Below, piece after piece: positions 1-53,557 of a DNA stretch of 53,557 nt. The position numbers and the translations under genes were made by a program. How positions within the stretch are numbered: the first letter of the stretch is position 1; each line of letters begins with the position of its first letter. This DNA is from Polyangiales bacterium (lineage in GTDB: Bacteria > Myxococcota_A > Polyangia > Polyangiales > Polyangiaceae), in assembly GCA_038231275.1 (NCBI GenBank), contig JBBRLQ010000043.1, positions 1 to 53,557 of the forward strand, in the 5' to 3' direction. The notes below the pieces were generated by a model. The model was not told the DNA's origin. It ran no database searches and saw only the letters and a program-made list of their open reading frames with translations.

Positions 1-96
1 ATCACGCCGGTCGGCCTCGAGGAGCAGATGCGCTTCGCAATCCGCGAAGGGGGCCGCACCGTCGGCGCAGGGATCGTCACCAAGGTCATCGAGTAA
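1..96 (+). CDS. tuf: Elongation factor Tu, C-terminal fragment (5' truncated by window)
   Basis: Frame 1 reads [31 protein letters not shown], the conserved EF-Tu C-terminus, directly upstream of rpsJ. Confidence 0.97.
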
Positions 97-108
97 GGGA
101 ACATAGAC

Positions 109-420
<312 letters not shown>

Positions 421-443
421 GCGGAAGTAGAAGGAACTGAGTC

Positions 444-1088
444 ATGGCAAAGATCGACGTCTTCAATATGAAGCGCGAGAAGGTGGGCTCCGTAGAGCTC
501 GCCGACGAGGTCTTTGGCGCCGAAGTGAAAGAGCATCTCTTTTACGAGGTCGTCAAAGCCCAGCTCGCGTCACGCCGTCAGGGCACGCAGTGCGCCAAGA
601 ACCGCTCGGCGGTCTCCGGTAGCACGAAGAAAATCTACAAACAGAAGGGCACCGGCGGCGCTCGCCACGGGTCCAAGCGCGCGCCGTTGTTCGTCGGCGG
701 CGGTCGCGCTCACCCGCCGCGTCCGCGCGACTGGAGCTACCGTCCCCCGCGCGAAGTGCGCGTCGGCGCGCTCCGCAGCGCGCTCTCCAAGTTCGTCAAG
801 GAAGGCCGCCTCGTCGTGGTCGACCGCTTCGAGCTCGCGGAGATCAAGACCAAGGCGCTCATTGGCGCGCTCACGACCCTGAAGGCCCTGAAGAAGGCTC
901 TCGTCGTCGACAGCAGCACGAACGAGAACCTCAAGCTCTCGATCCGCAACAGCAAGGACCACGCGTTTCTGCCGCCCGAGGGCCTGAACGTGTACGACCT
1001 CCTTCGACACGACACCCTCGTCCTCTCGCAGGACGCCGCCAAGGCGATCGAGCAGCGCTGCTTGAAGAACGCCGGAGGTGCGAAATGA
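444..1088 (+). CDS. rplD: 50S ribosomal protein L4
   Basis: [33 protein letters not shown] motifs. Confidence 0.98.
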
Positions 1089-1384
1089 CCCCCGAGAGCA
1101 TCATCCGCCGTCCCATCGCGCTCACCGAGAAGGCGAACCGTCTTCGCGAGAAGAACATCGTCGTCTTCGAGGTCTTGCGCGATGCGAACAAGATCCAGAT
1201 CAAAGACGCCGTCCAGAAGATGTTCAAGGTGACCGTCACCAACGTCAACACCCTGGTCATGCGCGGCAAGGACCGCCGCATGGGCCGCGGCTACGCAAAG
1301 ATGCAGAACTGGAAGAAGGCGATGGTCACCCTCAAGGCGGGTGACGCGATCGACTTCTTCGCCGACACGACGAGCGAGAGCTGA
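1085..1384 (+). CDS. rplW: 50S ribosomal protein L23
   Basis: [31 protein letters not shown]. Confidence 0.98.
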
Positions 1385-1386
1385 TC

Positions 1387-2220
1387 ATGGGCATCAAGAC
1401 TTTTAGGCCGACTTCGCCGGCGCGGCGCTTCTACTCGGTCTCCGACTTCAAGGAGATCAGCAAGGGCGTCAAGGCGCTCAAGAAGCTCACCGAGCACCAA
1501 ACGTCCACCGGCGGCCGCAACAACAACGGCCGCATCACCAGCCGCTTCCGCGGCGGTGGTCACAAGCAGCGCTACCGCATCCTCGACTGGCGCCGCGACA
1601 AGATCGGCATCCCCGCGGTCGTCGCGACCGTCGAGTACGATCCGAACCGCACAGCGCGCATCGCCCTCCTCAACTACGTGGACGGCGAGAAGCGCTACAT
1701 CCTCTGCCCCGACGGTCTCAACGTCGGCGACAAGATCGTCTCGAGCCGTCACGCGGACATCAAGCCGGGCAACTCGCTGGAGCTCCAGTACATCCCGCTC
1801 GGCACGACGATCCACAACATCGAGATGCGCCGCGGCAAGGGCGGGCAGCTCGTTCGCTCCGCCGGCTCCGGCGGCGTGCTGATGGCGAAGGACGGCGCGT
1901 GGGCGCAGGTTCGGCTCCCGAGCGGCGAGGTTCGCCAGATCCACCAGCACTGCCACGCCACGATCGGGCAGGTGTCGAACGCCGATCACGCGAACATCAC
2001 GATCGGCAAGGCCGGGCGTTCGCGCTGGCTCGGTCGTCGCCCGCACAACCGCGGCGTCACCATGAACCCGGTCGATCACCCGATGGGCGGCGGCGAGGGT
2101 CGTTCGAGCGGCGGTCGTCACCCGTGCTCGCCGTGGGGCCAGCTCTCGAAGGGCCTCAAGACGCGCAACAACAAGCGAACCGACGGCATGATCATCAAGC
2201 GTCGTGGACTGAAGGGTTAA
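1387..2220 (+). CDS. rplB: 50S ribosomal protein L2
   Basis: [34 protein letters not shown]. Confidence 0.99.
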
Positions 2221-2229
2221 GGGAGAGCC

Positions 2230-2544
2230 ATGCCGCGTTCAATCAAGAAGGGTGCATTCGTCGACGGCCACTTGGCCGAGAAGATCGCCGCCGCTGGCGC
2301 GACCCAGAGCAAGAAGGTCATCAAGACCTGGTCGCGCCGCAGCACGATCACCCCGGACGCCGTTGGCCTCACGTTCGCCGTCCACAACGGGCGCAAGTTC
2401 GTGCCGGTGTTCGTCACCGAGAACATGGTCGGGCACAAGCTCGGCGAGTTCGCGCCGACGCGCACGTTCCACGGCCACTCGGGCGACAAGAAGGCGAAGG
2501 TCTCGAAGGGCGGAAGCGCCGCTCCGCCGCCGCCCGCGAAGTAA
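2230..2544 (+). CDS. rpsS: 30S ribosomal protein S19
   Basis: [30 protein letters not shown]. Confidence 0.99.
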
Positions 2545-2570
2545 GCTAGCGCGGAGCGTCACCGCTCCCC

Positions 2571-2606
2571 CGAAGGCCCGCGCGATTCAGTTCGTGCGGG
2601 CCTTCG
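2571..2606. terminator. Hairpin between convergent genes after rpsS (likely terminator)
   Basis: cgaaggcccgcgcga-ttcagt-tcgtgcgggccttcg, 15-bp stem with one G-U pair; no strong U tract. Confidence 0.65.
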
Positions 2607-2632
2607 CGCGTTTGCGGATCGACGGTTCTCGG

Positions 2633-4081
2633 TCAGGGTGGGTAGGAGACGAGGGCAGGGCCCGTGGCGCTCGAGTGCCACGCATAGACGCACGACGGGA
2701 GCGCCACGACCTTGCCGACGATCGCTCCCGGCTTGGCATCGATGATTTTGGTGGCGGGGCTAGTGGACGGGTAGTCGAGTCCTTCGCGCAGGAGTAGGCC
2801 CATGCCGGTGTCGCGGTAGAGGCCGACGGACGACAGGGATACGTGGACCGAGTCGCTCGGCATGGTCGCGGGCACGTCGTCGGAGAGACGCACCGACACG
2901 AGCGTCGGGGTCGGTTGATCGATGAGCCACGCCACACGCAGGCCGTTCGTCGTCAGCTCGCGGATGTGTGTGCCGACCGGATAGGGAAACTTCGCGGTCA
3001 CGCTCCCGCCGGGGCCGGACAGCGGTCCTGCGTAGACGCCGGGGTCCAGGGTCACCCACGCCTCGGTTCGCGTCACGGCGAGCTCGCCCTTCGCCGTCGC
3101 GGCGGGCCCGACGAGATCGAAGAGGACCCCTCCGTCGCCTTGGAGCACGCTGACGGGGTTGGCGTAGTACGGGTTGGCGCTGGCGCCCGTCGCGGCGCCG
3201 AACGCGGCGAGCGAAAACGAAGCGCCCGCGACTTGCGTGTACTTTGCACTGACGATGTCGTACGCCTTGAGCTCGCCGGTCACGGAGCTGTAGTAGACGG
3301 TCGTGTCCGCCGCGGCGATGCGTGTCGTGCCGCCCGTTCCGGGGACCGTCCTCAGCGACTTCGCGGCGACGTCGTAGAACGCGATGGCGCCCCCGGCGAT
3401 CCAGAAGACGTGCGAGGACGTCGCCGCCAGCTCACTGAGGGTGGGCGTCGGCGGATTGGGCTCGAGCACTCCACCGGTGCAGAAGGCGGGACCTCCGTCC
3501 GACGCGCCTGCGTCCGGGCTGGCATCGCTCGCGGCGTCGGCGCCACCTTGCCCGCCGTCGCGCGAGGCGTCGTACGTGCTCCCCGCGTCGAGGTCGGCGA
3601 CGGCGCTCGGATCGTCGAACGACGCCGACAGGCATTCGCCGAGGACGCAGGTCGTATCCGAACCACACGCCTTGCCGAGGCACGCGGCGCGCAAGTCCAC
3701 CGGGATGGTGAGCGGCGAGTGCGGGATGAAGCGGAGCTTGCGGCGCGCGACCACGCAATCGAGATCGCCGGCAGGGTCGCAGTCCACGGGCTTCTTCCCG
3801 CGCGCGACCGTCGCGACCACGGTGAGCGCCGCGCCCTGGTCGCCGCTCGGCACGAGGACGATCGATCCCAGATCCTGGATTCCGTGACGCGCGCCGGCGA
3901 CGCACGCCGCGCCGTCGCCGAACGATGCGCCCGCACCGACGCGCGCCGTCAGCCCGTCGCACGGCAGGTCGGTCGCCAAGACGACCGTGATCTCGGTCGG
4001 AGAGCGGCAAGCGCCGACCGAGACCCATGCCACGACCAGCCCGCCGAGCACCGCCGCCGTCGTCGTCCGCGACCACCGCAT
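2633..4081 (-). CDS. Hypothetical lipoprotein (Cys-rich N domain, Asp/Ala/Gly linker, possible beta-propeller C domain)
   Basis: Signal peptide ending SVGAC; start chosen at MRWSRTT; DAG-rich linker typical of Polyangiales. Confidence 0.7.
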   Translation of the reverse strand: MRWSRTTTAAVLGGLVVAWVSVGACRSPTEITVVLATDLPCDGLTARVGAGASFGDGAACVAGARHGIQDLGSIVLVPSGDQGAALTVVATVARGKKPVDCDPAGDLDCVVARRKLRFIPHSPLTIPVDLRAACLGKACGSDTTCVLGECLSASFDDPSAVADLDAGSTYDASRDGGQGGADAASDASPDAGASDGGPAFCTGGVLEPNPPTPTLSELAATSSHVFWIAGGAIAFYDVAAKSLRTVPGTGGTTRIAAADTTVYYSSVTGELKAYDIVSAKYTQVAGASFSLAAFGAATGASANPYYANPVSVLQGDGGVLFDLVGPAATAKGELAVTRTEAWVTLDPGVYAGPLSGPGGSVTAKFPYPVGTHIRELTTNGLRVAWLIDQPTPTLVSVRLSDDVPATMPSDSVHVSLSSVGLYRDTGMGLLLREGLDYPSTSPATKIIDAKPGAIVGKVVALPSCVYAWHSSATGPALVSYPP

Positions 4082-4215
4082 CTCCACGAGGTTATTCGTC
4101 TCTTGGTTCCGGTGCGAGCATGACGGAGCCGCGCCTCGTGTGAGCGAGCGCATCACGTCCTCCGACCTGAAAAGTTGACCCGAGAGGTCGCGCGCGCTGT
4201 CCTTAACGAGACACG

Positions 4216-4626
4216 ATGCGTGTTCTTGCCTTGATCGCGCCGCTCTTCATGGCGTCGGTGGCTTCGCTCGCGCTGATTGGCTGCGGCGGAGACGACACCT
4301 GTCTCACGTGCGACGACGCCGGCGCGCCCGACGCGTCCGACGCGCGCGCGAACGACGCGACGATCGACGCGCTCGACGGAGGAGACGGCAGCGCCGACGC
4401 CAGCGACGGCGACTCGGCGGCCGACGCACGGACCGACGGAGACGTCGAGGGCGGCGCCGATCTCGGACGGCCCGGCGCGGCCTTCGTCTCGAGCGGGACG
4501 GTGTGCGCGAGCCCGAAGTACCGCATGGTCGTCTCGCTCGGGCAGGGCCCCGGCGGCACCGACACGAGCACGTCGCCCAAGTATCGGTTCAACGGCGGCG
4601 TCGTCGGCGCGACGCAGAAGCAGTGA
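4216..4626 (+). CDS. Small hypothetical lipoprotein
   Basis: Lipobox LIGC, acidic DAG linker, C-terminal module with twice-repeated SPKYR. Confidence 0.7.
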
Positions 4627-4648
4627 CGCGGAGGCAGGAGCAGTCGAC

Positions 4649-5710
4649 ATGAAGCGAACGATGAGGGCGATGAGGGCCATGAGGGCGGCGGGCGCGGTCG
4701 TGGTGGCCGGCCTCGGCTACGCGTCCCACGCGTCGGCCGTCCCGATGGCGCTCGACGAGCAAGGGAGGTTGTTTGACGCCGCGGGAAACCCGGTCGTCGG
4801 CGCCACGTCCTTCGTCTTCACGCTCTACGACGCGCCATCGGGCGGGAAGGTGCTGTGGACAGAGACGCAGTCGGTGACGCTCGACGGCGGCTACTTCTCG
4901 GCGCGCCTCGGCGAGGTCACGCCGCTGCCGGCCGGAGCGTTCGACGGGACGAAGCGCTACCTCGGCGTCGCAGTCAACGGCGACGCGGAGATGACGCCGC
5001 GGCAAGCTGCCGTGAGCGTTCCGTACGCGCTCGTCAGCGACAACGCGACGGGCGACATCTCGCCGAAGACGGTGAGCGTCGGCGGCGGTCTCGTCATCGA
5101 CGCGGCGGGCAACTGGGTCGGGCCGAAGACCGGTCTCGTCGGACCGACGGGACCCGCGGGGCCTCCAGGTGCAGCCGGCGCGCAGGGACCCGCGGGGCCA
5201 CCAGGGTCGGCGGGTGCGGTGGGTCCGGCGGGTCCAGCAGGCGCGATCGGGCCGGCCGGTCCGGCCGGTCCAGCAGGTCCAGCAGGTCCGGCAGGTCCCG
5301 CCGGTCCAGCCGGGGCTACAGGAGCAACGGGAGCTACGGGCCCGGCCGGACCGCAGGGGTCGTCGTATCCGCCGGTCACAGCGCTCTTCGGCGCAGGTCC
5401 CATTCGCATCTTCACGGGCGGCACGTTCGTCCTCGACGCGACGAACCCGACGACGCTGCAGCTCCGAACCACCGCGGCGGCCGCCAACGACTACGGGATG
5501 ATCGTGCCCTCGACGTGCGCGGCGAACTCCTCGGCGACGTCGCAGACGTTCCGCGCCTCCGCGACGGTCGGTCAGACGCTCAACGGCACCTTCTGCGGCG
5601 TCGGGAGCTCCGTCGTCGTGTCGGTGTTCGAAGGCGCCGCGCAGAAGAGCAACTCGTTTGTCTGCCAGCGCTCGCGCGTCAACGCCATCGTGTGCACGCG
5701 CGTCTTCTGA
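4649..5710 (+). CDS. Secreted collagen-like (tail-fiber-like) protein
   Basis: GGAG RBS, signal peptide, [31 protein letters not shown]-domain, about 25 G-X-Y triplets. Confidence 0.85.
5132..5358 (+). repeat. Collagen G-X-Y coding repeat (mostly GPA/GAT)
   Basis: 9-bp periodic ggtccggca/ggtccagca-type units. Confidence 0.9.
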
Positions 5711-5769
5711 CGCACGAAGGCGTCATCTCCGCGAAATTTCGAGCCGCCCTCGTGCGACTCTAACGCGCG

Positions 5770-6648
5770 ATGGACCTCCGCATCGAACGCCTCTCCAAGC
5801 GCTACCCCGCGGGCGTCCAGGCGCTCCGCGACGTTTCGCTCACGATTCGGCCCGGCATGTTCGGCCTCCTCGGACCCAACGGCGCCGGCAAGTCGACCCT
5901 CATGCGCACGCTGGCGACGCTCCAAGAAGCCGACGCCGGTGAGGTGAAGCTCGGCGACGTGGACGTCCTCCACGACAAGGACACGGCGCGTCGCGTGCTC
6001 GGGTACCTCCCGCAGGAGTTCGGCCTCTACCCGAAGGTCTCGGCAGAGGATTTGCTCGACCACCTCGCCGCGCTCAAGGGAATCACCCGCGCCGGCGAGC
6101 GACGCGACGCCGTGCACGCGCTGCTCCAGCGGACCAACCTCCTGGACGTGCGCAAGAAGCCGCTCGGCACCTTCTCGGGCGGCATGAAGCAGCGCTTCGG
6201 CATCGCCCAGGCGCTCCTCGGCCAGCCGCGCCTCGTGATCGTGGACGAGCCGACCGCCGGCCTCGATCCGGAGGAGCGCGTGCGGTTCCACAATTTGCTC
6301 AGCGAGATCGGCGAGAGTGTCATCGTCATCTTGTCGACGCACATCGTCGGCGACGTGGTGGACGTGTGCCGCGACATGGCGATCCTCCACGAGGGCAAGG
6401 TCCTCGCGAGCGGCGAGCCGGCGCAAGCGATCGCCGGCTTGAACGGAAAGATTTGGCAGAAGACCGTGGCGCGCGCCGAGCTCGAGGGGTACGAGCGCGA
6501 CCACGCGGTCGTCTCGACGCGCCTGTTCGGCGGACGAACGCGCGTGCGGGTCCTCGCCGACGCGCGACCGGATGCCTCGTTCGAGGCTGCGGAGGCCGAC
6601 CTCGAGGACGTGTACTTCTCGGCGATCAAGGGCCTCGGTCGGGCGTGA
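5770..6648 (+). CDS. ABC transporter ATP-binding protein
   Basis: Walker A GPNGAGKST, signature FSGGMKQR, Walker B IVDEPT. Confidence 0.97.
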   Translation: MDLRIERLSKRYPAGVQALRDVSLTIRPGMFGLLGPNGAGKSTLMRTLATLQEADAGEVKLGDVDVLHDKDTARRVLGYLPQEFGLYPKVSAEDLLDHLAALKGITRAGERRDAVHALLQRTNLLDVRKKPLGTFSGGMKQRFGIAQALLGQPRLVIVDEPTAGLDPEERVRFHNLLSEIGESVIVILSTHIVGDVVDVCRDMAILHEGKVLASGEPAQAIAGLNGKIWQKTVARAELEGYERDHAVVSTRLFGGRTRVRVLADARPDASFEAAEADLEDVYFSAIKGLGRA

Positions 6649-9600
6649 TGCTGCTGCGGATCGCGACCTTCGAGGTGCGCTCGCGTCTGCGCGCGCCGTC
6701 GACGTACGTGTATTGTGCACTGTTCTTCGTGCTCGCCTTCTTCTGGGTGACGGTCGCCGGCGGCGGCGTCAAGGGGGTGAATGTGGACTTCGGCGCGAGC
6801 GCGAAGGTCGCCGTCAACGCGCCGTATGCGTTCGGCCTCCTCGCGCTCCTGACCGGAAATTTCGGCACCGTAATCACGGCGACGTTCGCCGGCCGTGCGA
6901 CGTTCCAGGACGTGGAGCACCGCAGCGAGTCGTTCTTCTTCACGGCGCCGATCACCAAGCTCGACTACCTGGGCGGTCGGTGGCTCGGCGCCTTCTTGTC
7001 GTCGCTCCTCCTGTACCCGTGGATCGCGCTCGGCGCGCTCGCCGCCGCGCACGGTCCCTTGGTGGACGCGTCGCGCGTGGGGCCCGACACCGCGCTCTCC
7101 TATCTCGCGCCGTACGCGACGATCCTCGTCCCGAACCTCGTCCTCACGACGTCGCTCTTCTTCGCGATGGCGACCCTCTTTCGGCGGATGCTCCCCGTAT
7201 ACGTCGCCTCGATCGTGCTGGTCCTCGGCTACATCCTGGCGCTCCAGATCACCGGCGACATCTCGACGCGCCCGCTCGCCGCGCTCCTCGACCCGTTCGG
7301 CAGCAACGCCGTCGACCGCATCACCGAGTACTGGACGATCGCCGACAAGAACACGCGCGTCGTTCCTTTCGCGGGACCGCTCGCGCTGAACCGCGCGGTC
7401 TGGATGGTGGTAACCGCGGCGCTCCTCGCGATCGCGTACGCCCGCTTCTCCTTCACGGACCGAGGGGCCCGCGCAAAGCCGCACGCGCCGGAGGCGAGGT
7501 CGCCGCGTCCGAACACACCCCCCCACGCGTTGCCGACGACGACGCTCGACTTCTCGCGTGCGGCCTCGCTCCGCGCGATGCTGGGCCTCGCGCGCCTTCA
7601 GCTTCGCGAGACCGTGAAGAGCCCGTTCTTCCTCGCCGTGCTCGTCGCGGCCGGCATCTTCGTCGCGGTGGCCGGCGCCGAGGTCGACCAGATGATCGGC
7701 ACCAAGACGCTGCCGGTCACATACGTCGTGCTCGAGGTCCTGGGTGGAGCGTTCACGCTCTTCGTCGTCGTCCTCATCGCCTTTTACGCGGGCGAGCTGG
7801 TGTGGAGGGAGCGCGATGCGCGTCTCGCGCCCATCCTCGACGCGCTCCCCGTCCCGCGGTGGGTCCTCTTCGGCTCGAAGGTCGTCGCGCTCTTCGGGCT
7901 CCAGGTCTTCCTCGTGGCGGCGCTCATGGCCGCCGGCATCGTGCTTCAGCTCGCGAAGGGCTACCACGAGCACGAAATCGGCTTGTATTTGCGGACGCTC
8001 ATTGGGATCCGCCTCGTCGGGTTCTGGATCCTCTGCGCCATCGCGCTCTTCGTGCACGTCATCGTGAACGACAAAGCCGTCGGGCACGTCGTCACGATCG
8101 CGTACTTCGTCGCCAGCGTCGCGCTCCCGCTTCTCGGCTTCGAGCATCACCTCTATCGCGTCGGGATGCTCCCCGACTTCAAGTACTCCGCGATGAACGG
8201 CTTCGGGCACTTCGTCGCGCCGCTCGTCGCGTACGAGGTGTACTGGGGACTCTTCGCCGCCGCGCTCGCGATCATCGCGAACGCGATGTGGGTACGCGGC
8301 GCCGCCGGCACGCTCCAGCAGCGGATCGCCCTCGCGCGCGCGACGACGCCGCGCACCACGAAACGGATCGTCGCCGCGCTGCTCGTCGCGTTCGCGGCTA
8401 CGGGCGCCTTCATCTTCTGGAACACCAACATCCTCAATCGGTACGTGCCGCGCACGACCGAGGAGGGCGAGAAGGCAGATTGGGAGAAGCAGTACAAGTC
8501 CTGGGAAAAGACACCGCAGCCTCGCATTCGCGCGCTCACGCTCTCGGTCGACTTCTTCCCGGAGTCGCGCGCCGCGAAGCTGCGCGGCACCTACGCGCTG
8601 GAGAACGCGTCCGGCGCCGACATCCCGCGTGTCGCGATCACGCTCCCGCAGAGCGCGCGCGGCGTCACCCTCTCGTTCGGTCGTGGCGAGCGACGCACGA
8701 TCGCCGACGAGCGCCTCGGGTTCTTCGTCTTCGATCTCGCGACGCCCCTCCAGCCAGGGGAGAAGGCGACCCTCGCGTTCGAGCTCGCGTTCGAGAACCT
8801 AGGCTTCACCGAGTCGGCGTCCGACACGCGCCTGGTCGCCAACGGCTCCTTCCTCAAGCCCGACTCGCTGCCCATCGTCGGGTACGACGGCTCCCGCGAG
8901 GTCCTCGAGGACGCGACGCGCAAGAAATACGACCTCTCGCCGCTCCACGTCGCGGCCCCCGGAGATCCGTACGCGTCTGCCCGCAACTACGGGACCTCGG
9001 AGGCGGACTGGGTCGACCTCGACGTGACCCTCAGCACCAGCCCCGATCAGCTCGCGATCACCGCTGGCCACCTCGTGCGCGAATGGAGCGAGGGCGGCCG
9101 CCGCTTCTTCCACTACCGGCCCGAGGGCAAGGTGATGGTCTTCTGCAGCTTCATCTCGGGTCGCTACGAGGTCGTGCGCGACGTTTGGCATGCACCTGCC
9201 GGCGCCGCGCCGGGCACGCGCGACGTCGCGATCGAGGTCGATCATCACCCCGGCCACGCGTACGACGTGCCGCGCATGATCAACGGCGTGAAGCGCTCGC
9301 TCGACTATTTCACCGCGAGCTTCGGCCCGTACCAGCACGAGCAAGTGCGCATCGTGGAGTTTCCTCGCTACGCGCGCTTCGCGCAGGCCGATCCCGGCGT
9401 CATTCCCTTCTCCGAGGCGATCGGCTTCATCGCGAAGGTCGACGGGAACGATCCCCAGGATCTCGACATCCCCTTCTACGTCACCGCGCACGAGGTCGCG
9501 CACATGTGGTGGGGGCATCAGGTCGTGAGCGCCGACGTGCAGGGGGCGACGGTGCTCTCGGAGTCGCTCGCGCAGTACTCGGCGCTCATGGTGATGAAGC

Positions 9601-10256
9601 GAGAGTTCGGGCCTGTCGCGATGAAGAAGTTCCTCCGCTACGAGCTCGATCGGTACTTGCGCGGGAGGAGCAGCGCCAAGCGCGCAGAGCGGCCGCTCGC
9701 CCTGGTCGAGAACGAGCCGTACATCCACTACGCGAAGGGGAGCCTGACGATGTACGCGCTCGCGGACTACATCGGCGAGGACGCCGTCAACGCAGCCCTC
9801 GCCAAGATCGTCCGCGAATGGAAGTTTCGCGGGCCGCCGTACCCCGACGCGCGCGTCCTCGTCGCCGCGCTTCGCGAGGTCACACCGGCCCAGTACGCGT
9901 ACACGATCGAAGATCTGTTCGAGACGATCACGCTCTACGAGAACCGCGCGACGCACGCGACGGCGACCAAGCGCGCCGATGGCAAGTACGATGTTCGGGT
10001 CGAGGTGCTCGCCAAGAAGCTCCGCGCGAACGACGTGGGCGTCGAGACCGAGATTCCGATCGGGGACTTCGTGGACGTCGGCGTGGTCGATGGGGACGGG
10101 AACGTCACGTCCGTCCAGCGAGAATGGATCGATCGGCCCGCGATGACGTTTACGGTCGTGACCGACGCGCCGCCCGCGAAGGCGGGAATCGACCCCATGG
10201 GCAAGCTCGTCGACCGGTTCCCCGACGACAATCTCGTGGCCGTCGAGAGCAAATGA
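6648..10256 (+). CDS. ABC-2-type permease fused to M1 family zinc aminopeptidase
   Basis: Many TM segments, then AHEVAHMWWG (HEXXH) with downstream SESLAQYS Glu and YIHYAKG; TGATG coupling to the ATPase gene. Confidence 0.9.
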   Translation: MLLRIATFEVRSRLRAPSTYVYCALFFVLAFFWVTVAGGGVKGVNVDFGASAKVAVNAPYAFGLLALLTGNFGTVITATFAGRATFQDVEHRSESFFFTAPITKLDYLGGRWLGAFLSSLLLYPWIALGALAAAHGPLVDASRVGPDTALSYLAPYATILVPNLVLTTSLFFAMATLFRRMLPVYVASIVLVLGYILALQITGDISTRPLAALLDPFGSNAVDRITEYWTIADKNTRVVPFAGPLALNRAVWMVVTAALLAIAYARFSFTDRGARAKPHAPEARSPRPNTPPHALPTTTLDFSRAASLRAMLGLARLQLRETVKSPFFLAVLVAAGIFVAVAGAEVDQMIGTKTLPVTYVVLEVLGGAFTLFVVVLIAFYAGELVWRERDARLAPILDALPVPRWVLFGSKVVALFGLQVFLVAALMAAGIVLQLAKGYHEHEIGLYLRTLIGIRLVGFWILCAIALFVHVIVNDKAVGHVVTIAYFVASVALPLLGFEHHLYRVGMLPDFKYSAMNGFGHFVAPLVAYEVYWGLFAAALAIIANAMWVRGAAGTLQQRIALARATTPRTTKRIVAALLVAFAATGAFIFWNTNILNRYVPRTTEEGEKADWEKQYKSWEKTPQPRIRALTLSVDFFPESRAAKLRGTYALENASGADIPRVAITLPQSARGVTLSFGRGERRTIADERLGFFVFDLATPLQPGEKATLAFELAFENLGFTESASDTRLVANGSFLKPDSLPIVGYDGSREVLEDATRKKYDLSPLHVAAPGDPYASARNYGTSEADWVDLDVTLSTSPDQLAITAGHLVREWSEGGRRFFHYRPEGKVMVFCSFISGRYEVVRDVWHAPAGAAPGTRDVAIEVDHHPGHAYDVPRMINGVKRSLDYFTASFGPYQHEQVRIVEFPRYARFAQADPGVIPFSEAIGFIAKVDGNDPQDLDIPFYVTAHEVAHMWWGHQVVSADVQGATVLSESLAQYSALMVMKREFGPVAMKKFLRYELDRYLRGRSSAKRAERPLALVENEPYIHYAKGSLTMYALADYIGEDAVNAALAKIVREWKFRGPPYPDARVLVAALREVTPAQYAYTIEDLFETITLYENRATHATATKRADGKYDVRVEVLAKKLRANDVGVETEIPIGDFVDVGVVDGDGNVTSVQREWIDRPAMTFTVVTDAPPAKAGIDPMGKLVDRFPDDNLVAVESK

Positions 10257-11845
10257 CCCAAATCGCCCTGGGTTCGGCGATACTCGCGCGCGCCATGACC
10301 CTCCCGGTTCGGTCCGCTTCGTCGCTCGCCGCGCTCCTCCTCCTCACCGCCTTGCCCGCGTGCGGCCCGTCGCGTCCCGGGGCGACGCCGTCCTCGGGCA
10401 CTCGGTACGAGCCCTCGCGCGACGTGGCGCCGCCCGGCACCGCGCCGCTTCCGACGCCGATCCGTGAGCGCCCGATCGCGATCGGCCGCAAGGTCATCGT
10501 CCGCGCGGCGCGGCTCCTCGACGTGCGAACAGGCAAGGTCCTCACCGATCACTCGATCGCGATCCTCGACGGCACGATCGTAAAGGTCGCGCCGTCGCCG
10601 CAGCTCGTCGCGGCTCCCGGCACCGAGGTCGTCGAGCTGAAGACGGGCACAGTGGTCCCTGGCTTCATCGATTTGCACGTGCACCTCACGATGAATCCCG
10701 AAGATCAAGGGTGGAGCGGCCTTGCCATCACGATCGCGCGCGAGACGGTGAGTGGCGTGAAGAACGCGCGCGCCACGCTGATGGCGGGATTCACGACCGT
10801 TCGCAACGTCCACGCGGGCGGCTATTCGGACGTCGCGCTGCGCGACGGGATCAACGCAGGGGAGATCGAAGGCCCGCGCGTCGTCGCCGCCGGCATCGCG
10901 ATGGGCATCACCGGCGGGCACTGCGACGAGAATCTGCCCGGCTACCAATGGCGCTCGTCCGACCCGAGCGGCGTCGCCGACGGGACGGCGGAAGTGCAGA
11001 AGCGCGTGCGCGAGCAGATCAAGCGCGGCGTCGACTTGATCAAGATCTGCGCGACCGGCGGGGTCCTGTCGGCGGGGGACGATCCACGGACCTCGCAGTA
11101 TTCGCCGGAGGAGCTGCGCGCGATCGTGACCGACGCGCATCGCCTCGGTCGCCGCGTCGCCGCGCACGCCCACGGGGGAGAGGGCATCCGCTTTGCCGTC
11201 GAGGCCGGCGTCGATACGATCGAGCACGGCACGTACATCGATGACGCGGCGATCGCGGCGATGAAGGCGCGCGGCACCTGGCTCGTCCCGACGCTCACCG
11301 CGACACACGGGCTCCTCGAGAACGCGGAGAAGCGCCACATCACGCCCGACGTGGTCGCCAAGATCAAGGACGTGGACGCGCAAGGGAGCACCGCCCGCGC
11401 CCGCGCGCTGAAGGCCGGCGTGCGCTTCGCGTTCGGCACCGACGCCGGCGTCTTCCCGCACGGCGAGAACGCGCAGGAGTTCGCCGCGCTGGTGAAGATG
11501 GGGATGACGCCGCTCCAGGCGCTGCAGTCCGCGACGATCGGCGCCGCGGAGGTGCTCGGGTGGTCGGACAAAGTCGGCGCGATCGAGGCTGGAAAATGGG
11601 CGGACATCATCGTCGTCGACGGCGACCCGCTCGCCGACATCGCGGCGACCGAGCGCGTACGCTTCGTGATGAAGTCCGGCGAGGTGTACTTGGAGGACGG
11701 CGGCCGCGAGGTCGTGCCGGTTCGGCCGAAGGGGCCCGGTGCAGGAGGCCCGCCGCTGCACCTCGACGACGACAAGCCGCCGCCGCCGACGACCGCGCCC
11801 AAAGCCGACCCGAAAAAGCCGGCGGCCCCCGCAGATCGAATGTAA
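10253..11845 (+). CDS. Metal-dependent amidohydrolase (Xaa-Pro dipeptidase-like), probable lipoprotein
   Basis: PGFIDLHVH, IKICATGG, AAHAHG, IEHG, FGTDAGV, G.IE.GK.AD; alternative start 10295. Confidence 0.92.
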   Translation: MTQIALGSAILARAMTLPVRSASSLAALLLLTALPACGPSRPGATPSSGTRYEPSRDVAPPGTAPLPTPIRERPIAIGRKVIVRAARLLDVRTGKVLTDHSIAILDGTIVKVAPSPQLVAAPGTEVVELKTGTVVPGFIDLHVHLTMNPEDQGWSGLAITIARETVSGVKNARATLMAGFTTVRNVHAGGYSDVALRDGINAGEIEGPRVVAAGIAMGITGGHCDENLPGYQWRSSDPSGVADGTAEVQKRVREQIKRGVDLIKICATGGVLSAGDDPRTSQYSPEELRAIVTDAHRLGRRVAAHAHGGEGIRFAVEAGVDTIEHGTYIDDAAIAAMKARGTWLVPTLTATHGLLENAEKRHITPDVVAKIKDVDAQGSTARARALKAGVRFAFGTDAGVFPHGENAQEFAALVKMGMTPLQALQSATIGAAEVLGWSDKVGAIEAGKWADIIVVDGDPLADIAATERVRFVMKSGEVYLEDGGREVVPVRPKGPGAGGPPLHLDDDKPPPPTTAPKADPKKPAAPADRM

Positions 11846-11888
11846 CCTGCGCAACCACCGACGCAGCTGCGCCATCGGAGACATCGCC

Positions 11889-12767
11889 ATGACGACCCAG
11901 GGGAACGACTCGAAGCGACTCGAAGGCAAGACCGCGCTCGTCACCGGCGGCAATTCCGGCATCGGGCTCGAGGCGGCGGTCCTCATCGCCCGCGAAGGGG
12001 CGGCGGTCGTCCTCGTCGCGCGTGACGAGAAGAAGGGAAACGCGGCGGTTCTCGACGTCTCGCAGCGCTCCGGCTCGAAGAAGGTGTCGCTCCTCACGTG
12101 CGATTTCTCCTCGCAGGCGAACATCCGCAAGCTCGCCGACGCGTACCGCGCCGCGCACACGCGCCTCGACATCCTCGTCAACAACGCGGGCGGCGTGAAC
12201 AAAGACCGCAAGGTCACGGTGGACGGCATCGAGCAGACGTTCGCGGTGAACCACCTCGGCTACTTCTTGCTCACCAACCTCCTGCTCGACCTCGTGGAGA
12301 AGAGCGCCCCGGCGCGCATCGTCAACGTCGCCAGCACCGGCCACTACGGCGGCGATCTCGACTTCGACGACATGGGCTACGAAAAGGGCGGCTACTCGAT
12401 CATGCGCGCCTACCGCCGGTCGAAGCTCGCCAACGTCCTCTTCACGCGGGAGCTCTCGAAGCGCGTCGCGGGCAAGGGCGTCACGGTTACGTCGCTCCAT
12501 CCGGGCGCAGTGGCGACGAACATCTGGGCGGGCGCGCCGGGCTGGGCGCAGCCGATCCTCTCGGTCGCAAAAGGGCTCTTCATGATTTCGCCGGAAGAGG
12601 GCGGAAAGCGCGTGGCGTACCTGGCGACGAGCCCCGAGCTCGAGGGCAAGTCCGGCGGCTACTACGACGCGAACCGCGAGCGCGCGCCCGCGAAGCTCGC
12701 GCAAGACGAGGGGCTCGCGACGCGCTTGTGGACGGAGAGCGCGCGCCTCACGGGGCTCACGGCGTAG
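11889..12767 (+). CDS. Short-chain dehydrogenase/reductase (retinol-DH-like)
   Basis: TGGNSGIG, NNAG, VNHLGYF, YRRSK (YxxxK), HPGAVAT. Confidence 0.95.
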   Translation: MTTQGNDSKRLEGKTALVTGGNSGIGLEAAVLIAREGAAVVLVARDEKKGNAAVLDVSQRSGSKKVSLLTCDFSSQANIRKLADAYRAAHTRLDILVNNAGGVNKDRKVTVDGIEQTFAVNHLGYFLLTNLLLDLVEKSAPARIVNVASTGHYGGDLDFDDMGYEKGGYSIMRAYRRSKLANVLFTRELSKRVAGKGVTVTSLHPGAVATNIWAGAPGWAQPILSVAKGLFMISPEEGGKRVAYLATSPELEGKSGGYYDANRERAPAKLAQDEGLATRLWTESARLTGLTA

Positions 12768-14388
12768 TCGCCGGAGCGGCGGACGCGCTCGCCTTTCGAG
12801 GCCAGAACGCTGCGAGCAGCGCCAGCGAAAGGGCGAAGAAGAGGAGCGACTGCGTTCCGTACTCGTCGTTCGGCGTGCTCGAGAACGCGGGCATGACGGC
12901 AAGGAGCGCGCTCGCCCCCGCCGTCGCGAGGACCATCGCCTCGACGCGCCGATGCAGACGCGCGAGCGGCGTCACCACCAAAAAAAAGGCGCAGTAGTAG
13001 CAAGCGACCTGGAGCGCCGCGAACAGCACGACGACCGAGAGCGCCGCCGCGGCCCACAGCCGACGCATCCGCCGCGTGACGAAGGCGAACGCCAGCACGA
13101 CGCCGACCAGCACGCCGACGTGCACGGGACGGAGCTCGCGAAGACGCTCGACGCGCATGCTCCGCCACTTCGCGACGGGATCGGGCGCGAGCGCATCGAG
13201 GGAGGCGTCTTGTGCGCCGTCGAGATCGTGCATCAGGATCGTGGGGACACCCATCTGGTTGGCGGCCGGCACGCTCTCGTGGACGCGGATGTGCGCCGCG
13301 AACTCTTGGAACGCCCGCGGCCCTACCGCGACGGCGGCGAAGACGACCAGGACGAGCGACGCCACGATGCCCCCCGCGAGGAAGCGCGCGTGTGGGCGCG
13401 CGAGACGCCGCTTCGCCCGTGCGCTGCGCGCGATCAGGAGGAGAGGCCCGACCACGAAGACCGCGGGGAAGAGGCGCAGCATCGTCGAGAACCCTAGCCA
13501 CGCGCCCGCGCCGAAGAATCGGCGCTTCTTGAGGCACGCGACGGTCATCACCAGCGCGAAGAGCCAGTCCTGCCGCAAGAACGTGCCGCTCACCCAGTTG
13601 TGGTTCGCCGGCACCTGGCAGCCCCAGAAGACGATCGCCAGGCAGGCGGTGCGCCAGCCGAACGCCCACCCGAGCGCGCCGAAGATGCCCCCGTACAAGA
13701 GGAGGTCGAGCGACGCGAGCGCGAGGATGAACGGACGGCTCGCCGCGTGAAGCGACGCGAAGGCGTGTCCGATCGCCGTCCATACGGGCGACGGGTTGTA
13801 GCCATGATCGGCCTGAATTCCCGCCCAATACGTAAAATCGGTGGTGCTGCGGAACCACGCGACGTCATCCATGAACATTCGCCAGCGCTCGTCCGAGAAG
13901 CGCGGGCGGCACGTGTCGGGGCGCGCCATCAAGATGGGACCAGGCACGAGCGTGTCGTTCTCGAGATCGCGGATGCTCCTGTATTGGAGATCGGATTCCT
14001 GCCCGAGCGCGATTTGCGCGCGCGCGGTGCACTCGTAGATGCGCGTGTAGCCGAGCTCGCTCGGATACTTTGCGCCGAGAAAGTAGTGGAAGAAGTCGTG
14101 GCGGTGGAAGAGGCCGGAGTACACCGGGTTCCCGCAGTTGTAGTAGGCGCCGACGGCGAGGGTGGCGAGGAGCGCGGCGACGATCTTGATGGTGGCGCGT
14201 CGAGTGGCGGGGCCGCGACGGCGCCGCCGCGCCTCGGCGATCGAGAGCGCGAGCGCCGTGAAGGCGATCGCCGCGCGGAGTCTCAACGCGGTGTGCTCTC
14301 CCATCTCGAAATGCGTAGCGACGCCGAGCGCGACGACGATCGCCACGCCGAGCAGCGCACCGAACACGAGCGGGCGGTGTCCTCTCAT
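12757..14388 (-). CDS. Polytopic membrane protein, putative GT-C-fold glycosyltransferase
   Basis: About 11 hydrophobic segments, DHGYNPSPVW loop, FLRQDWL, LRLFPA motifs. Confidence 0.6.
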   Translation of the reverse strand: MRGHRPLVFGALLGVAIVVALGVATHFEMGEHTALRLRAAIAFTALALSIAEARRRRRGPATRRATIKIVAALLATLAVGAYYNCGNPVYSGLFHRHDFFHYFLGAKYPSELGYTRIYECTARAQIALGQESDLQYRSIRDLENDTLVPGPILMARPDTCRPRFSDERWRMFMDDVAWFRSTTDFTYWAGIQADHGYNPSPVWTAIGHAFASLHAASRPFILALASLDLLLYGGIFGALGWAFGWRTACLAIVFWGCQVPANHNWVSGTFLRQDWLFALVMTVACLKKRRFFGAGAWLGFSTMLRLFPAVFVVGPLLLIARSARAKRRLARPHARFLAGGIVASLVLVVFAAVAVGPRAFQEFAAHIRVHESVPAANQMGVPTILMHDLDGAQDASLDALAPDPVAKWRSMRVERLRELRPVHVGVLVGVVLAFAFVTRRMRRLWAAAALSVVVLFAALQVACYYCAFFLVVTPLARLHRRVEAMVLATAGASALLAVMPAFSSTPNDEYGTQSLLFFALSLALLAAFWPRKASASAAPATTP

Positions 14389-15923
14389 CGCGCCCCGCGC
14401 CTCCGCGTCAGCTCACTGCGCGCCTCGGCGAGCTCCGGCGACGGGCGGAACCGTGGCTCCCACTGCTTGAGGACCGCGTCGACTTCGTCGAGCTGCCCGG
14501 TCGCGAAGAGCGCGGCGAAGAGCGCGCGACGTGCGTGCTCCTCGTAGGGGTAGCGGCTGGCGTAAGGCTGCACGAAGCCGAGCGCGGCGCGCGGCTCGCC
14601 CGCCGTGAGCGACGCGACGCCGGCGCACAGGTACGCGCGCATCGCCATGGGGTGCGCCGCGACGTACGAGAGGCAGCCGCGGCTCGCCGCGAAGTCTCCC
14701 GCGCGCGAGGCGAGGAGCGCGGTGGCGAGCTCGCCCTCGACATCGCCGGGGCGATCGGCCGCCTCCGCGCGGAGGAGCGCCGCGTCGTCTCGCCACGCCC
14801 CGCCTCGCCCCCACGTGAGCGGGACGAGCGCCGCCGCGACGACGAGCGGGAGGTACGGCGCCCATCGCGCAGGAAGGAGCGCGCGTCGTCCGAGCGCCTC
14901 GAGCGCGTACGCCACCGCGAACGCGGCGCCGACGACGACGAGGTACGCGCCACGATCCGACGCCGGAGCGCGCGCCGCCGCAGGGCCGAGCGCGCAGACG
15001 GCGCCGAGCGTCCATGCCGCGCCGAGCGCCAACGAACGCGCATGCCGCGAACCGTTGATCCAACGAACGAGCCACCCCACGCCGACCGCCGCCACGAGGA
15101 GCAGCAAGGCCGCTGCGCCGGCGCCAACCGAAGGGAGCGTGACGAACGGGGACAGATCCGACGGGAAGACGAGGTCGCGCGCGAATCGGAGGAGGAGCCC
15201 GGCGGCGGCGTCGATCGTCGCGGCGGGCGCGCCGAGCAGCGGCGTGCGCCACGCGGGTACGCTCGCAACGAACGCGACCGCCGCGAGCCCGCCGATCGCC
15301 GGCGCGGGAGCCTTGCCTTCGCCCGTCACGCGTGGAGCCATCGCGAGCAGCAGCGGCAAGAACACGAACGCTTCGTGAACGAGTACGGCGATCAGCGTGA
15401 TCGCAGCACCCCACGCCGCGCGCTTCGCCGATCCCGCAGGACCGCGCGACCCGAGCGCATAGAGCGCGACGCCGGCCCCGATCGCCAGCGGACGCGCGCT
15501 CGCCGACGCCACGACCTCGGTCGTCGCCGGATGAACCGCGAACAAGCACGCCGCCGCCACCGCCGCCTGCCGCGCCACGCCTTGCGCCGCGATCGCGCGC
15601 GCGAGGAGCATCGCCACAATCGCATGCAGAATACAACTCAGCGCGTGCAGCGTTGGCGCGTGCGCGCGCCCGATCTCCCACACGAGCCAATCGATGGCGG
15701 CGGCGAGCGGCCTGAACACGGGCGATGCTCCAGGCTCTCCGAGAAGCGCGTCGCGTGGCGTCGACAGCAGATGAACGAGCCCACGCAGCGTCCGCAGATC
15801 CGTGCTCTCACGAAGCAGCGCCGGGTCGTCCAGCGTGAGGCGATTCGCGATCGTCGGCGCGTGCGCGAGCGTCGCGGCGGCGGCGGCCGTCCACGGCGAC
15901 TCGCGCAGCGTCGTTCGGAGCAT
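14385..15923 (-). CDS. TMTC-like GT-C membrane protein with C-terminal TPR-like helices
   Basis: LTLDD, FRPL, LFAVHP..TEVV, SDR..YL, WRDD..L motifs of TMTC/DUF1736-type proteins. Confidence 0.7.
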   Translation of the reverse strand: MLRTTLRESPWTAAAAATLAHAPTIANRLTLDDPALLRESTDLRTLRGLVHLLSTPRDALLGEPGASPVFRPLAAAIDWLVWEIGRAHAPTLHALSCILHAIVAMLLARAIAAQGVARQAAVAAACLFAVHPATTEVVASASARPLAIGAGVALYALGSRGPAGSAKRAAWGAAITLIAVLVHEAFVFLPLLLAMAPRVTGEGKAPAPAIGGLAAVAFVASVPAWRTPLLGAPAATIDAAAGLLLRFARDLVFPSDLSPFVTLPSVGAGAAALLLLVAAVGVGWLVRWINGSRHARSLALGAAWTLGAVCALGPAAARAPASDRGAYLVVVGAAFAVAYALEALGRRALLPARWAPYLPLVVAAALVPLTWGRGGAWRDDAALLRAEAADRPGDVEGELATALLASRAGDFAASRGCLSYVAAHPMAMRAYLCAGVASLTAGEPRAALGFVQPYASRYPYEEHARRALFAALFATGQLDEVDAVLKQWEPRFRPSPELAEARSELTRRRGAR

Positions 15924-16101
15924 CTCTCGCGATCGTAACAAAGGTCGGATCGGTCAGTCGCTCGACCACGCGAGGTGTCGGAATTTCATCCGTGAATAAT
16001 CGAGCAAGGCGCGAGGTCCAAGGACCTGAGCCGTGGGTGGACCGGCGCGGGGGGCGTCTTCGACGAGCCACTGCGGCAGCTTCTTATTTATCGGAGGATT
16101 C

Positions 16102-16728
16102 ATGCGCACATTGTCGGCATTGGTCGTGTTCTCGGTGTCGCTTCTCGTCGCCTCGACCGCTTCCGCAGCGGAGCCCGAAGATGGAAAGAAGTCCCCGGAT
16201 CAAGTCGCGAAGAGTCAGAAGCCGGAGCCGGAGTTCAAGCCGATCGCGCTGACGCTGAACCCGCTGTCCCTCATCCTCACGCGCATCGGCCTCAACGTGG
16301 AGTACCTGCCCGCGGCGCACCACGGCATCATGCTGAACCCGTACGGCCAGTTCATCTCGGCCGGCGACAACGCGAACGGCACCAAGTACACGAACTGGGG
16401 CGCCGAGCTCGGCTACCACTTCTACACGGGCAGCAAAGGCGCGAACGGCTTCTTCGTCGGCCCGTCGCTCGTCTAAATGCACGCGGGGACCAAGACCACC
16501 GCCACCGCGGGCAACCAGACGAGCTCGGTCGAAGGCAGCTTCAGCGCGTACGGCTTCGCCGTCGACCTCGGCGGACAGCACGTCTTCGACAACGGCTTCA
16601 CCATCGGCGGCGGCGCCGGCGTGATGTACCTGACGGCGGCCGACACCTCGAGCCTTCAGTCCTCGAGCACCGTGAAGGTCTCCGGCGTCCTGCCGCGCTT
16701 CCTCTTCACGATCGGGTACTCGTTCTAG
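16102..16728 (+). pseudogene. Outer-membrane beta-barrel protein (DUF3575-like) interrupted by in-frame TAA at 16474-16476
   Basis: GGAGG RBS, signal peptide, LTLNPLS..LNVEY..GFFVGPSLV*MHAG...FTIGYSF with terminal Phe; both halves in the same frame. Confidence 0.8.
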
Positions 16729-16737
16729 ACGAGCGCG

Positions 16738-17001
16738 TTAGATCTTCGTGTCACTAGGCGAGGGGCTCGTGTCGACGCTCGGACCTGCGTCCGCGCGCCC
16801 CTTGCCGGTCACGTCGCTCTTGAGCGTGTCCGTGCCTTGCTCGACGTCCTTCCTGCCGTTCGAGCCCTTGATCTCTTTCTCGGTCGTGTGAATTCCCTTC
16901 TCGGTGTCCTTCACGAGCCCGCCGCACGCGGCGGCGAGGGAGGTCACGAGGACGAGGGCGAGCGCGGCGAGCGAGCGTACGTGCGTCATCGTGGCGAGCA
17001 T
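16738..17001 (-). CDS. Small hypothetical lipoprotein
   Basis: Lipobox LAAAC after a hydrophobic stretch. Confidence 0.6.
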   Translation of the reverse strand: MLATMTHVRSLAALALVLVTSLAAACGGLVKDTEKGIHTTEKEIKGSNGRKDVEQGTDTLKSDVTGKGRADAGPSVDTSPSPSDTKI

Positions 17002-17136
17002 GTCCCGCTCGCCGCGTTTCGGTCAAGACCCCTCGTCGTTCGGCGTTTGCCGTCGACCGAGGGAAGGCAATTGACGCAGCGCGCGTAAACCGGCGTGAGC
17101 ATCTTGTCGGGCTGCTCCCTCGGCCTCGGAGTTCTC

Positions 17137-20106
17137 ATGCGGTTTCGCGGCTCTCTGGGAGCGCTCGGCCTCCTGGCGTCGGCGCTTGCGCCGATCGCGC
17201 TGCTTGCCGTCGACGGGTGCCGCGCGTTCGTCGGTGAAGGCGAATCGCAAGAGCAGGCCATCGGCGAGTGCGCCATCCCCGGCGCCGCCCTCTCGCGGGT
17301 CTTTGCGGGCGTGTCGTTCCGCAAGCCGACGTCGATGGTCCAGGACCCGAGCGACGCGACGCGTTTCTACGTCACCGAAAAAGACGGCCTGATCAAGACC
17401 GTCACGACGAAGACCGGCGACGCGCCGATCGTCTTTGGCGATCTGACCGCGAAGGTCGCCGCGAACGGCGCCGAGCCCGGCATCAACGGCCTCGCGTTCC
17501 ATCCGAGCTTCCCCGCCACGAACGAGGTCTACGTCGCGTACGACGGCCACAACCCGAACGCGCGCCCGCCGCTCGTCGACTTCGAGTGGACGCTCTCGCG
17601 CTTTCGCACGAAGGGCGGCCCCGGCGGCGTGCTCGTCCTCGACACGTCGAGCGAAGAGATCCTGATCCAGATCGACAAGTACGACTCCGAGCACAACGGC
17701 GGCTCGCTCGTCTTCAAGAACGAGGGCGGCAAGAACCTCCTCTACGTCTCCGTCGGCGACGGAAGCCCCGCCAACGAGCAGATCCAGAACCACCCCGAGA
17801 TCAAGCCGGCGCAAGACACGCGCGCGCTCCTCGGCAAGATGCTCCGCCTCGACGTCGGCGCACGACAAGACGGCCACACGTACGGCTTCCCCGCCGACAA
17901 CCCGTTCGGCACCGCCGGTACCAAAGCCGGCCAAGGCCGCCCCGAAATTTACGCGTGGGGCCTTCGCAACCCGTGGCGATTCAGCTTCGACACGAAGCGC
18001 CCCGACGATCTCTGGCTCGGCGACGTCGGCCAAGACGCGTTCGAAGAAATCGATCTCGTCACGAAAGGCGGCAACTACGGCTGGCTCCCGAAGGAGGCCA
18101 CGCATTGCTCCAACGCCGACGCCGAGCGCCGTCGCTTCGGAGGCGACAAGAACGCGTGCCCCGTCGCCGATGAAGTGCTCCCCGTCGTCGAGTACCCGCA
18201 CAACGGCCAGTCCGCGGCGGTCATCGGCGGCTTCGTCTACCACGGCGCGTCGGCGCCCGCGCTCGAGGGGCGTTACCTCGCGGCCGACTACGTCAGCGGC
18301 AACATCTTCGGCCTCTTCACGTCGAACGGAAAATCGAAGCTCCAGACAATCGGCAAGAGCGGCAAAGCCATCTCGTCGTTCGCGCAAGATCGCGCGGGCG
18401 AGGTCTACGTGCTCGATCACGCGGCCGGTCAGGTCTTCAAGATCGTCACCGGCCCGTGCGCCGACGGCGGCGGACAATCGACGGCGCCGTACAAGTGGCT
18501 CGTTCGCGAGGGCGTCGGCGATCAAGAAGGGGCGATCGCGTACTACCAAGGCTTCCAAGTCCCCGGCGTCGCCGTTGGGACGTACACGCTGCAACGCTTC
18601 GGCACCGACAACCTCGGCGTCGATCCGAACGAGCGCGATCCGAAGAAGCTCGCGGCAGCAGGGCTAACGACGAACCGCGGCACGTACCGAAACCGGCTCG
18701 ATCTCGGCTTCGTGCGCGAGATGGTGTGCTCGAAGCCCGAGGCGTTCGCCGCCGCGGGTGTCGCGTTCAAGAAGGGCGACGGCAACGGCGCGCCTCCCGC
18801 AGGATGCTACGTCCGCAACTGGCGCAGCCTCACCGACTACCAGGACTTCGTCGAAGGGCGCAGCGACGGCACCGCGACGCTCGGCACCGTCGCGATGACC
18901 GTCGAGGACGGCTTCACGCACTTCTACGTCTTCAACGCGCAAGGCGTCCTCGCGACGCAGGCCACGCTCGACTCCGAGGGGCCGAAGTTCATGCCGCAGC
19001 TCTGCACGCCATGCCACTCCGGCCAGTACCGCGGCAAAGGCGGCGCCGTGAACATCGGCTCCATCTTCCGCGAGTTCGAGCCGGACTCACTCGACGTCGG
19101 CGGGCACCTGGTCCTCGATGATCCGTCGGGCACGACGAAATTCGTTCCGGGCGATCTCACGACGGCGCAGGCCGAGTGGTTCGCGCTCAATCAATCGGCG
19201 CGCGCGGCGAACCAGGCGCTCGTCTCCGAGGCGTCGGTGCCTGTCGCGAAGACCGGGCAGCGTTGGGACGACACGAACGCGACGCCCGGCGGCTTCGAGG
19301 TGAACCGCGCAGCGATCGGCGCGTACGTCGCGTCGATGTACCCGACCGGCGCCGCGCCCGCGCTTCCCGTCGGCGCACCCGAGCACCTGCCCGCGGCGTG
19401 GCAAGCGCAAGCGGGAGAGAGCGCGGAGTTCATCACCGCCAAAGCGCACGTCTGGGAGTCGCTCGTCGCGCGCTTTTGCATGGGGTGCCACCGCACGAAC
19501 CCCAAGCCGTTCGACAACTACGCGCTCTTCCAGCCGCTCGCCGCCGAGCAAGACGGCGTCGCGCTCCTCACGAAGTACACGAGCTTCGACCCCGCCGATC
19601 CGCAGCGAAAGACGCTGGTGGGGATGCCGCAGTCCGAGCTCATGTTCAACACGCTGAACGGGCTCGACTCTCCCGCCGGCTTCCCGACGCAGGGTCTGAG
19701 CCTCACCCCTGACGCGATCCAGGAGCGCAAAGACGCGCGCGCGGCGGTCTTCGAGTGGCTCGTCCAGTCGTCGAACCCGACGGTCGCGCAGACGCAGGTC
19801 ACCTTCACGATCGATGGCGCGGACGGCACGCAGGTCGGCGACTGGGTGTACGTCGTGGGCAGCCTCCCCGAGCTCGGCGCGTGGAACCCCGTGCAAGGCG
19901 TGCGTTGCCAAGCGACGGCGTTCCCGACGTGGACGTGCATCGTGAACCTCCCGAGAGGCGCGGCGCTCGAGTGGAAGGCGATCAAGCTGTTTCGATTCGG
20001 GCAGGTCGTTTGGGAGCGCGAACACGGCCAAGGCAACCGCCACCACGCGGTCGCCGGCACGCTCACCGACGCCGTCCGCGTGACGTGGGACGATTTCGGC
20101 CCCTGA
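17137..20106 (+). CDS. Lipoprotein fusion: PQQ-type glucose/sorbosone dehydrogenase + two c-type heme motifs + CBM20
   Basis: HNGG.L.F, LYVSVGDG, LLGKMLRLDV, P.DNPF, EIYAWGLRNPWRFSFD, GDVGQ..EEID, GGNYGW; CTPCH and CMGCH; VYVVGSLPELGAWNP..LEWK..VWE. Confidence 0.85.
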   Translation: MRFRGSLGALGLLASALAPIALLAVDGCRAFVGEGESQEQAIGECAIPGAALSRVFAGVSFRKPTSMVQDPSDATRFYVTEKDGLIKTVTTKTGDAPIVFGDLTAKVAANGAEPGINGLAFHPSFPATNEVYVAYDGHNPNARPPLVDFEWTLSRFRTKGGPGGVLVLDTSSEEILIQIDKYDSEHNGGSLVFKNEGGKNLLYVSVGDGSPANEQIQNHPEIKPAQDTRALLGKMLRLDVGARQDGHTYGFPADNPFGTAGTKAGQGRPEIYAWGLRNPWRFSFDTKRPDDLWLGDVGQDAFEEIDLVTKGGNYGWLPKEATHCSNADAERRRFGGDKNACPVADEVLPVVEYPHNGQSAAVIGGFVYHGASAPALEGRYLAADYVSGNIFGLFTSNGKSKLQTIGKSGKAISSFAQDRAGEVYVLDHAAGQVFKIVTGPCADGGGQSTAPYKWLVREGVGDQEGAIAYYQGFQVPGVAVGTYTLQRFGTDNLGVDPNERDPKKLAAAGLTTNRGTYRNRLDLGFVREMVCSKPEAFAAAGVAFKKGDGNGAPPAGCYVRNWRSLTDYQDFVEGRSDGTATLGTVAMTVEDGFTHFYVFNAQGVLATQATLDSEGPKFMPQLCTPCHSGQYRGKGGAVNIGSIFREFEPDSLDVGGHLVLDDPSGTTKFVPGDLTTAQAEWFALNQSARAANQALVSEASVPVAKTGQRWDDTNATPGGFEVNRAAIGAYVASMYPTGAAPALPVGAPEHLPAAWQAQAGESAEFITAKAHVWESLVARFCMGCHRTNPKPFDNYALFQPLAAEQDGVALLTKYTSFDPADPQRKTLVGMPQSELMFNTLNGLDSPAGFPTQGLSLTPDAIQERKDARAAVFEWLVQSSNPTVAQTQVTFTIDGADGTQVGDWVYVVGSLPELGAWNPVQGVRCQATAFPTWTCIVNLPRGAALEWKAIKLFRFGQVVWEREHGQGNRHHAVAGTLTDAVRVTWDDFGP

Positions 20107-20155
20107 CCGCGCGGATAGAGTGCGCGGAGGGCGCAAATCGGCGACGATTCGACGG

Positions 20156-22927
20156 GTGACGAGCGACGACGGGGGCGATAAAGAAAATCCGAGCGACCGG
20201 GACGACGGCGACACGACGGATACGTCGTCCGATGCGCTGTTGCGCCAGGTGGCGCACGTCTCGGACGTCGAGGCGCCGCGCAGCACGCCGCCGCGCTTCG
20301 CCCACTTTCGTGTCCAGCAGCGGCTCGGTCGCGGTGGGATGGGCATCGTGTATCGCGCGGTCGACGAATCGCTCGGCCGCCTCGTCGCGCTCAAGGTGTT
20401 GCCGCCCGCGCTCGAGGACGACGGACCGCGCCGGCGTCGCTTGATGCGAGAGGCGCGCGCCGCCGCCGCCGTGACCCACCCCAACATCGCGACGGTGTAC
20501 GAGGTCGGCGAGGCCGAAGGGCGCGTCTACATCGCGATGGAGCTGGTGGAGGGAAAGTCGCTGCGCGCGCGCCTCACCGATTGGGATCTGCCGCTCGCGG
20601 AGACCGTGAAGCTCGCCCTCCAGATCGCCGCAGGGCTCGCGCGCGCGCACAAGGCCGGCATCGTTCACCGCGATCTCAAACCCGACAACGTGGTGGTCAC
20701 GGACGACGGGATCGCCAAAATCCTCGATTTTGGCCTCGCCAAGCTCGTCCTCGCGGAGCCTTCGAACGACGGCGACATCGGTCACATGGAGACGATGACC
20801 GAGGATCGCAACATCCTAGGAACGCCGGCGTACATGTCCCCGGAGCAGGCGCGCGGCGAGGCGGTGACGGCAGCGACCGACGTGTTCGCGTTCGGTGTCA
20901 CGCTTCACGAGATGGTGACCGGCGGGCGGCCGTTCAGCGTGACGCCGGCCCACAACGCGGCGCACCTCGTTGCGGAGAGCGCGTTCGATCGCAAAGCGCG
21001 CCGGCCCGAGCTTCCGCCGCTGCTGGAGCGTGCGATCGAGCGGTGCCTGATGACCGACGCGCGCGAGCGGATTGCGGATGGCGCGGCGTTGGTGCGCGCG
21101 CTGGAGGAGGCGGCGACGGAGGTGGCGACGTGGGTGCCGAAGCTCCCGGTGACGCCGCGAAGCAGCGGGCCGCCGGCGCCGCGGGAGCGGGAGGCGCCGA
21201 CGCGGGTAGAGGGCGCGGATCACGGAGCGACGCCGCTGGTGCAGGTTGCGGCAGGGGAGAGGGCGCCGAGACGCCGCGGATGGTGGCTGGGGGCTGCGTT
21301 TGCCGTGATAGCGACGGCGATGGTCGTGATCACGTCGCGCGTGCCGTCGACTACTCGCGTCGTTGCGACCAACGCGGCGTCGAGCAGCGCGGCGCCGTCC
21401 GCTCGGCCGCGCCCGATTGGGCTTTTGGACCACCCGCCGCCCGTTACGAAGAATCCGGAGGCCGCGCAGGCGTACCGACGGGCACTCTCCGATCTGCGCG
21501 ACGCCGCGAGGGCGCCCCAACTGGGGTTTCTACGGGCGCTCGAGCTCGATCCGGAGATGGCGGCGGCGAGCTTGCGCGCGGCGATGTTCATGGGGCAGCC
21601 TGCCTCGAAGGAACAATACAGGAACGCCGTCCGGCTCCGCGACAGCCTCGATGCGCGCGATCGCGACCTTCTGCATGCCGAGGAGCCTATCGGCATGCGC
21701 ACGCCGCCCGACTTCAGGGAGGCGACACGCCGCTATCGCATCCTGCACGAGGCTCGGCCGCTCGACATGGAGGTGCTTCTTCGACTCGCCACGATCGAGG
21801 GAGAGCACGATCGGAAGGCGGCACGCGCTACAATGGAATCCCTGGTCGCCCTCGATCCGACGATGCCAGGCGCCGAGCTTGCCGCCGCGACCAATGCAGA
21901 GCAATCGGACGACGTCGAGTCTGCCCGGCGGCACTACCTCGCTTGCATGACGTTGTCCTCGCTCGCGGCGCTCTGCGTCGTTCGCCAGGCGCGACTGCTC
22001 GCCAAGGAAGGCCGCTGCGACCTCTATGCCAAAGAGATCACGCGCGCACTGACTCTCGAGCCGACGGACTTTTTCTTCCGTCGGGCCGGTGTCGCCGCGG
22101 TGCTCAGCGCGGGCGGTACCGACGACGAGCTCCGTGCTGCGGTCGCCAACGCACTTGTCATCGACTCTACCGCCGTCGCGAAGAGTCACGGCGAAGAGCT
22201 CTCCGGCGCGGTCGCACTCTGGCAGGGCGCCTTCGACAAGGCGCGGGACGCTTTGATGCGTGCCGACGAGGCGGCTCGTTTGGAGGGTTTTGCGAGTACG
22301 ATCTCATGGGTATTCCCGGAGCGGTTGGCGATTGCAGAGGAGCTCGGAGACGAGCTAGCCGTAGCTGCCATGGCGCGCGGGTATGTCGGCGCGCGCGGCT
22401 TGACGACCGAAGGCGATCACGACGGCCTGGTTCTCCGCGCGCTTCGCTCGCATCACGTCCTCCCCGAAGATGCGGTCAGAACCCTTCGTGCTCGCTGGCG
22501 GGCCGACTCGGCGGACCGCGTACCCTGGCAGGTTTGGCTCGAGTACGATGGCGAACCCGCCGTCACAAACGCCGAGGCGCGCGACGCCCTCGGCCTCGTA
22601 GAGGCGAGCGAAGCTCCCCATGCCCTCTCGCCGGTGAACGCGAGCCTAGGTCGTTTGCTCTTGTTGGCTGGCCGCCCCGCCGACGCCGCCGCGCGGCTCG
22701 AGCGGGTTGCCCGCGACTGCGCGCTGCTCGACGGAGATCATTCCCTCGTTCACGTCGCCGTCCAGGCGACCTATGCGCTGGGCATGGCACACGAGGCGAT
22801 GGGCGATCGAGCGGCAGCGTGCGCGGACTATCGCCGGGTCATTCAGCGCTGGGGCGGGGCGAAGCCGCGTTCGACGACCGGCGCCGCGGCGCGGCTCCGC
22901 TCTCAGACGATCAGCTGCTCCGAGTAG
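20156..22927 (+). CDS. Membrane-anchored Ser/Thr protein kinase with extracytoplasmic TPR-like region
   Basis: LGRGGMG.VY, VALK, HRDLKPDN, DFG, GTPAYMSPEQ; single TM; start uncertain (20120/20156). Confidence 0.93.
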   Translation: MTSDDGGDKENPSDRDDGDTTDTSSDALLRQVAHVSDVEAPRSTPPRFAHFRVQQRLGRGGMGIVYRAVDESLGRLVALKVLPPALEDDGPRRRRLMREARAAAAVTHPNIATVYEVGEAEGRVYIAMELVEGKSLRARLTDWDLPLAETVKLALQIAAGLARAHKAGIVHRDLKPDNVVVTDDGIAKILDFGLAKLVLAEPSNDGDIGHMETMTEDRNILGTPAYMSPEQARGEAVTAATDVFAFGVTLHEMVTGGRPFSVTPAHNAAHLVAESAFDRKARRPELPPLLERAIERCLMTDARERIADGAALVRALEEAATEVATWVPKLPVTPRSSGPPAPREREAPTRVEGADHGATPLVQVAAGERAPRRRGWWLGAAFAVIATAMVVITSRVPSTTRVVATNAASSSAAPSARPRPIGLLDHPPPVTKNPEAAQAYRRALSDLRDAARAPQLGFLRALELDPEMAAASLRAAMFMGQPASKEQYRNAVRLRDSLDARDRDLLHAEEPIGMRTPPDFREATRRYRILHEARPLDMEVLLRLATIEGEHDRKAARATMESLVALDPTMPGAELAAATNAEQSDDVESARRHYLACMTLSSLAALCVVRQARLLAKEGRCDLYAKEITRALTLEPTDFFFRRAGVAAVLSAGGTDDELRAAVANALVIDSTAVAKSHGEELSGAVALWQGAFDKARDALMRADEAARLEGFASTISWVFPERLAIAEELGDELAVAAMARGYVGARGLTTEGDHDGLVLRALRSHHVLPEDAVRTLRARWRADSADRVPWQVWLEYDGEPAVTNAEARDALGLVEASEAPHALSPVNASLGRLLLLAGRPADAAARLERVARDCALLDGDHSLVHVAVQATYALGMAHEAMGDRAAACADYRRVIQRWGGAKPRSTTGAAARLRSQTISCSE

Positions 22928-23013
22928 TCGCATTCTTGGACACCTTTTCGACATCTCGTCGTAAATAGTGAAGGCGCGGCCGAGTCGGCCGCATGAGTGG
23001 GGAGGGCTGGAAG

Positions 23014-23337
23014 ATGCGCGACTTTGCAGATCTGGATCTCACGGTGACCATTTCGAGCTGTGGAACAGGACGCGAGTCGCTCCTTGCCTACATTGATAGG
23101 CAATCGTGCCACACGCCCTCCAGCATGGTGAAGTGCCTTCCGCTGTTTGGCTCGACCAAGGTCGAGGACCTTCTGGTTGCGAACCCAAGCCAGGACCTTG
23201 TCGCGATGAAGATGCAGCTAACGGCGGCCCTGGCAGAGTACCAGAGAATAAATCCCCAGACGCCCGGCAAGCCCGATGAGCCTGTGCAGGAGATGACCGC
23301 AATCCTCGCCGCGATCGACCTCGCCAGCACACCGTGA
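23014..23337 (+). CDS. Small protein, putative RiPP precursor
   Basis: GGAGG at 23001-23005 before ATG 23014 (alt. start 22993); 3 Cys and many Ser/Thr in N-half; first gene of a tight operon with modification-type enzymes. Confidence 0.6.
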   Translation: MRDFADLDLTVTISSCGTGRESLLAYIDRQSCHTPSSMVKCLPLFGSTKVEDLLVANPSQDLVAMKMQLTAALAEYQRINPQTPGKPDEPVQEMTAILAAIDLASTP

Positions 23338-23338
23338 C

Positions 23339-24520
23339 GTGAGCAGGGTCGACGCGCCGCAGGGCACGCCTCTGGTCTTGCGCCGCATGCGCGCATGCGC
23401 GCGATTCGAGCTCTTCGCGTACGACGCGCTCGATGAGGCCACCAAGCGTCGACTCGTCCCCTACACTCGGGACGACGATTTCTTCGGAGTCTTGGTCTCT
23501 CGCGATGGAGCCCTCCCGAAGGCGGTGTCCAACCAGGGCGCGCTCCTCTTCCTTGCGCTCCATCGTCCCCAGGCCCTGCCTTCGCTCCTGCGAACGGTGA
23601 TGGAACGGGATCCGGAGATTTTGCGCCGCCTCGTCCTCGATGGCGTCTTAGAGCTGGAGGACGAGGGTGGTTTCGTCTCGGGCCCCGCTGCGCTCTCGCT
23701 CTTTTCGACCGTGCCCCGCAGTCCTGCGTCGCACCCACTCGCGCGCACGGCGCACGATGCCGTTGCGTGCGCGGCCGGGTATGAAGGACTCGAGGCCGGG
23801 GCCCTGGCGCTGCGGGTCTATCAGTTTGGTCGCCTCCCATGCACGCCCGCCCTCCGCAGGCGCTTCATGGCCGACGCGGATCTTGTCTCTTTTCTGACGA
23901 GCGAAACGGATGCAGTAGCGCGGATACGCGGCTGGAACCCGCCTCACGCGGAGGGGGCCTGGCTCCAGTGGAGCAACCAGCACGCCACGCATGCTCCTGC
24001 CTACAAGCTCTACGTGAGCGCTCGCCTAGTCGCGATGCCGCGCGCCTTCGCGCTGACCCTCGAGGCGCTCGACCGGACGACCTGTGGCACGTTCAAGGTT
24101 GGCCGAGGGGGCGAAGGTGTTTGCAGGCCCGACAAGCTGATTGCGTACTTCAATTCTTTCGACGAGCTGCGTGCGTGCGCGACAATTCTAGAGGGGGCAT
24201 TCGCCGCGGCATTTGTCGGGGAGGACTCCGCACACGGGGTTCCGCTTACCGCGCCGGTCGACGCTGCCGGCTACATCTCATGGGGCATGGATCCGCCCGA
24301 GCTTGCGTCGACGGTCACGGGCCTACGCGAGAGTTGGCGGAAGTGGCTCGCCGCTCGCGTTGCCGGCGCGGTCCTTTCGGCGAAGAGGCAAGGGAGTGAA
24401 GATGACCTCGTTGCGTTCGTTCTCGAGCGCCTCGAGCTGGACGGCGTGGACACCTCCGGGTGGACGCCCACCCAAGCGCTCTGGCGCGGGCACGCGGCGC
24501 GCCAAGAAGACGTCGCATGA
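23339..24520 (+). CDS. HopA1-like (LanY-like) putative phosphoSer/Thr lyase with possible N-terminal RRE
   Basis: YKLYVS, FKV, RPDKLIAYF, GVPLT, SWGMDP, ESWR.WLA.RVA motifs. Confidence 0.65.
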   Translation: MSRVDAPQGTPLVLRRMRACARFELFAYDALDEATKRRLVPYTRDDDFFGVLVSRDGALPKAVSNQGALLFLALHRPQALPSLLRTVMERDPEILRRLVLDGVLELEDEGGFVSGPAALSLFSTVPRSPASHPLARTAHDAVACAAGYEGLEAGALALRVYQFGRLPCTPALRRRFMADADLVSFLTSETDAVARIRGWNPPHAEGAWLQWSNQHATHAPAYKLYVSARLVAMPRAFALTLEALDRTTCGTFKVGRGGEGVCRPDKLIAYFNSFDELRACATILEGAFAAAFVGEDSAHGVPLTAPVDAAGYISWGMDPPELASTVTGLRESWRKWLAARVAGAVLSAKRQGSEDDLVAFVLERLELDGVDTSGWTPTQALWRGHAARQEDVA

Positions 24521-26853
24521 GCATTCTCGGCGAGGTCGTTCTCGCGGCGGACGTGGAGATCTTGCCGCTCTCGGAGGTGCCGGAGGCGACTCGTGCAGCG
24601 ATCCCGCATGCAGCCGATGACTACGCCGTCAGCCGGCCGCACAGCCGTTCGGGCTCGCGGATCATTAGCAGCATGTCGCGTGATCTACTCCTCGAGTTTC
24701 GGCAACCCACGCGCATCGTCGATGCAATCGTACGCTTCTCCAAGGCCCGCGGCGCGGACCCGGAGCTGACGCTCGACGACGCCTACCCCATGCTGGCACG
24801 CTTCTACCGGGACGCGCTCCTCGTCTCGCCCGCGCAGCGCGAGGCCGCTCCAATGGCGTCGCACCTCACCGAAGGGCTCGAACTCTTCGGCGTGACGCTG
24901 CGACGACGAGTCCACGCGCTAGACGACACCGAGGTCTTCTTCGGGACCGCCTCTGGGCGACTCTTCGCGGTGAAGGCTCTGCGCGCCGGGATCGATGCAG
25001 CCGAGCGGGAGGCAGACGCGACCCGTCGCGCGCAGCCACGAGCGCCGGAGATCGCCGGCGTTCATGCGTCGGAGGGCGCCGGAGTCATCGTCTCGGAATG
25101 GGTGCTCGGCGAGGACGCCTCGGCCGCCGCAGCAGCCGTTCGTCGAGTAGGAGAGGCGCGCCGCGAATCGGCTCTTCTTTCGCTCTGCTGTGATGTCGCG
25201 GAGGCGATCGCGCAACTGCACGCGGCCGGTGTCGTCCACGGCGACGTCAATCCGAGCAACGTCCTCATCGAGTCTACCGGTCGAGCGCGTGTCATCGACT
25301 TCGGGTTTGCCCACGTCTCGGAAGGCACCGGACCGCCTGCGGTACGCGGGGGCGTCGTATCCTTTTTCGAGCCGGAGCTAGCCTCGGCGGTTCTGCGTGG
25401 GGACTCGTTCCCTGCCACCCTCGCCGGCGAGCAGTACTCCCTCGGCGCCCTCCTCTACCTCATGTGGACCGGCGTGCCGTACGTCGACTGGTCGCTCGAG
25501 CGCGCGAAGACGTTCCGTCAAATCGTCGAGAGCCCGCCCATCCCCTTCGCGCGTCGTCAGGTTCCTTCGTGGCCGGCGCTCGAGGCCGTCCTCTTTCGCG
25601 CACTCGCCAAGTCGCCTGCGGAGCGCTTCGCGTCGTGCGCGGATCTCGCCGCGGAGCTTAGTGCCCTCCTCCCCGCCGCCCGCGCGCGCGACGAGGAGGC
25701 CGCGCGAACAGCGAAGCCCGCCCGCGATCTCACCCGCGAGCTGACGCGAAACCTACTGGAGCGTGTCGGCGTCGGCGGGTCCGCACTGCGCGGCCTCCCC
25801 GCGAGCCCGCCCTATGCGTCCGTCAACTACGGCGCCGCGGGCATCGCGTATGCGCTCTACAAGCTCTCCATCGCGCGCGACGACGCCGAGCTCCTCGCCG
25901 CCGCCGATGTGTGGGCACGCAAGGCGGAGATCCTCGCCGGCGACGATCTCGCGTTTCGCGGCCACGAAGGCGAGATCACCGAGGAGAGCGCGGGCAAGGC
26001 CGCCCTCTTCCACGCGCCGCCCGGCCTCCACGCGGTCCGCGCGCTCGTCGGCCTCGCCTTTGGTGAGCCAACGCGTGCCGCTCCTGCGCTCGAAGATTTT
26101 CTCACCGCGTCGCGCGTCCCCTCGGACAAGCGCGATCTCACCACCGGGAAAGCCAGCCTCCTCCTCGGCTGCTCCGAGCTCCTCGACGCCATGGACGCGT
26201 CCTCCTGCGACACCACGGGTCTGGTGGCCCGCGGCGACGAGCTGCGCGACGAGCTTCGTCGCCTCGTCGCCGCGTCGGACTTCGCCACCGACGAGGCCGT
26301 TCCCTACCTCGGCATCGCGCACGGATGGGCCGGTCTCCTCTTCGCGCTCCTTCGTTGGTCGCAAGCGCGCGGGCAGTCTGCCGAGCCGTACCGCGCCAAG
26401 CTCGACGAGCTCGCCGGCCTCCGCGAGCCACACGGAGCGGGCATGCGTTGGCCCATCCACAACAGGACCGCGCTACAACCGTCGTACATGGACGGCTGGT
26501 GCAACGGCGCTGCCGGACACGCGCTCCTCTGGGCGCTCGCGCACGAACGCCTCGGCGTCGCGGAGTACGCCGTTCACGCCGCGCGCGCCGCAACCTCCGC
26601 GTGGTCCAGCCGGGCCCGCCACGGCACCATCTGCTGCGGCCTCGCCGGCATCGGTTACGCCTGCGCCGCCGTCCATCGCGTCACGGGCGACCCCGCATGG
26701 CTGACGCGCGCGCGCCTCGCGGCCCGCCGCGCGTGCGAGGACCGCTCCGAGCCCAAGTACGTCGACAGCCTCTACAAGGGCGCCCTCGGCGCCACGCTGC
26801 TCTACCTCGAGCTCGACGCGGGCCGGCCCGCGACGCCGTTCTTGGAGCGCTGA
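24517..26853 (+). CDS. Kinase-LanC cyclase fusion (lanthionine synthetase C family) with putative N-terminal RRE
   Basis: Kinase AVK, HGDVNPSN, DFG, EPE; LanC YGAAGIAY, LGIAHGWAG, GWCNGAAG, ICCGLAG, SLYKG; ATGA overlap with upstream gene. Confidence 0.85.
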   Translation: MSILGEVVLAADVEILPLSEVPEATRAAIPHAADDYAVSRPHSRSGSRIISSMSRDLLLEFRQPTRIVDAIVRFSKARGADPELTLDDAYPMLARFYRDALLVSPAQREAAPMASHLTEGLELFGVTLRRRVHALDDTEVFFGTASGRLFAVKALRAGIDAAEREADATRRAQPRAPEIAGVHASEGAGVIVSEWVLGEDASAAAAAVRRVGEARRESALLSLCCDVAEAIAQLHAAGVVHGDVNPSNVLIESTGRARVIDFGFAHVSEGTGPPAVRGGVVSFFEPELASAVLRGDSFPATLAGEQYSLGALLYLMWTGVPYVDWSLERAKTFRQIVESPPIPFARRQVPSWPALEAVLFRALAKSPAERFASCADLAAELSALLPAARARDEEAARTAKPARDLTRELTRNLLERVGVGGSALRGLPASPPYASVNYGAAGIAYALYKLSIARDDAELLAAADVWARKAEILAGDDLAFRGHEGEITEESAGKAALFHAPPGLHAVRALVGLAFGEPTRAAPALEDFLTASRVPSDKRDLTTGKASLLLGCSELLDAMDASSCDTTGLVARGDELRDELRRLVAASDFATDEAVPYLGIAHGWAGLLFALLRWSQARGQSAEPYRAKLDELAGLREPHGAGMRWPIHNRTALQPSYMDGWCNGAAGHALLWALAHERLGVAEYAVHAARAATSAWSSRARHGTICCGLAGIGYACAAVHRVTGDPAWLTRARLAARRACEDRSEPKYVDSLYKGALGATLLYLELDAGRPATPFLER

Positions 26854-26863
26854 CGCGGAGCGC

Positions 26864-27996
26864 TCACAGCGGGCAGCAAATCGTCGTCGGCGCGTCGAAC
26901 GCGACGCCCCCCGACGGCGAGCTCGATCCTGGCGCGCAGCTGGCATTTCGCGCCGCCGTGAAGACGTAAGAGTCGGCGTTCATGACCGTGCCGGGAATCT
27001 GGCATTGCTCCGTCACGGCGATCTCCGGAGTCGGCGACCCCGAGCAAAGCCCCGACTGGAGCAACACCGAAGAGCCCGAGCACGAGCTCGTCGGCGTGCA
27101 CCCGCACGCCGTGCACGACGCGTCGCCGCTGAGGCTGCTGCCCCCGTCGGCATCGCGCGCGCCGATCACGTGCTTGGTCCAAGCGCCGCCGTCAGGGCAG
27201 GGGACGTCCCCGCTTCGGCTCACGCACGCCGAGAACGGCTTCGCGATCGCGGGAACGCAAGAAGGCTGGCTCGGCTGACACCCGCCACCCGCCGCGCGAG
27301 CCACGCACGCCGTCCCGCTCGCCGCGCAGACGACGTTGTTGCTCGTCGCGATTGTGTTGGCCGCGTAGGTGTCGCTGCTGGGACCTGCCTCGACGATCTG
27401 GGCGTAGTAGCTCGGCACGAACGTCATGAAGCGCTCTTGGCAGCCCGCGTCGGCGTGCATCACGACGGGACCGTTGATCGTCGGGTTGGGCGTCAACGCG
27501 GGGCGGCACGTGATGTTGTCGGCCTGAATCAGCGTGCCGACGCAGTCGCCTGTGTTGGCCGCGCAGCCACAGGTGCACGAGACGGTTCCGCTCGGACCTT
27601 CGTTGAACGCGCCTGCCTCTTCGAACGGCGCCGCGCAACCGGCGTCTAACGCCGACGCGATCGCCGCAGGTCGCCAGCCCGGAGGCACCGCGGCGCCGCA
27701 CGCAAACGCGCCGCACGCATCGTCCTGGCAGTCGGTCTTCCCGTTGCAGTCGTCGTCGATCCCGTTGAGGCAATCCTCGGGCACGCACACCGCACCGTCC
27801 GACGCGCGCCGAAGTCGCGCGCGCCGTCTCCTCCCGCACCGTCCACTAGAGGAGAGACCGGAGCGTCGGTCGCGTCCACGCTCGAGCCGTCCACGTACCC
27901 GACGTCGTCGAGCCCGAGGATGGCCGAGCAGCCTGCGCCCCACGAGGCCGCGAGCACCGCCAGAAACGGACGCCATCCCTTGCGGCTCGACCCCAC
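26864..27996 (-). pseudogene. Cys-rich lipoprotein with apparent frameshift near 27800-27815
   Basis: Signal/lipobox MGSSRKGWRPFLAVLAASWGAGC-SAILGLDD in one frame; Cys-rich body (EDCLNGIDDDCNGKTDC...TICCPL) in another. Confidence 0.7.
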
Positions 27997-28117
27997 CTGC
28001 CCAGTCTCGCATGACGAATGATGCTCGCGCCCTCCCGCGATCGTGTAGGAAGAGCGGCGCAAAGACCGGGGATCGCCCCTGCTCGATGCAAGCTTGCGCG
28101 CAACGCCGCTTTTTCAC

Positions 28118-28157
28118 TTGCGAAATGGCGCGCCGCACGTAAAGTACGCCTCCCCGC
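28118..28157 (+). promoter_or_regulatory. Putative sigma70-type promoter for rplV block
   Basis: TTGCGA-N16-TAAAGT-ACGCCTCCCCGC, T tract upstream; same architecture upstream of rpsD. Confidence 0.65.
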
Positions 28158-28327
28158 CGGCCCCTTGCCGTCGGTTTTTGCCTCGATTTCTCGCTAGTTT
28201 CATTCAGTTGGCCGCCGTAACGGCTTCGCGGAACCGAGCTGGTTCACCAGCCCGAACCCGAAAGTACGACGGGGTCAGCGAGTCGGGCTCTTCGGAGAAC
28301 GGCGCTCTTTCAGGAGAAGGTCTACTC

Positions 28328-28672
28328 ATGGTGTCCAAGGCGATTGCCCGCTTCTCGCGGATCAGCCCGCGCAAGGCTCGGGTCATGGTCAATCTGGTTC
28401 GCGGCCGTCAGGCCGGCGAGGCGCTCCAGCTTCTGGAGTTCACCAAGAAATCCGGCGCTCCGATCCTGAAGAAGATCATCGAGAGCGCCGTCGCGAACGC
28501 GCGCACGACGAGCCCCGGCGTCGACGTCGACGCCTTGTTCGTCGAGACCGCGTTCGTCGACAAGGCCCCCAACAAGCACATGCGCCGCTGGCGCCCCCGC
28601 GCCATGGGCCGCGCGACCCGAATTCAAAAGGGCCTGAGCCACATCACCGTCATCCTCGGAGAGCGCGCGTAA
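28328..28672 (+). CDS. rplV: 50S ribosomal protein L22
   Basis: RISPRKAR...SAVANA...[18 protein letters not shown]. Confidence 0.98.
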
Positions 28673-29397
28673 TGGGACAGAAAGTTCATCCGTACGGCTT
28701 CCGCCTCGGCATCATCAAGACCTGGAACTCGAAGTGGTTCGAGGACAAGGCCTACGCCAAGTGGCTGCACGAGGACATCCGCATCAAGCGCGCGGTGAAG
28801 GACTACTTGATGAACGCGAACATCGCGGGCGTCGAGGTCGAGCGCGCCGCGAACAAGTGCAAGGTGATCGTCTTCACCGCGCGCCCCGGCATGGTCATCG
28901 GCAAGGGCGGCAAGGGCATCGAGACCCTGAAGATCGGCAACCTCAAGACGGCCGCCAAGGGTGAGCCGCTCTTCGCCGGCGTGCAGAGCTTCACGGACAA
29001 CGAGGTCTTCATCGACGTCCAGGAGATCCGCAAGGCGGAGACGAGCGCGCAGCTCGTCGCCGAGAACGTCGCCACGCAGCTCGAGCGCCGCGTCGCGTTC
29101 CGCCGCGCGATGAAGAAGGCCGTGTCGACGGCGATGAAGTTCGGCGCCAAGGGCATTCGTATCCGCTGCTCGGGTCGCCTCGGCGGCAGCGAGATGAGCC
29201 GCGTCGAGACCTACCGCGAAGGCCGCGTCCCGCTCCACACGCTCCGCGCCGACATCGAGTTCGGCACCGCGGAAGCACGCACCAAGTACGGAATCATCGG
29301 CTGCAAATGCTGGATCTTCAAGGGTGAGGTCCTCCAGCGCCGCGTTCGCCGCCCGCAGACGGGCATCGGCTCCGTCCCCGGTCCTACGGGCACCTGA
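28672..29397 (+). CDS. rpsC: 30S ribosomal protein S3
   Basis: [33 protein letters not shown]. Confidence 0.99.
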
Positions 29398-29421
29398 AGC
29401 CGCACCTGAAGCGGCACCTGA
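29390..29421 (+). repeat. 12-bp tandem repeat (gcacctgaagc[c/g], about 2.7 copies) across rpsC stop
   Basis: gcacctgaagcc gcacctgaagcg gcacctga. Confidence 0.8.
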
Positions 29422-29445
29422 TTTCCAGATTCTAGAGGAAGAGAC

Positions 29446-29859
29446 ATGCTTTCCCCCAAGCGCACCAAGTTCAGGAAGATGCAGAAGGGCAACAACCGCG
29501 GCCTCGCGCGCCGCGGGTCCGACGTTGACTTCGGCGATTTCGGCATGCAGGCGACCGAGCCCGGCCGGATCACGTCGCGCCAGATCGAAGCGGCGCGTAT
29601 GGCGATCACCCGCCACGTGAAGCGCCTCGGCAAGCTCTGGATCCGCGTGTTCCCGCACCGCCCCGTCACCAAGAAGCCCCTCGAAGTTCGAATGGGTGGA
29701 GGCAAGGGCAGCGTCGAGGAGTGGTCGGCCGAGATTCAGCCCGGTCGCGTCATGTACGAGATCTCGGGCGTCGACGAGCCGACCGCGCGTGAGGCGTTCC
29801 GCCTTGCCGGCCACAAGCTCCCCGTTGGTTACAAGTTTCTCGCCCGAGGAGTCGTCTGA
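29446..29859 (+). CDS. rplP: 50S ribosomal protein L16
   Basis: [30 protein letters not shown]. Confidence 0.99.
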
Positions 29860-30224
29860 TGAAGGCCAAGGACTTGCGTGAGCGGAACCAGGAAGACCTC
29901 GTGGAGCTCGAGAAGAGCCTCGCGAAGGACGTCTTCGAGAACCGCCTCAAGAACTTCACCAACCGGCTCGACGACACGAGCACGATGAAGAAGGCGCGCC
30001 GCGATCTCGCGCGCGTGAAGACGATCCTCGTCCAGCGCAAGCTCGGCCAGACGCCGGTCCTAGGAGCTTCGGTTCCCAAGGCCGAGAAGCCGGCCGCCGC
30101 TCCGAAGGCTGCCAAAGCGCCGAAGGCCGCAAAAGCGCCCAAGGCGGAGGCCTCGGCGCCGAAGGCGGCCGCGAGCAAGCCGGCTGCCGCCAAGAAGACG
30201 ACCAAGAAGAGTGAGGCCAAGTAG
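29859..30224 (+). CDS. rpmC: 50S ribosomal protein L29 with Lys/Ala/Pro-rich C-terminal extension
   Basis: MKAKDLRE...RRDLARVKT core; position between rplP and rpsQ. Confidence 0.95.
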   Translation: MKAKDLRERNQEDLVELEKSLAKDVFENRLKNFTNRLDDTSTMKKARRDLARVKTILVQRKLGQTPVLGASVPKAEKPAAAPKAAKAPKAAKAPKAEASAPKAAASKPAAAKKTTKKSEAK

Positions 30225-30226
30225 CC

Positions 30227-30526
30227 ATGACGACCCAAGCAGCAACGCAGCCGACACCTGAGGTTACCGCGCACGGCTTCCGTCGGAAGATCGTCGGCAA
30301 GGTCATCAAGGACAAGATGAACAAGACGGTCGTCGTCGAGTGCGTCAACGCGCGCCGCGACCCGCTCTACGGGAAGTACGTACGTTCGCGTGTCCGCTTC
30401 AAGGCGCACGACGAGACGAACCAGTACAAGGTCGGCGATCACGTCGAGATCCAGGAGCACCGCCCCATCTCGAAGGACAAGCGATTCATCGTCGTCCGTC
30501 TCGTCAAAAAGTTCGTGGAGGAATGA
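30227..30526 (+). CDS. rpsQ: 30S ribosomal protein S17
   Basis: [26 protein letters not shown]. Confidence 0.98.
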
Positions 30527-30530
30527 GCAA

Positions 30531-30899
30531 ATGATTCAGGCGAAAACCACCCTGGACGTTGCCGACAACTCCGGCGCGAAGCTCGTCCAGTGCATCAAGG
30601 TCCTCGGCGGCTCGCGCCGTCGGTACGCCACGATCGGCGACGTCATCGTCGTCGCGATCAAGGAAGCGCTCCCCGGCACCAAGGCGAAGAAGGGCGAGAC
30701 GGCCAAGGCAGTCGTCGTCCGCACCCGCCGCGAGCAGGCGCGCCCCGACGGCAGCTACATCAAGTTCGACGCGAACAGCGCCGTCCTCATCAACGATCAG
30801 ATGGAGCCCATCGGCACCCGTATCTTTGGACCGGTCGCCCGCGAGCTCCGCGGCAAGAAGTTCATGAAGATCATTTCGCTCGCTCCCGAGGTGCTGTGA
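30531..30899 (+). CDS. rplN: 50S ribosomal protein L14
   Basis: [35 protein letters not shown]. Confidence 0.99.
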
Positions 30900-31234
30900 T
30901 GGCCTCCCGTCTTCGCAAAGGCGACACCGTCGTCATCATCAGTGGCAAGGACAAGGGCAAGACCGGCAAGATCTCCCGCATCATGGCCGAGGACGGCAAG
31001 GTCGTCGTCGAGGGGATCAACCTCGTCAAGCGCCACATGAAGCCGACGCAGAGAAACCCCCAGGGCGGCATCCTCGAGCGCGAGCAGCCGCTCGCCGCCT
31101 GCAAGGTGATGCCCGTGGACCCGAAGACGGGCAAGGGCACGCGCGTCCGCTTCAAGACGGACGAAAAGGGCCACAAGGTCCGCGTCGCCGTGAAGAGCGG
31201 CGAAACGATTCAGAACGCAAAGGCTGAGGAATAG
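30899..31234 (+). CDS. rplX: 50S ribosomal protein L24
   Basis: [28 protein letters not shown]. Confidence 0.98.
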
Positions 31235-31237
31235 GCC

Positions 31238-31879
31238 ATGGCTGCCGAGAAGAAAGAGAAGCCCCAGAAGGGCTCCAAGAAGGGCGGAGCGGAAGAGGCT
31301 CCCAAGGCCAAGGTCGTCAGCAACACGACGGCGATCTCACCGCGTATGGCGACGAAGTACGTCGAGACCATCATCCCGGCTCTCACCAAGCAGTTCAGCT
31401 ACACGAACCCGAACCAGGTTCCCAAGCTGAAGAAGATCGTCATCAACATGGGCCTCGGCGCCGCCGTGACCAACCCCAAGATCGTCGACGCCGCCGTCGA
31501 GGAGCTCCGCGCGATCACCGGCCAGAAGCCGATCGTCACGCGCTCCAAGAAGGCCATCGCGAGCTTCAAGCTCCGCGCGGGCATCCCGATCGGCGCGATG
31601 GTCACGCTGCGCAAGGCGCGCATGTGGGAGTTCTGGGATCGCCTCGTCTCGCTGGCGCTGCCGCGCACGCGTGACTTCCGCGGCGTGTCCCGCAAGGCGT
31701 TCGACGGGAAGGGTAACTACACGCTCGGCCTCCGCGAGCAGATCATCTTCCCCGAGATCAACTACGACCGCATCGACGTCATCAAGGGACTCAACATCTC
31801 CTTCGTGACCTCGGCGACCAACGACGAAGAGGGGCGCGCGCTGTTGCAGCACCTCGGAATGCCCTTCCGGGCGGCCTGA
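31238..31879 (+). CDS. rplE: 50S ribosomal protein L5 (N-terminally extended)
   Basis: [34 protein letters not shown]. Confidence 0.99.
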
Positions 31880-31892
31880 AGAGAGAACGATC

Positions 31893-32078
31893 ATGGCGCG
31901 TGCAAGTCAGTTCGCAAAATTGAATCGAGCCCCGAAGTTCGCCGTACGGCACCGCAGCCGCTGCAAGGTCTGCGGCCGCGCGCGGAGCTATTACCGGAAA
32001 TTCGAGCTTTGCCGCATTTGCCTCCGCTTGCTCTCGCTCCGTGGAGAAGTCCCGGGCGTGATCAAGGCGAGCTGGTAG
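31893..32078 (+). CDS. rpsN: 30S ribosomal protein S14, zinc-binding type
   Basis: 61 aa, CKVCGR...CRIC, PGV.KASW. Confidence 0.97.
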
Positions 32079-32089
32079 GAGAGAACGAA

Positions 32090-32485
32090 ATGCTGACCGA
32101 TCCGATCAGTGACATGCTGGCCCGTCTGCGCAACGGCGCCCTCGCGCGCCATGACCGCGTAGAGATGCCGCACTCCTTCCTGAAGCAGCACATCGCAGAA
32201 GTGCTCAAGGGCGAAGGCTTCGTCGACGACGTGCGCACGAGCGAGGGCGAAGGCCCCAAGGTGCTCACCGTCGTCCTTCGCTACGGCCGTGGCAAGGAGA
32301 GCGCTATCGACGGCGTTCGCCGCGTCTCGACGCCGGGCCGGCGCGTGTACGTCCGCTTCGACCGCATCCCCAAGGTCCGCTCGGGCATGGGCGTGTCGGT
32401 CCTGTCGACGAGCAAGGGCGTGATGACCGACAAAGAAGCGAAGAAGCAGCGCATCGGCGGCGAGCTTCTCTGCGAGATTTGGTGA
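32090..32485 (+). CDS. rpsH: 30S ribosomal protein S8
   Basis: TDPISDML.R.RN, STPGRRVY, STSKGVMTD..A....GGE. Confidence 0.99.
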   Translation: MLTDPISDMLARLRNGALARHDRVEMPHSFLKQHIAEVLKGEGFVDDVRTSEGEGPKVLTVVLRYGRGKESAIDGVRRVSTPGRRVYVRFDRIPKVRSGMGVSVLSTSKGVMTDKEAKKQRIGGELLCEIW

Positions 32486-32489
32486 TCCC

Positions 32490-33086
32490 ATGACTGCTCA
32501 GACCTCGCAAAAAGCACCGACGGATCTTCGCCAGTCGCGCACGGGCAAGCGCCCGATCCCGCTCCTGAAGGGCGTCACCGCCACGATCGCCAACGGCAAG
32601 ATCGACGTCAAAGGCCCCAAGGGCAACCTCTCGCGCACCATCACGCCGAACGTCGACGTGAAGGTCGCGAACGGCGAGATCACCGTCGCTCCGACGGTCG
32701 GCGGCCGCGACGGCGCGCGCTTCCAGGGCCTCGCCCGGGCGCTCATCGCCGGAATGGTCGAAGGCGCCGGCAACGGGTACGTGAAGACGCTCCAGCTCGT
32801 CGGCACGGGTTACCGCGCCGAGCTGAAGGGCACCATGCTCAACATGGCGCTCGGCTTCTCGCACCCCATCAACTTCCCCGTCCCCCAGGGCATCAAGGTC
32901 GAAATCCCCGGCGACAGCAAGGGAACGCTCATCATCCTGTCCGGTGCGGACAAGGAGCGGATGGGCCAGACCGCCGCCAAGCTGCGCGGCTATCGTCCGC
33001 CGGAGCCTTACGGTGGAAAGGGCGTTCGTTACCAGGGTGAGAAGATCCGCGAGAAGGCGGGCAAGGCCGGAAAGGGCGGTAAGTAG
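32490..33086 (+). CDS. rplF: 50S ribosomal protein L6
   Basis: SR.GKRPI, VKGPKG.L, LGFSHP, RPPEPY.GKGVRY. Confidence 0.99.
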
Positions 33087-33088
33087 TC

Positions 33089-33448
33089 ATGGCGATGCAG
33101 ATCGTTGGGCGGGAGCGTCGCAAGCTCCGTATTCGCCGGAAGATCAGCGGGACGGCTGTGAAGCCGCGCCTCACCGTGTTTCGCAGCGCGAAGCACATCT
33201 ACGCCCAGGTCGTGGACGACGTGACGGGCAACACCGTCGCGCACGCCTCCACGCTCACCAAGGAAGTTCGTACGGCCATCGACGACGCGACCAAGAGCGA
33301 CGCGGCGAAGAAGGTCGGCGCAGCGGTCGCGAAGCTCCTCCTCGCCAAGGGGATCAGCCACATCGTCTTCGACCGCAACGGCTACCTCTACCACGGGCGC
33401 GTCCGCGCTCTTGCCGACGCCGCGCGCGAAGCCGGTCTCAAGTTCTAG
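33089..33448 (+). CDS. rplR: 50S ribosomal protein L18
   Basis: [38 protein letters not shown]. Confidence 0.99.
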
Positions 33449-33501
33449 GTCAGGGAGAGCGTGCCGCTCCCCCCGACACCCCTCAGCAGGAATCTAAAGC
33501 C

Positions 33502-34044
33502 ATGGCGTTCGTTCAAGTCGACGAAGAGAAGCTCAAGGAGCGGATCATCCACATCAACCGAGTCGCGAAGGTCGTCAAAGGCGGCCGGCGCTTCTCGTTC
33601 GCGGCGCTCGTCGTCGTGGGCGACGAATCCGGGCATGTGGGTGTCGGTCTCGGCAAGGCCAACGAGGTCCCCGAGGCGATCCGCAAGGGCAACGACCAGG
33701 CGCGCAAGAACCTGTTCAAGGTTCCGCTCAACGGCGTCACGATCCCGCACGAGGTGCTCGGTCACTTCGGCGCCGGTCGCGTCTTCCTCCGCCCGGCCTC
33801 GGCCGGAACGGGCGTCATCGCCGGCGGCGCCGTCCGCGCCGTCGTCGAGAGCGCGGGCATCCACGACATCCTCACGAAGTGCATCGGTTCGTCGAACCCG
33901 CACAACATCGTCCGCGCGACGATCACGGCCCTCCGGGAGCTGAAGAGCCTCGAGATGGTCGCCACCAAGCGCGGGAAGGAAGTGAGCGACATAATCGCTC
34001 AGGACCGTAAGAGCTCCGCCCAGCTCCCGGAGGCGTCGCCGTGA
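33502..34044 (+). CDS. rpsE: 30S ribosomal protein S5
   Basis: [31 protein letters not shown]. Confidence 0.99.
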
Positions 34045-34232
34045 GCACGAAGAAGCTGAAGGTCAAGCAGACGAAGAGCCTCATCGGTCAGAGCCACCCG
34101 ATGCGCCTCACGATCAAAGGTCTCGGTCTCGGTCGTCCGGGGTCCGAGGTCACGGTGGCGAACACGCCCAGTTTCCGCGGTGCGATCAAAAAGGTCATGC
34201 ACCTCGTGAAGGTCGAGGAAGTCAATGGCTGA
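34041..34232 (+). CDS. rpmD: 50S ribosomal protein L30
   Basis: KSLIG, T.KGLGL, RG.I.KV.HLV; position rpsE-rplO. Confidence 0.96.
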
Positions 34233-34680
34233 CACGCTTTCGAATCTCAAGAAGCCGGAAGGCGCCACCAAGAAGAAGACCCGTCGCGGTCGTGGTGTCG
34301 GCTCCGGCCTCGGCAAGACCGCTGGCCGTGGCCAGAAGGGTCAGTACGCGCGCACGCGCGGCTTCAAGCCGCACTTCGAGGGCGGTCAGACCCCGATGCA
34401 GCGCCGCCTGCCGAAGCGTGGCTTCAACCCGCCGTTCCCCGCCAAGATCGCCGAGATCAACGTGGGCGACCTCGAGGTCTTCGCCGCCGGCGCCAAGGTC
34501 GACGAGAAGGCCCTGCGCGCGAAGGGGCTCATCAAGGGCTCCTACGATCGCCTGAAGGTCCTCGGCGACGGCGAGCTCACCAAGAGCGTCATCGTCACCG
34601 CCGACGCGTTCTCGAAGACCGCGGCCGCCAAGATCCAGAAGGCTGGCGGCAAGGCCGTTTTGGCCTCCGCGCAAGCCTAA
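34225..34680 (+). CDS. rplO: 50S ribosomal protein L15
   Basis: [33 protein letters not shown]. Confidence 0.99.
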
Positions 34681-34715
34681 GCAGCACGCATGAGCAGGCA
34701 GTAAGAAAGGAACGC

Positions 34716-36059
34716 ATGGCGTCGCTCGCCGGATTCGCGAACATCGGGAAGGTGCCGGAGCTCCGCAAGCGGGTGCTCTTCACCCTCGGCATGCTCGCCG
34801 TTTACCGGATCGGAGTCTTCGTCACGATCCCCGGCGTCGACCGGAACGTGATGCAGGCCGTCGTGAGCAAGCAGGGCGGGGGTCTCCTCGGCCTGTTCAA
34901 CATGTTCTCGGGCGGCGCCCTTTCCAATCTCTCGATCTTCGCGCTCGGCATCATGCCGTACGTCAGCGCGAGCATCATCCTCCAGCTCCTGACGATGGTC
35001 TTCAAGCCGCTCGACGAGCTCCGCAAGGAAGGCGAGTCGGGCACGCGAAAGATCAACCAGTACACGCGCTACGGCACGATCGTCCTGTCGATCGTCCAGT
35101 CCTTCGGCATCGCGATGACGCTCGAGGGGATGAACAACGGCGACCTCTCCGACACCGGTCGCGTCGGTGACGTCGTGATCCACGCCGGCTGGGGCTTCCG
35201 CCTCATGACGATGATCACGCTCACCACCGGCACCGCGTTCATGATGTGGGTCGGCGAGCAGATCACCGAGCGCGGCATCGGCAACGGCATCTCGCTCATC
35301 ATCTTCGCGGGAATCGTCGACGGCATCCCCGCCGGCATCTTCAACTACTTCGCGACGAACAAGGGCAACATCCAGCCCCTGAACCTCGCGGCCGTGACCG
35401 CGGTCGTCCTCGCGACGGTCGCGACGATCGTGTTCTTCGAGCGCGGCCAGCGCCGGATTCCGATTTATTACGCACGAAGAACCGTGGGCAGACGCGTGTA
35501 CGGCGGGCAGACGGCGCATTTGCCGCTCCGCGTGAACACGAGCGGCACCATCCCGCCCATCTTCGCGTCGTCGCTCTTGATGTTCCCAGCGACGCTCGCG
35601 AGCTTCAAGATCCCGGGCATGGCGAACCTCCAGGCGGCGCTCCAGCGCGGCGACTGGCTGTTCAACACGTTCTACGTCGCCCTGATCATCTTCTTTTGTT
35701 ACTTCTACACCGCCGTCACCTTCCAGGCCGTCGACGTCGCCGACAACCTGAAGAAGCAGCAGGCGTTCATCCCGAGCATTCGCCAGGGCAAGCAGACCGC
35801 CGAGTACATCGACCACGTCTTGACGCGCATCACCCTGGGTGGCGCGATCTACGTGTCGGTCGTGTGCATCGTGCCTTCGGTCATCAGCCAGGCGTTCCGG
35901 GTCCCGTTCCAGTGGGGCGGCACCTCGATCATGATCGTCGTCGGTGTCGCGCTCGACACGGTCAGCCAGATCGAGGCGCACCTCATCACGCGCAACTACG
36001 AGGGGCTGAGCGGGGGTGGTGGTCGGGCCACGCGCATCAGGGGAAGGCGTGACGTATGA
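34716..36059 (+). CDS. secY: Preprotein translocase subunit SecY
   Basis: [46 protein letters not shown]. Confidence 0.99.
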
Positions 36060-36694
36060 GCGGCCTCAGGCTCGTATTTTTGGGACCGCCCGGCGCCGGC
36101 AAGGGCACGCAGGCGAAGGTCATCTGCGAGAAATTCGGGATCCCCCAAGTATCGACGGGCGACATGCTTCGCGCCGCGAAGGCCGAGGGCAAGCTCCCGA
36201 AAGAGCTCGTCGAGGCGATGGGCAAGGGCGCGCTCGTTCCAGACGAGGTCGTCATCGGCCTCATCGCCGAGCGCACCAAGGCGCCCGACGCCAGCAACGG
36301 CTTTCTCCTCGACGGCTTCCCGCGCACCGCGCCGCAGGCCGATTCGCTCGGCAAGATGTTGGCGGGTCGGAACCTGAAGCTCGACTGTGCCCTGGCGCTC
36401 GAGGTCCCCCGCGAGATGCTGGTCGAACGGGCCGTCCTCCGCCGCACGGACAAACGGACTGGACAGATCTACCACTTGAAGTATAAGCCTCCGCCCGCTG
36501 ACTTGCCGCCGGCCGATTTGGAGCACCGTGCGGATGACCACGAAGACATTGTGAAAAACCGCCTCGACACCTACGAGAAGATGACGAGCGAGCTCCTCCC
36601 CTACTACGAGAAGCTCGGAATGCTGAAACGAGTGAACGGGCAGGGAGCGGTCGAAGAGGTCACGCAGCGCGTGCTGCAAGCGCTGAAGAACTGA
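36056..36694 (+). CDS. adk: Adenylate kinase
   Basis: [30 protein letters not shown]. Confidence 0.98.
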
Positions 36695-36719
36695 AGACCG
36701 AGGAGATTCTGGATTCCTA

Positions 36720-36962
36720 ATGAGTGAACGTCGCGAGAGAAAAGAGCCCAAGGGCGACAAGCTGGAGTTCGACGGCGTCGTCCAAGAGGCGCTGCCCAAC
36801 GCGATGTTCCGCGTGAAGTGCGACAACGGGCTCGTCGTCCTGGCGACCATCAGCGGCAGGATGCGTCAGTTTTACATCCGCATTCTCCCCGGCGATCGCG
36901 TCACCGTCGAAGTCAGCCCCTACGATCCCAGCCGCGGCCGAATCACCTACCGCCACAAGTAG
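36720..36962 (+). CDS. infA: Translation initiation factor IF-1
   Basis: [31 protein letters not shown]...GRI.YR. Confidence 0.99.
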
Positions 36963-37005
36963 CCGCTCACAAGTAAGTCGTTCCGAGTAACCGAGAGAGC
37001 ACGTC

Positions 37006-37119
37006 ATGAAGGTCCGTCCGAGCGTCAAAAAGATTTGCGACAAGTGCAAGGTCGTCCGCCGCAAGGGCGTCGTGCGCATCATCTGTGAGAACCCGCGCCA
37101 CAAGCAGCGCCAGGGTTAA
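37006..37119 (+). CDS. rpmJ: 50S ribosomal protein L36 (not in ORF track)
   Basis: [37 protein letters not shown]. Confidence 0.99.
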
Positions 37120-37136
37120 GGTCAAAGGAACTCACC

Positions 37137-37520
37137 ATGGCTCGTATTGCAGGCGTCGACCTTCCCCGACACAAGCACGTCGCGTATTCGCTCCCGTACC
37201 TCTACGGGATCGGTAAATGTACCGCCTTCGAGATCTGCAAGAAGGCCGGCATCCCGCCGACCAAGAAGACCGAAGAGCTGACCGAAACCGACATCAAGAA
37301 GATCCGCGAGCTCCTCGAGACCGAATACAAGGTCGAGGGCGATCTCCGCCGCGAAGTTCAGATGAACATCAAGCGCCTGATGGACCTCGGTTGCTACCGC
37401 GGCCTCCGTCACCGCCGCGGCCTGCCGGTCAACGGCCAGCGCACCCACACCAACGCGCGCACCCGCAAGGGCCCGCGCAAGGGCCTCGTTTCTCGCGCGG
37501 TGCGCAAGCCGACGCCCTGA
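37137..37520 (+). CDS. rpsM: 30S ribosomal protein S13
   Basis: [41 protein letters not shown]. Confidence 0.99.
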
Positions 37521-37575
37521 GAAGCGCGCTTCTCATTCAGTAAAAAGTTTCGTATTTTTGGAAAGAGATTGAGCC

Positions 37576-38007
37576 ATGTCGACTGCAGGTAAGACGAGCG
37601 GAGGGCCGGTTTCGGCCGCGCCGACGAGCAAGAAGCCCGCCAAGAAGAAGGTCAAGAAGAACATCTCGACCGGGATCGCGCACATCCAGTCGACGTTCAA
37701 CAACACCGTCGTCACGATCACCGACGTGAACGGGAACTCCGTCGCGTGGTCGTCGGCTGGCTCGCGCGGCTTCAAGGGCTCGCGCAAGTCGACGCCGTTC
37801 GCCGCCCAGCTCGCCGCCGAAGAGGCCGCGCGCAAGGCGATGGAGCACGGGATGCGCAGCATCGCCGTCTTCGTGAAGGGCCCGGGCGCCGGCCGCGAGA
37901 GCGCGCTTCGTGCGCTCCAGACCTCCGGCTTCAAGGTCACGCTCATCCGCGACGTTACGCCGGTCCCGCACAACGGCTGCCGCCCCCCGAAGCGCCGCCG
38001 CGTCTGA
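37576..38007 (+). CDS. rpsK: 30S ribosomal protein S11
   Basis: [38 protein letters not shown]. Confidence 0.99.
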
Positions 38008-38031
38008 GCCGACGCCCTCCGTCGAGGGAAC

Positions 38032-38070
38032 CGAAGCGCGATGGGCTCACCTCATCGCGCTTCGATCATT
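38032..38070 (+). terminator. Intrinsic terminator-like hairpin after rpsK
   Basis: cgaagcgcgatg...catcgcgcttcg perfect 12-bp stem followed by atcattttgt. Confidence 0.7.
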
Positions 38071-38140
38071 TTGTGTCTCAACGCAAGGAATGGGATCTCG
38101 GGTCTCGCGCGCCGGAGAACCGGTGCTAGACCGCCGCACC

Positions 38141-39748
38141 ATGAACACCCGCGTGCTTGTCGGCATCGCCCTGTCCTCGTCGTTGTCGTTGTCTCTTGGT
38201 TGCTCGTCCCCTGGTGCGACGGACACCGCGACGAGCGCCCCGCAGGCGGTGGTCAGCACCGGCCTCGTCATCAGCGGGGTCTACGGCGGCGGCGGAAACA
38301 CGGGGGCGACGTTCGCCAACGACTTCATCGAGCTGTTCAACCGCGGCACAACCAGCGTGTCCACGGCCGGGATGAGCCTCCAGTACGCGAGCGCGGCCGG
38401 CGACTTCGGTAGCCCCTTCGTTCTCCCGAGCGTGACGATCGCCCCCGGCCGGTATTTCCTCGTGCAAGGCAACAGCGCGGGCGCCGTCGGCAGCGCGCTC
38501 CCGACGCCGGACGCGATCTCGACGCTCAACCTCTCGTCGATCAACGGCAAGATGGCGCTCGCCAGCGTCACCACCGCGCTCGCGTGCGGTGGCGCCACGC
38601 GGTGCAACACGACGAACGTAGTCGACATGGTTGGCTACGGCACCGCCACCGACTTCGAGGGCCCTGCGGGGTCGGCAGTCGGCGCCCTCACGGCGACGAC
38701 CGGCGCGTACCGAAAAGGTGCAGGATGCACCGATACCGACGTGAACAACGCGGATTTCTCGATCGCGAACCCCGTGACTGCACCGCGCAATCAAGGCTCC
38801 GCGGCGGCGCCATGCGGCGGCGGAACCGACGCAGGCGTGGACGCCGACGACGGATCGACGGGCACCGACAGCGCGATCGCGGACACCGGCAGCGACACGT
38901 CGACGGGCACCGACAGCGGTCCCGGCAACGGCACCGGCCTCGTCATCAGCCAGGTCTTCGGCGGCGGCGGCAGCGGTGGCTCGGCGCCGGGCCGCGACTT
39001 CGTCGAGATCTTCAACCGCGGGACCGTCGACGTCGCGACGACCGGCCTCTCGCTCCAGGTCGGCGCGAGCGGCGCAGACTTCGGCGCCACCGCCGCCGAC
39101 GTGTTCGCGCTGCAAGATATCGTGGTCCCGCAAGGCGCGTACATCCTCGTCGGCCTCGGCCCGAGCGCAGACGCCGGGGTCGCGCTCCCGGCGCCGGACA
39201 TGGACGCGCCGACCTTGGCGCTCGACACGGCGAACGGCAAAGTCGCGCTCGCGAAGATCGCGACCGGCCTCGGCTGCGGCGGCGCGTCGCGCTGCAACGC
39301 GAACGTGGTCGACGTCGTCGGCTACGGCACGGCGACCGACTTCGAGGGCAGCGCGGCGACCGGCGCGCTGAACGGCTCTGCGAGCGCGAGCCGCAAGGGC
39401 GAAGGCTGCACGGACACCAACGACAACCGCGGCGACTTCACGGTCGGCGCGCCGAGCCCGCGAAACATTTCAACGCCCCGTAAGCGTTGCGCGGCGCCTC
39501 CCCCTCCGGACGACGGCGGCGTCACTCCCCCCGCCGACGACGCCGGCACGCTCCCGCCGATCGGCAAGCCCGACGCGGGCGCGAAGGGCGGCGACGCGGG
39601 CGGCATCGGAAATAACCCGGTCCCCGACGGCGGCACGACGGACACCGGCGGCTGCAACACGAGCCCCGCCCGCGGGGGAAACGCGTTCGCGTTCAGCCTC
39701 GCGATCCTCAGCCTCGCCGGGCTCCGCCGCCGCCGCCGCCACGTCTGA
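38141..39748 (+). CDS. Lipoprotein with two lamin-tail domains and MYXO-CTERM-like tail
   Basis: Lipobox SLGC; two LVIS.V[YF]GGGG..DF[IV]E.FNRG domains; GGC...hydrophobic...RRRRR. Confidence 0.88.
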   Translation: MNTRVLVGIALSSSLSLSLGCSSPGATDTATSAPQAVVSTGLVISGVYGGGGNTGATFANDFIELFNRGTTSVSTAGMSLQYASAAGDFGSPFVLPSVTIAPGRYFLVQGNSAGAVGSALPTPDAISTLNLSSINGKMALASVTTALACGGATRCNTTNVVDMVGYGTATDFEGPAGSAVGALTATTGAYRKGAGCTDTDVNNADFSIANPVTAPRNQGSAAAPCGGGTDAGVDADDGSTGTDSAIADTGSDTSTGTDSGPGNGTGLVISQVFGGGGSGGSAPGRDFVEIFNRGTVDVATTGLSLQVGASGADFGATAADVFALQDIVVPQGAYILVGLGPSADAGVALPAPDMDAPTLALDTANGKVALAKIATGLGCGGASRCNANVVDVVGYGTATDFEGSAATGALNGSASASRKGEGCTDTNDNRGDFTVGAPSPRNISTPRKRCAAPPPPDDGGVTPPADDAGTLPPIGKPDAGAKGGDAGGIGNNPVPDGGTTDTGGCNTSPARGGNAFAFSLAILSLAGLRRRRRHV

Positions 39749-39861
39749 CCTCGCGACGGGACGGGCTTCAGATCAAGGGGTTTGCAGGAATCGCCCGTCG
39801 TCACGCGCCACGCGGCAGATTGTCGCGGCGTCGCCACAATCGGGTGCTACACCTGGGCCCC

Positions 39862-41661
39862 ATGACCACCTCCTCTTACACGCGCGTGGCGCTCCGCATC
39901 GGCGCCCTCTTTTGCACTGCGGCCCTCACGTCGCTCGGCCTCGGCCTCGGCTGCTCCGCGCCCGGCTCGTCCGAGACCGGCAGCACTTCGCAGGCGGTCG
40001 GCAGCACCGGCCTCGTGATCAGCGCCGTCTACGGCGGCGGTGGTAACGCGGGCGCGACGTTCACGAACGACTTCGTTGAGCTCTACAACCGCGGCGCGAA
40101 TTCGGTCTCGCTCAACGGCATGAGCGTCCAGTACGGCAGCGCCACGGCGGACTTCGGTGCGCCGGTCGCTCTCCCGAACGTGACGATCGCCCCGGGACGC
40201 TACTTCCTCCTCCAGCTCGCGAGCGGCGGCGCCAACGGCGTCGCGCTCCCGACGGCGGACGCGACCGGCACGACGAACCTCTCGGGCACGAACGGCAAGG
40301 TGGCGCTCGCGAGCGTCACGACCGCGCTCGCGTGTGGCGGGGCGACGCGCTGCGCGACCGCGAACGTCGTCGACATGGTCGGCTACGGCACGGCGTCGGA
40401 CTACGAGGGGGCCACTGGCTCCGCGGTCGCCGCGCTCACCGCCACCTCCGGCGCGTTCCGGAAGGGTGCAGGATGCACGGATAGCGACGTCAACGTGGCC
40501 GACTTCGACGTCGTCACGCCGGTCGCCGTTCCCCGGAACCAGGCCACTGCGGCCGCGATCTGCGGCTCCGGCGGCGACGCGGGCAGCGACGCGAGCGACG
40601 ACGGCGCGAGCACCGACGGCGCGGCCGGCGACGCGAGCGACGACGGCGCGACGGCCGACGCGAGCGACGACGGCGCTACCGACGGCGCGATCGACGATGG
40701 CGCGACCGACGACGGCGCGACCGACGACGGCGCGACCGACGGCGGCGCCGACTCCGGGCCGAGCGACTCGGGCCCGAGCGACAGCGGCCCGGTCGAAGCC
40801 GGCCCTCCGGGCGACGGCACTGGCCTCGTGATCAGCGCGCTCTACGGCGGCGGCGGAAACAGCGGCGCCATCATCAACCACGACTTCGTCGAGCTCTTCA
40901 ACCGCTCGAACAGCAATGTCGCCACCAACGGCCTCTCGATCCAGTACGGCAGCGCGGCGCGTGACTTCGGCTCGCCGCTCGCCGACGGTGGTCCGAGCGT
41001 CGACATCCTCCCGCTCCCCGACATGGTGATCCCGTCGGGCGCGTACGTCCTCGTGAGCCTGTCGACGTCGAACGCCGACTCCGGCGCGCCGATCCCGACG
41101 CCCGACGTGCAGGGCGCACTCTCCCTCGCGTCGACGAACGGAAAGGTCGCGCTCGCGAAGGTCACGACCGGTCTCGGGTGCGGCGGCACCACGCGCTGCA
41201 CCACCGCCAACGTCGTCGACATGGTCGGCTACGGAACGTCGACGGACTTCGAGGGCTCTGCGGCCGTCGCGGTCCTGAGCAACACGACCGGCGCGGCGCG
41301 CAAGGGCGCGGGCTGCACCGACACGAACGACAACAAGGCGGACTTCGACGTCGCGGCCCCGGCGCCGCGCAACACCGCCACCGCGCGCGTGAAGTGCACG
41401 CAGCCCACGCCCGACGCCGGTCCCAACCCGGGCGACGACGCGGGCACTGACGACGGCGGCGGCCCCATCCCGCCGGCGAAGGACGCCGGACACGGCGGAA
41501 GCAGCGGCGGCGTCGACGGCGGCGGAAACGGCGACACCGGCGGCAGCTCCGACACCGGCGGCTGCGCGACGAGCGGCGCGGGTACTGGCGGCGAGAGCCC
41601 GCTGGCCTTCGCGATCGCCGCGCTCGGCGCCGTCATGGCGCGACGCCGTCGCCGCGCCTGA
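39862..41661 (+). CDS. Paralogous lipoprotein with two lamin-tail domains and MYXO-CTERM-like tail
   Basis: Lipobox GLGC; same two-domain layout; DDGAT linker; GGC...RRRR. Confidence 0.88.
   Translation: MTTSSYTRVALRIGALFCTAALTSLGLGLGCSAPGSSETGSTSQAVGSTGLVISAVYGGGGNAGATFTNDFVELYNRGANSVSLNGMSVQYGSATADFGAPVALPNVTIAPGRYFLLQLASGGANGVALPTADATGTTNLSGTNGKVALASVTTALACGGATRCATANVVDMVGYGTASDYEGATGSAVAALTATSGAFRKGAGCTDSDVNVADFDVVTPVAVPRNQATAAAICGSGGDAGSDASDDGASTDGAAGDASDDGATADASDDGATDGAIDDGATDDGATDDGATDGGADSGPSDSGPSDSGPVEAGPPGDGTGLVISALYGGGGNSGAIINHDFVELFNRSNSNVATNGLSIQYGSAARDFGSPLADGGPSVDILPLPDMVIPSGAYVLVSLSTSNADSGAPIPTPDVQGALSLASTNGKVALAKVTTGLGCGGTTRCTTANVVDMVGYGTSTDFEGSAAVAVLSNTTGAARKGAGCTDTNDNKADFDVAAPAPRNTATARVKCTQPTPDAGPNPGDDAGTDDGGGPIPPAKDAGHGGSSGGVDGGGNGDTGGSSDTGGCATSGAGTGGESPLAFAIAALGAVMARRRRRA
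40574..40790 (+). repeat. Coding tandem repeats (gacgacggcgcgacc = DDGAT; DSGPS) in acidic linker
   Basis: Imperfect 15-bp units. Confidence 0.8.
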
Positions 41662-41796
41662 TCCTCGACGACGGCCCGTTCCTACCGCCGGACGTGTCCC
41701 ACATCGGGCGCGAAAAAATGCCCCAAAGCACGCCTCGGCAATAGCCGGCGCGCCCGATTGTGGCAGTCTTGCGCGGGGGCCAGGACAAAGGCCAAC

Positions 41797-42726
41797 GTGA
41801 ACATCGTCACCGGATCGCAGCGGTTCGAGCGTCTCTTGGGGACGCGTGCGCGTGCGGCGTTGGCGGCGACCGAGCTGCTCGGCGACGCCGACGTGTGCGC
41901 GCGCCACGCCGACGGCACGCTCCCGGCGATCTGGCGAATGGTCGGCGCGCGCGCGAACGGCGTGCTCATGGCGGAGGGCGAAGAGCTCTTCGTCGAACGC
42001 GTGAGGGGGCCATTGCGACGCGGCGCGGCGGTGTGCGTCGTGTCGGGCGGTCGCCTCGCGTGGCGGCGCGTCCTCGCGGTGCGAACGGATCGCGTGGTCC
42101 TGCGCGCCGACTCGGCGCCGTTCGCGGAGGAATGGACGGGCGGCGTCGCCGGAACGCTCCGGCCGCGCGCGCTGGATCGTCTTGCGGCGCTCGCGCCGAC
42201 GCGCTTCACCGATCTCGGCTGGGCGGCGTCGATGGGCGCGGCGCGCGCGTTCGCGGCGCTGCGCCGCCTCGGCCAGAAGACGAACGACGCGCCGGCGTTC
42301 ACGGCGCGTCCTCTCGGCCTCGAAGACTGGCCTCGCGTGCGCGCATTCTGGCTCGAGGCGTGCGGCGCGCCGCTCCACGTGAACGCGCAGCCAAACCAGC
42401 ACGTCGTCGGCCTCTTCACCTCGGACGGCGCGCTCGCCGGCGTGAACATCCAGCTCGTCACCCAGGGCGTCTCGTACTCGGCGTTCACGCTCGTCGATCG
42501 CCGGTTCCGCGGCCTCGGCGGCGGGAAGAAGATGGTCGAGGTCGCGCTCGCCGAGGCCCAGCGCCTCGGCATCGTGCTCGTGTACGTGCACATCCACGCG
42601 CGCAATTTCCCGTCGATCGCCGCTTACGTTGCCTGCGGCTTCCACTTCGCGCGCTGGTGGACCGACGAGAGCGATCCGCTGATGAGCGCGGAGCGTCAGT
42701 GGAGGGTGTACGAGCGGCGGCCGTGA
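41797..42726 (+). CDS. GNAT N-acetyltransferase with N-terminal degenerate S24/S26-peptidase-like region
   Basis: LVDRRFRGLGGG acetyl-CoA motif, N.PSIAAY...GF; start uncertain. Confidence 0.75.
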   Translation: MNIVTGSQRFERLLGTRARAALAATELLGDADVCARHADGTLPAIWRMVGARANGVLMAEGEELFVERVRGPLRRGAAVCVVSGGRLAWRRVLAVRTDRVVLRADSAPFAEEWTGGVAGTLRPRALDRLAALAPTRFTDLGWAASMGAARAFAALRRLGQKTNDAPAFTARPLGLEDWPRVRAFWLEACGAPLHVNAQPNQHVVGLFTSDGALAGVNIQLVTQGVSYSAFTLVDRRFRGLGGGKKMVEVALAEAQRLGIVLVYVHIHARNFPSIAAYVACGFHFARWWTDESDPLMSAERQWRVYERRP

Positions 42727-42754
42727 TCGCGTCGCCGGAGTCTCCGTCGCCCGC

Positions 42755-45700
42755 TCAGCGATCCGGCGACACGTTGCGAAGGGCCTCGGCGCAATCGTCG
42801 GCGATGACACGCACTTTTAGCTCTTCCGCCAATCCCTTGGAGCGCAAGAGCGAGGCGCTGGCTTCGGGCGAGGCTTGACGTTTCTGGAGGAGACCGAGCC
42901 AAAAGCGGGCGTGCATTTCGTGCCACGGCGCGGCTCGGCCCCGGAACCCGTCGGCGAGCTCTTTCAGGCGCGACGCGTTGTCGTCGAGGAACGCGAGCGC
43001 GATCTCGTTGTGAACGAGGAGTCGCTCTGCAACGATATCCCGCGCGATCTCGTTCGAATCGAGCAGTGCCTGGCGAGCCTTCTCTGGCTCACCGAGGCGT
43101 ATGTACTGTTCGCCGAGGTTGTGGAGGTGAAGGCTCTCTTCGTATCGAAGGCCGGCGTGATGCGCGAGGGCGACAGCTTGTTCCGCCGCCGTCGCTGCGT
43201 TCCTGTGGTCTCCAGCAAAGTAGAAGCAAACGAAACGCGCCTTCTGGCAATGCACGAGCGCAACAGGGTCGCCGGTGGAGCTCGTCGCGAGCGCTTCCGC
43301 TCGGCTCACCATGTCGAGGCCTCGTGAGAGCGCTTCACGACCGTCCACCGCGACCGTCGCGATCGCTAGGATGAGCAGCATGTCAGTTCGCTGCTGCGCG
43401 TCCGCCGGAAGGAGCGTTGAGCCGAGCGTGTCTCCGACGATCCCCCATTCGCCGCTGAAAGAGGCGACCTTCGCGGCAGCGTAGCGGACCTCTCGTGCTT
43501 GCGACTCGTCGTTCGCTGCCAGCCGTTGCGCTTCAGCGAGCAACGTCTGGGCCCCCGCGAGGTCTCCCAAGGCCGCGAGTGCGCCCGCAGACCACGCGAA
43601 GGCGGGCGCTGCCGAAGCGGCGCCGCTCGACTTGAGGTCGAGCAACGGGCCATCGAGCACCGCCTTGACCAGGGCAGCGCCAGAACGTGCTGACCTCAGA
43701 GCGCTCGACGCTTGTACGCGGGACTCGAGCCCCGTCACGACCTCGGTCGGATCGATACGACGTGTGGTCGAAAGCGCATCCGCGAGCATTCGAATTCGCG
43801 CGCCGGTTGTCGCCCCATCGGTGCTCGGTCCGTCGACGAGGAGAGCCCGTAACGCGCACCTTGCACTCGCCTCCGCCTGTGCCCGTGCGGCATTCGTCGC
43901 CGCCGCCTCGGCAAAGCACGCGGCGGCTTTGGACGACTCCCCAGCTTCGAAAAAGTGAAGGGCGATGGCCTCGCGATCTTCGTTGGTTCCGTGCAGCCAG
44001 GTTCCAGCCAGCCGGTGACCGAGGGTTCGGTCCTCGACCGTGAGGGTGGCGTACGCGGCACCGCGCAAAAGGGCATGGCGGAACACCATTTCGCGAGAGT
44101 CCGCGTAGTGTGATTTGTCGAGATGCGTAATCACCTCGTGCTCGATCAAGGCTGCAAGGAGGGGTTCCCACGCAGCCACTGGTTCACCGACGAGCGCGCT
44201 CACGCCCTCCACCGAGAACGTCTCGCCGAAGATGCTCGCCGCGCGTAGAAGCTTGCGCGCATCCGGGTCCAGCCGCTCCAGCCGCGCTTGCGCGACAGCG
44301 ATGAGCGTCTCTGGAAATGCGTCGGGGCGAAGCGAGGGACGCTGGGAGCGCCTTACCGGGATTCGCTCCGCGGCATCGCGAATGAGCTCTTCGAGGTAGA
44401 ACGCATTCCCCTCCGCGCGGACCACGATGCGCTGGATATCCTCGTCGGTTGCGGTCTCGCCCATGATCGCGCGCACCAACTTGGTCGCGGCGCGCGGGGG
44501 GAGCGGCGGGAGGCGCAGCTCGGTCAGGTGACGGTTTTCCCAGAGGCCTGGGAAGCGCTCATGTACTTCCGGGCGCGCTAGCGCGAGGACGAAGAGCGCT
44601 TCGCCTTCGAGCCTTCGGAGGACGGCGTCGACGAGCTTCACCGATGCGGGATCCGTCCAGTGGAGATCCTCGAGCACAAGGACCACTGGCCCCTTTTTGC
44701 ACCACGCACGCACGAGCTCCTCGAACGCACGTCGGATTTGATCGGCCATCGCCTCGGCGCTGTGGCGTGCGGCGCGGAGCGGGAGGTTCTCCCCGTCGTC
44801 GAACTGCTCGCCGACGAGCTCGCCGACGAAGTCCACGACGCGACCGACGTCGCCTTCGGGCAAGGACCCGCGGACATGCGCCTCGAGTCGCCCGCGCGTC
44901 TCGTCTCCCGTCTCGCGGCCCGACAGCTCGGCTGCTTGACGGACGGCTTGTCCGATCTGTGCGTACGGCGTCGCCGCGTGGAGCGGATCGCCGCGGCAAA
45001 GGAGGACGGTCGGCGGCGACGGAGAACCGTGTAGGCGGCGCACCAACTCGTGACGCAACCGCGATTTTCCGATCCCTGCCGCCGCAGTCACGAGCACCAC
45101 GCGCGGCCCCGCCCCCTCCAGGCACTCGGCGTACGTTGCCGCGAGAATGGTGACCTCGCGGTCGCGGCCGACACAGGCCGTCGGCTGCCCAAGCAGCGGG
45201 CGAGACGGATCGAGCGAGAGGCGCTCGTCGTCGAGGTAGACCCGCCCCGCGCTCTCGCGCAGATCGAAACGCGACGAGAGGAGCGCGCTCGTGACCTCGT
45301 CGACGTTCACGCCCGCGCCCGGAGGCGCCGCACGGACGATCGCGACGCCGCGATCGATCGCCTCTCCTATTGGCACGCGCGCGCCGGCGAGAGCGCTGCC
45401 GGTCGCGATGGCGACGGTTGCCCCTTCGTACGTGTCCGAGACGTACCGCGCGAAGCGGGCGAGCAGCGCGGCCTGATCGGCGCCCGTGACGCCGTCAGGC
45501 GCCATCGCGATCGCCGTGCGGCTGTCCATGGGCACCACGCGGACGCCGAACCGCGCGGACGTCGGTCCGAACGGATCGCCCTCCGCGCGCGTGGCCCCAG
45601 CCGCGCTTGGCGGGGGGACGGTCTTGCGCGGCAGTACGACGACGAGGACCGACGCGATCCGCTGCTCGTCGCCGGTGATCGCCGGCGCACGCAGGGCGGA

Positions 45701-46543
45701 AGGCGTCGTGTGCTCGATGTCCTCGAGCCACGCGAGGAGCTGCGCGCCGTCGCGCGGGCGCCGCTCCGGATCTTTGGCGACCATCCGGTGGACCAGGAGA
45801 TCGAGCGAGTCCGGCACCTCAGGGCGAAGGTCCCGGACGCGCGGCGACTCTTCAAGGACGATCTTGGCGAGGACCGCGAGCAGATCGCCTCCGCCGAACA
45901 GACGCTGCCCGGTCAGGCACTCGAAGAGGACGCACCCGAACGAAAAAATGTCCGCGCTCGGCGCGACCTCGTACCCACCGCGCGCCTGCTCGGGCGCGAT
46001 GAAGCCCGGTGTGCCGAGGAGCGCGCCGGTCAGTGTGATCGGCCGCTTCGACATCGGCCCGCGCGCGATGCCGAGATCGATGACCTTTACGTCTTCGAGC
46101 TTGCCGCGCGGCAAGAAGAGGTTGCTCGGCTTGAGGTCGCGATGCACGAGGCCGCGCGCGTGGATGTACGAGAGCGCCCCGGCCACGCGCAACGCGAGCG
46201 TGAGCGTCTCGTTGACGGACAGCGGCCCGCGCAGGACGCGGGCCTCGAGGTCCTCCCCCTCGAGCCACGGCATGACGAGGTACGGCGTCCCCTTGGCCGT
46301 CACGCCGTGGCTCACGTACCCGATGATGTGCGGATGATCGAGCGTGGAGAGGAGCTCGACCTCGTGCGTGAAGCGCTCGGCGAGCTGCTCTCCGTCGTGG
46401 CGTGACTCGGCCTCAACGAGGACCTTCAGCGCGACGTCGCGCTTCTGCACATGGTCGTGCGCTTTGTACACGACCCCCATCCCGCCGAGCCCCGCGCTCC
46501 GCAGGATCTCGAACCGCTCCGCGATGCGATCCCCCGGGTTCAT
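42755..46543 (-). CDS. Ser/Thr kinase - AAA/STAND-like ATPase - TPR multidomain signalling protein
   Basis: G.GGMG.VY, HRDLKPSN, DLG, GTPGFIAPEQ; VGRDRE, AGIGKSRL, VLEDLHW.D, GNAFYLEEL, FRHALLR. Confidence 0.93.
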   Translation of the reverse strand: MNPGDRIAERFEILRSAGLGGMGVVYKAHDHVQKRDVALKVLVEAESRHDGEQLAERFTHEVELLSTLDHPHIIGYVSHGVTAKGTPYLVMPWLEGEDLEARVLRGPLSVNETLTLALRVAGALSYIHARGLVHRDLKPSNLFLPRGKLEDVKVIDLGIARGPMSKRPITLTGALLGTPGFIAPEQARGGYEVAPSADIFSFGCVLFECLTGQRLFGGGDLLAVLAKIVLEESPRVRDLRPEVPDSLDLLVHRMVAKDPERRPRDGAQLLAWLEDIEHTTPSALRAPAITGDEQRIASVLVVVLPRKTVPPPSAAGATRAEGDPFGPTSARFGVRVVPMDSRTAIAMAPDGVTGADQAALLARFARYVSDTYEGATVAIATGSALAGARVPIGEAIDRGVAIVRAAPPGAGVNVDEVTSALLSSRFDLRESAGRVYLDDERLSLDPSRPLLGQPTACVGRDREVTILAATYAECLEGAGPRVVLVTAAAGIGKSRLRHELVRRLHGSPSPPTVLLCRGDPLHAATPYAQIGQAVRQAAELSGRETGDETRGRLEAHVRGSLPEGDVGRVVDFVGELVGEQFDDGENLPLRAARHSAEAMADQIRRAFEELVRAWCKKGPVVLVLEDLHWTDPASVKLVDAVLRRLEGEALFVLALARPEVHERFPGLWENRHLTELRLPPLPPRAATKLVRAIMGETATDEDIQRIVVRAEGNAFYLEELIRDAAERIPVRRSQRPSLRPDAFPETLIAVAQARLERLDPDARKLLRAASIFGETFSVEGVSALVGEPVAAWEPLLAALIEHEVITHLDKSHYADSREMVFRHALLRGAAYATLTVEDRTLGHRLAGTWLHGTNEDREAIALHFFEAGESSKAAACFAEAAATNAARAQAEASARCALRALLVDGPSTDGATTGARIRMLADALSTTRRIDPTEVVTGLESRVQASSALRSARSGAALVKAVLDGPLLDLKSSGAASAAPAFAWSAGALAALGDLAGAQTLLAEAQRLAANDESQAREVRYAAAKVASFSGEWGIVGDTLGSTLLPADAQQRTDMLLILAIATVAVDGREALSRGLDMVSRAEALATSSTGDPVALVHCQKARFVCFYFAGDHRNAATAAEQAVALAHHAGLRYEESLHLHNLGEQYIRLGEPEKARQALLDSNEIARDIVAERLLVHNEIALAFLDDNASRLKELADGFRGRAAPWHEMHARFWLGLLQKRQASPEASASLLRSKGLAEELKVRVIADDCAEALRNVSPDR

Positions 46544-46597
46544 CGTGTGTGGGTCAGGATAATCCGCTGCGGGCCCTTGATCAGCAGAAGATGCCGC

Positions 46598-46786
46598 CTA
46601 CCGGCGCTTCTTCAGGCTCTTCAACAGCTCCTTCCGCAGCTTCGGATCGTCGGCGGCAAAGTCCATTGCCGCCGCCAGTACTGAAAGAGCCGCTACCGCA
46701 GACGAGAATCGCCTGAGCAAGTCAGCGTCGACATTGAGCGTGACCTTCTTCTTCGAGCCCCTCTTCGCACCCTTTTTTGCAGCCAT
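46598..46786 (-). CDS. Small basic 62-aa protein (candidate YcaO/TfuA substrate or RHH-like protein)
   Basis: GGGAGAGG RBS; starts 12 nt after tfuA stop. Confidence 0.65.
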   Translation of the reverse strand: MAAKKGAKRGSKKKVTLNVDADLLRRFSSAVAALSVLAAAMDFAADDPKLRKELLKSLKKRR

Positions 46787-46798
46787 GTGTACCTCTCC

Positions 46799-47524
46799 CT
46801 AACGATTGATGGTTCTCGTCGCTTCCGATCTCCTGACCGTCCCCTTCGTTCCCCCTTCCTCGGCTCGTTCCCAAACCTTCCCGTCGACGAAGTCCTCCAG
46901 GTCCTGCGTTTTCCACGCGAAGCGCCCGAAATCACGCAGCTCCTCACGCACCTGCGCGGCGTCGTTCGCGCGCACGGCCAGCCCCTCGACGGCTCCACGT
47001 CGCGTGCGGTCGCCGTACCAGCGCGACTTCAAGTCCCGCAGGACATCGTCCGCCGCGGCCTCCGTCACCAAGCCCCGGCCGACCACATGGGCGATCGCCG
47101 CGCGTAGGTGAACGAGCGGCTCCGTCAGCGCCCGATACGGCGGCGCGCCCTCGTGGAGGAGCGCGACCTCGTCGTCCTGGAAGTCTCCCTCCTCCATGAA
47201 GCGCGCGAAGACGCGCCCGAAGCCGCGCATCCCGAGCGGCGCCATCTCGCGCGCACGAATGGCGCCCATCGACGACAGGCCCCACACCTGTACACCTCGC
47301 GCGATCGCCGCGCGCAGCTCCGCGTGACCGACGGCGAGCGCGTCGTGGAACACGCCGTCGCAGATCACGATCGTGCGCGGCAAGGGGCGCGCGTCGAGCA
47401 GCTTCGCGACGTCGAAGCGCCGAACGGGAGGGCGCACGCGAATGCCGCGCGCGAGGGTCGTGGCGCGCGCGCTCGCGGCGAGCGTGGGCCCGGCGAAGAG
47501 GACTACGTCAGCTCGCGCGCGCAT
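46799..47524 (-). CDS. tfuA: TfuA-like protein
   Basis: VLFAGPTL, PPVRR.D, DGVF...AV.H.E, G.SSMGAIRA.E....GM.GFG.VF, DDEVALLH, EPLVHLR. Confidence 0.93.
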   Translation of the reverse strand: MRARADVVLFAGPTLAASARATTLARGIRVRPPVRRFDVAKLLDARPLPRTIVICDGVFHDALAVGHAELRAAIARGVQVWGLSSMGAIRAREMAPLGMRGFGRVFARFMEEGDFQDDEVALLHEGAPPYRALTEPLVHLRAAIAHVVGRGLVTEAAADDVLRDLKSRWYGDRTRRGAVEGLAVRANDAAQVREELRDFGRFAWKTQDLEDFVDGKVWERAEEGGTKGTVRRSEATRTINR

Positions 47525-48725
47525 GGTCCCTCAGCCGCGGGCCGACGCGGTGGATCGTCTCGTTGAACATCTCGAGCCCGGGCACGATCACGCGCGCGAC
47601 CTGGAGCGCGTCCGCCTTCGCCGTGAACGCGACGCGGTACGCGCGCTCCATCCCGCACGCGCGGAGTCGCGCCAGAACGAGCCGGAGGCACGCGCCGACC
47701 GTCGTGGCCTTGGCGGACGCGTCGTCGAGCCCGCTCCACGCCACCGCCGTTCCTTCGGCGGCCTTCGCGACGACGCGCGCGACGAACGCCCGCGTGCGCG
47801 CGCGGCTCCATCCCTTGAAGCGCTCGTGCCGATCGACGAGATCGTCGCGTCCGCCGTGGATGAACGTGAGCCGGCTCTGCGCCGCCTCGCACACCGCGCG
47901 CACGAACGCGACGCTGCGGTGCGGATGGCAGCCATACCCGCCGTTCAGGAGGTGCGGCGCGAACGCCTCCGGATCGTGCACGATCGCCGCAAAATAAGGC
48001 ACCCCGAACACGTTCTTCGCCGTGCGCACGTAGAGCTCGAGCCCTGCGTCGCGAATCGTCCGCACGAGCTCGGCCGGAGCGCCTTGGACCGTGTCGAGAT
48101 CGACCGGCGCAGTCGTGTCGTTCACCGACAAGAGCGAGCGCACGTCGCGTTCGACGAGCTCGCAAATGCCGTGCACGGTCGCTTCGTCGATCGTGTTGCC
48201 CGACGCCAGCCCGTTCGAGCTCGAACCGAAGTGCCCCCTGAAGCGCGAGTGCGGTCGGTACGGCAAGAAGACGAGCTCCGCCGGTACCAGCGTGCGCGCG
48301 CCCGTCGTGATCTCCTCGGCGCACACGCAATCCATCGGCGCGTCGAGCCGGATGTGCGCGCCGAGCCGCGGACAGAGATCCAGGATCGCCTCGGGCCGCG
48401 CGCGTCCGTCGAGCACGTCGCGCGCCGTCGCCTTCACCACCCGCACGCGCGAAGCTCCAGGCTCGGCGAGCGCGAACTCGATCGCCTCCATGTACGCCCC
48501 CACCTCCGCTTCGATGGGGCGAAGGCCCTTGCCGGCGTTCACGCAGAGCGATCCTTCAGTCGCGCCCGGACGGATGCTCGCGTACACCGGCACGCCGACG
48601 CGATCGAGGCGCGTGATGTCGGTCACACGCGTGATGCCCAGCCCCTTCGCGCGCTGCTTCGCACGGGCCAGCGTCACTTCGGGGGATGTCGATCTTAGGC
48701 TTGAACTGAGTGTGACGCTTCGCAA
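47508..48725 (-). CDS. ycaO: YcaO-family protein (TfuA-associated, thioamide-forming type)
   Basis: GITRV.DIT.LDR.GVPV, GKG, MEAIE, SSNGLASGN...EA...GICELVERD, G.GCHP, EAAQSRLT.IHG.RDD, VIVPGLE. Confidence 0.95.
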   Translation of the reverse strand: MRSVTLSSSLRSTSPEVTLARAKQRAKGLGITRVTDITRLDRVGVPVYASIRPGATEGSLCVNAGKGLRPIEAEVGAYMEAIEFALAEPGASRVRVVKATARDVLDGRARPEAILDLCPRLGAHIRLDAPMDCVCAEEITTGARTLVPAELVFLPYRPHSRFRGHFGSSSNGLASGNTIDEATVHGICELVERDVRSLLSVNDTTAPVDLDTVQGAPAELVRTIRDAGLELYVRTAKNVFGVPYFAAIVHDPEAFAPHLLNGGYGCHPHRSVAFVRAVCEAAQSRLTFIHGGRDDLVDRHERFKGWSRARTRAFVARVVAKAAEGTAVAWSGLDDASAKATTVGACLRLVLARLRACGMERAYRVAFTAKADALQVARVIVPGLEMFNETIHRVGPRLRDHARAS

Positions 48726-48778
48726 GCCGAGCTCCGCCAGTACTAAAGGGAGCTTTGCACTCTAGCTGACGAGCATCG

Positions 48779-50218
48779 TCACGCCAGCGCGCGCGCTTCG
48801 AACTTCGCGAGCCGACGCATCGCGGTTCGCGCGGCGTGGTATCCGCACATGCCGTGCACGCCACCGCCCGGCGGCGTCGACGACGAACAGAGGAGCACGC
48901 GAGGGTTCGGCGTCGTGTAGGGATTGAGGCGCGCGATCGGGCGCGTGAAGAGCTGTGACAAATCGGCGACGCCGCCGGTGATCGCGCCCCCGACGAGGTT
49001 CGGGTTGTGCCGCTCGAGATCGGCGGGTGACGTCGTATGACGCGCGAGGATGCGATCGCGAAAGCCCGGCGCAAACCGCTCGATTTGCGCCTCGATGCGC
49101 GCCGTCATGTCGACGGTGGATCCCGCCGGGACGTGGCAGTACGCGTACCCTGTCTGCTTTCCTGGAGGCGCGCGCGACGGATCGAGCTCGCTCTGCTGCA
49201 CGACGAGCACGAACGGTTTGTCGGCGTGATCGCCCCGGTACATCGCGGCCTCCGACACGGCGAGCTCTTCGATCGTCCCACCCACGTGGACGGTCGATGC
49301 CTCGAGGCAGCGCGGATCCTTCCACGGGATCGATCCATCGAGCGCCCAATCGACCTTGAACACGCCAGGCCCGTATCTGAACTTTCGTAGACGTCGCAGG
49401 TAGCCATCAGGGAGTGCCTGACCCGCGATCCTTTCCAATTGAGCGGGGCTCGTGTCGAACAAGAACACGCGCGCCGGCGGCAGATCCTTCAGGCTCTTCA
49501 CGAACCGACCGGTCTCGATCGTTCCCCCGTGCGCGCCGAGCAAGCTCGCGAGCGCGCGTGCGATCGATCGCGACCCTCCCTTCGCCACCGGCCACGCGTC
49601 GACGTGCGCGGTCACGAGGAACATGAGACCGATGGCCGCGGTCAGCGCCCGATCGAGCGGGAGGATCGAATGCGACGCGCACCCACCAAAGAGCGCGCGC
49701 GCTCGCACGTCGTCGAAGCGCTTCGCGAGGCCGAGCGCCGAACGCACAGCGTGCCACCCGAAGCGCATCATGAGGAACGGATGCCGCGGGATCCGGAGAG
49801 GTGCGAGCGCGTCATGAAGGAGCCCGTGCGGATCGCGGAGGAACGGCGCGACCAGTCGCCGGTAGCTCTCCGCGTCGCCGCCCAGATCCGCGCACGTCTC
49901 TTCGAGCGACGTGCGCAGGACGACCGCCGGTTGATCGTCGAGCGGATGCGCGACCGACGCCTTGGGACGCAGCCACGTGAGCCCGTGCTCTTCGAGCGGC
50001 AGCGTGCGGAAGAACGGCGAGAGCACGCCCATCGGGTGCGCGGCGGAGCACACGTCGTGCAGATACCCCGGGAGCGTCAGCTCGGCGGAGCGGGTTCCGC
50101 CACCGATCTCGTCCATCGCTTCGAGGACGAGGACCTTCGCCCCCTCACGCGCGAGCGCGACGGCCGCCGCGAGCCCATTCGGGCCCGAGCCGACGATGAC
50201 GACATCCGGATCGCTCAC
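48779..50218 (-). CDS. Phytoene dehydrogenase-like FAD-dependent oxidoreductase
   Basis: VGSGPNGL.AA, GGG.RS.ELTLPG..HDVCSA.HP, CSSSTPPGGGVHGMCG. Confidence 0.92.
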   Translation of the reverse strand: MSDPDVVIVGSGPNGLAAAVALAREGAKVLVLEAMDEIGGGTRSAELTLPGYLHDVCSAAHPMGVLSPFFRTLPLEEHGLTWLRPKASVAHPLDDQPAVVLRTSLEETCADLGGDAESYRRLVAPFLRDPHGLLHDALAPLRIPRHPFLMMRFGWHAVRSALGLAKRFDDVRARALFGGCASHSILPLDRALTAAIGLMFLVTAHVDAWPVAKGGSRSIARALASLLGAHGGTIETGRFVKSLKDLPPARVFLFDTSPAQLERIAGQALPDGYLRRLRKFRYGPGVFKVDWALDGSIPWKDPRCLEASTVHVGGTIEELAVSEAAMYRGDHADKPFVLVVQQSELDPSRAPPGKQTGYAYCHVPAGSTVDMTARIEAQIERFAPGFRDRILARHTTSPADLERHNPNLVGGAITGGVADLSQLFTRPIARLNPYTTPNPRVLLCSSSTPPGGGVHGMCGYHAARTAMRRLAKFEARALA

Positions 50219-50219
50219 G

Positions 50220-51890
50220 TCACCCTTCCGTCGCAGGCGGGCTCGCCGTCGCCGACCACGGCTGTCGCGTCCGAAGCTCGGCGACGTCGAGGTCGCCCTC
50301 TTCGAGCAATCCCTTCTTCGCGTCGTGGATGCGGTAGCCCATTTTCGATCCACCGAACGGCTGCGCCTCGACGAAGATGCACCGCAGCTCTCCCTCCTCG
50401 AAGCCGCACTGCGCTTGCACGTTCGCGAGGAGCTGCTCGCGGTGAAGGTGCCCGTCGCCGAAGTTCCACCCGAGGACGAGTCCTGCGATGAGCTCGCCGT
50501 CGAAGTACTCGTAGTCGAGAAAGTCTCCGACCGCCTTCGGCACCAGCAGCGGCAGCGCGCGACCGTGAAGATGCATCAGCCGAAATCCCATCACCTTGCC
50601 GAGCAGCCCCACCGACGTGCTCTTGTCGTAGAACTTCGCGAGCTGATCGTAGATCCACGGCGCGCTCGTCGTGAGGCGCGCGAGCTTCCGCTTGGCGCAA
50701 TCCCCCTTGAAGAGCCACACGCCGTACGCCCAGTTGCCGGCGTAGTACCGCATCGCCAAGAGGAACGAGAGCTGCTTCGGGAAGATGTTGCCGAGGAGCG
50801 GCGCGCCGATGAGCATCGCGACGAGGAACGCCGAGAGCGGAGTCACGCCGAGCTGCCAGATGGTGACGTCGGGATGCGCCCAGAAGAGCGCGAACGCGCC
50901 GTACACGACGATCACGTTCCACTCGATCGGTACGCCCATCGGCACGTTGCTCGTGATGAACGCGTGGAGGCCGAGCATCAGCACCATCCCGACGACGAGC
51001 GACGTTCCGCCGGGGGACAGCATCAGCACCGCCGGCACGCCGACCTCGAGGAGCGTCCCTCCATGGCCCATGATCTCGGCGAAGCGCGCCGGACGCAGAT
51101 CCTTCGGAAAATTCCGGTACATCCGCTTCCGCAGCCACGCGAAGCGCGCGAACGGGCTGTTGCTCGTCATCACGCAGACGACGGTCGGGAAATGATGATT
51201 GAGCTTCGAGAAGCCGGCCCAGAACCAGAGCGCGAGCTGCACCGCCTTGGCGCCACCTATCCAGTCCGGTGTGACGACGAAGCAGACGATCGTCGTCCAA
51301 AAATGCTCGGCGCGGAGCGCGAGGAAGATCGTCTTGTCGGCGATGCCCACGAACGGCACGAGCACCATGATCGGGACGAGCATCTCGCGATCGATCGCGG
51401 GCGCCACGAGCGCGCGCACCGTCACGACGAGGAGCGCGATGTAGAGCGCGACATCGACCATCGTGCGCCGCGCGCCGCCGAGGAGGGGAAGGGAAGGGAA
51501 GAGCGGCAGCTTCGTCGTCCCCGGACGCAGCCAATAGAGGAAGCCCCCGACCGGTGGAAAGTAACGCCCGGTGAGCGGCCCGCTCCCACACCCGAGGCCC
51601 AACCCCTCGAAGAGCATGCTCCACAGGATCGCCTTCTGGAACGCGAGCGGCGAGAGGCACCACGCCCCGATCGTGGACAGCCCGCCGAGCGACGGCGAAA
51701 ACCCGCAGAACCAGACCCAGGCCCCGATATAGAGGAGGACCTTCACCACGTAGAGCCCGTACGCCGCGATCGGCGTCCCGTACCCCTGCAGTGCCCACGA
51801 CTCGCAGACCATCCGTCCGCGCTCGGCGAAAGGCTTCTTGATCCATTCGAGGGGATCGTAGGGCGGGGGAATCGGCTGGAGGAGGCTCAA
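50220..51890 (-). CDS. DUF3556-like transmembrane protein
   Basis: FQKAILWS.LFE.LG, SGPLT, DKTIFLA.R.EH, SKLN.HF, VP.EWN, MRYYAGNW, GWNFGDGHLH. Confidence 0.8.
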   Translation of the reverse strand: MSLLQPIPPPYDPLEWIKKPFAERGRMVCESWALQGYGTPIAAYGLYVVKVLLYIGAWVWFCGFSPSLGGLSTIGAWCLSPLAFQKAILWSMLFEGLGLGCGSGPLTGRYFPPVGGFLYWLRPGTTKLPLFPSLPLLGGARRTMVDVALYIALLVVTVRALVAPAIDREMLVPIMVLVPFVGIADKTIFLALRAEHFWTTIVCFVVTPDWIGGAKAVQLALWFWAGFSKLNHHFPTVVCVMTSNSPFARFAWLRKRMYRNFPKDLRPARFAEIMGHGGTLLEVGVPAVLMLSPGGTSLVVGMVLMLGLHAFITSNVPMGVPIEWNVIVVYGAFALFWAHPDVTIWQLGVTPLSAFLVAMLIGAPLLGNIFPKQLSFLLAMRYYAGNWAYGVWLFKGDCAKRKLARLTTSAPWIYDQLAKFYDKSTSVGLLGKVMGFRLMHLHGRALPLLVPKAVGDFLDYEYFDGELIAGLVLGWNFGDGHLHREQLLANVQAQCGFEEGELRCIFVEAQPFGGSKMGYRIHDAKKGLLEEGDLDVAELRTRQPWSATASPPATEG

Positions 51891-52003
51891 GGTGCACCCA
51901 TCGCGAGGTGCTCTACGCGGGGCTCAGCCGGGGGGATGCATGCAGACGCGAGCACGCGCGCGAGCGTACGCGGAGCAAGCTCCGCGCCAGGGATTAAAAA
52001 CGT

Positions 52004-52043
52004 TTGCGTGACGCGCGGATTGGAGTAAAAAGCGCGTCCCCGC
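52004..52043 (+). promoter_or_regulatory. Putative sigma70-type promoter for rpsD-rpoA block
   Basis: TTGCGT-N16-TAAAAA-GCGCGTCCCCGC with A tract upstream; matches the rplV upstream motif. Confidence 0.65.
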
Positions 52044-52164
52044 TCCTCTGGAGCACGCCGGGATGAAGCCCTTCGCCACCTGGCGAAGGCGTGTAAACCG
52101 GGTTTCTGGTTCCTCCGTCCGTTCTGTCGATTGCGGCGCGGAGGACCCAAAAAAGGTAATAAAA

Positions 52165-52794
52165 ATGGCTCGTTACATCGGTCCGGTCTGCAGGTTGTGC
52201 CGCCGGGAGGGCATGAAGCTCTTCCTCAAGGGCGAGCGCTGCTACTCGGAGAAGTGCTCCTACACCCGCCGGCCGTACCCGCCGGGTCAGCACGGCCAGG
52301 GCCGCATCAAGCTCAGCGAGTACGCCGTTCGTCTCCGCGAGAAGCAGAAGGTTCGCCGCATTTACGGCGTCCTCGAGCGCCAGTTCCGCGAGTACTACTT
52401 CGACGCGACGCGCCGCAAGGGCCGCACCGGCGAGCAAATGCTGGGGCTCTTGGAGAGTCGCCTCGACAACGTCGTCTACCGCCTCGGCTTCGCGGCCACG
52501 CGCGTCGAAGCGCGCCAACTCGTCCAGCACGGCCACATCAACATCAACGGCAAGCGCGTCGACATCCCGAGCTACCTCCTCCGCAACGGGGACAAGATCG
52601 AGATCCGCGAGAAGAGCCGTGAGCTGAAGCTCATCGCCGCGTCGCTCGCCCAGGTCGAGAAGCGCCCGATGATGTCGTGGCTCGAGCTCGACAAGGCGAA
52701 CTTCGCCGGCACCTACAAGGGCCAGGCGGTCCGCGAAGAGATGAACGAGCCGCAGATTCGCGAGCAGCTCGTCGTCGAGTACTACTCGCGCTGA
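52165..52794 (+). CDS. rpsD: 30S ribosomal protein S4
   Basis: [45 protein letters not shown]. Confidence 0.99.
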
Positions 52795-52919
52795 TTTACC
52801 TTCAGCTCAGGCAACGTCGAGAAGCATACGGGCAGGCGACGGAGACCACCGGAGAGCGGGTTCGAAGGGGTCTCGGGATCGCCGCGTAAACGAGAAGAGA
52901 ACACAGAGGAGCACGACAC

Positions 52920-53557
52920 ATGACGATGAGCATGACCCAGCGCAACTGGCGCGATTTGATTCGTCCGCGCGGCATCCAGGTCGAGGCGGAGACGCTCACC
53001 GACTTCTACGGCAAGTTCACCTGCGAGCCGCTCGAGCGTGGCTTCGGCATCACGGTCGGCAACTCGCTCCGCCGCGTTCTCCTCTCGTCGCTCCAGGGCG
53101 CGGCCATCACGGCCGTCCGCCTCGAGGGCGCGCTCCACGAGTTCACCACGATCGGCGACGTCGTCGAGGACGTGACGGACATCATCCTCAACCTGAAGGA
53201 AGTCGTCCTCAAGGCAGCGGCCGTGAAGCCGTACACCGTCCGCATCGACAAGGAAGGCCCCGGCCCCGTCTACGCGAAGGACATCCAGCTCGTCGACGGC
53301 CTCCAGGTCCTGAACCCCGACCACCTCGTCGCGACGCTCGACAAGAAAGGCCCGCTCACGATGGAGCTGACCGTCGGCGTCGGCCGCGGCTACGTCCCGG
53401 CGGACAAGAACAAGACGCCGACGATGCCGATCGGCACCATCCCGATCGACAGCCTCTTCGCGCCGATCCGCAAGGTGAACTACACCGTCATGGCGGCGCG
53501 CGTCGGGCAGTCCACGGACTACGACAAGCTCTCGCTCGAGGTGTGGACCAACGGCAG
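52920..53557 (+). CDS. rpoA: RNA polymerase subunit alpha (3' truncated by window)
   Basis: [35 protein letters not shown]...HEF....VVEDV.DIILNLK. Confidence 0.98.

Follow-up and report, generated by a model that had tools for sequence, protein, structure and literature searches.

A Candidate Lanthipeptide Locus Encoding a Lyase-Like Protein Apart from a Kinase-LanC Chain

Lanthipeptide synthetase classes are defined by how dehydration and cyclisation are divided among domains. A locus in a Polyangiales bacterium (assembly GCA_038231275.1, contig JBBRLQ010000043.1) raises the question of whether these steps can also be divided in a way that none of the described classes covers. A reading of the sequence alone had proposed as much for three genes of the 53,557-nucleotide stretch analyzed here (the window), namely, a precursor, a stand-alone HopA1/LanY-like lyase, and a lyase-less kinase-LanC fusion. 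Our computational analysis supports this arrangement through the fold predicted for the middle protein (B), the partial match of the fusion (C) to LanL, and the conservation of the triad. We put at roughly 0.7 the probability that the three genes form a self-contained operon in which C phosphorylates the precursor-like product of gene A, B eliminates the phosphate in trans, and the LanC domain of C closes thioether rings, the most likely products being peptides with sulfur-bridged rings.

Three coupled genes and their distribution

The triad consists of genuine, tightly coupled genes on the + strand. Gene A (23014..23337, +) runs from an ATG at 23014, 8 nt downstream of a GGAGG ribosome-binding site (23001..23005, +), to a TGA at 23335-23337, as read from the sequence, and encodes a Cys/Ser/Thr-rich, precursor-like peptide of 107 aa. 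Gene B (23339..24520, +; 393 aa) has a possible GTG start at 23339, 1 nt past the stop of gene A, and a TGA at 24518-24520, while gene C (24517..26853, +; 778 aa) begins at an ATG at 24517, forming an ATGA overlap with gene B, and ends at 26853. The 1-nt gap and the overlap that had been described from the sequence were borne out by these borders. Third-position GC content (GC3) is that of coding DNA in all three ORFs (0.73, 0.77, and 0.83 for A, B, and C versus 0.58-0.59 for antisense ORFs). The sole soft point of the gene structure is the start of B. The database copy of this protein (P0004, 377 aa) starts 16 codons downstream of the GTG; residues upstream of this later Met are conserved among homologues, so the GTG start is favored.

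Species-representative genomes encode relatives of B at 380 places. The family comprised 1595 clusters; 1145 clusters of B relatives at 50% identity had E ≤ 1e-30. The layout is thus not rare, being common to many soil bacteria rather than peculiar to the source genome. All 80 fetched loci, from 10 phyla, carried a C homologue directly 3' of B on the same strand, which was full length and in one piece in 71 of them. An A-like gene was present in 70 of the 74 loci with sufficient flank (57 recognized by motif, and 13 of the remaining 17 by HMM). The identity matrices of B and C correlated with an r of 0.92 (64 loci), a value reached by 0 of 999 permutations. Conservation of the triad, which had been named as a check, therefore extends across 10 phyla. 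No further gene common to >6 loci, and no conserved protease or exporter, was found at the related loci, and the RefSeq names of these genes were only 'hypothetical protein' and 'LanC family protein'. In the window, a Ser/Thr kinase with TPR repeats, recognized by Pfam (20120..22927, +), ends 87 nt before gene A. Of the 80 related loci, 23 also encode an extra kinase upstream in the same orientation, which resembles that of the window in the kinase domain only; whether the TPR-repeat kinase is part of the system is uncertain.

The precursor-like peptide and the kinase-LanC protein

Across the family, the products of A-like genes have F-x3-[DE]-L as their N-terminal motif, followed by a Cys/Ser/Thr core of hypervariable sequence and a helical tail devoid of Cys, that is, the substrate-like pattern of conserved ends around a variable middle. 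The longer form of the motif, from 45 aligned precursors, is M-x-F-[KR]-x-[KR]-[DE]-L-x-[VI]-x-[VI]-x-P. Of the 5930 residues in the family cores, 675 were Cys (11%) and 964 were Ser+Thr (16%), with up to 33 Cys in a single core; the tails contained no Cys in 2061 residues. The precursor from a Paenibacillus peoriae plasmid carries the entire motif-core-tail cassette three times, and a 595-aa protein of ~12 repeats adjoins one Bacillus module. At one related locus (L077), an A-like ORF spotted by eye has no Cys.

In the window, gene A occupies the position typical of the family. A pattern scan with the family motif picked out its residues 1-14, MRDFADLDLTVTIS (F4, D8, and L9; 23014..23055, +); residues 15-61 form a core in which 3 Cys and 10 Ser/Thr were counted (23056..23196, +), and residues 62-107 form a Cys-free C-terminal tail, LVAMKMQLTAALAEYQR..., corresponding to the stretch aligned by the precursor HMM (23197..23334, +). 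That HMM, built from 57 related precursors, ranked gene A first among 759 six-frame segments of the window (E = 0.0053; runner-up, 0.57). With an HMM E value of 0.005 and 3 Cys, the A of the window is a weak member of its family.

The first ~110 residues of C (24517..24846, +) were predicted to fold as a separate domain (pLDDT of 87.5). Its best Foldseek matches were PqqD, TigE, TbiB1 with its leader peptide, TglHI, MibB, and ThcOx, with PqqD foremost (E = 4.8e-3; TM of 0.67 on the target); no RiPP recognition element (RRE) was matched by Foldseek at E ≤ 1e-3, and sub-threshold Pfam matches in the N termini of C proteins were to ThcOx (8 of 52) and PqqD (3 of 52). PqqD-like RREs have a winged-helix fold of a three-strand sheet and three helices that binds the leader peptide. 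The domain is thus an RRE-like fold by structure prediction, with leader binding as its predicted role, and not a remnant of a lyase. The sequence-only reading had given the region ahead of the kinase a length of about 130 aa, insufficient for the usual N-terminal lyase; the length is correct, since the StkP match begins at profile position 124-125, and no lyase is present, but the stretch is a domain in its own right.

Downstream, a Hanks-type kinase domain, recognized by Pfam as Pkinase, spans residues ~125-400 (24889..25716, +). HGDVNPSN and DFG, from which the kinase had been judged intact, are both present, and the catalytic residues K153, E165, H241 and D243 (of H241-G-D243), N248, and D261 (of D261-F-G) are invariant in 52 sequences. 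A LanC-like cyclase domain follows at residues ~438-778 (25828..26850, +), matching Pfam LANC_like (E = 1.8e-21) over its full length (profile positions 9-339 of 350), with H602, C662, C706, and C707 invariant in the same 52 sequences. The LanC motifs noticed earlier, AHG and WCxG, are there, but an alignment to LANCL1 and GCR2 assigned Cys (CCG), not His, as the third zinc ligand beside the two other Cys ligands in 52 of 52 sequences. The predicted kinase and LanC active sites are therefore intact, with a putative Cys-Cys-Cys zinc site.

LanL (NF038150) was the best NCBIfam model for C, scoring 128.3 bits against a cut-off of 650 and covering model positions 256-808 of 851 only, with 1-255 unmatched; the LanKC model scored 76.8 bits (cut-off of 575), and APH (PF01636) scored 22.9 bits across 32 residues (cut-off of 23.2). 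RamC_N was found in 0 of 9 longer C relatives scanned. In sequence comparisons, the Hanks kinases StkP and PknB came closest to the kinase and LanCL1 and LanCL2 to the cyclase, with CuvL further off from both; C therefore seems to have been assembled independently and not to be a LanL stripped of its lyase.

This affinity of the cyclase opens one alternative, since LanCL1 and LanCL2 are glutathione transferases. The kinase and lyase steps could proceed as proposed while the LanC domain, in the manner of eukaryotic LanCL proteins, adds an external glutathione-like thiol or caps the residues, and no intrapeptide rings form. Using the family profile, the cyclase part matched LANCL1 and LANCL2 at E ~1e-32, far better than CuvL (5.6e-22, mostly via the CuvL kinase part), and a single-sequence search with this part returned LanCL-type chains only. 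However, the family cores are Cys rich, with no fewer Ser+Thr than Cys in 57 of 58, as intrapeptide rings require, and ring-forming ProcM-like enzymes have this same Cys-Cys-Cys site according to PMC8524650. We consider the addition of external thiols improbable.

The kinase suggests another alternative, which we hold to be distinctly improbable: B and C could be a signalling or protein-editing pair that phosphorylates cellular proteins and irreversibly eliminates the phosphate, with A an unrelated Cys-rich protein, perhaps metal binding or structural. The closeness of the kinase to ordinary Hanks kinases would fit such a role, as would the extra kinases adjoining 23 of the 80 loci and that of the window, and phospho-lyases with this fold are described in PMC9486802 as targeting host kinases. 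Against this, A-like genes with the RiPP pattern of conserved ends and a hypervariable middle lie alongside B and C in 70 of 74 loci, and C bears a domain predicted to fold like RiPP leader-binding domains.

The stand-alone lyase-like protein

HopA1-like motifs had been claimed for B from its sequence. Pfam, in which the B of the window matched 0 families at E ≤ 1, did not bear this out, but the fold search did: all 18 Foldseek PDB matches of the predicted structure (pLDDT of 91.6) with E ≤ 1e-3 were phospho-lyases or lyase-containing lanthipeptide synthetases. LxmY was the best, HopA1 was also among the top matches, and CuvL, SpvC/VirA, OspF, ThurKC, and SalKC were included; the scores were modest (E ~1e-6; TM of 0.3-0.58). 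A fold comparison of each domain had been suggested as a check, and its outcome agrees with a lyase fold in the middle protein. Among 34 homologues, sub-threshold Pfam matches to HopA1 (4 of 34; best score of 20.4 bits versus a cut-off of 22.7) and RamC_N (11 of 34) fell at residues ~205-320, and the language-model neighbours of B bear PF17914; a comparison of the B-family profile with PDB sequences found no lyase. Taken together, the predicted structure and the homologue matches support B as a lyase-like protein with a phosphoSer/Thr-lyase fold.

The putative lyase domain occupies residues ~200-393 (23936..24517, +) and contains the invariant K223-L-Y225, K253, R263-P-D-K266, and Y270; an alignment of 34 sequences shows no variation at K223, K253, R263, or Y270. 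The K-10-R-7-Y spacing is that of K219, R229, and Y236 in CaoY (PMC9486802), and from this spacing the catalytic residues of B may be mapped to those of CaoY, with Tyr in place of the acid His of SpvC. A second, N-terminal domain at residues ~15-125 (23381..23713, +) resembles that of C: hhalign aligned the two over 87 columns (P = 3.5e-4; probability of 37%; control P = 0.34), and their predicted models have identical strand/helix order, so that kinship is suggested but only suggested.

This resemblance to a leader-binding-like domain would also suit a non-catalytic B, a substrate chaperone or scaffold, with dehydration occurring by other means or not at all. B also has no His acid of the OspF type, and the window's protein scored below all Pfam thresholds. 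Yet that His is missing from LanY enzymes too, the Lys/Lys/Arg/Tyr set does not vary among the 34 sequences, and elimination requires the equivalent residues of CaoY according to PMC9486802; we judge a non-catalytic role very unlikely. An artefactual split, in which an ordinary class IV LanL gene was broken by a frameshift or assembly error, is scarcely credible despite LanL being the best NCBIfam model for C, and we rejected it: all 80 loci encode B and C as separate proteins, the top 150 B relatives measure 358-507 aa throughout, C possesses its own predicted N-terminal domain, B has an extra ~200 aa missing from LanL lyase domains, and, as a point of little weight, proteins of 689-2000 aa yielded no match to B.

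Comparison with described classes and a proposed route

The proposal that the triad makes lanthionine rings shares features with several known systems. Class IV LanL enzymes (CuvL; PDB 8CAV/8CAR) likewise join a Ser/Thr kinase to a downstream LanC-like cyclase that binds zinc, both within a single chain, and dehydrate by phosphorylation and then elimination. In contrast, C has an RRE-like domain at its N terminus instead of an OspF/SpvC-type lyase domain, Cys instead of His as the third zinc ligand (Cys-Cys-His in LanL), and a kinase and cyclase that score higher against StkP/PknB and LanCL than against CuvL, and the precursor has a central core and long tail. Class V (LxmKY, PDB 9DK1-3; CaoK/CaoY) offers a stand-alone HopA1-fold lyase and a separately encoded kinase, and LxmK and LxmY form a heterodimer as described in PMC12141560; LxmY is the best structural match of B, which shares the CaoY spacing. 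However, class V kinases are free and APH type (PF01636), whereas that of C is Hanks type and fused to LanC, a domain that class V pathways lack, and B has Lys in place of CaoY Arg187 and an N-terminal domain that LanY lacks.

Class III LanKC (ThurKC; PDB 8SAM) follows the same kinase, lyase, and cyclase logic, and the ThurKC lyase is among the fold matches of B, but its lyase, kinase, and cyclase are on a single chain without zinc ligands, whereas the lyase is separate and the zinc ligands are invariant here; it is also described in PMC10604976 as binding its leader without an RRE, unlike C with its RRE-like domain. ProcM-like class II enzymes share the Cys-Cys-Gly zinc-site motif, tied to substrate promiscuity in PMC8524650, and hypervariable substrate cores, but class II LanM has a lipid-kinase-like dehydration domain on the same chain and neither a separate lyase nor a Hanks kinase. 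Class VI LanKCb, also kinase centered, is described in reviews (PMC10676316 and PMC12328550) as one chain whose lyase and cyclase domains are both truncated, known only from Streptococcus; by these descriptions it differs from C, whose LanC match is full length and whose lyase is off the chain. The eukaryotic glutathione transferases LanCL1 and LanCL2, the closest solved relatives of the C cyclase by sequence, stand alone, with a Cys-Cys-His site and without a dedicated peptide substrate. Our literature search found no description of this layout, and these comparisons support its placement outside the described classes I-VI (class VI as described in reviews).

In the proposed route, the RRE-like domain of C would bind the short N-terminal motif of A, and the related domain of B might also bind this motif or else the conserved C-terminal tail. 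The Hanks-type kinase would then phosphorylate Ser/Thr in the core, and B, presumably in contact with C, would strip the phosphate as a HopA1/LanY-type lyase to give dehydroalanine or dehydrobutyrine. The zinc-dependent LanC domain (Cys-Cys-Cys) would add core Cys thiols to the dehydro residues, forming the rings. Known lanthipeptide precursors place a leader before the core, whereas in A the core is central, between a short motif at the N terminus and a long conserved C-terminal tail, and so the product is perhaps no released small peptide. A broader and speculative view, which we hold only tentatively, is that this independently assembled, RRE-guided machinery is a further synthetase class common in soil phyla and acting on protein-sized, often repetitive substrates. 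The N-terminal motif and C-terminal helix might be read by the related N-terminal domains of C and B, such that the substrate itself brings the lyase to the kinase-cyclase, and the product might keep its helical tail and serve not as a small antibiotic but as a cross-linked material or surface protein.

The locus thus presents a new split, with an RRE-like domain, kinase, and cyclase on one chain and the lyase-like protein on another. If the chemistry is confirmed, it would provide a natural example of a kinase and a lyase that cooperate in trans alongside a true LanC, as well as an RRE-dependent route into kinase-type lanthipeptide synthesis. It would also show how ordinary Hanks kinases and LanCL-like proteins give rise to such machines, and would make accessible a large, so far untouched group of poly-cyclic peptides.

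Organization and distribution of the three-gene unit

A, B, and C lie consecutively on the forward strand. Gene A, encoding a precursor-like peptide of 107 aa, runs from an ATG at 23014 to a TGA at 23335-23337, with GGAGG at 23001-23005 ahead of its start. B (393 aa), which resembles phosphoSer/Thr lyases, runs from a GTG at 23339, one base past the stop of A, to a TGA at 24518-24520, and C (778 aa), combining an RRE (RiPP recognition element)-like domain, a Ser/Thr kinase, and a LanC cyclase, runs from an ATG at 24517, overlapping the stop of B as ATGA, to 26853. In this window of ~68% G+C, all three show the third-position G+C excess typical of its real genes (0.73, 0.77, and 0.83 for A, B, and C, respectively), an excess absent from the antisense ORFs that overlap them (0.58-0.59). 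The coordinates agree with the tight coupling, a 1-nt gap and then an ATGA overlap, described by the sequence-only reading. The start of B is the sole soft point in the gene calls: a database copy starts 16 codons later, and the residues upstream of its Met are conserved among B homologues. Rfam, promoter, and terminator searches around the operon returned nothing above chance.

Searched against 1.84 billion representatives, the B profile recovered 1595 clusters formed at 50% identity, 1145 of them with E<=1e-30. All of the 150 top-scoring relatives are 358-507 aa long, and B relatives were found at 380 places in a one-genome-per-species set. Starting from B, we examined the best 80 of these 380 places; the relatives closest to the window, at 48-71% identity, lie outside this sample. 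By our assignment from names, the loci came from Acidobacteriota (46), Chloroflexota (8), Actinomycetota (7), Pseudomonadota (5), Gemmatimonadota (5), Eremiobacterota (3), Nitrospirota (2), Planctomycetota (2), Bacillota (1), and Bacteroidota (1). Dictyobacter kobayashii, Amaricoccus macauensis, Paenibacillus peoriae, and Bacillus pfraonensis are among the cultured bacteria with the module. A C homologue lay directly 3' of B on the same strand in 80/80 loci; the match was full-length and in one piece in 71, the others being cut at contig ends or in pieces. Pairwise identities of B and C correlated (r 0.92 over 64 loci, a value reached by 0 of 999 permutations), as expected for a jointly inherited unit, which is not proof of co-evolution. 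Clustering of the larger ORFs across loci revealed no additional gene common to more than six of them, and genes for proteolysis, export, or immunity were not conserved. A search of proteins 689-2000 aa long gave no match to B, weak evidence against a B-C fusion.

In the window, the string of ribosomal-protein genes is interrupted twice (109-2544, 28094-38007, 52063-52794): S10, L4, L23, L2, and S19 are followed by ~25.5 kb of unrelated genes with A-B-C at the end, then by L22 through S11, ~14 kb of unrelated genes, and S4. The S10-L4 gap is 24 nt, with no L3 gene between, and tRNA and repeat scans found no tRNA genes or flanking repeats bounding the inserted blocks, the 25.5-kb block included. 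An ABC ATPase gene at 5770-10256 is followed by a 1296-aa ORF whose product combines ABC-2 membrane and M1 peptidase domains. A further Ser/Thr kinase with TPRs (20120-22927) sits just upstream of A-B-C on the same strand. Such an extra kinase gene occurs in 23/80 loci (L013, L017, L020, L021, L027, and others), as double-kinase proteins in Thermoanaerobaculia, and resembles the window's TPR kinase in the kinase domain only. A defence-system reading was dropped: PADLOC matched C and the kinase upstream only through generic kinase domains, and it did not match A or B at all. On the reverse strand at 46799-51890, a TfuA and YcaO pair adjoins an FAD oxidoreductase and a DUF3556 membrane protein, and 42755-46543, beside them, encodes a large AAA_16-containing kinase; the region may be a second peptide-modification locus, of thioamide type. 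The repeat-rich stretch at 38247-41374 comprises four copies of ~160-300-nt units and, at 40545-40792, a run of tandem steps of 12-15 nt; its probable product is a repetitive protein.

The lyase-like protein and the kinase-cyclase

B is named 'hypothetical protein' in RefSeq, and none of its 34 word-index relatives has a Pfam domain or any name other than 'hypothetical'. Neither B nor its family profile found a lyase among PDB or solved-structure sequences, and phage records held no match to B. Below curated cut-offs, RamC_N, the class III lyase domain, matched 11/34 of the relatives and HopA1 4/34, the two coinciding at residues ~205-320. With an AlphaFold model built on the family alignment (pLDDT 91.6, pTM 0.88), all 18 Foldseek matches at E<=1e-3 were to proteins with a phosphoSer/Thr lyase, either free or as part of a synthetase. 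They comprised LxmY from the class V LxmKY complex (1.1e-6), HopA1 (6e-6, target TM 0.58), CuvL, SpvC/VirA, OspF, ThurKC, and SalKC. These model-based scores are modest. Three language-model neighbour clusters (scores 0.97, 0.92, and 0.92) carried PF17914/HopA1 on 13%, 85%, and 100% of members. The earlier description of a HopA1-like middle gene is therefore upheld by the fold and by the relatives, but not by any Pfam match in the window's own protein, which has 0 families at E<=1.

Invariant residues of B are K223-L-Y225, K253, R263-P-D-K266, and Y270. In CaoY, the essential R187, K219, R229, and Y236 are reported to correspond to SpvC K104, K136, R148, and Y158 (PMC9486802). K253, R263, and Y270 of B repeat the 10- and 7-residue spacings of CaoY, with a Lys 30 residues before, and by spacing only would map, with that Lys, to the CaoY catalytic set.

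For C, named 'lanthionine synthetase LanC family protein' in RefSeq, Pfam identified protein-kinase and LanC-like domains. The top NCBIfam model was that of the class IV enzyme LanL (128 bits against a cut-off of 650), matched only at positions 256-808 of 851, so that its lyase-holding part was unmatched. When C from the window was aligned with 51 full-length homologues out of the 71 recovered from related loci, kinase residues K153, E165, H241, D243, N248, and D261 and cyclase residues H602, C662, C706, and C707 were invariant. Residue-by-residue comparison with LANCL1 and GCR2 showed AHG and WCxG retained, and their CHG is CCG in C; the zinc site is therefore Cys-Cys-Cys, a reported mark of substrate-tolerant ProcM-like enzymes (PMC8524650). 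The intact kinase and LanC zinc motifs previously ascribed to this gene thus stand, the third zinc ligand being Cys and not His. Against solved structures, the family profile placed the kinase nearest StkP and PknB (E 4e-33 to 1e-31) and the cyclase nearest LANCL1/2 (E about 1e-32), with class IV CuvL lower (5.6e-22); C therefore has the build of a LanL minus the lyase but is not closely related to LanL. None of nine longer C relatives carries a lyase domain.

Two homologues had unusual reading frames. In Bacillus pfraonensis (L039:9195-9260), none of ATG, GTG, and TTG occurs where the conserved N-terminus of C should begin. The frame has an ATA at 9200, preceded by a strong AAAGGAGGGGG site and consistent with the first residues of the family, which suggests a non-canonical start codon. 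The Micromonospora halophytica homologue (L010:9118-11493) has an in-frame stop at codon 666, reflecting either a pseudogene or a sequencing error.

Pfam gave no match to the first ~110 residues of C in the window's protein; across the N-terminal parts of the 52 aligned sequences, sub-threshold matches were to ThcOx (8), DUF7782 (9), and PqqD (3). A PDB sequence-profile search with this domain returned nothing relevant, and language-model neighbours gave no usable match. Modelled alone (pLDDT 87.5), the domain has strands and then three helices. Its best Foldseek matches were PqqD, TigE, TbiB1 with its leader peptide, TglHI, MibB, and ThcOx, with MccB lower; these are carriers of RiPP recognition elements, as the entry title of TbiB1 states for that structure. 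None reached E<=1e-3 (best 4.8e-3, TM 0.67 on PqqD), and Rickettsia PKMT methyltransferases ranked 9-11. The first ~125 residues of B aligned weakly to this domain over 87 columns (P 3.5e-4, probability 37%), against P 0.34 for a control with the C-terminal part of B, and strand/helix order is alike in the two models. An RRE-like identity for the first ~110 residues of C is thus supported by modelling, not proven. Class III enzymes are described as binding the leader without an RRE (PMC10604976), which would make this domain a real difference from class III. The sequence-only reading had counted only ~130 aa before the kinase, too few for a lyase; no lyase matched there, and the model adds a separate RRE-like fold.

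A precursor-like family at the position of A

With A as the query, tblastn matched none of the 80 loci; position and motif revealed A-like ORFs with a shared three-part design. An N-terminal motif, seen in 45 aligned sequences as M-x-F-[KR]-x-[KR]-[DE]-L-x-[VI]-x-[VI]-x-P, precedes a Cys-, Ser-, and Thr-rich middle, which is hypervariable and often made of repeats, and a Cys-free helical tail (consensus LaaLKaQL..aLaqVE.qE....m.PqT.....LE.KL.eALEEL from 24 long tails). Six loci had insufficient flank; in the other 74, where 450 nt or more precede B, the motif found such an ORF in 57 and an HMM (E<=0.01) in 13 of the remaining 17; together with the invariable B-C order, these counts bear out conservation of the triad, which had been posed as a check. 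In L024 and L077 the ORF was recognised by eye only, in L003 and L005 it lies downstream of C, and L035 and L037 have two or three copies. Over 58 sequences including the window's, cores held 675 Cys and 964 Ser+Thr per 5930 residues and tails 0 Cys per 2061, and Ser+Thr at least equalled Cys in 57/58. This is a substrate-like pattern. In NCBIfam, none of 55 scanned precursors had a model of its own, and such matches as there were, to helical proteins, were due to chance.

With its 3 Cys, A of the window is divergent within this family. Its N-terminus, MRDFADLDLTVTI, agrees with the motif at F4, D8, and L9, and it ranked first with the precursor HMM among 759 six-frame segments (E 0.0053, the next 0.57).

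Several loci depart from the common layout. The ORF at L077:2813-3067 has a motif variant, MPKIIDLAINSIP, a short tail, and a Pro-Asn repeat with 0 Cys as its middle. On Paenibacillus peoriae plasmid NZ_CP011513.1 (L081:4011-4763), B is preceded by a 250-aa protein that opens with an additional tail copy and holds three tandem whole cassettes, each comprising MFRTVDLAANV as its N-terminal motif, a 3-Cys core, and a helical tail. On Bacillus paramycoides plasmid NZ_CP152428.1 (L082), no A-like ORF was seen upstream of B, which adjoins a large, divergently encoded S8 serine peptidase (774-4409). Right after C comes a 595-aa protein (8766-10553) of 12.2 tandem 132-nt repeats, each with Cys and many Ser/Thr, ending in a short helical stretch resembling the family tail.

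A predicted pathway and its place among lanthipeptide classes

The simplest reading, to which we give a probability of about 0.7, is a lanthipeptide pathway in which the work is divided in a new way. The RRE-like domain of C would hold the precursor; the kinase of C would phosphorylate core Ser/Thr; B, in the manner of LanY acting with LanK in class V, would eliminate the phosphate in trans; and the zinc site of C would close the rings. LxmK and LxmY are reported to form a heterodimer (PMC12141560), and B and C may likewise be in contact; the tail of A may have a role as well. The main weaknesses of this pathway are the modest fold scores, the divergent 3-Cys A, the LanCL-nearest cyclase, and the lack of conserved release or export genes.

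The LANCL1/2-like cyclase speaks for an unlikely variant in which an external thiol is added to the dehydro residues in place of intrapeptide rings; the Cys-rich cores speak against it. Somewhat less probable still, B and C may be a protein-editing pair, a proposal countered by the A-like ORFs that accompany B and C across loci. A non-catalytic B is improbable: its K223, K253, R263, and Y270 are invariant. That the B/C split is an artefact can be dismissed, a frameshifted LanL being rejected because B and C are separate in 80/80 loci.

The predicted lanthipeptide pathway resembles classes III-V in dehydrating by kinase and lyase, and classes I, II, and IV in having a zinc LanC. It differs from classes III, IV, and VI in that no lyase is on the chain of C, and from class V in that C fuses a Hanks kinase to LanC, whereas class V has a free APH kinase and no LanC. 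Class VI is set apart here by review descriptions, according to which it occurs only in streptococci and consists of one chain whose lyase and cyclase domains are truncated (PMC10676316, PMC12328550). A-B-C thus lacks a defining feature of every class tested (III, IV, V, and VI), in keeping with the hybrid outside the described classes first suggested from the sequence. Six classes were still counted in a 2026 abstract (PMC13509491), and the layout is not described in the literature searched, largely outside subscription journals, nor in the accessible parts of a 2020 class III/IV review (PMC8341899). The A-B-C layout is widespread yet unannotated.

Follow-up and report, generated by a model that had tools for sequence, protein, structure and literature searches.

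Thioamide formation by YcaO proteins is described as an ATP-dependent activation of a backbone carbonyl, with sulfide supplied by TfuA from a thiocarboxylated carrier (PMC8120280, PMC13063428, PMC8939145), and delivery of the sulfur through TfuA and ThiS is reported in two of these sources (PMC13063428, PMC8939145). Known substrates include proteins, as McrA is thioamidated by a methanogen YcaO-TfuA pair and uL16 by the YcaO of E. coli (PMC13063428); in both systems, the modified protein stays intact within the cell, and the same is proposed below for the locus of this study. Adjacent ycaO, tfuA, and short peptide genes, likewise the arrangement found here, occur in the clusters of the thiovarsolins (PMC6511847), StdGH/StdA (PMC13174530), and Tha-1 (PMC9576775), and varAYT alone yields thioamidated products, which is comparable to the three-gene core of the present locus (PMC6511847).

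Two further groups of clusters resemble the locus in part. A putative "YcaO cluster" of Pseudomonas and Streptomyces comprises a precursor, YcaO, TfuA, an unknown protein, a ubiquitin-like protein, ThiF, and an MFS protein (PMC8719888), and matching precursors of this sister type are included in Supplementary Dataset 4 of PMC6511847. For Corallococcus, the legend to Fig. S5 of PMC8120280 gives a TfuA-YcaO gene cluster family in which a Ser/Thr kinase and three putative precursors are neighbors of TfuA and YcaO. This cluster is listed there without comment, and its likeness to the present locus lies in the gene content given in that legend; the words "myxo" and "kinase" are absent from the main text of that paper. 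In full-text literature searches, which mostly cover journals outside subscription, no publication on the four-gene cassette described below was found.

The window, which is the whole stretch of 53,557 nucleotides analyzed from a Polyangiales bacterium of the family Polyangiaceae, encodes the following features:

47508..48725, minus strand: ycaO, 405 aa, TTG start; thioamide-forming type, as judged by similarity and its tfuA partner
46799..47524, minus strand: tfuA, 241 aa, sharing 17 nt with the end of ycaO
46792..46799, minus strand: RBS of the small gene, GGGAGAGG, read from the sequence, five bases ahead of the ATG
46598..46786, minus strand: small basic protein gene, 62 aa; likely YcaO substrate of an unnamed family
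46745..46786, minus strand: Lys-rich N-terminus of the small protein; charge conserved, sequence not
46688..46744, minus strand: V15-A33, the strand-Asp-helix head; likely YcaO-recognition leader, from conservation and a profile match to sister peptides
46646..46684, minus strand: S35-D47, the segment likely to carry the modification; pattern S-E-L-A-x-A, followed by five variable positions and D-D
46601..46642, minus strand: Lys/Arg-rich C-terminal tail; charge conserved, sequence not
42755..46543, minus strand: kinase-STAND-TPR gene, 1262 aa, starting 54 nt downstream of the small ORF

The original prediction had described a minimal locus in which ycaO overlaps tfuA and a strongly RBS-led ORF follows 12 nt later, with basic ends around FSSAVAALSVLAAAMDFAA and no other tailoring genes. 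The 17-nt overlap on the minus strand, the 12-nt gap containing GGGAGAGG five bases before the ATG, and the basic ends of the 62-aa ORF were all confirmed in the sequence, and no tailoring enzymes were found to be conserved in the cassette. The locus is not minimal, however, as a conserved fourth gene, which encodes the 1262-aa kinase 54 nt downstream, had been overlooked. The TTG start of ycaO is also used in genome G001. A search of positions 42500 to 52200 revealed no sigma-70-type promoter, and terminator-like sites were no more frequent there than in shuffled sequence (4 versus 5.2). Locus maps revealed that the flanking genes vary between genera, which indicates that the four genes move together; ycaO, tfuA, the small protein gene, and the kinase gene form one conserved four-gene cassette. 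The upstream DUF3556 and phytoene-dehydrogenase-like genes were considered as further members and rejected, as G001 alone among the mapped loci has them as well.

Several differences from the described systems are evident. Compared with the thiovarsolin, StdGH/StdA, and Tha-1 clusters, as these are portrayed in the sources above, the candidate precursor belongs to another family, has basic ends, and lacks repeats and a double Gly, while the locus has no conserved tailoring enzyme or exporter and includes a dedicated kinase-STAND-TPR gene. In contrast to the McrA and uL16 systems, the likely substrate is a co-encoded protein of 50-70 residues; both enzymes score under the family cut-offs of the McrA system, and the uL16 enzyme is acidic whereas the window YcaO is basic (pI 9.3). 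The Pseudomonas and Streptomyces clusters have YcaOs of a sister clade at 40-49% identity, and the head of their precursors is related through Acidobacteria-type peptides. However, their sulfur relay, oxygenases, exporter, and acidic His/Asn-rich tail are all absent from the window locus, where the kinase is present instead.

Both enzymes pass their Pfam cut-offs (YcaO, PF02624, E 5.8e-66; TfuA, PF07812, E 6.7e-34), are each single-copy in the genome according to the family search, and are encoded side by side, as is characteristic of YcaO-TfuA systems. The best NCBIfam and PDB matches of both are to the methanogen thioamide-forming pair. The closest solved relative of the YcaO is the thioamide-forming MJ1094 (6PE3, E 5.3e-30), and the TfuA matches 6XP8 (E 5.2e-22). 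The pair nevertheless falls outside the equivalogs for McrA-glycine thioamidation, with 231 bits for the YcaO against TIGR03266 (cut-off 365) and 128 bits for the TfuA against NF033432 (cut-off 235). Residues N171-G172, S175, E189, E192, R193, D194, E280, Q283, and R285 of the YcaO are at least 90% conserved among 117 homologues, and SNGLASGN, ExxERD, and ExxQSR, which we take to be nucleotide- or metal-binding motifs, are conserved and agree with MJ1094. The Arg of MJ1094 in MEAIERF is replaced by Phe in the window YcaO and throughout its clade. As a side observation, the peptide and the YcaO are basic and segments of the kinase are acidic, a pattern of net charge that was judged too weak to count.

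The close relatives of the YcaO come from Polyangiaceae and related myxobacteria. In midpoint-rooted FastTree trees with SH-like support, 22 Polyangiaceae-type rows formed one branch (SH 100), which grouped with the Acidobacteria-type enzymes (support 89). In a phylum sample, TfuA was found in 2 of 41 genomes, and when genome contigs were scanned with a single TfuA sequence, none of 469 candidates was confirmed. Three ubiquitin-like ORFs ending in GG, found by pattern and regarded as candidate sulfur carriers, are located elsewhere in the genome of the window.

Conservation of the downstream peptide with ycaO had been set beforehand as the test of its proposed role as the substrate. Besides the window, 25 clade loci were collected, metagenome loci included, and 24 distinct loci were kept: L051 was excluded because it nearly duplicates L050, and L062 repeats the peptide of L036. 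A homologue of the peptide was present in all 17 untruncated loci (at least 900 nt past ycaO), which are kin and hence not independent, and the remaining 7 of the 24 end within 500 nt. The peptide is kept where tfuA is absent (L037) and where the gene order is altered. For example, a peptide directly precedes ycaO in L044 and L035, and the order peptide-kinase-peptide-ycaO-tfuA was observed in L044 and likewise, across two contigs, in G306. The peptide is duplicated in L044, G306, and G003. All eight pairs tested had a peptide dN/dS below 1 (0.19-0.79); together with the homologues beside ycaO in every untruncated locus, this indicates that the small ORF is more than a chance reading frame.

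Among 383 genomes of the host's family, with four candidates scored per genome and the unpublished G307 and G308 entering denominators only, a YcaO match at an E of 1e-60 or lower was found in nine. Eight of them, including the genome of the window, had at least 65% identity and one had 41%. A profile of 20 peptides, trained on the same loci that it later matched in the genomes, matched exactly those eight, and it also found one unseen copy (G306, contig C201). The two peptides of L023 were recovered by this 20-row profile and not by a 75-row profile at E 0.01.

The 62-aa peptide matched no Pfam family at an E of 0.1 or lower and had no usable match in the ESM Atlas. A search of 1.84 billion representatives yielded 99 matches without genomic context, of which 96 were shorter than 120 aa; the other three, long proteins with repetitive sequence, were removed, leaving 96 members that stand for clusters under 50% identity. 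The family is diverse and unnamed, and no earlier description of it was found. Conserved positions are found in the head (V15 92%, D20 83%, L27 96%, and A30 97%) and in the segment that follows (S35 67%, E36 62%, A38 90%, A40 84% with Gly in 10%, D46 75%, and D47 58%). The span from D20 to D46 is 27 residues in 94 of the 96 members, and a net charge of at least +2 was found in 86 C-terminal tails and 83 N-terminal ends. An AlphaFold2 model from a 20-row alignment (mean pLDDT 80.5) predicted helices at 21-45 and 48-61; the monomer did not show a strand in the N-terminal region despite the conserved alternating pattern.

Two analogies drawn in the original prediction did not survive comparison with the family. 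It had likened the small protein to a thioviridamide-like (thioamitide) precursor with the core SVLAAA, and the window copy does offer SVLAAA against SVMAAA, next to a YcaO-TfuA pair and within an Ala-rich stretch as in the thioamitides (NF033415). However, S[VI][LM]AAA occurs in only one of the 96 members, the window's own; the family consensus is SELAxA, with Glu at position 36 in 62% of members. NF033415 matched none of 20 members, and the window peptide lacks the C-terminal Cys that accompanies an SVMAAA-type core in thioamitides. A real thioviridamide-family cluster, the one found in 331 Streptomyces genomes (L262), was used for comparison. Its precursor is unrelated, with a score of 10.8 on the family profile that lies in the range of its own shuffles (top 13.6), its YcaO and TfuA are 31% and 34% identical to those of the window with the YcaO outside the clade, the window YcaO is not of the TvaH type, and the further tailoring genes between its precursor and YcaO are missing from the window locus. 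With motif, profile, and enzyme comparisons all failing, the thioamitide reading was rejected as extremely improbable. The other suggestion, a ribbon-helix-helix (RHH) DNA-binding regulator of the operon, possibly itself thioamidated, draws on a V-T-L-N-V-D strand of alternating pattern that leads into a helix, on the basic ends and the tandem repeats of Acidobacteria-type relatives, and on weak matches to the BrnA antitoxin (3 of 20 members, E of at least 0.11, residues 7-27) and to TraY (1 of 20, E 0.012). These sub-threshold matches of RHH type concern only the first strand and helix. The turn between the helices of this fold is usually Gly-x-Ser, and neither a turn nor a separate helix B was seen in the AlphaFold2 model or in the alignment, where positions 28-38 contain Gly in at most 8% and Pro in at most 1% of the 96 members and helix 21-45 is continuous. 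No RHH protein was among the solved-structure matches at an E of 10 or lower, and no family scored over its cut-off for the window peptide or the 20 members. The RHH fold was accordingly rejected and is considered very improbable. What stands of the original proposal is that the peptide is conserved with ycaO, and on comparative sequence grounds the 62-aa protein is the best candidate for the YcaO-TfuA substrate, an assignment that appears probable with good confidence.

Peptides beside sister YcaOs provided further insights into the likely leader. A short gene frequently lies immediately upstream of ycaO in loci whose YcaO is 40-55% identical, which come from Acidobacteria, Pseudomonas, Streptomyces, Bacteroidota, and other groups. 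Its product has basic ends and two tandem units in the Acidobacteria type, while it ends in a His/Asn-rich tail in the Pseudomonas/Streptomyces type, where ThiF-rhodanese, MFS, and cupin genes are part of the clusters, as would be expected of a sulfur-using peptide pathway. The core of the window family matched the Acidobacteria-type repeat units with P 88%, E 2.9e-6, and a score of 24.6, where 60 column shuffles reached no more than 13.6, a match that is partly built in because the units were cut by a pattern requiring the hydrophobic-Asp-helix spacing. These units in turn matched the Pseudomonas/Streptomyces-type peptides with P 73%, and the direct match between the window family and the Pseudomonas-type precursors was weak (12.4 versus shuffles of up to 10.6). 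Because the same head recurs on peptides beside sister YcaOs, the conserved strand-Asp-helix head is likely to be the leader for YcaO recognition. The alignment places A38 and A40, both small and conserved, close to the Ser-Gly-Ala and Ala-Gly that the sister peptides conserve; as this register varies between runs, Ala38 or Ala40 can be offered only as a guess at the thioamide site.

The fourth gene is intact and encodes a Hanks-type Ser/Thr kinase domain (Pkinase, E 1.8e-40), an AAA_16 domain (E 5e-20), and TPR-like helical repeats. The ATPase part contains the motifs GIGKS and LVLEDLHW, and a model of residues 430-1262 (pLDDT 82) had the STAND-TPR structure 6MFV as its best match (E 3.4e-12). 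The protein thus has the STAND layout of an effector, a P-loop ATPase with helical and winged-helix parts, and a C-terminal repeat sensor. The same order of kinase, ATPase, and helical repeats is found in the TOMM kinase/cyclase fusion (TIGR03903) and in STAND-TPR sensors (6MFV, Avs3). By its name, TIGR03903 presumably links such a kinase to YcaO-type peptide clusters, but the window protein scores 275 bits against a cut-off of 706 and its partner is a YcaO-TfuA pair rather than an azoline-forming system. Kinases are abundant in this genome (103 matches). A reading as a defense system, from PADLOC, was rejected as resting on generic matches that covered only the kinase domain among the matches listed.

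The kinase gene adjoins the peptide gene in all 14 loci with sequence beyond the peptide; the other 3 of the 17 untruncated loci end about 125 nt after it. These 14 kinase domains form one clade (SH 99) apart from the best 40 of 102 own-genome paralogues, all 14 keep the catalytic-loop HRDLKPSN, their pairings mirror the YcaO tree, and the kinase is retained through locus rearrangement. Orthologues of the C-terminal part at an E of 1e-70 or lower were found in 7 of the 383 genomes (next best 1.8e-23), six of which are ycaO-positive. Exceptions were also observed: no kinase orthologue was found in G003 (80% complete), where ycaO, tfuA, and two peptides are present, G207 (89% complete) has the kinase at a contig start with no YcaO match, and contig C42 of G015 carries a lone kinase remnant. 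Six Acidobacteria-type loci carry a kinase-TPR gene as well, a different one that is convergent with tfuA, while no such gene was found in the available flanking sequence of others such as L129 and L063. The apparent recruitment of a different kinase-TPR protein by this related peptide family suggests that the pairing of a putative thioamide peptide with a kinase may be a recurring design.

Based on these observations, a mechanism can be proposed in which the four genes, conserved as one cassette, would act together. YcaO would bind the head V15-A33 as a leader, as suggested by its recurrence beside sister YcaOs, and would spend ATP to activate a backbone carbonyl within S35-A45, perhaps that of Ala38 or Ala40. 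Sulfur would arrive via TfuA from a carrier protein presumably encoded elsewhere in the genome, following the chemistry established for the family. The product would probably remain an intact, uncut intracellular protein, because neither a protease nor an exporter is conserved, whereas the basic character of the two ends is. Finally, and in what is the weakest step, gene linkage alone suggests a possible role for the modified protein as a ligand or an inhibitor of the kinase, or as a protein that the kinase phosphorylates. The chain as a whole, in which YcaO-TfuA thioamidates the small protein and the latter stays in the cell and works with the kinase, is held to be moderately probable. More tentatively, the thioamide may itself be a signal: the thioamidated protein would serve as the ligand or the switch of the dedicated Ser/Thr kinase, which is NLR-like in its STAND-TPR architecture, and phosphorylation might then possibly report on the supply of sulfur or on damage to the thioamidated protein.

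Two other readings of the cassette must be weighed against this proposal. An ordinary RiPP pathway could have a housekeeping protease remove the leader to release a short thioamidated core of about S35-D47, with the kinase phosphorylating the precursor as a tailoring step or controlling production. The leader type is indeed common to clusters with exporter and tailoring genes, precursors are duplicated, and Ser or Thr occupies position 35 in 73% of members; varA, varY, and varT suffice for thioamidated thiovarsolin products (PMC6511847), and transporters may be absent according to Malit et al. (PMC8120280). In contrast, no cleavage motif, protease, or exporter is conserved in the locus maps, the D20-D46 spacing is fixed, and the basic tails are kept. 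The 1262-aa STAND-TPR kinase also has a sensor architecture, and we know of no RiPP kinase with this architecture. A pathway of this kind was thus regarded as rather unlikely.

Alternatively, the small protein could be an unmodified adaptor or inhibitor of the YcaO or the kinase, while the substrate of YcaO-TfuA would be a larger protein, for example the kinase itself, in the manner of McrA or uL16; YcaO enzymes that act on proteins are documented (PMC13063428, PMC5589413). The whole helix is conserved with an Ala-lined face, resembling a folded binding element more than a typical variable core, and it runs unbroken through S35-A45, where a YcaO substrate must open; both features count against the small protein as the substrate. 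In the common gene order, moreover, the peptide always adjoins the kinase. However, the same head precedes clearly core-like repeats in sister clusters without this kinase, G003 keeps two peptides where the kinase was not found, and a peptide sits directly before ycaO in L044 and L035. An unmodified partner was therefore considered quite unlikely, and the small protein as the modified, intracellular partner of the kinase remained the preferred reading.

The cassette is real and conserved and represents an undescribed form of YcaO-TfuA thioamidation system, which has a small-protein family of its own and a sensor kinase dedicated to it; the modification and its coupling to the kinase are predicted from sequence comparison. 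It adds a new and diverse family of candidate substrates, known from 96 clusters at less than 50% identity, together with a candidate leader motif, to an uncharacterized branch of thioamide-forming YcaOs that is widely distributed across myxobacteria, Acidobacteria, Pseudomonas, and Streptomyces. Should the link to the kinase not be functional, the cassette would be one more uncharacterized thioamide peptide system. If the link is functional, the thioamide would gain a signaling role, and there would be a candidate ligand for one of the numerous orphan STAND kinases that Polyangiaceae encode.

Six cassettes of the Acidobacteria type, in which the peptide is followed by ycaO and tfuA, were accompanied by a convergent (tail to tail) Ser/Thr kinase-TPR gene of 820-865 aa. 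Its placement among the compared loci was:

L084, L086, L130, L140, L148, and L150: Ser/Thr kinase-TPR gene directly 3' of tfuA, opposite strand

At locus L128, the kinase-TPR gene 3' of such a cassette is apparently split. Upstream of the peptide, related cassettes also adjoin repeat-bearing regulators of other kinds, namely a TPR protein gene in L059 and an AAA_16-LuxR protein gene in L192.

Two genomes of the family sample, G003 and G015, contained cassette variants:

L023:6092-6515 (G003): two tandem peptides
L037:7551-9008 (G015, contig C55): ycaO, peptide, and kinase, without tfuA

The tandem peptides in G003 have no basic tails and carry a Cys within the helix, and a kinase orthologue was not found in this genome. 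This combination possibly constitutes a natural test of the link between tail and kinase. Besides its tfuA-less cassette, G015 encodes a second, complete cassette, as well as a kinase remnant on contig C42.

The following genes flank the cassette in the window:

48779-51890, upstream, cassette strand: DUF3556 membrane protein and phytoene-dehydrogenase-like oxidoreductase
39820-41661: secreted-looking protein with lamin-tail-domain repeats (Pfam LTD)
about 38250-39750: second secreted-looking protein of this kind, recognized by the similarity of its start

The upstream pair was considered for cassette membership and was taken as bystanders, as locus maps showed these genes to be common to G001 only. 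The adjoining lamin-tail-domain-repeat proteins are encoded next to ribosomal protein genes.

Other precursor types were observed before ycaO-tfuA. Peptides that appeared lasso-type by eye lie immediately upstream in L078-L081, L108, L141, and L182, and three of these loci, L079, L080, and L182, also show a kinase-domain match at approximately 5 kb upstream. Haliscomenobacter-type precursors with repeated VKAWA units precede ycaO-tfuA in L082, L083, L135, and L137. A putative thioamidated lanthipeptide-like cluster may be represented by one further locus:

L066:4303-8631: tandem pair of ycaO genes with tfuA, an ORF of 1082 aa, and two peptides rich in Cys

Loci L164, L186, L188, L197, and L199 form one YcaO branch, located within or adjoining NiFe-hydrogenase genes, such as those for the NiFe-hydrogenase large subunit (L164) and HypD (L186). 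In most of these loci, tfuA was not found around ycaO. The upstream peptides combine the head of the window's peptide family, a conserved strand-Asp-helix segment, with short repeats of an Ala-His-Cys-Gly type, and this branch possibly carries out a peptide modification linked to the hydrogenase.
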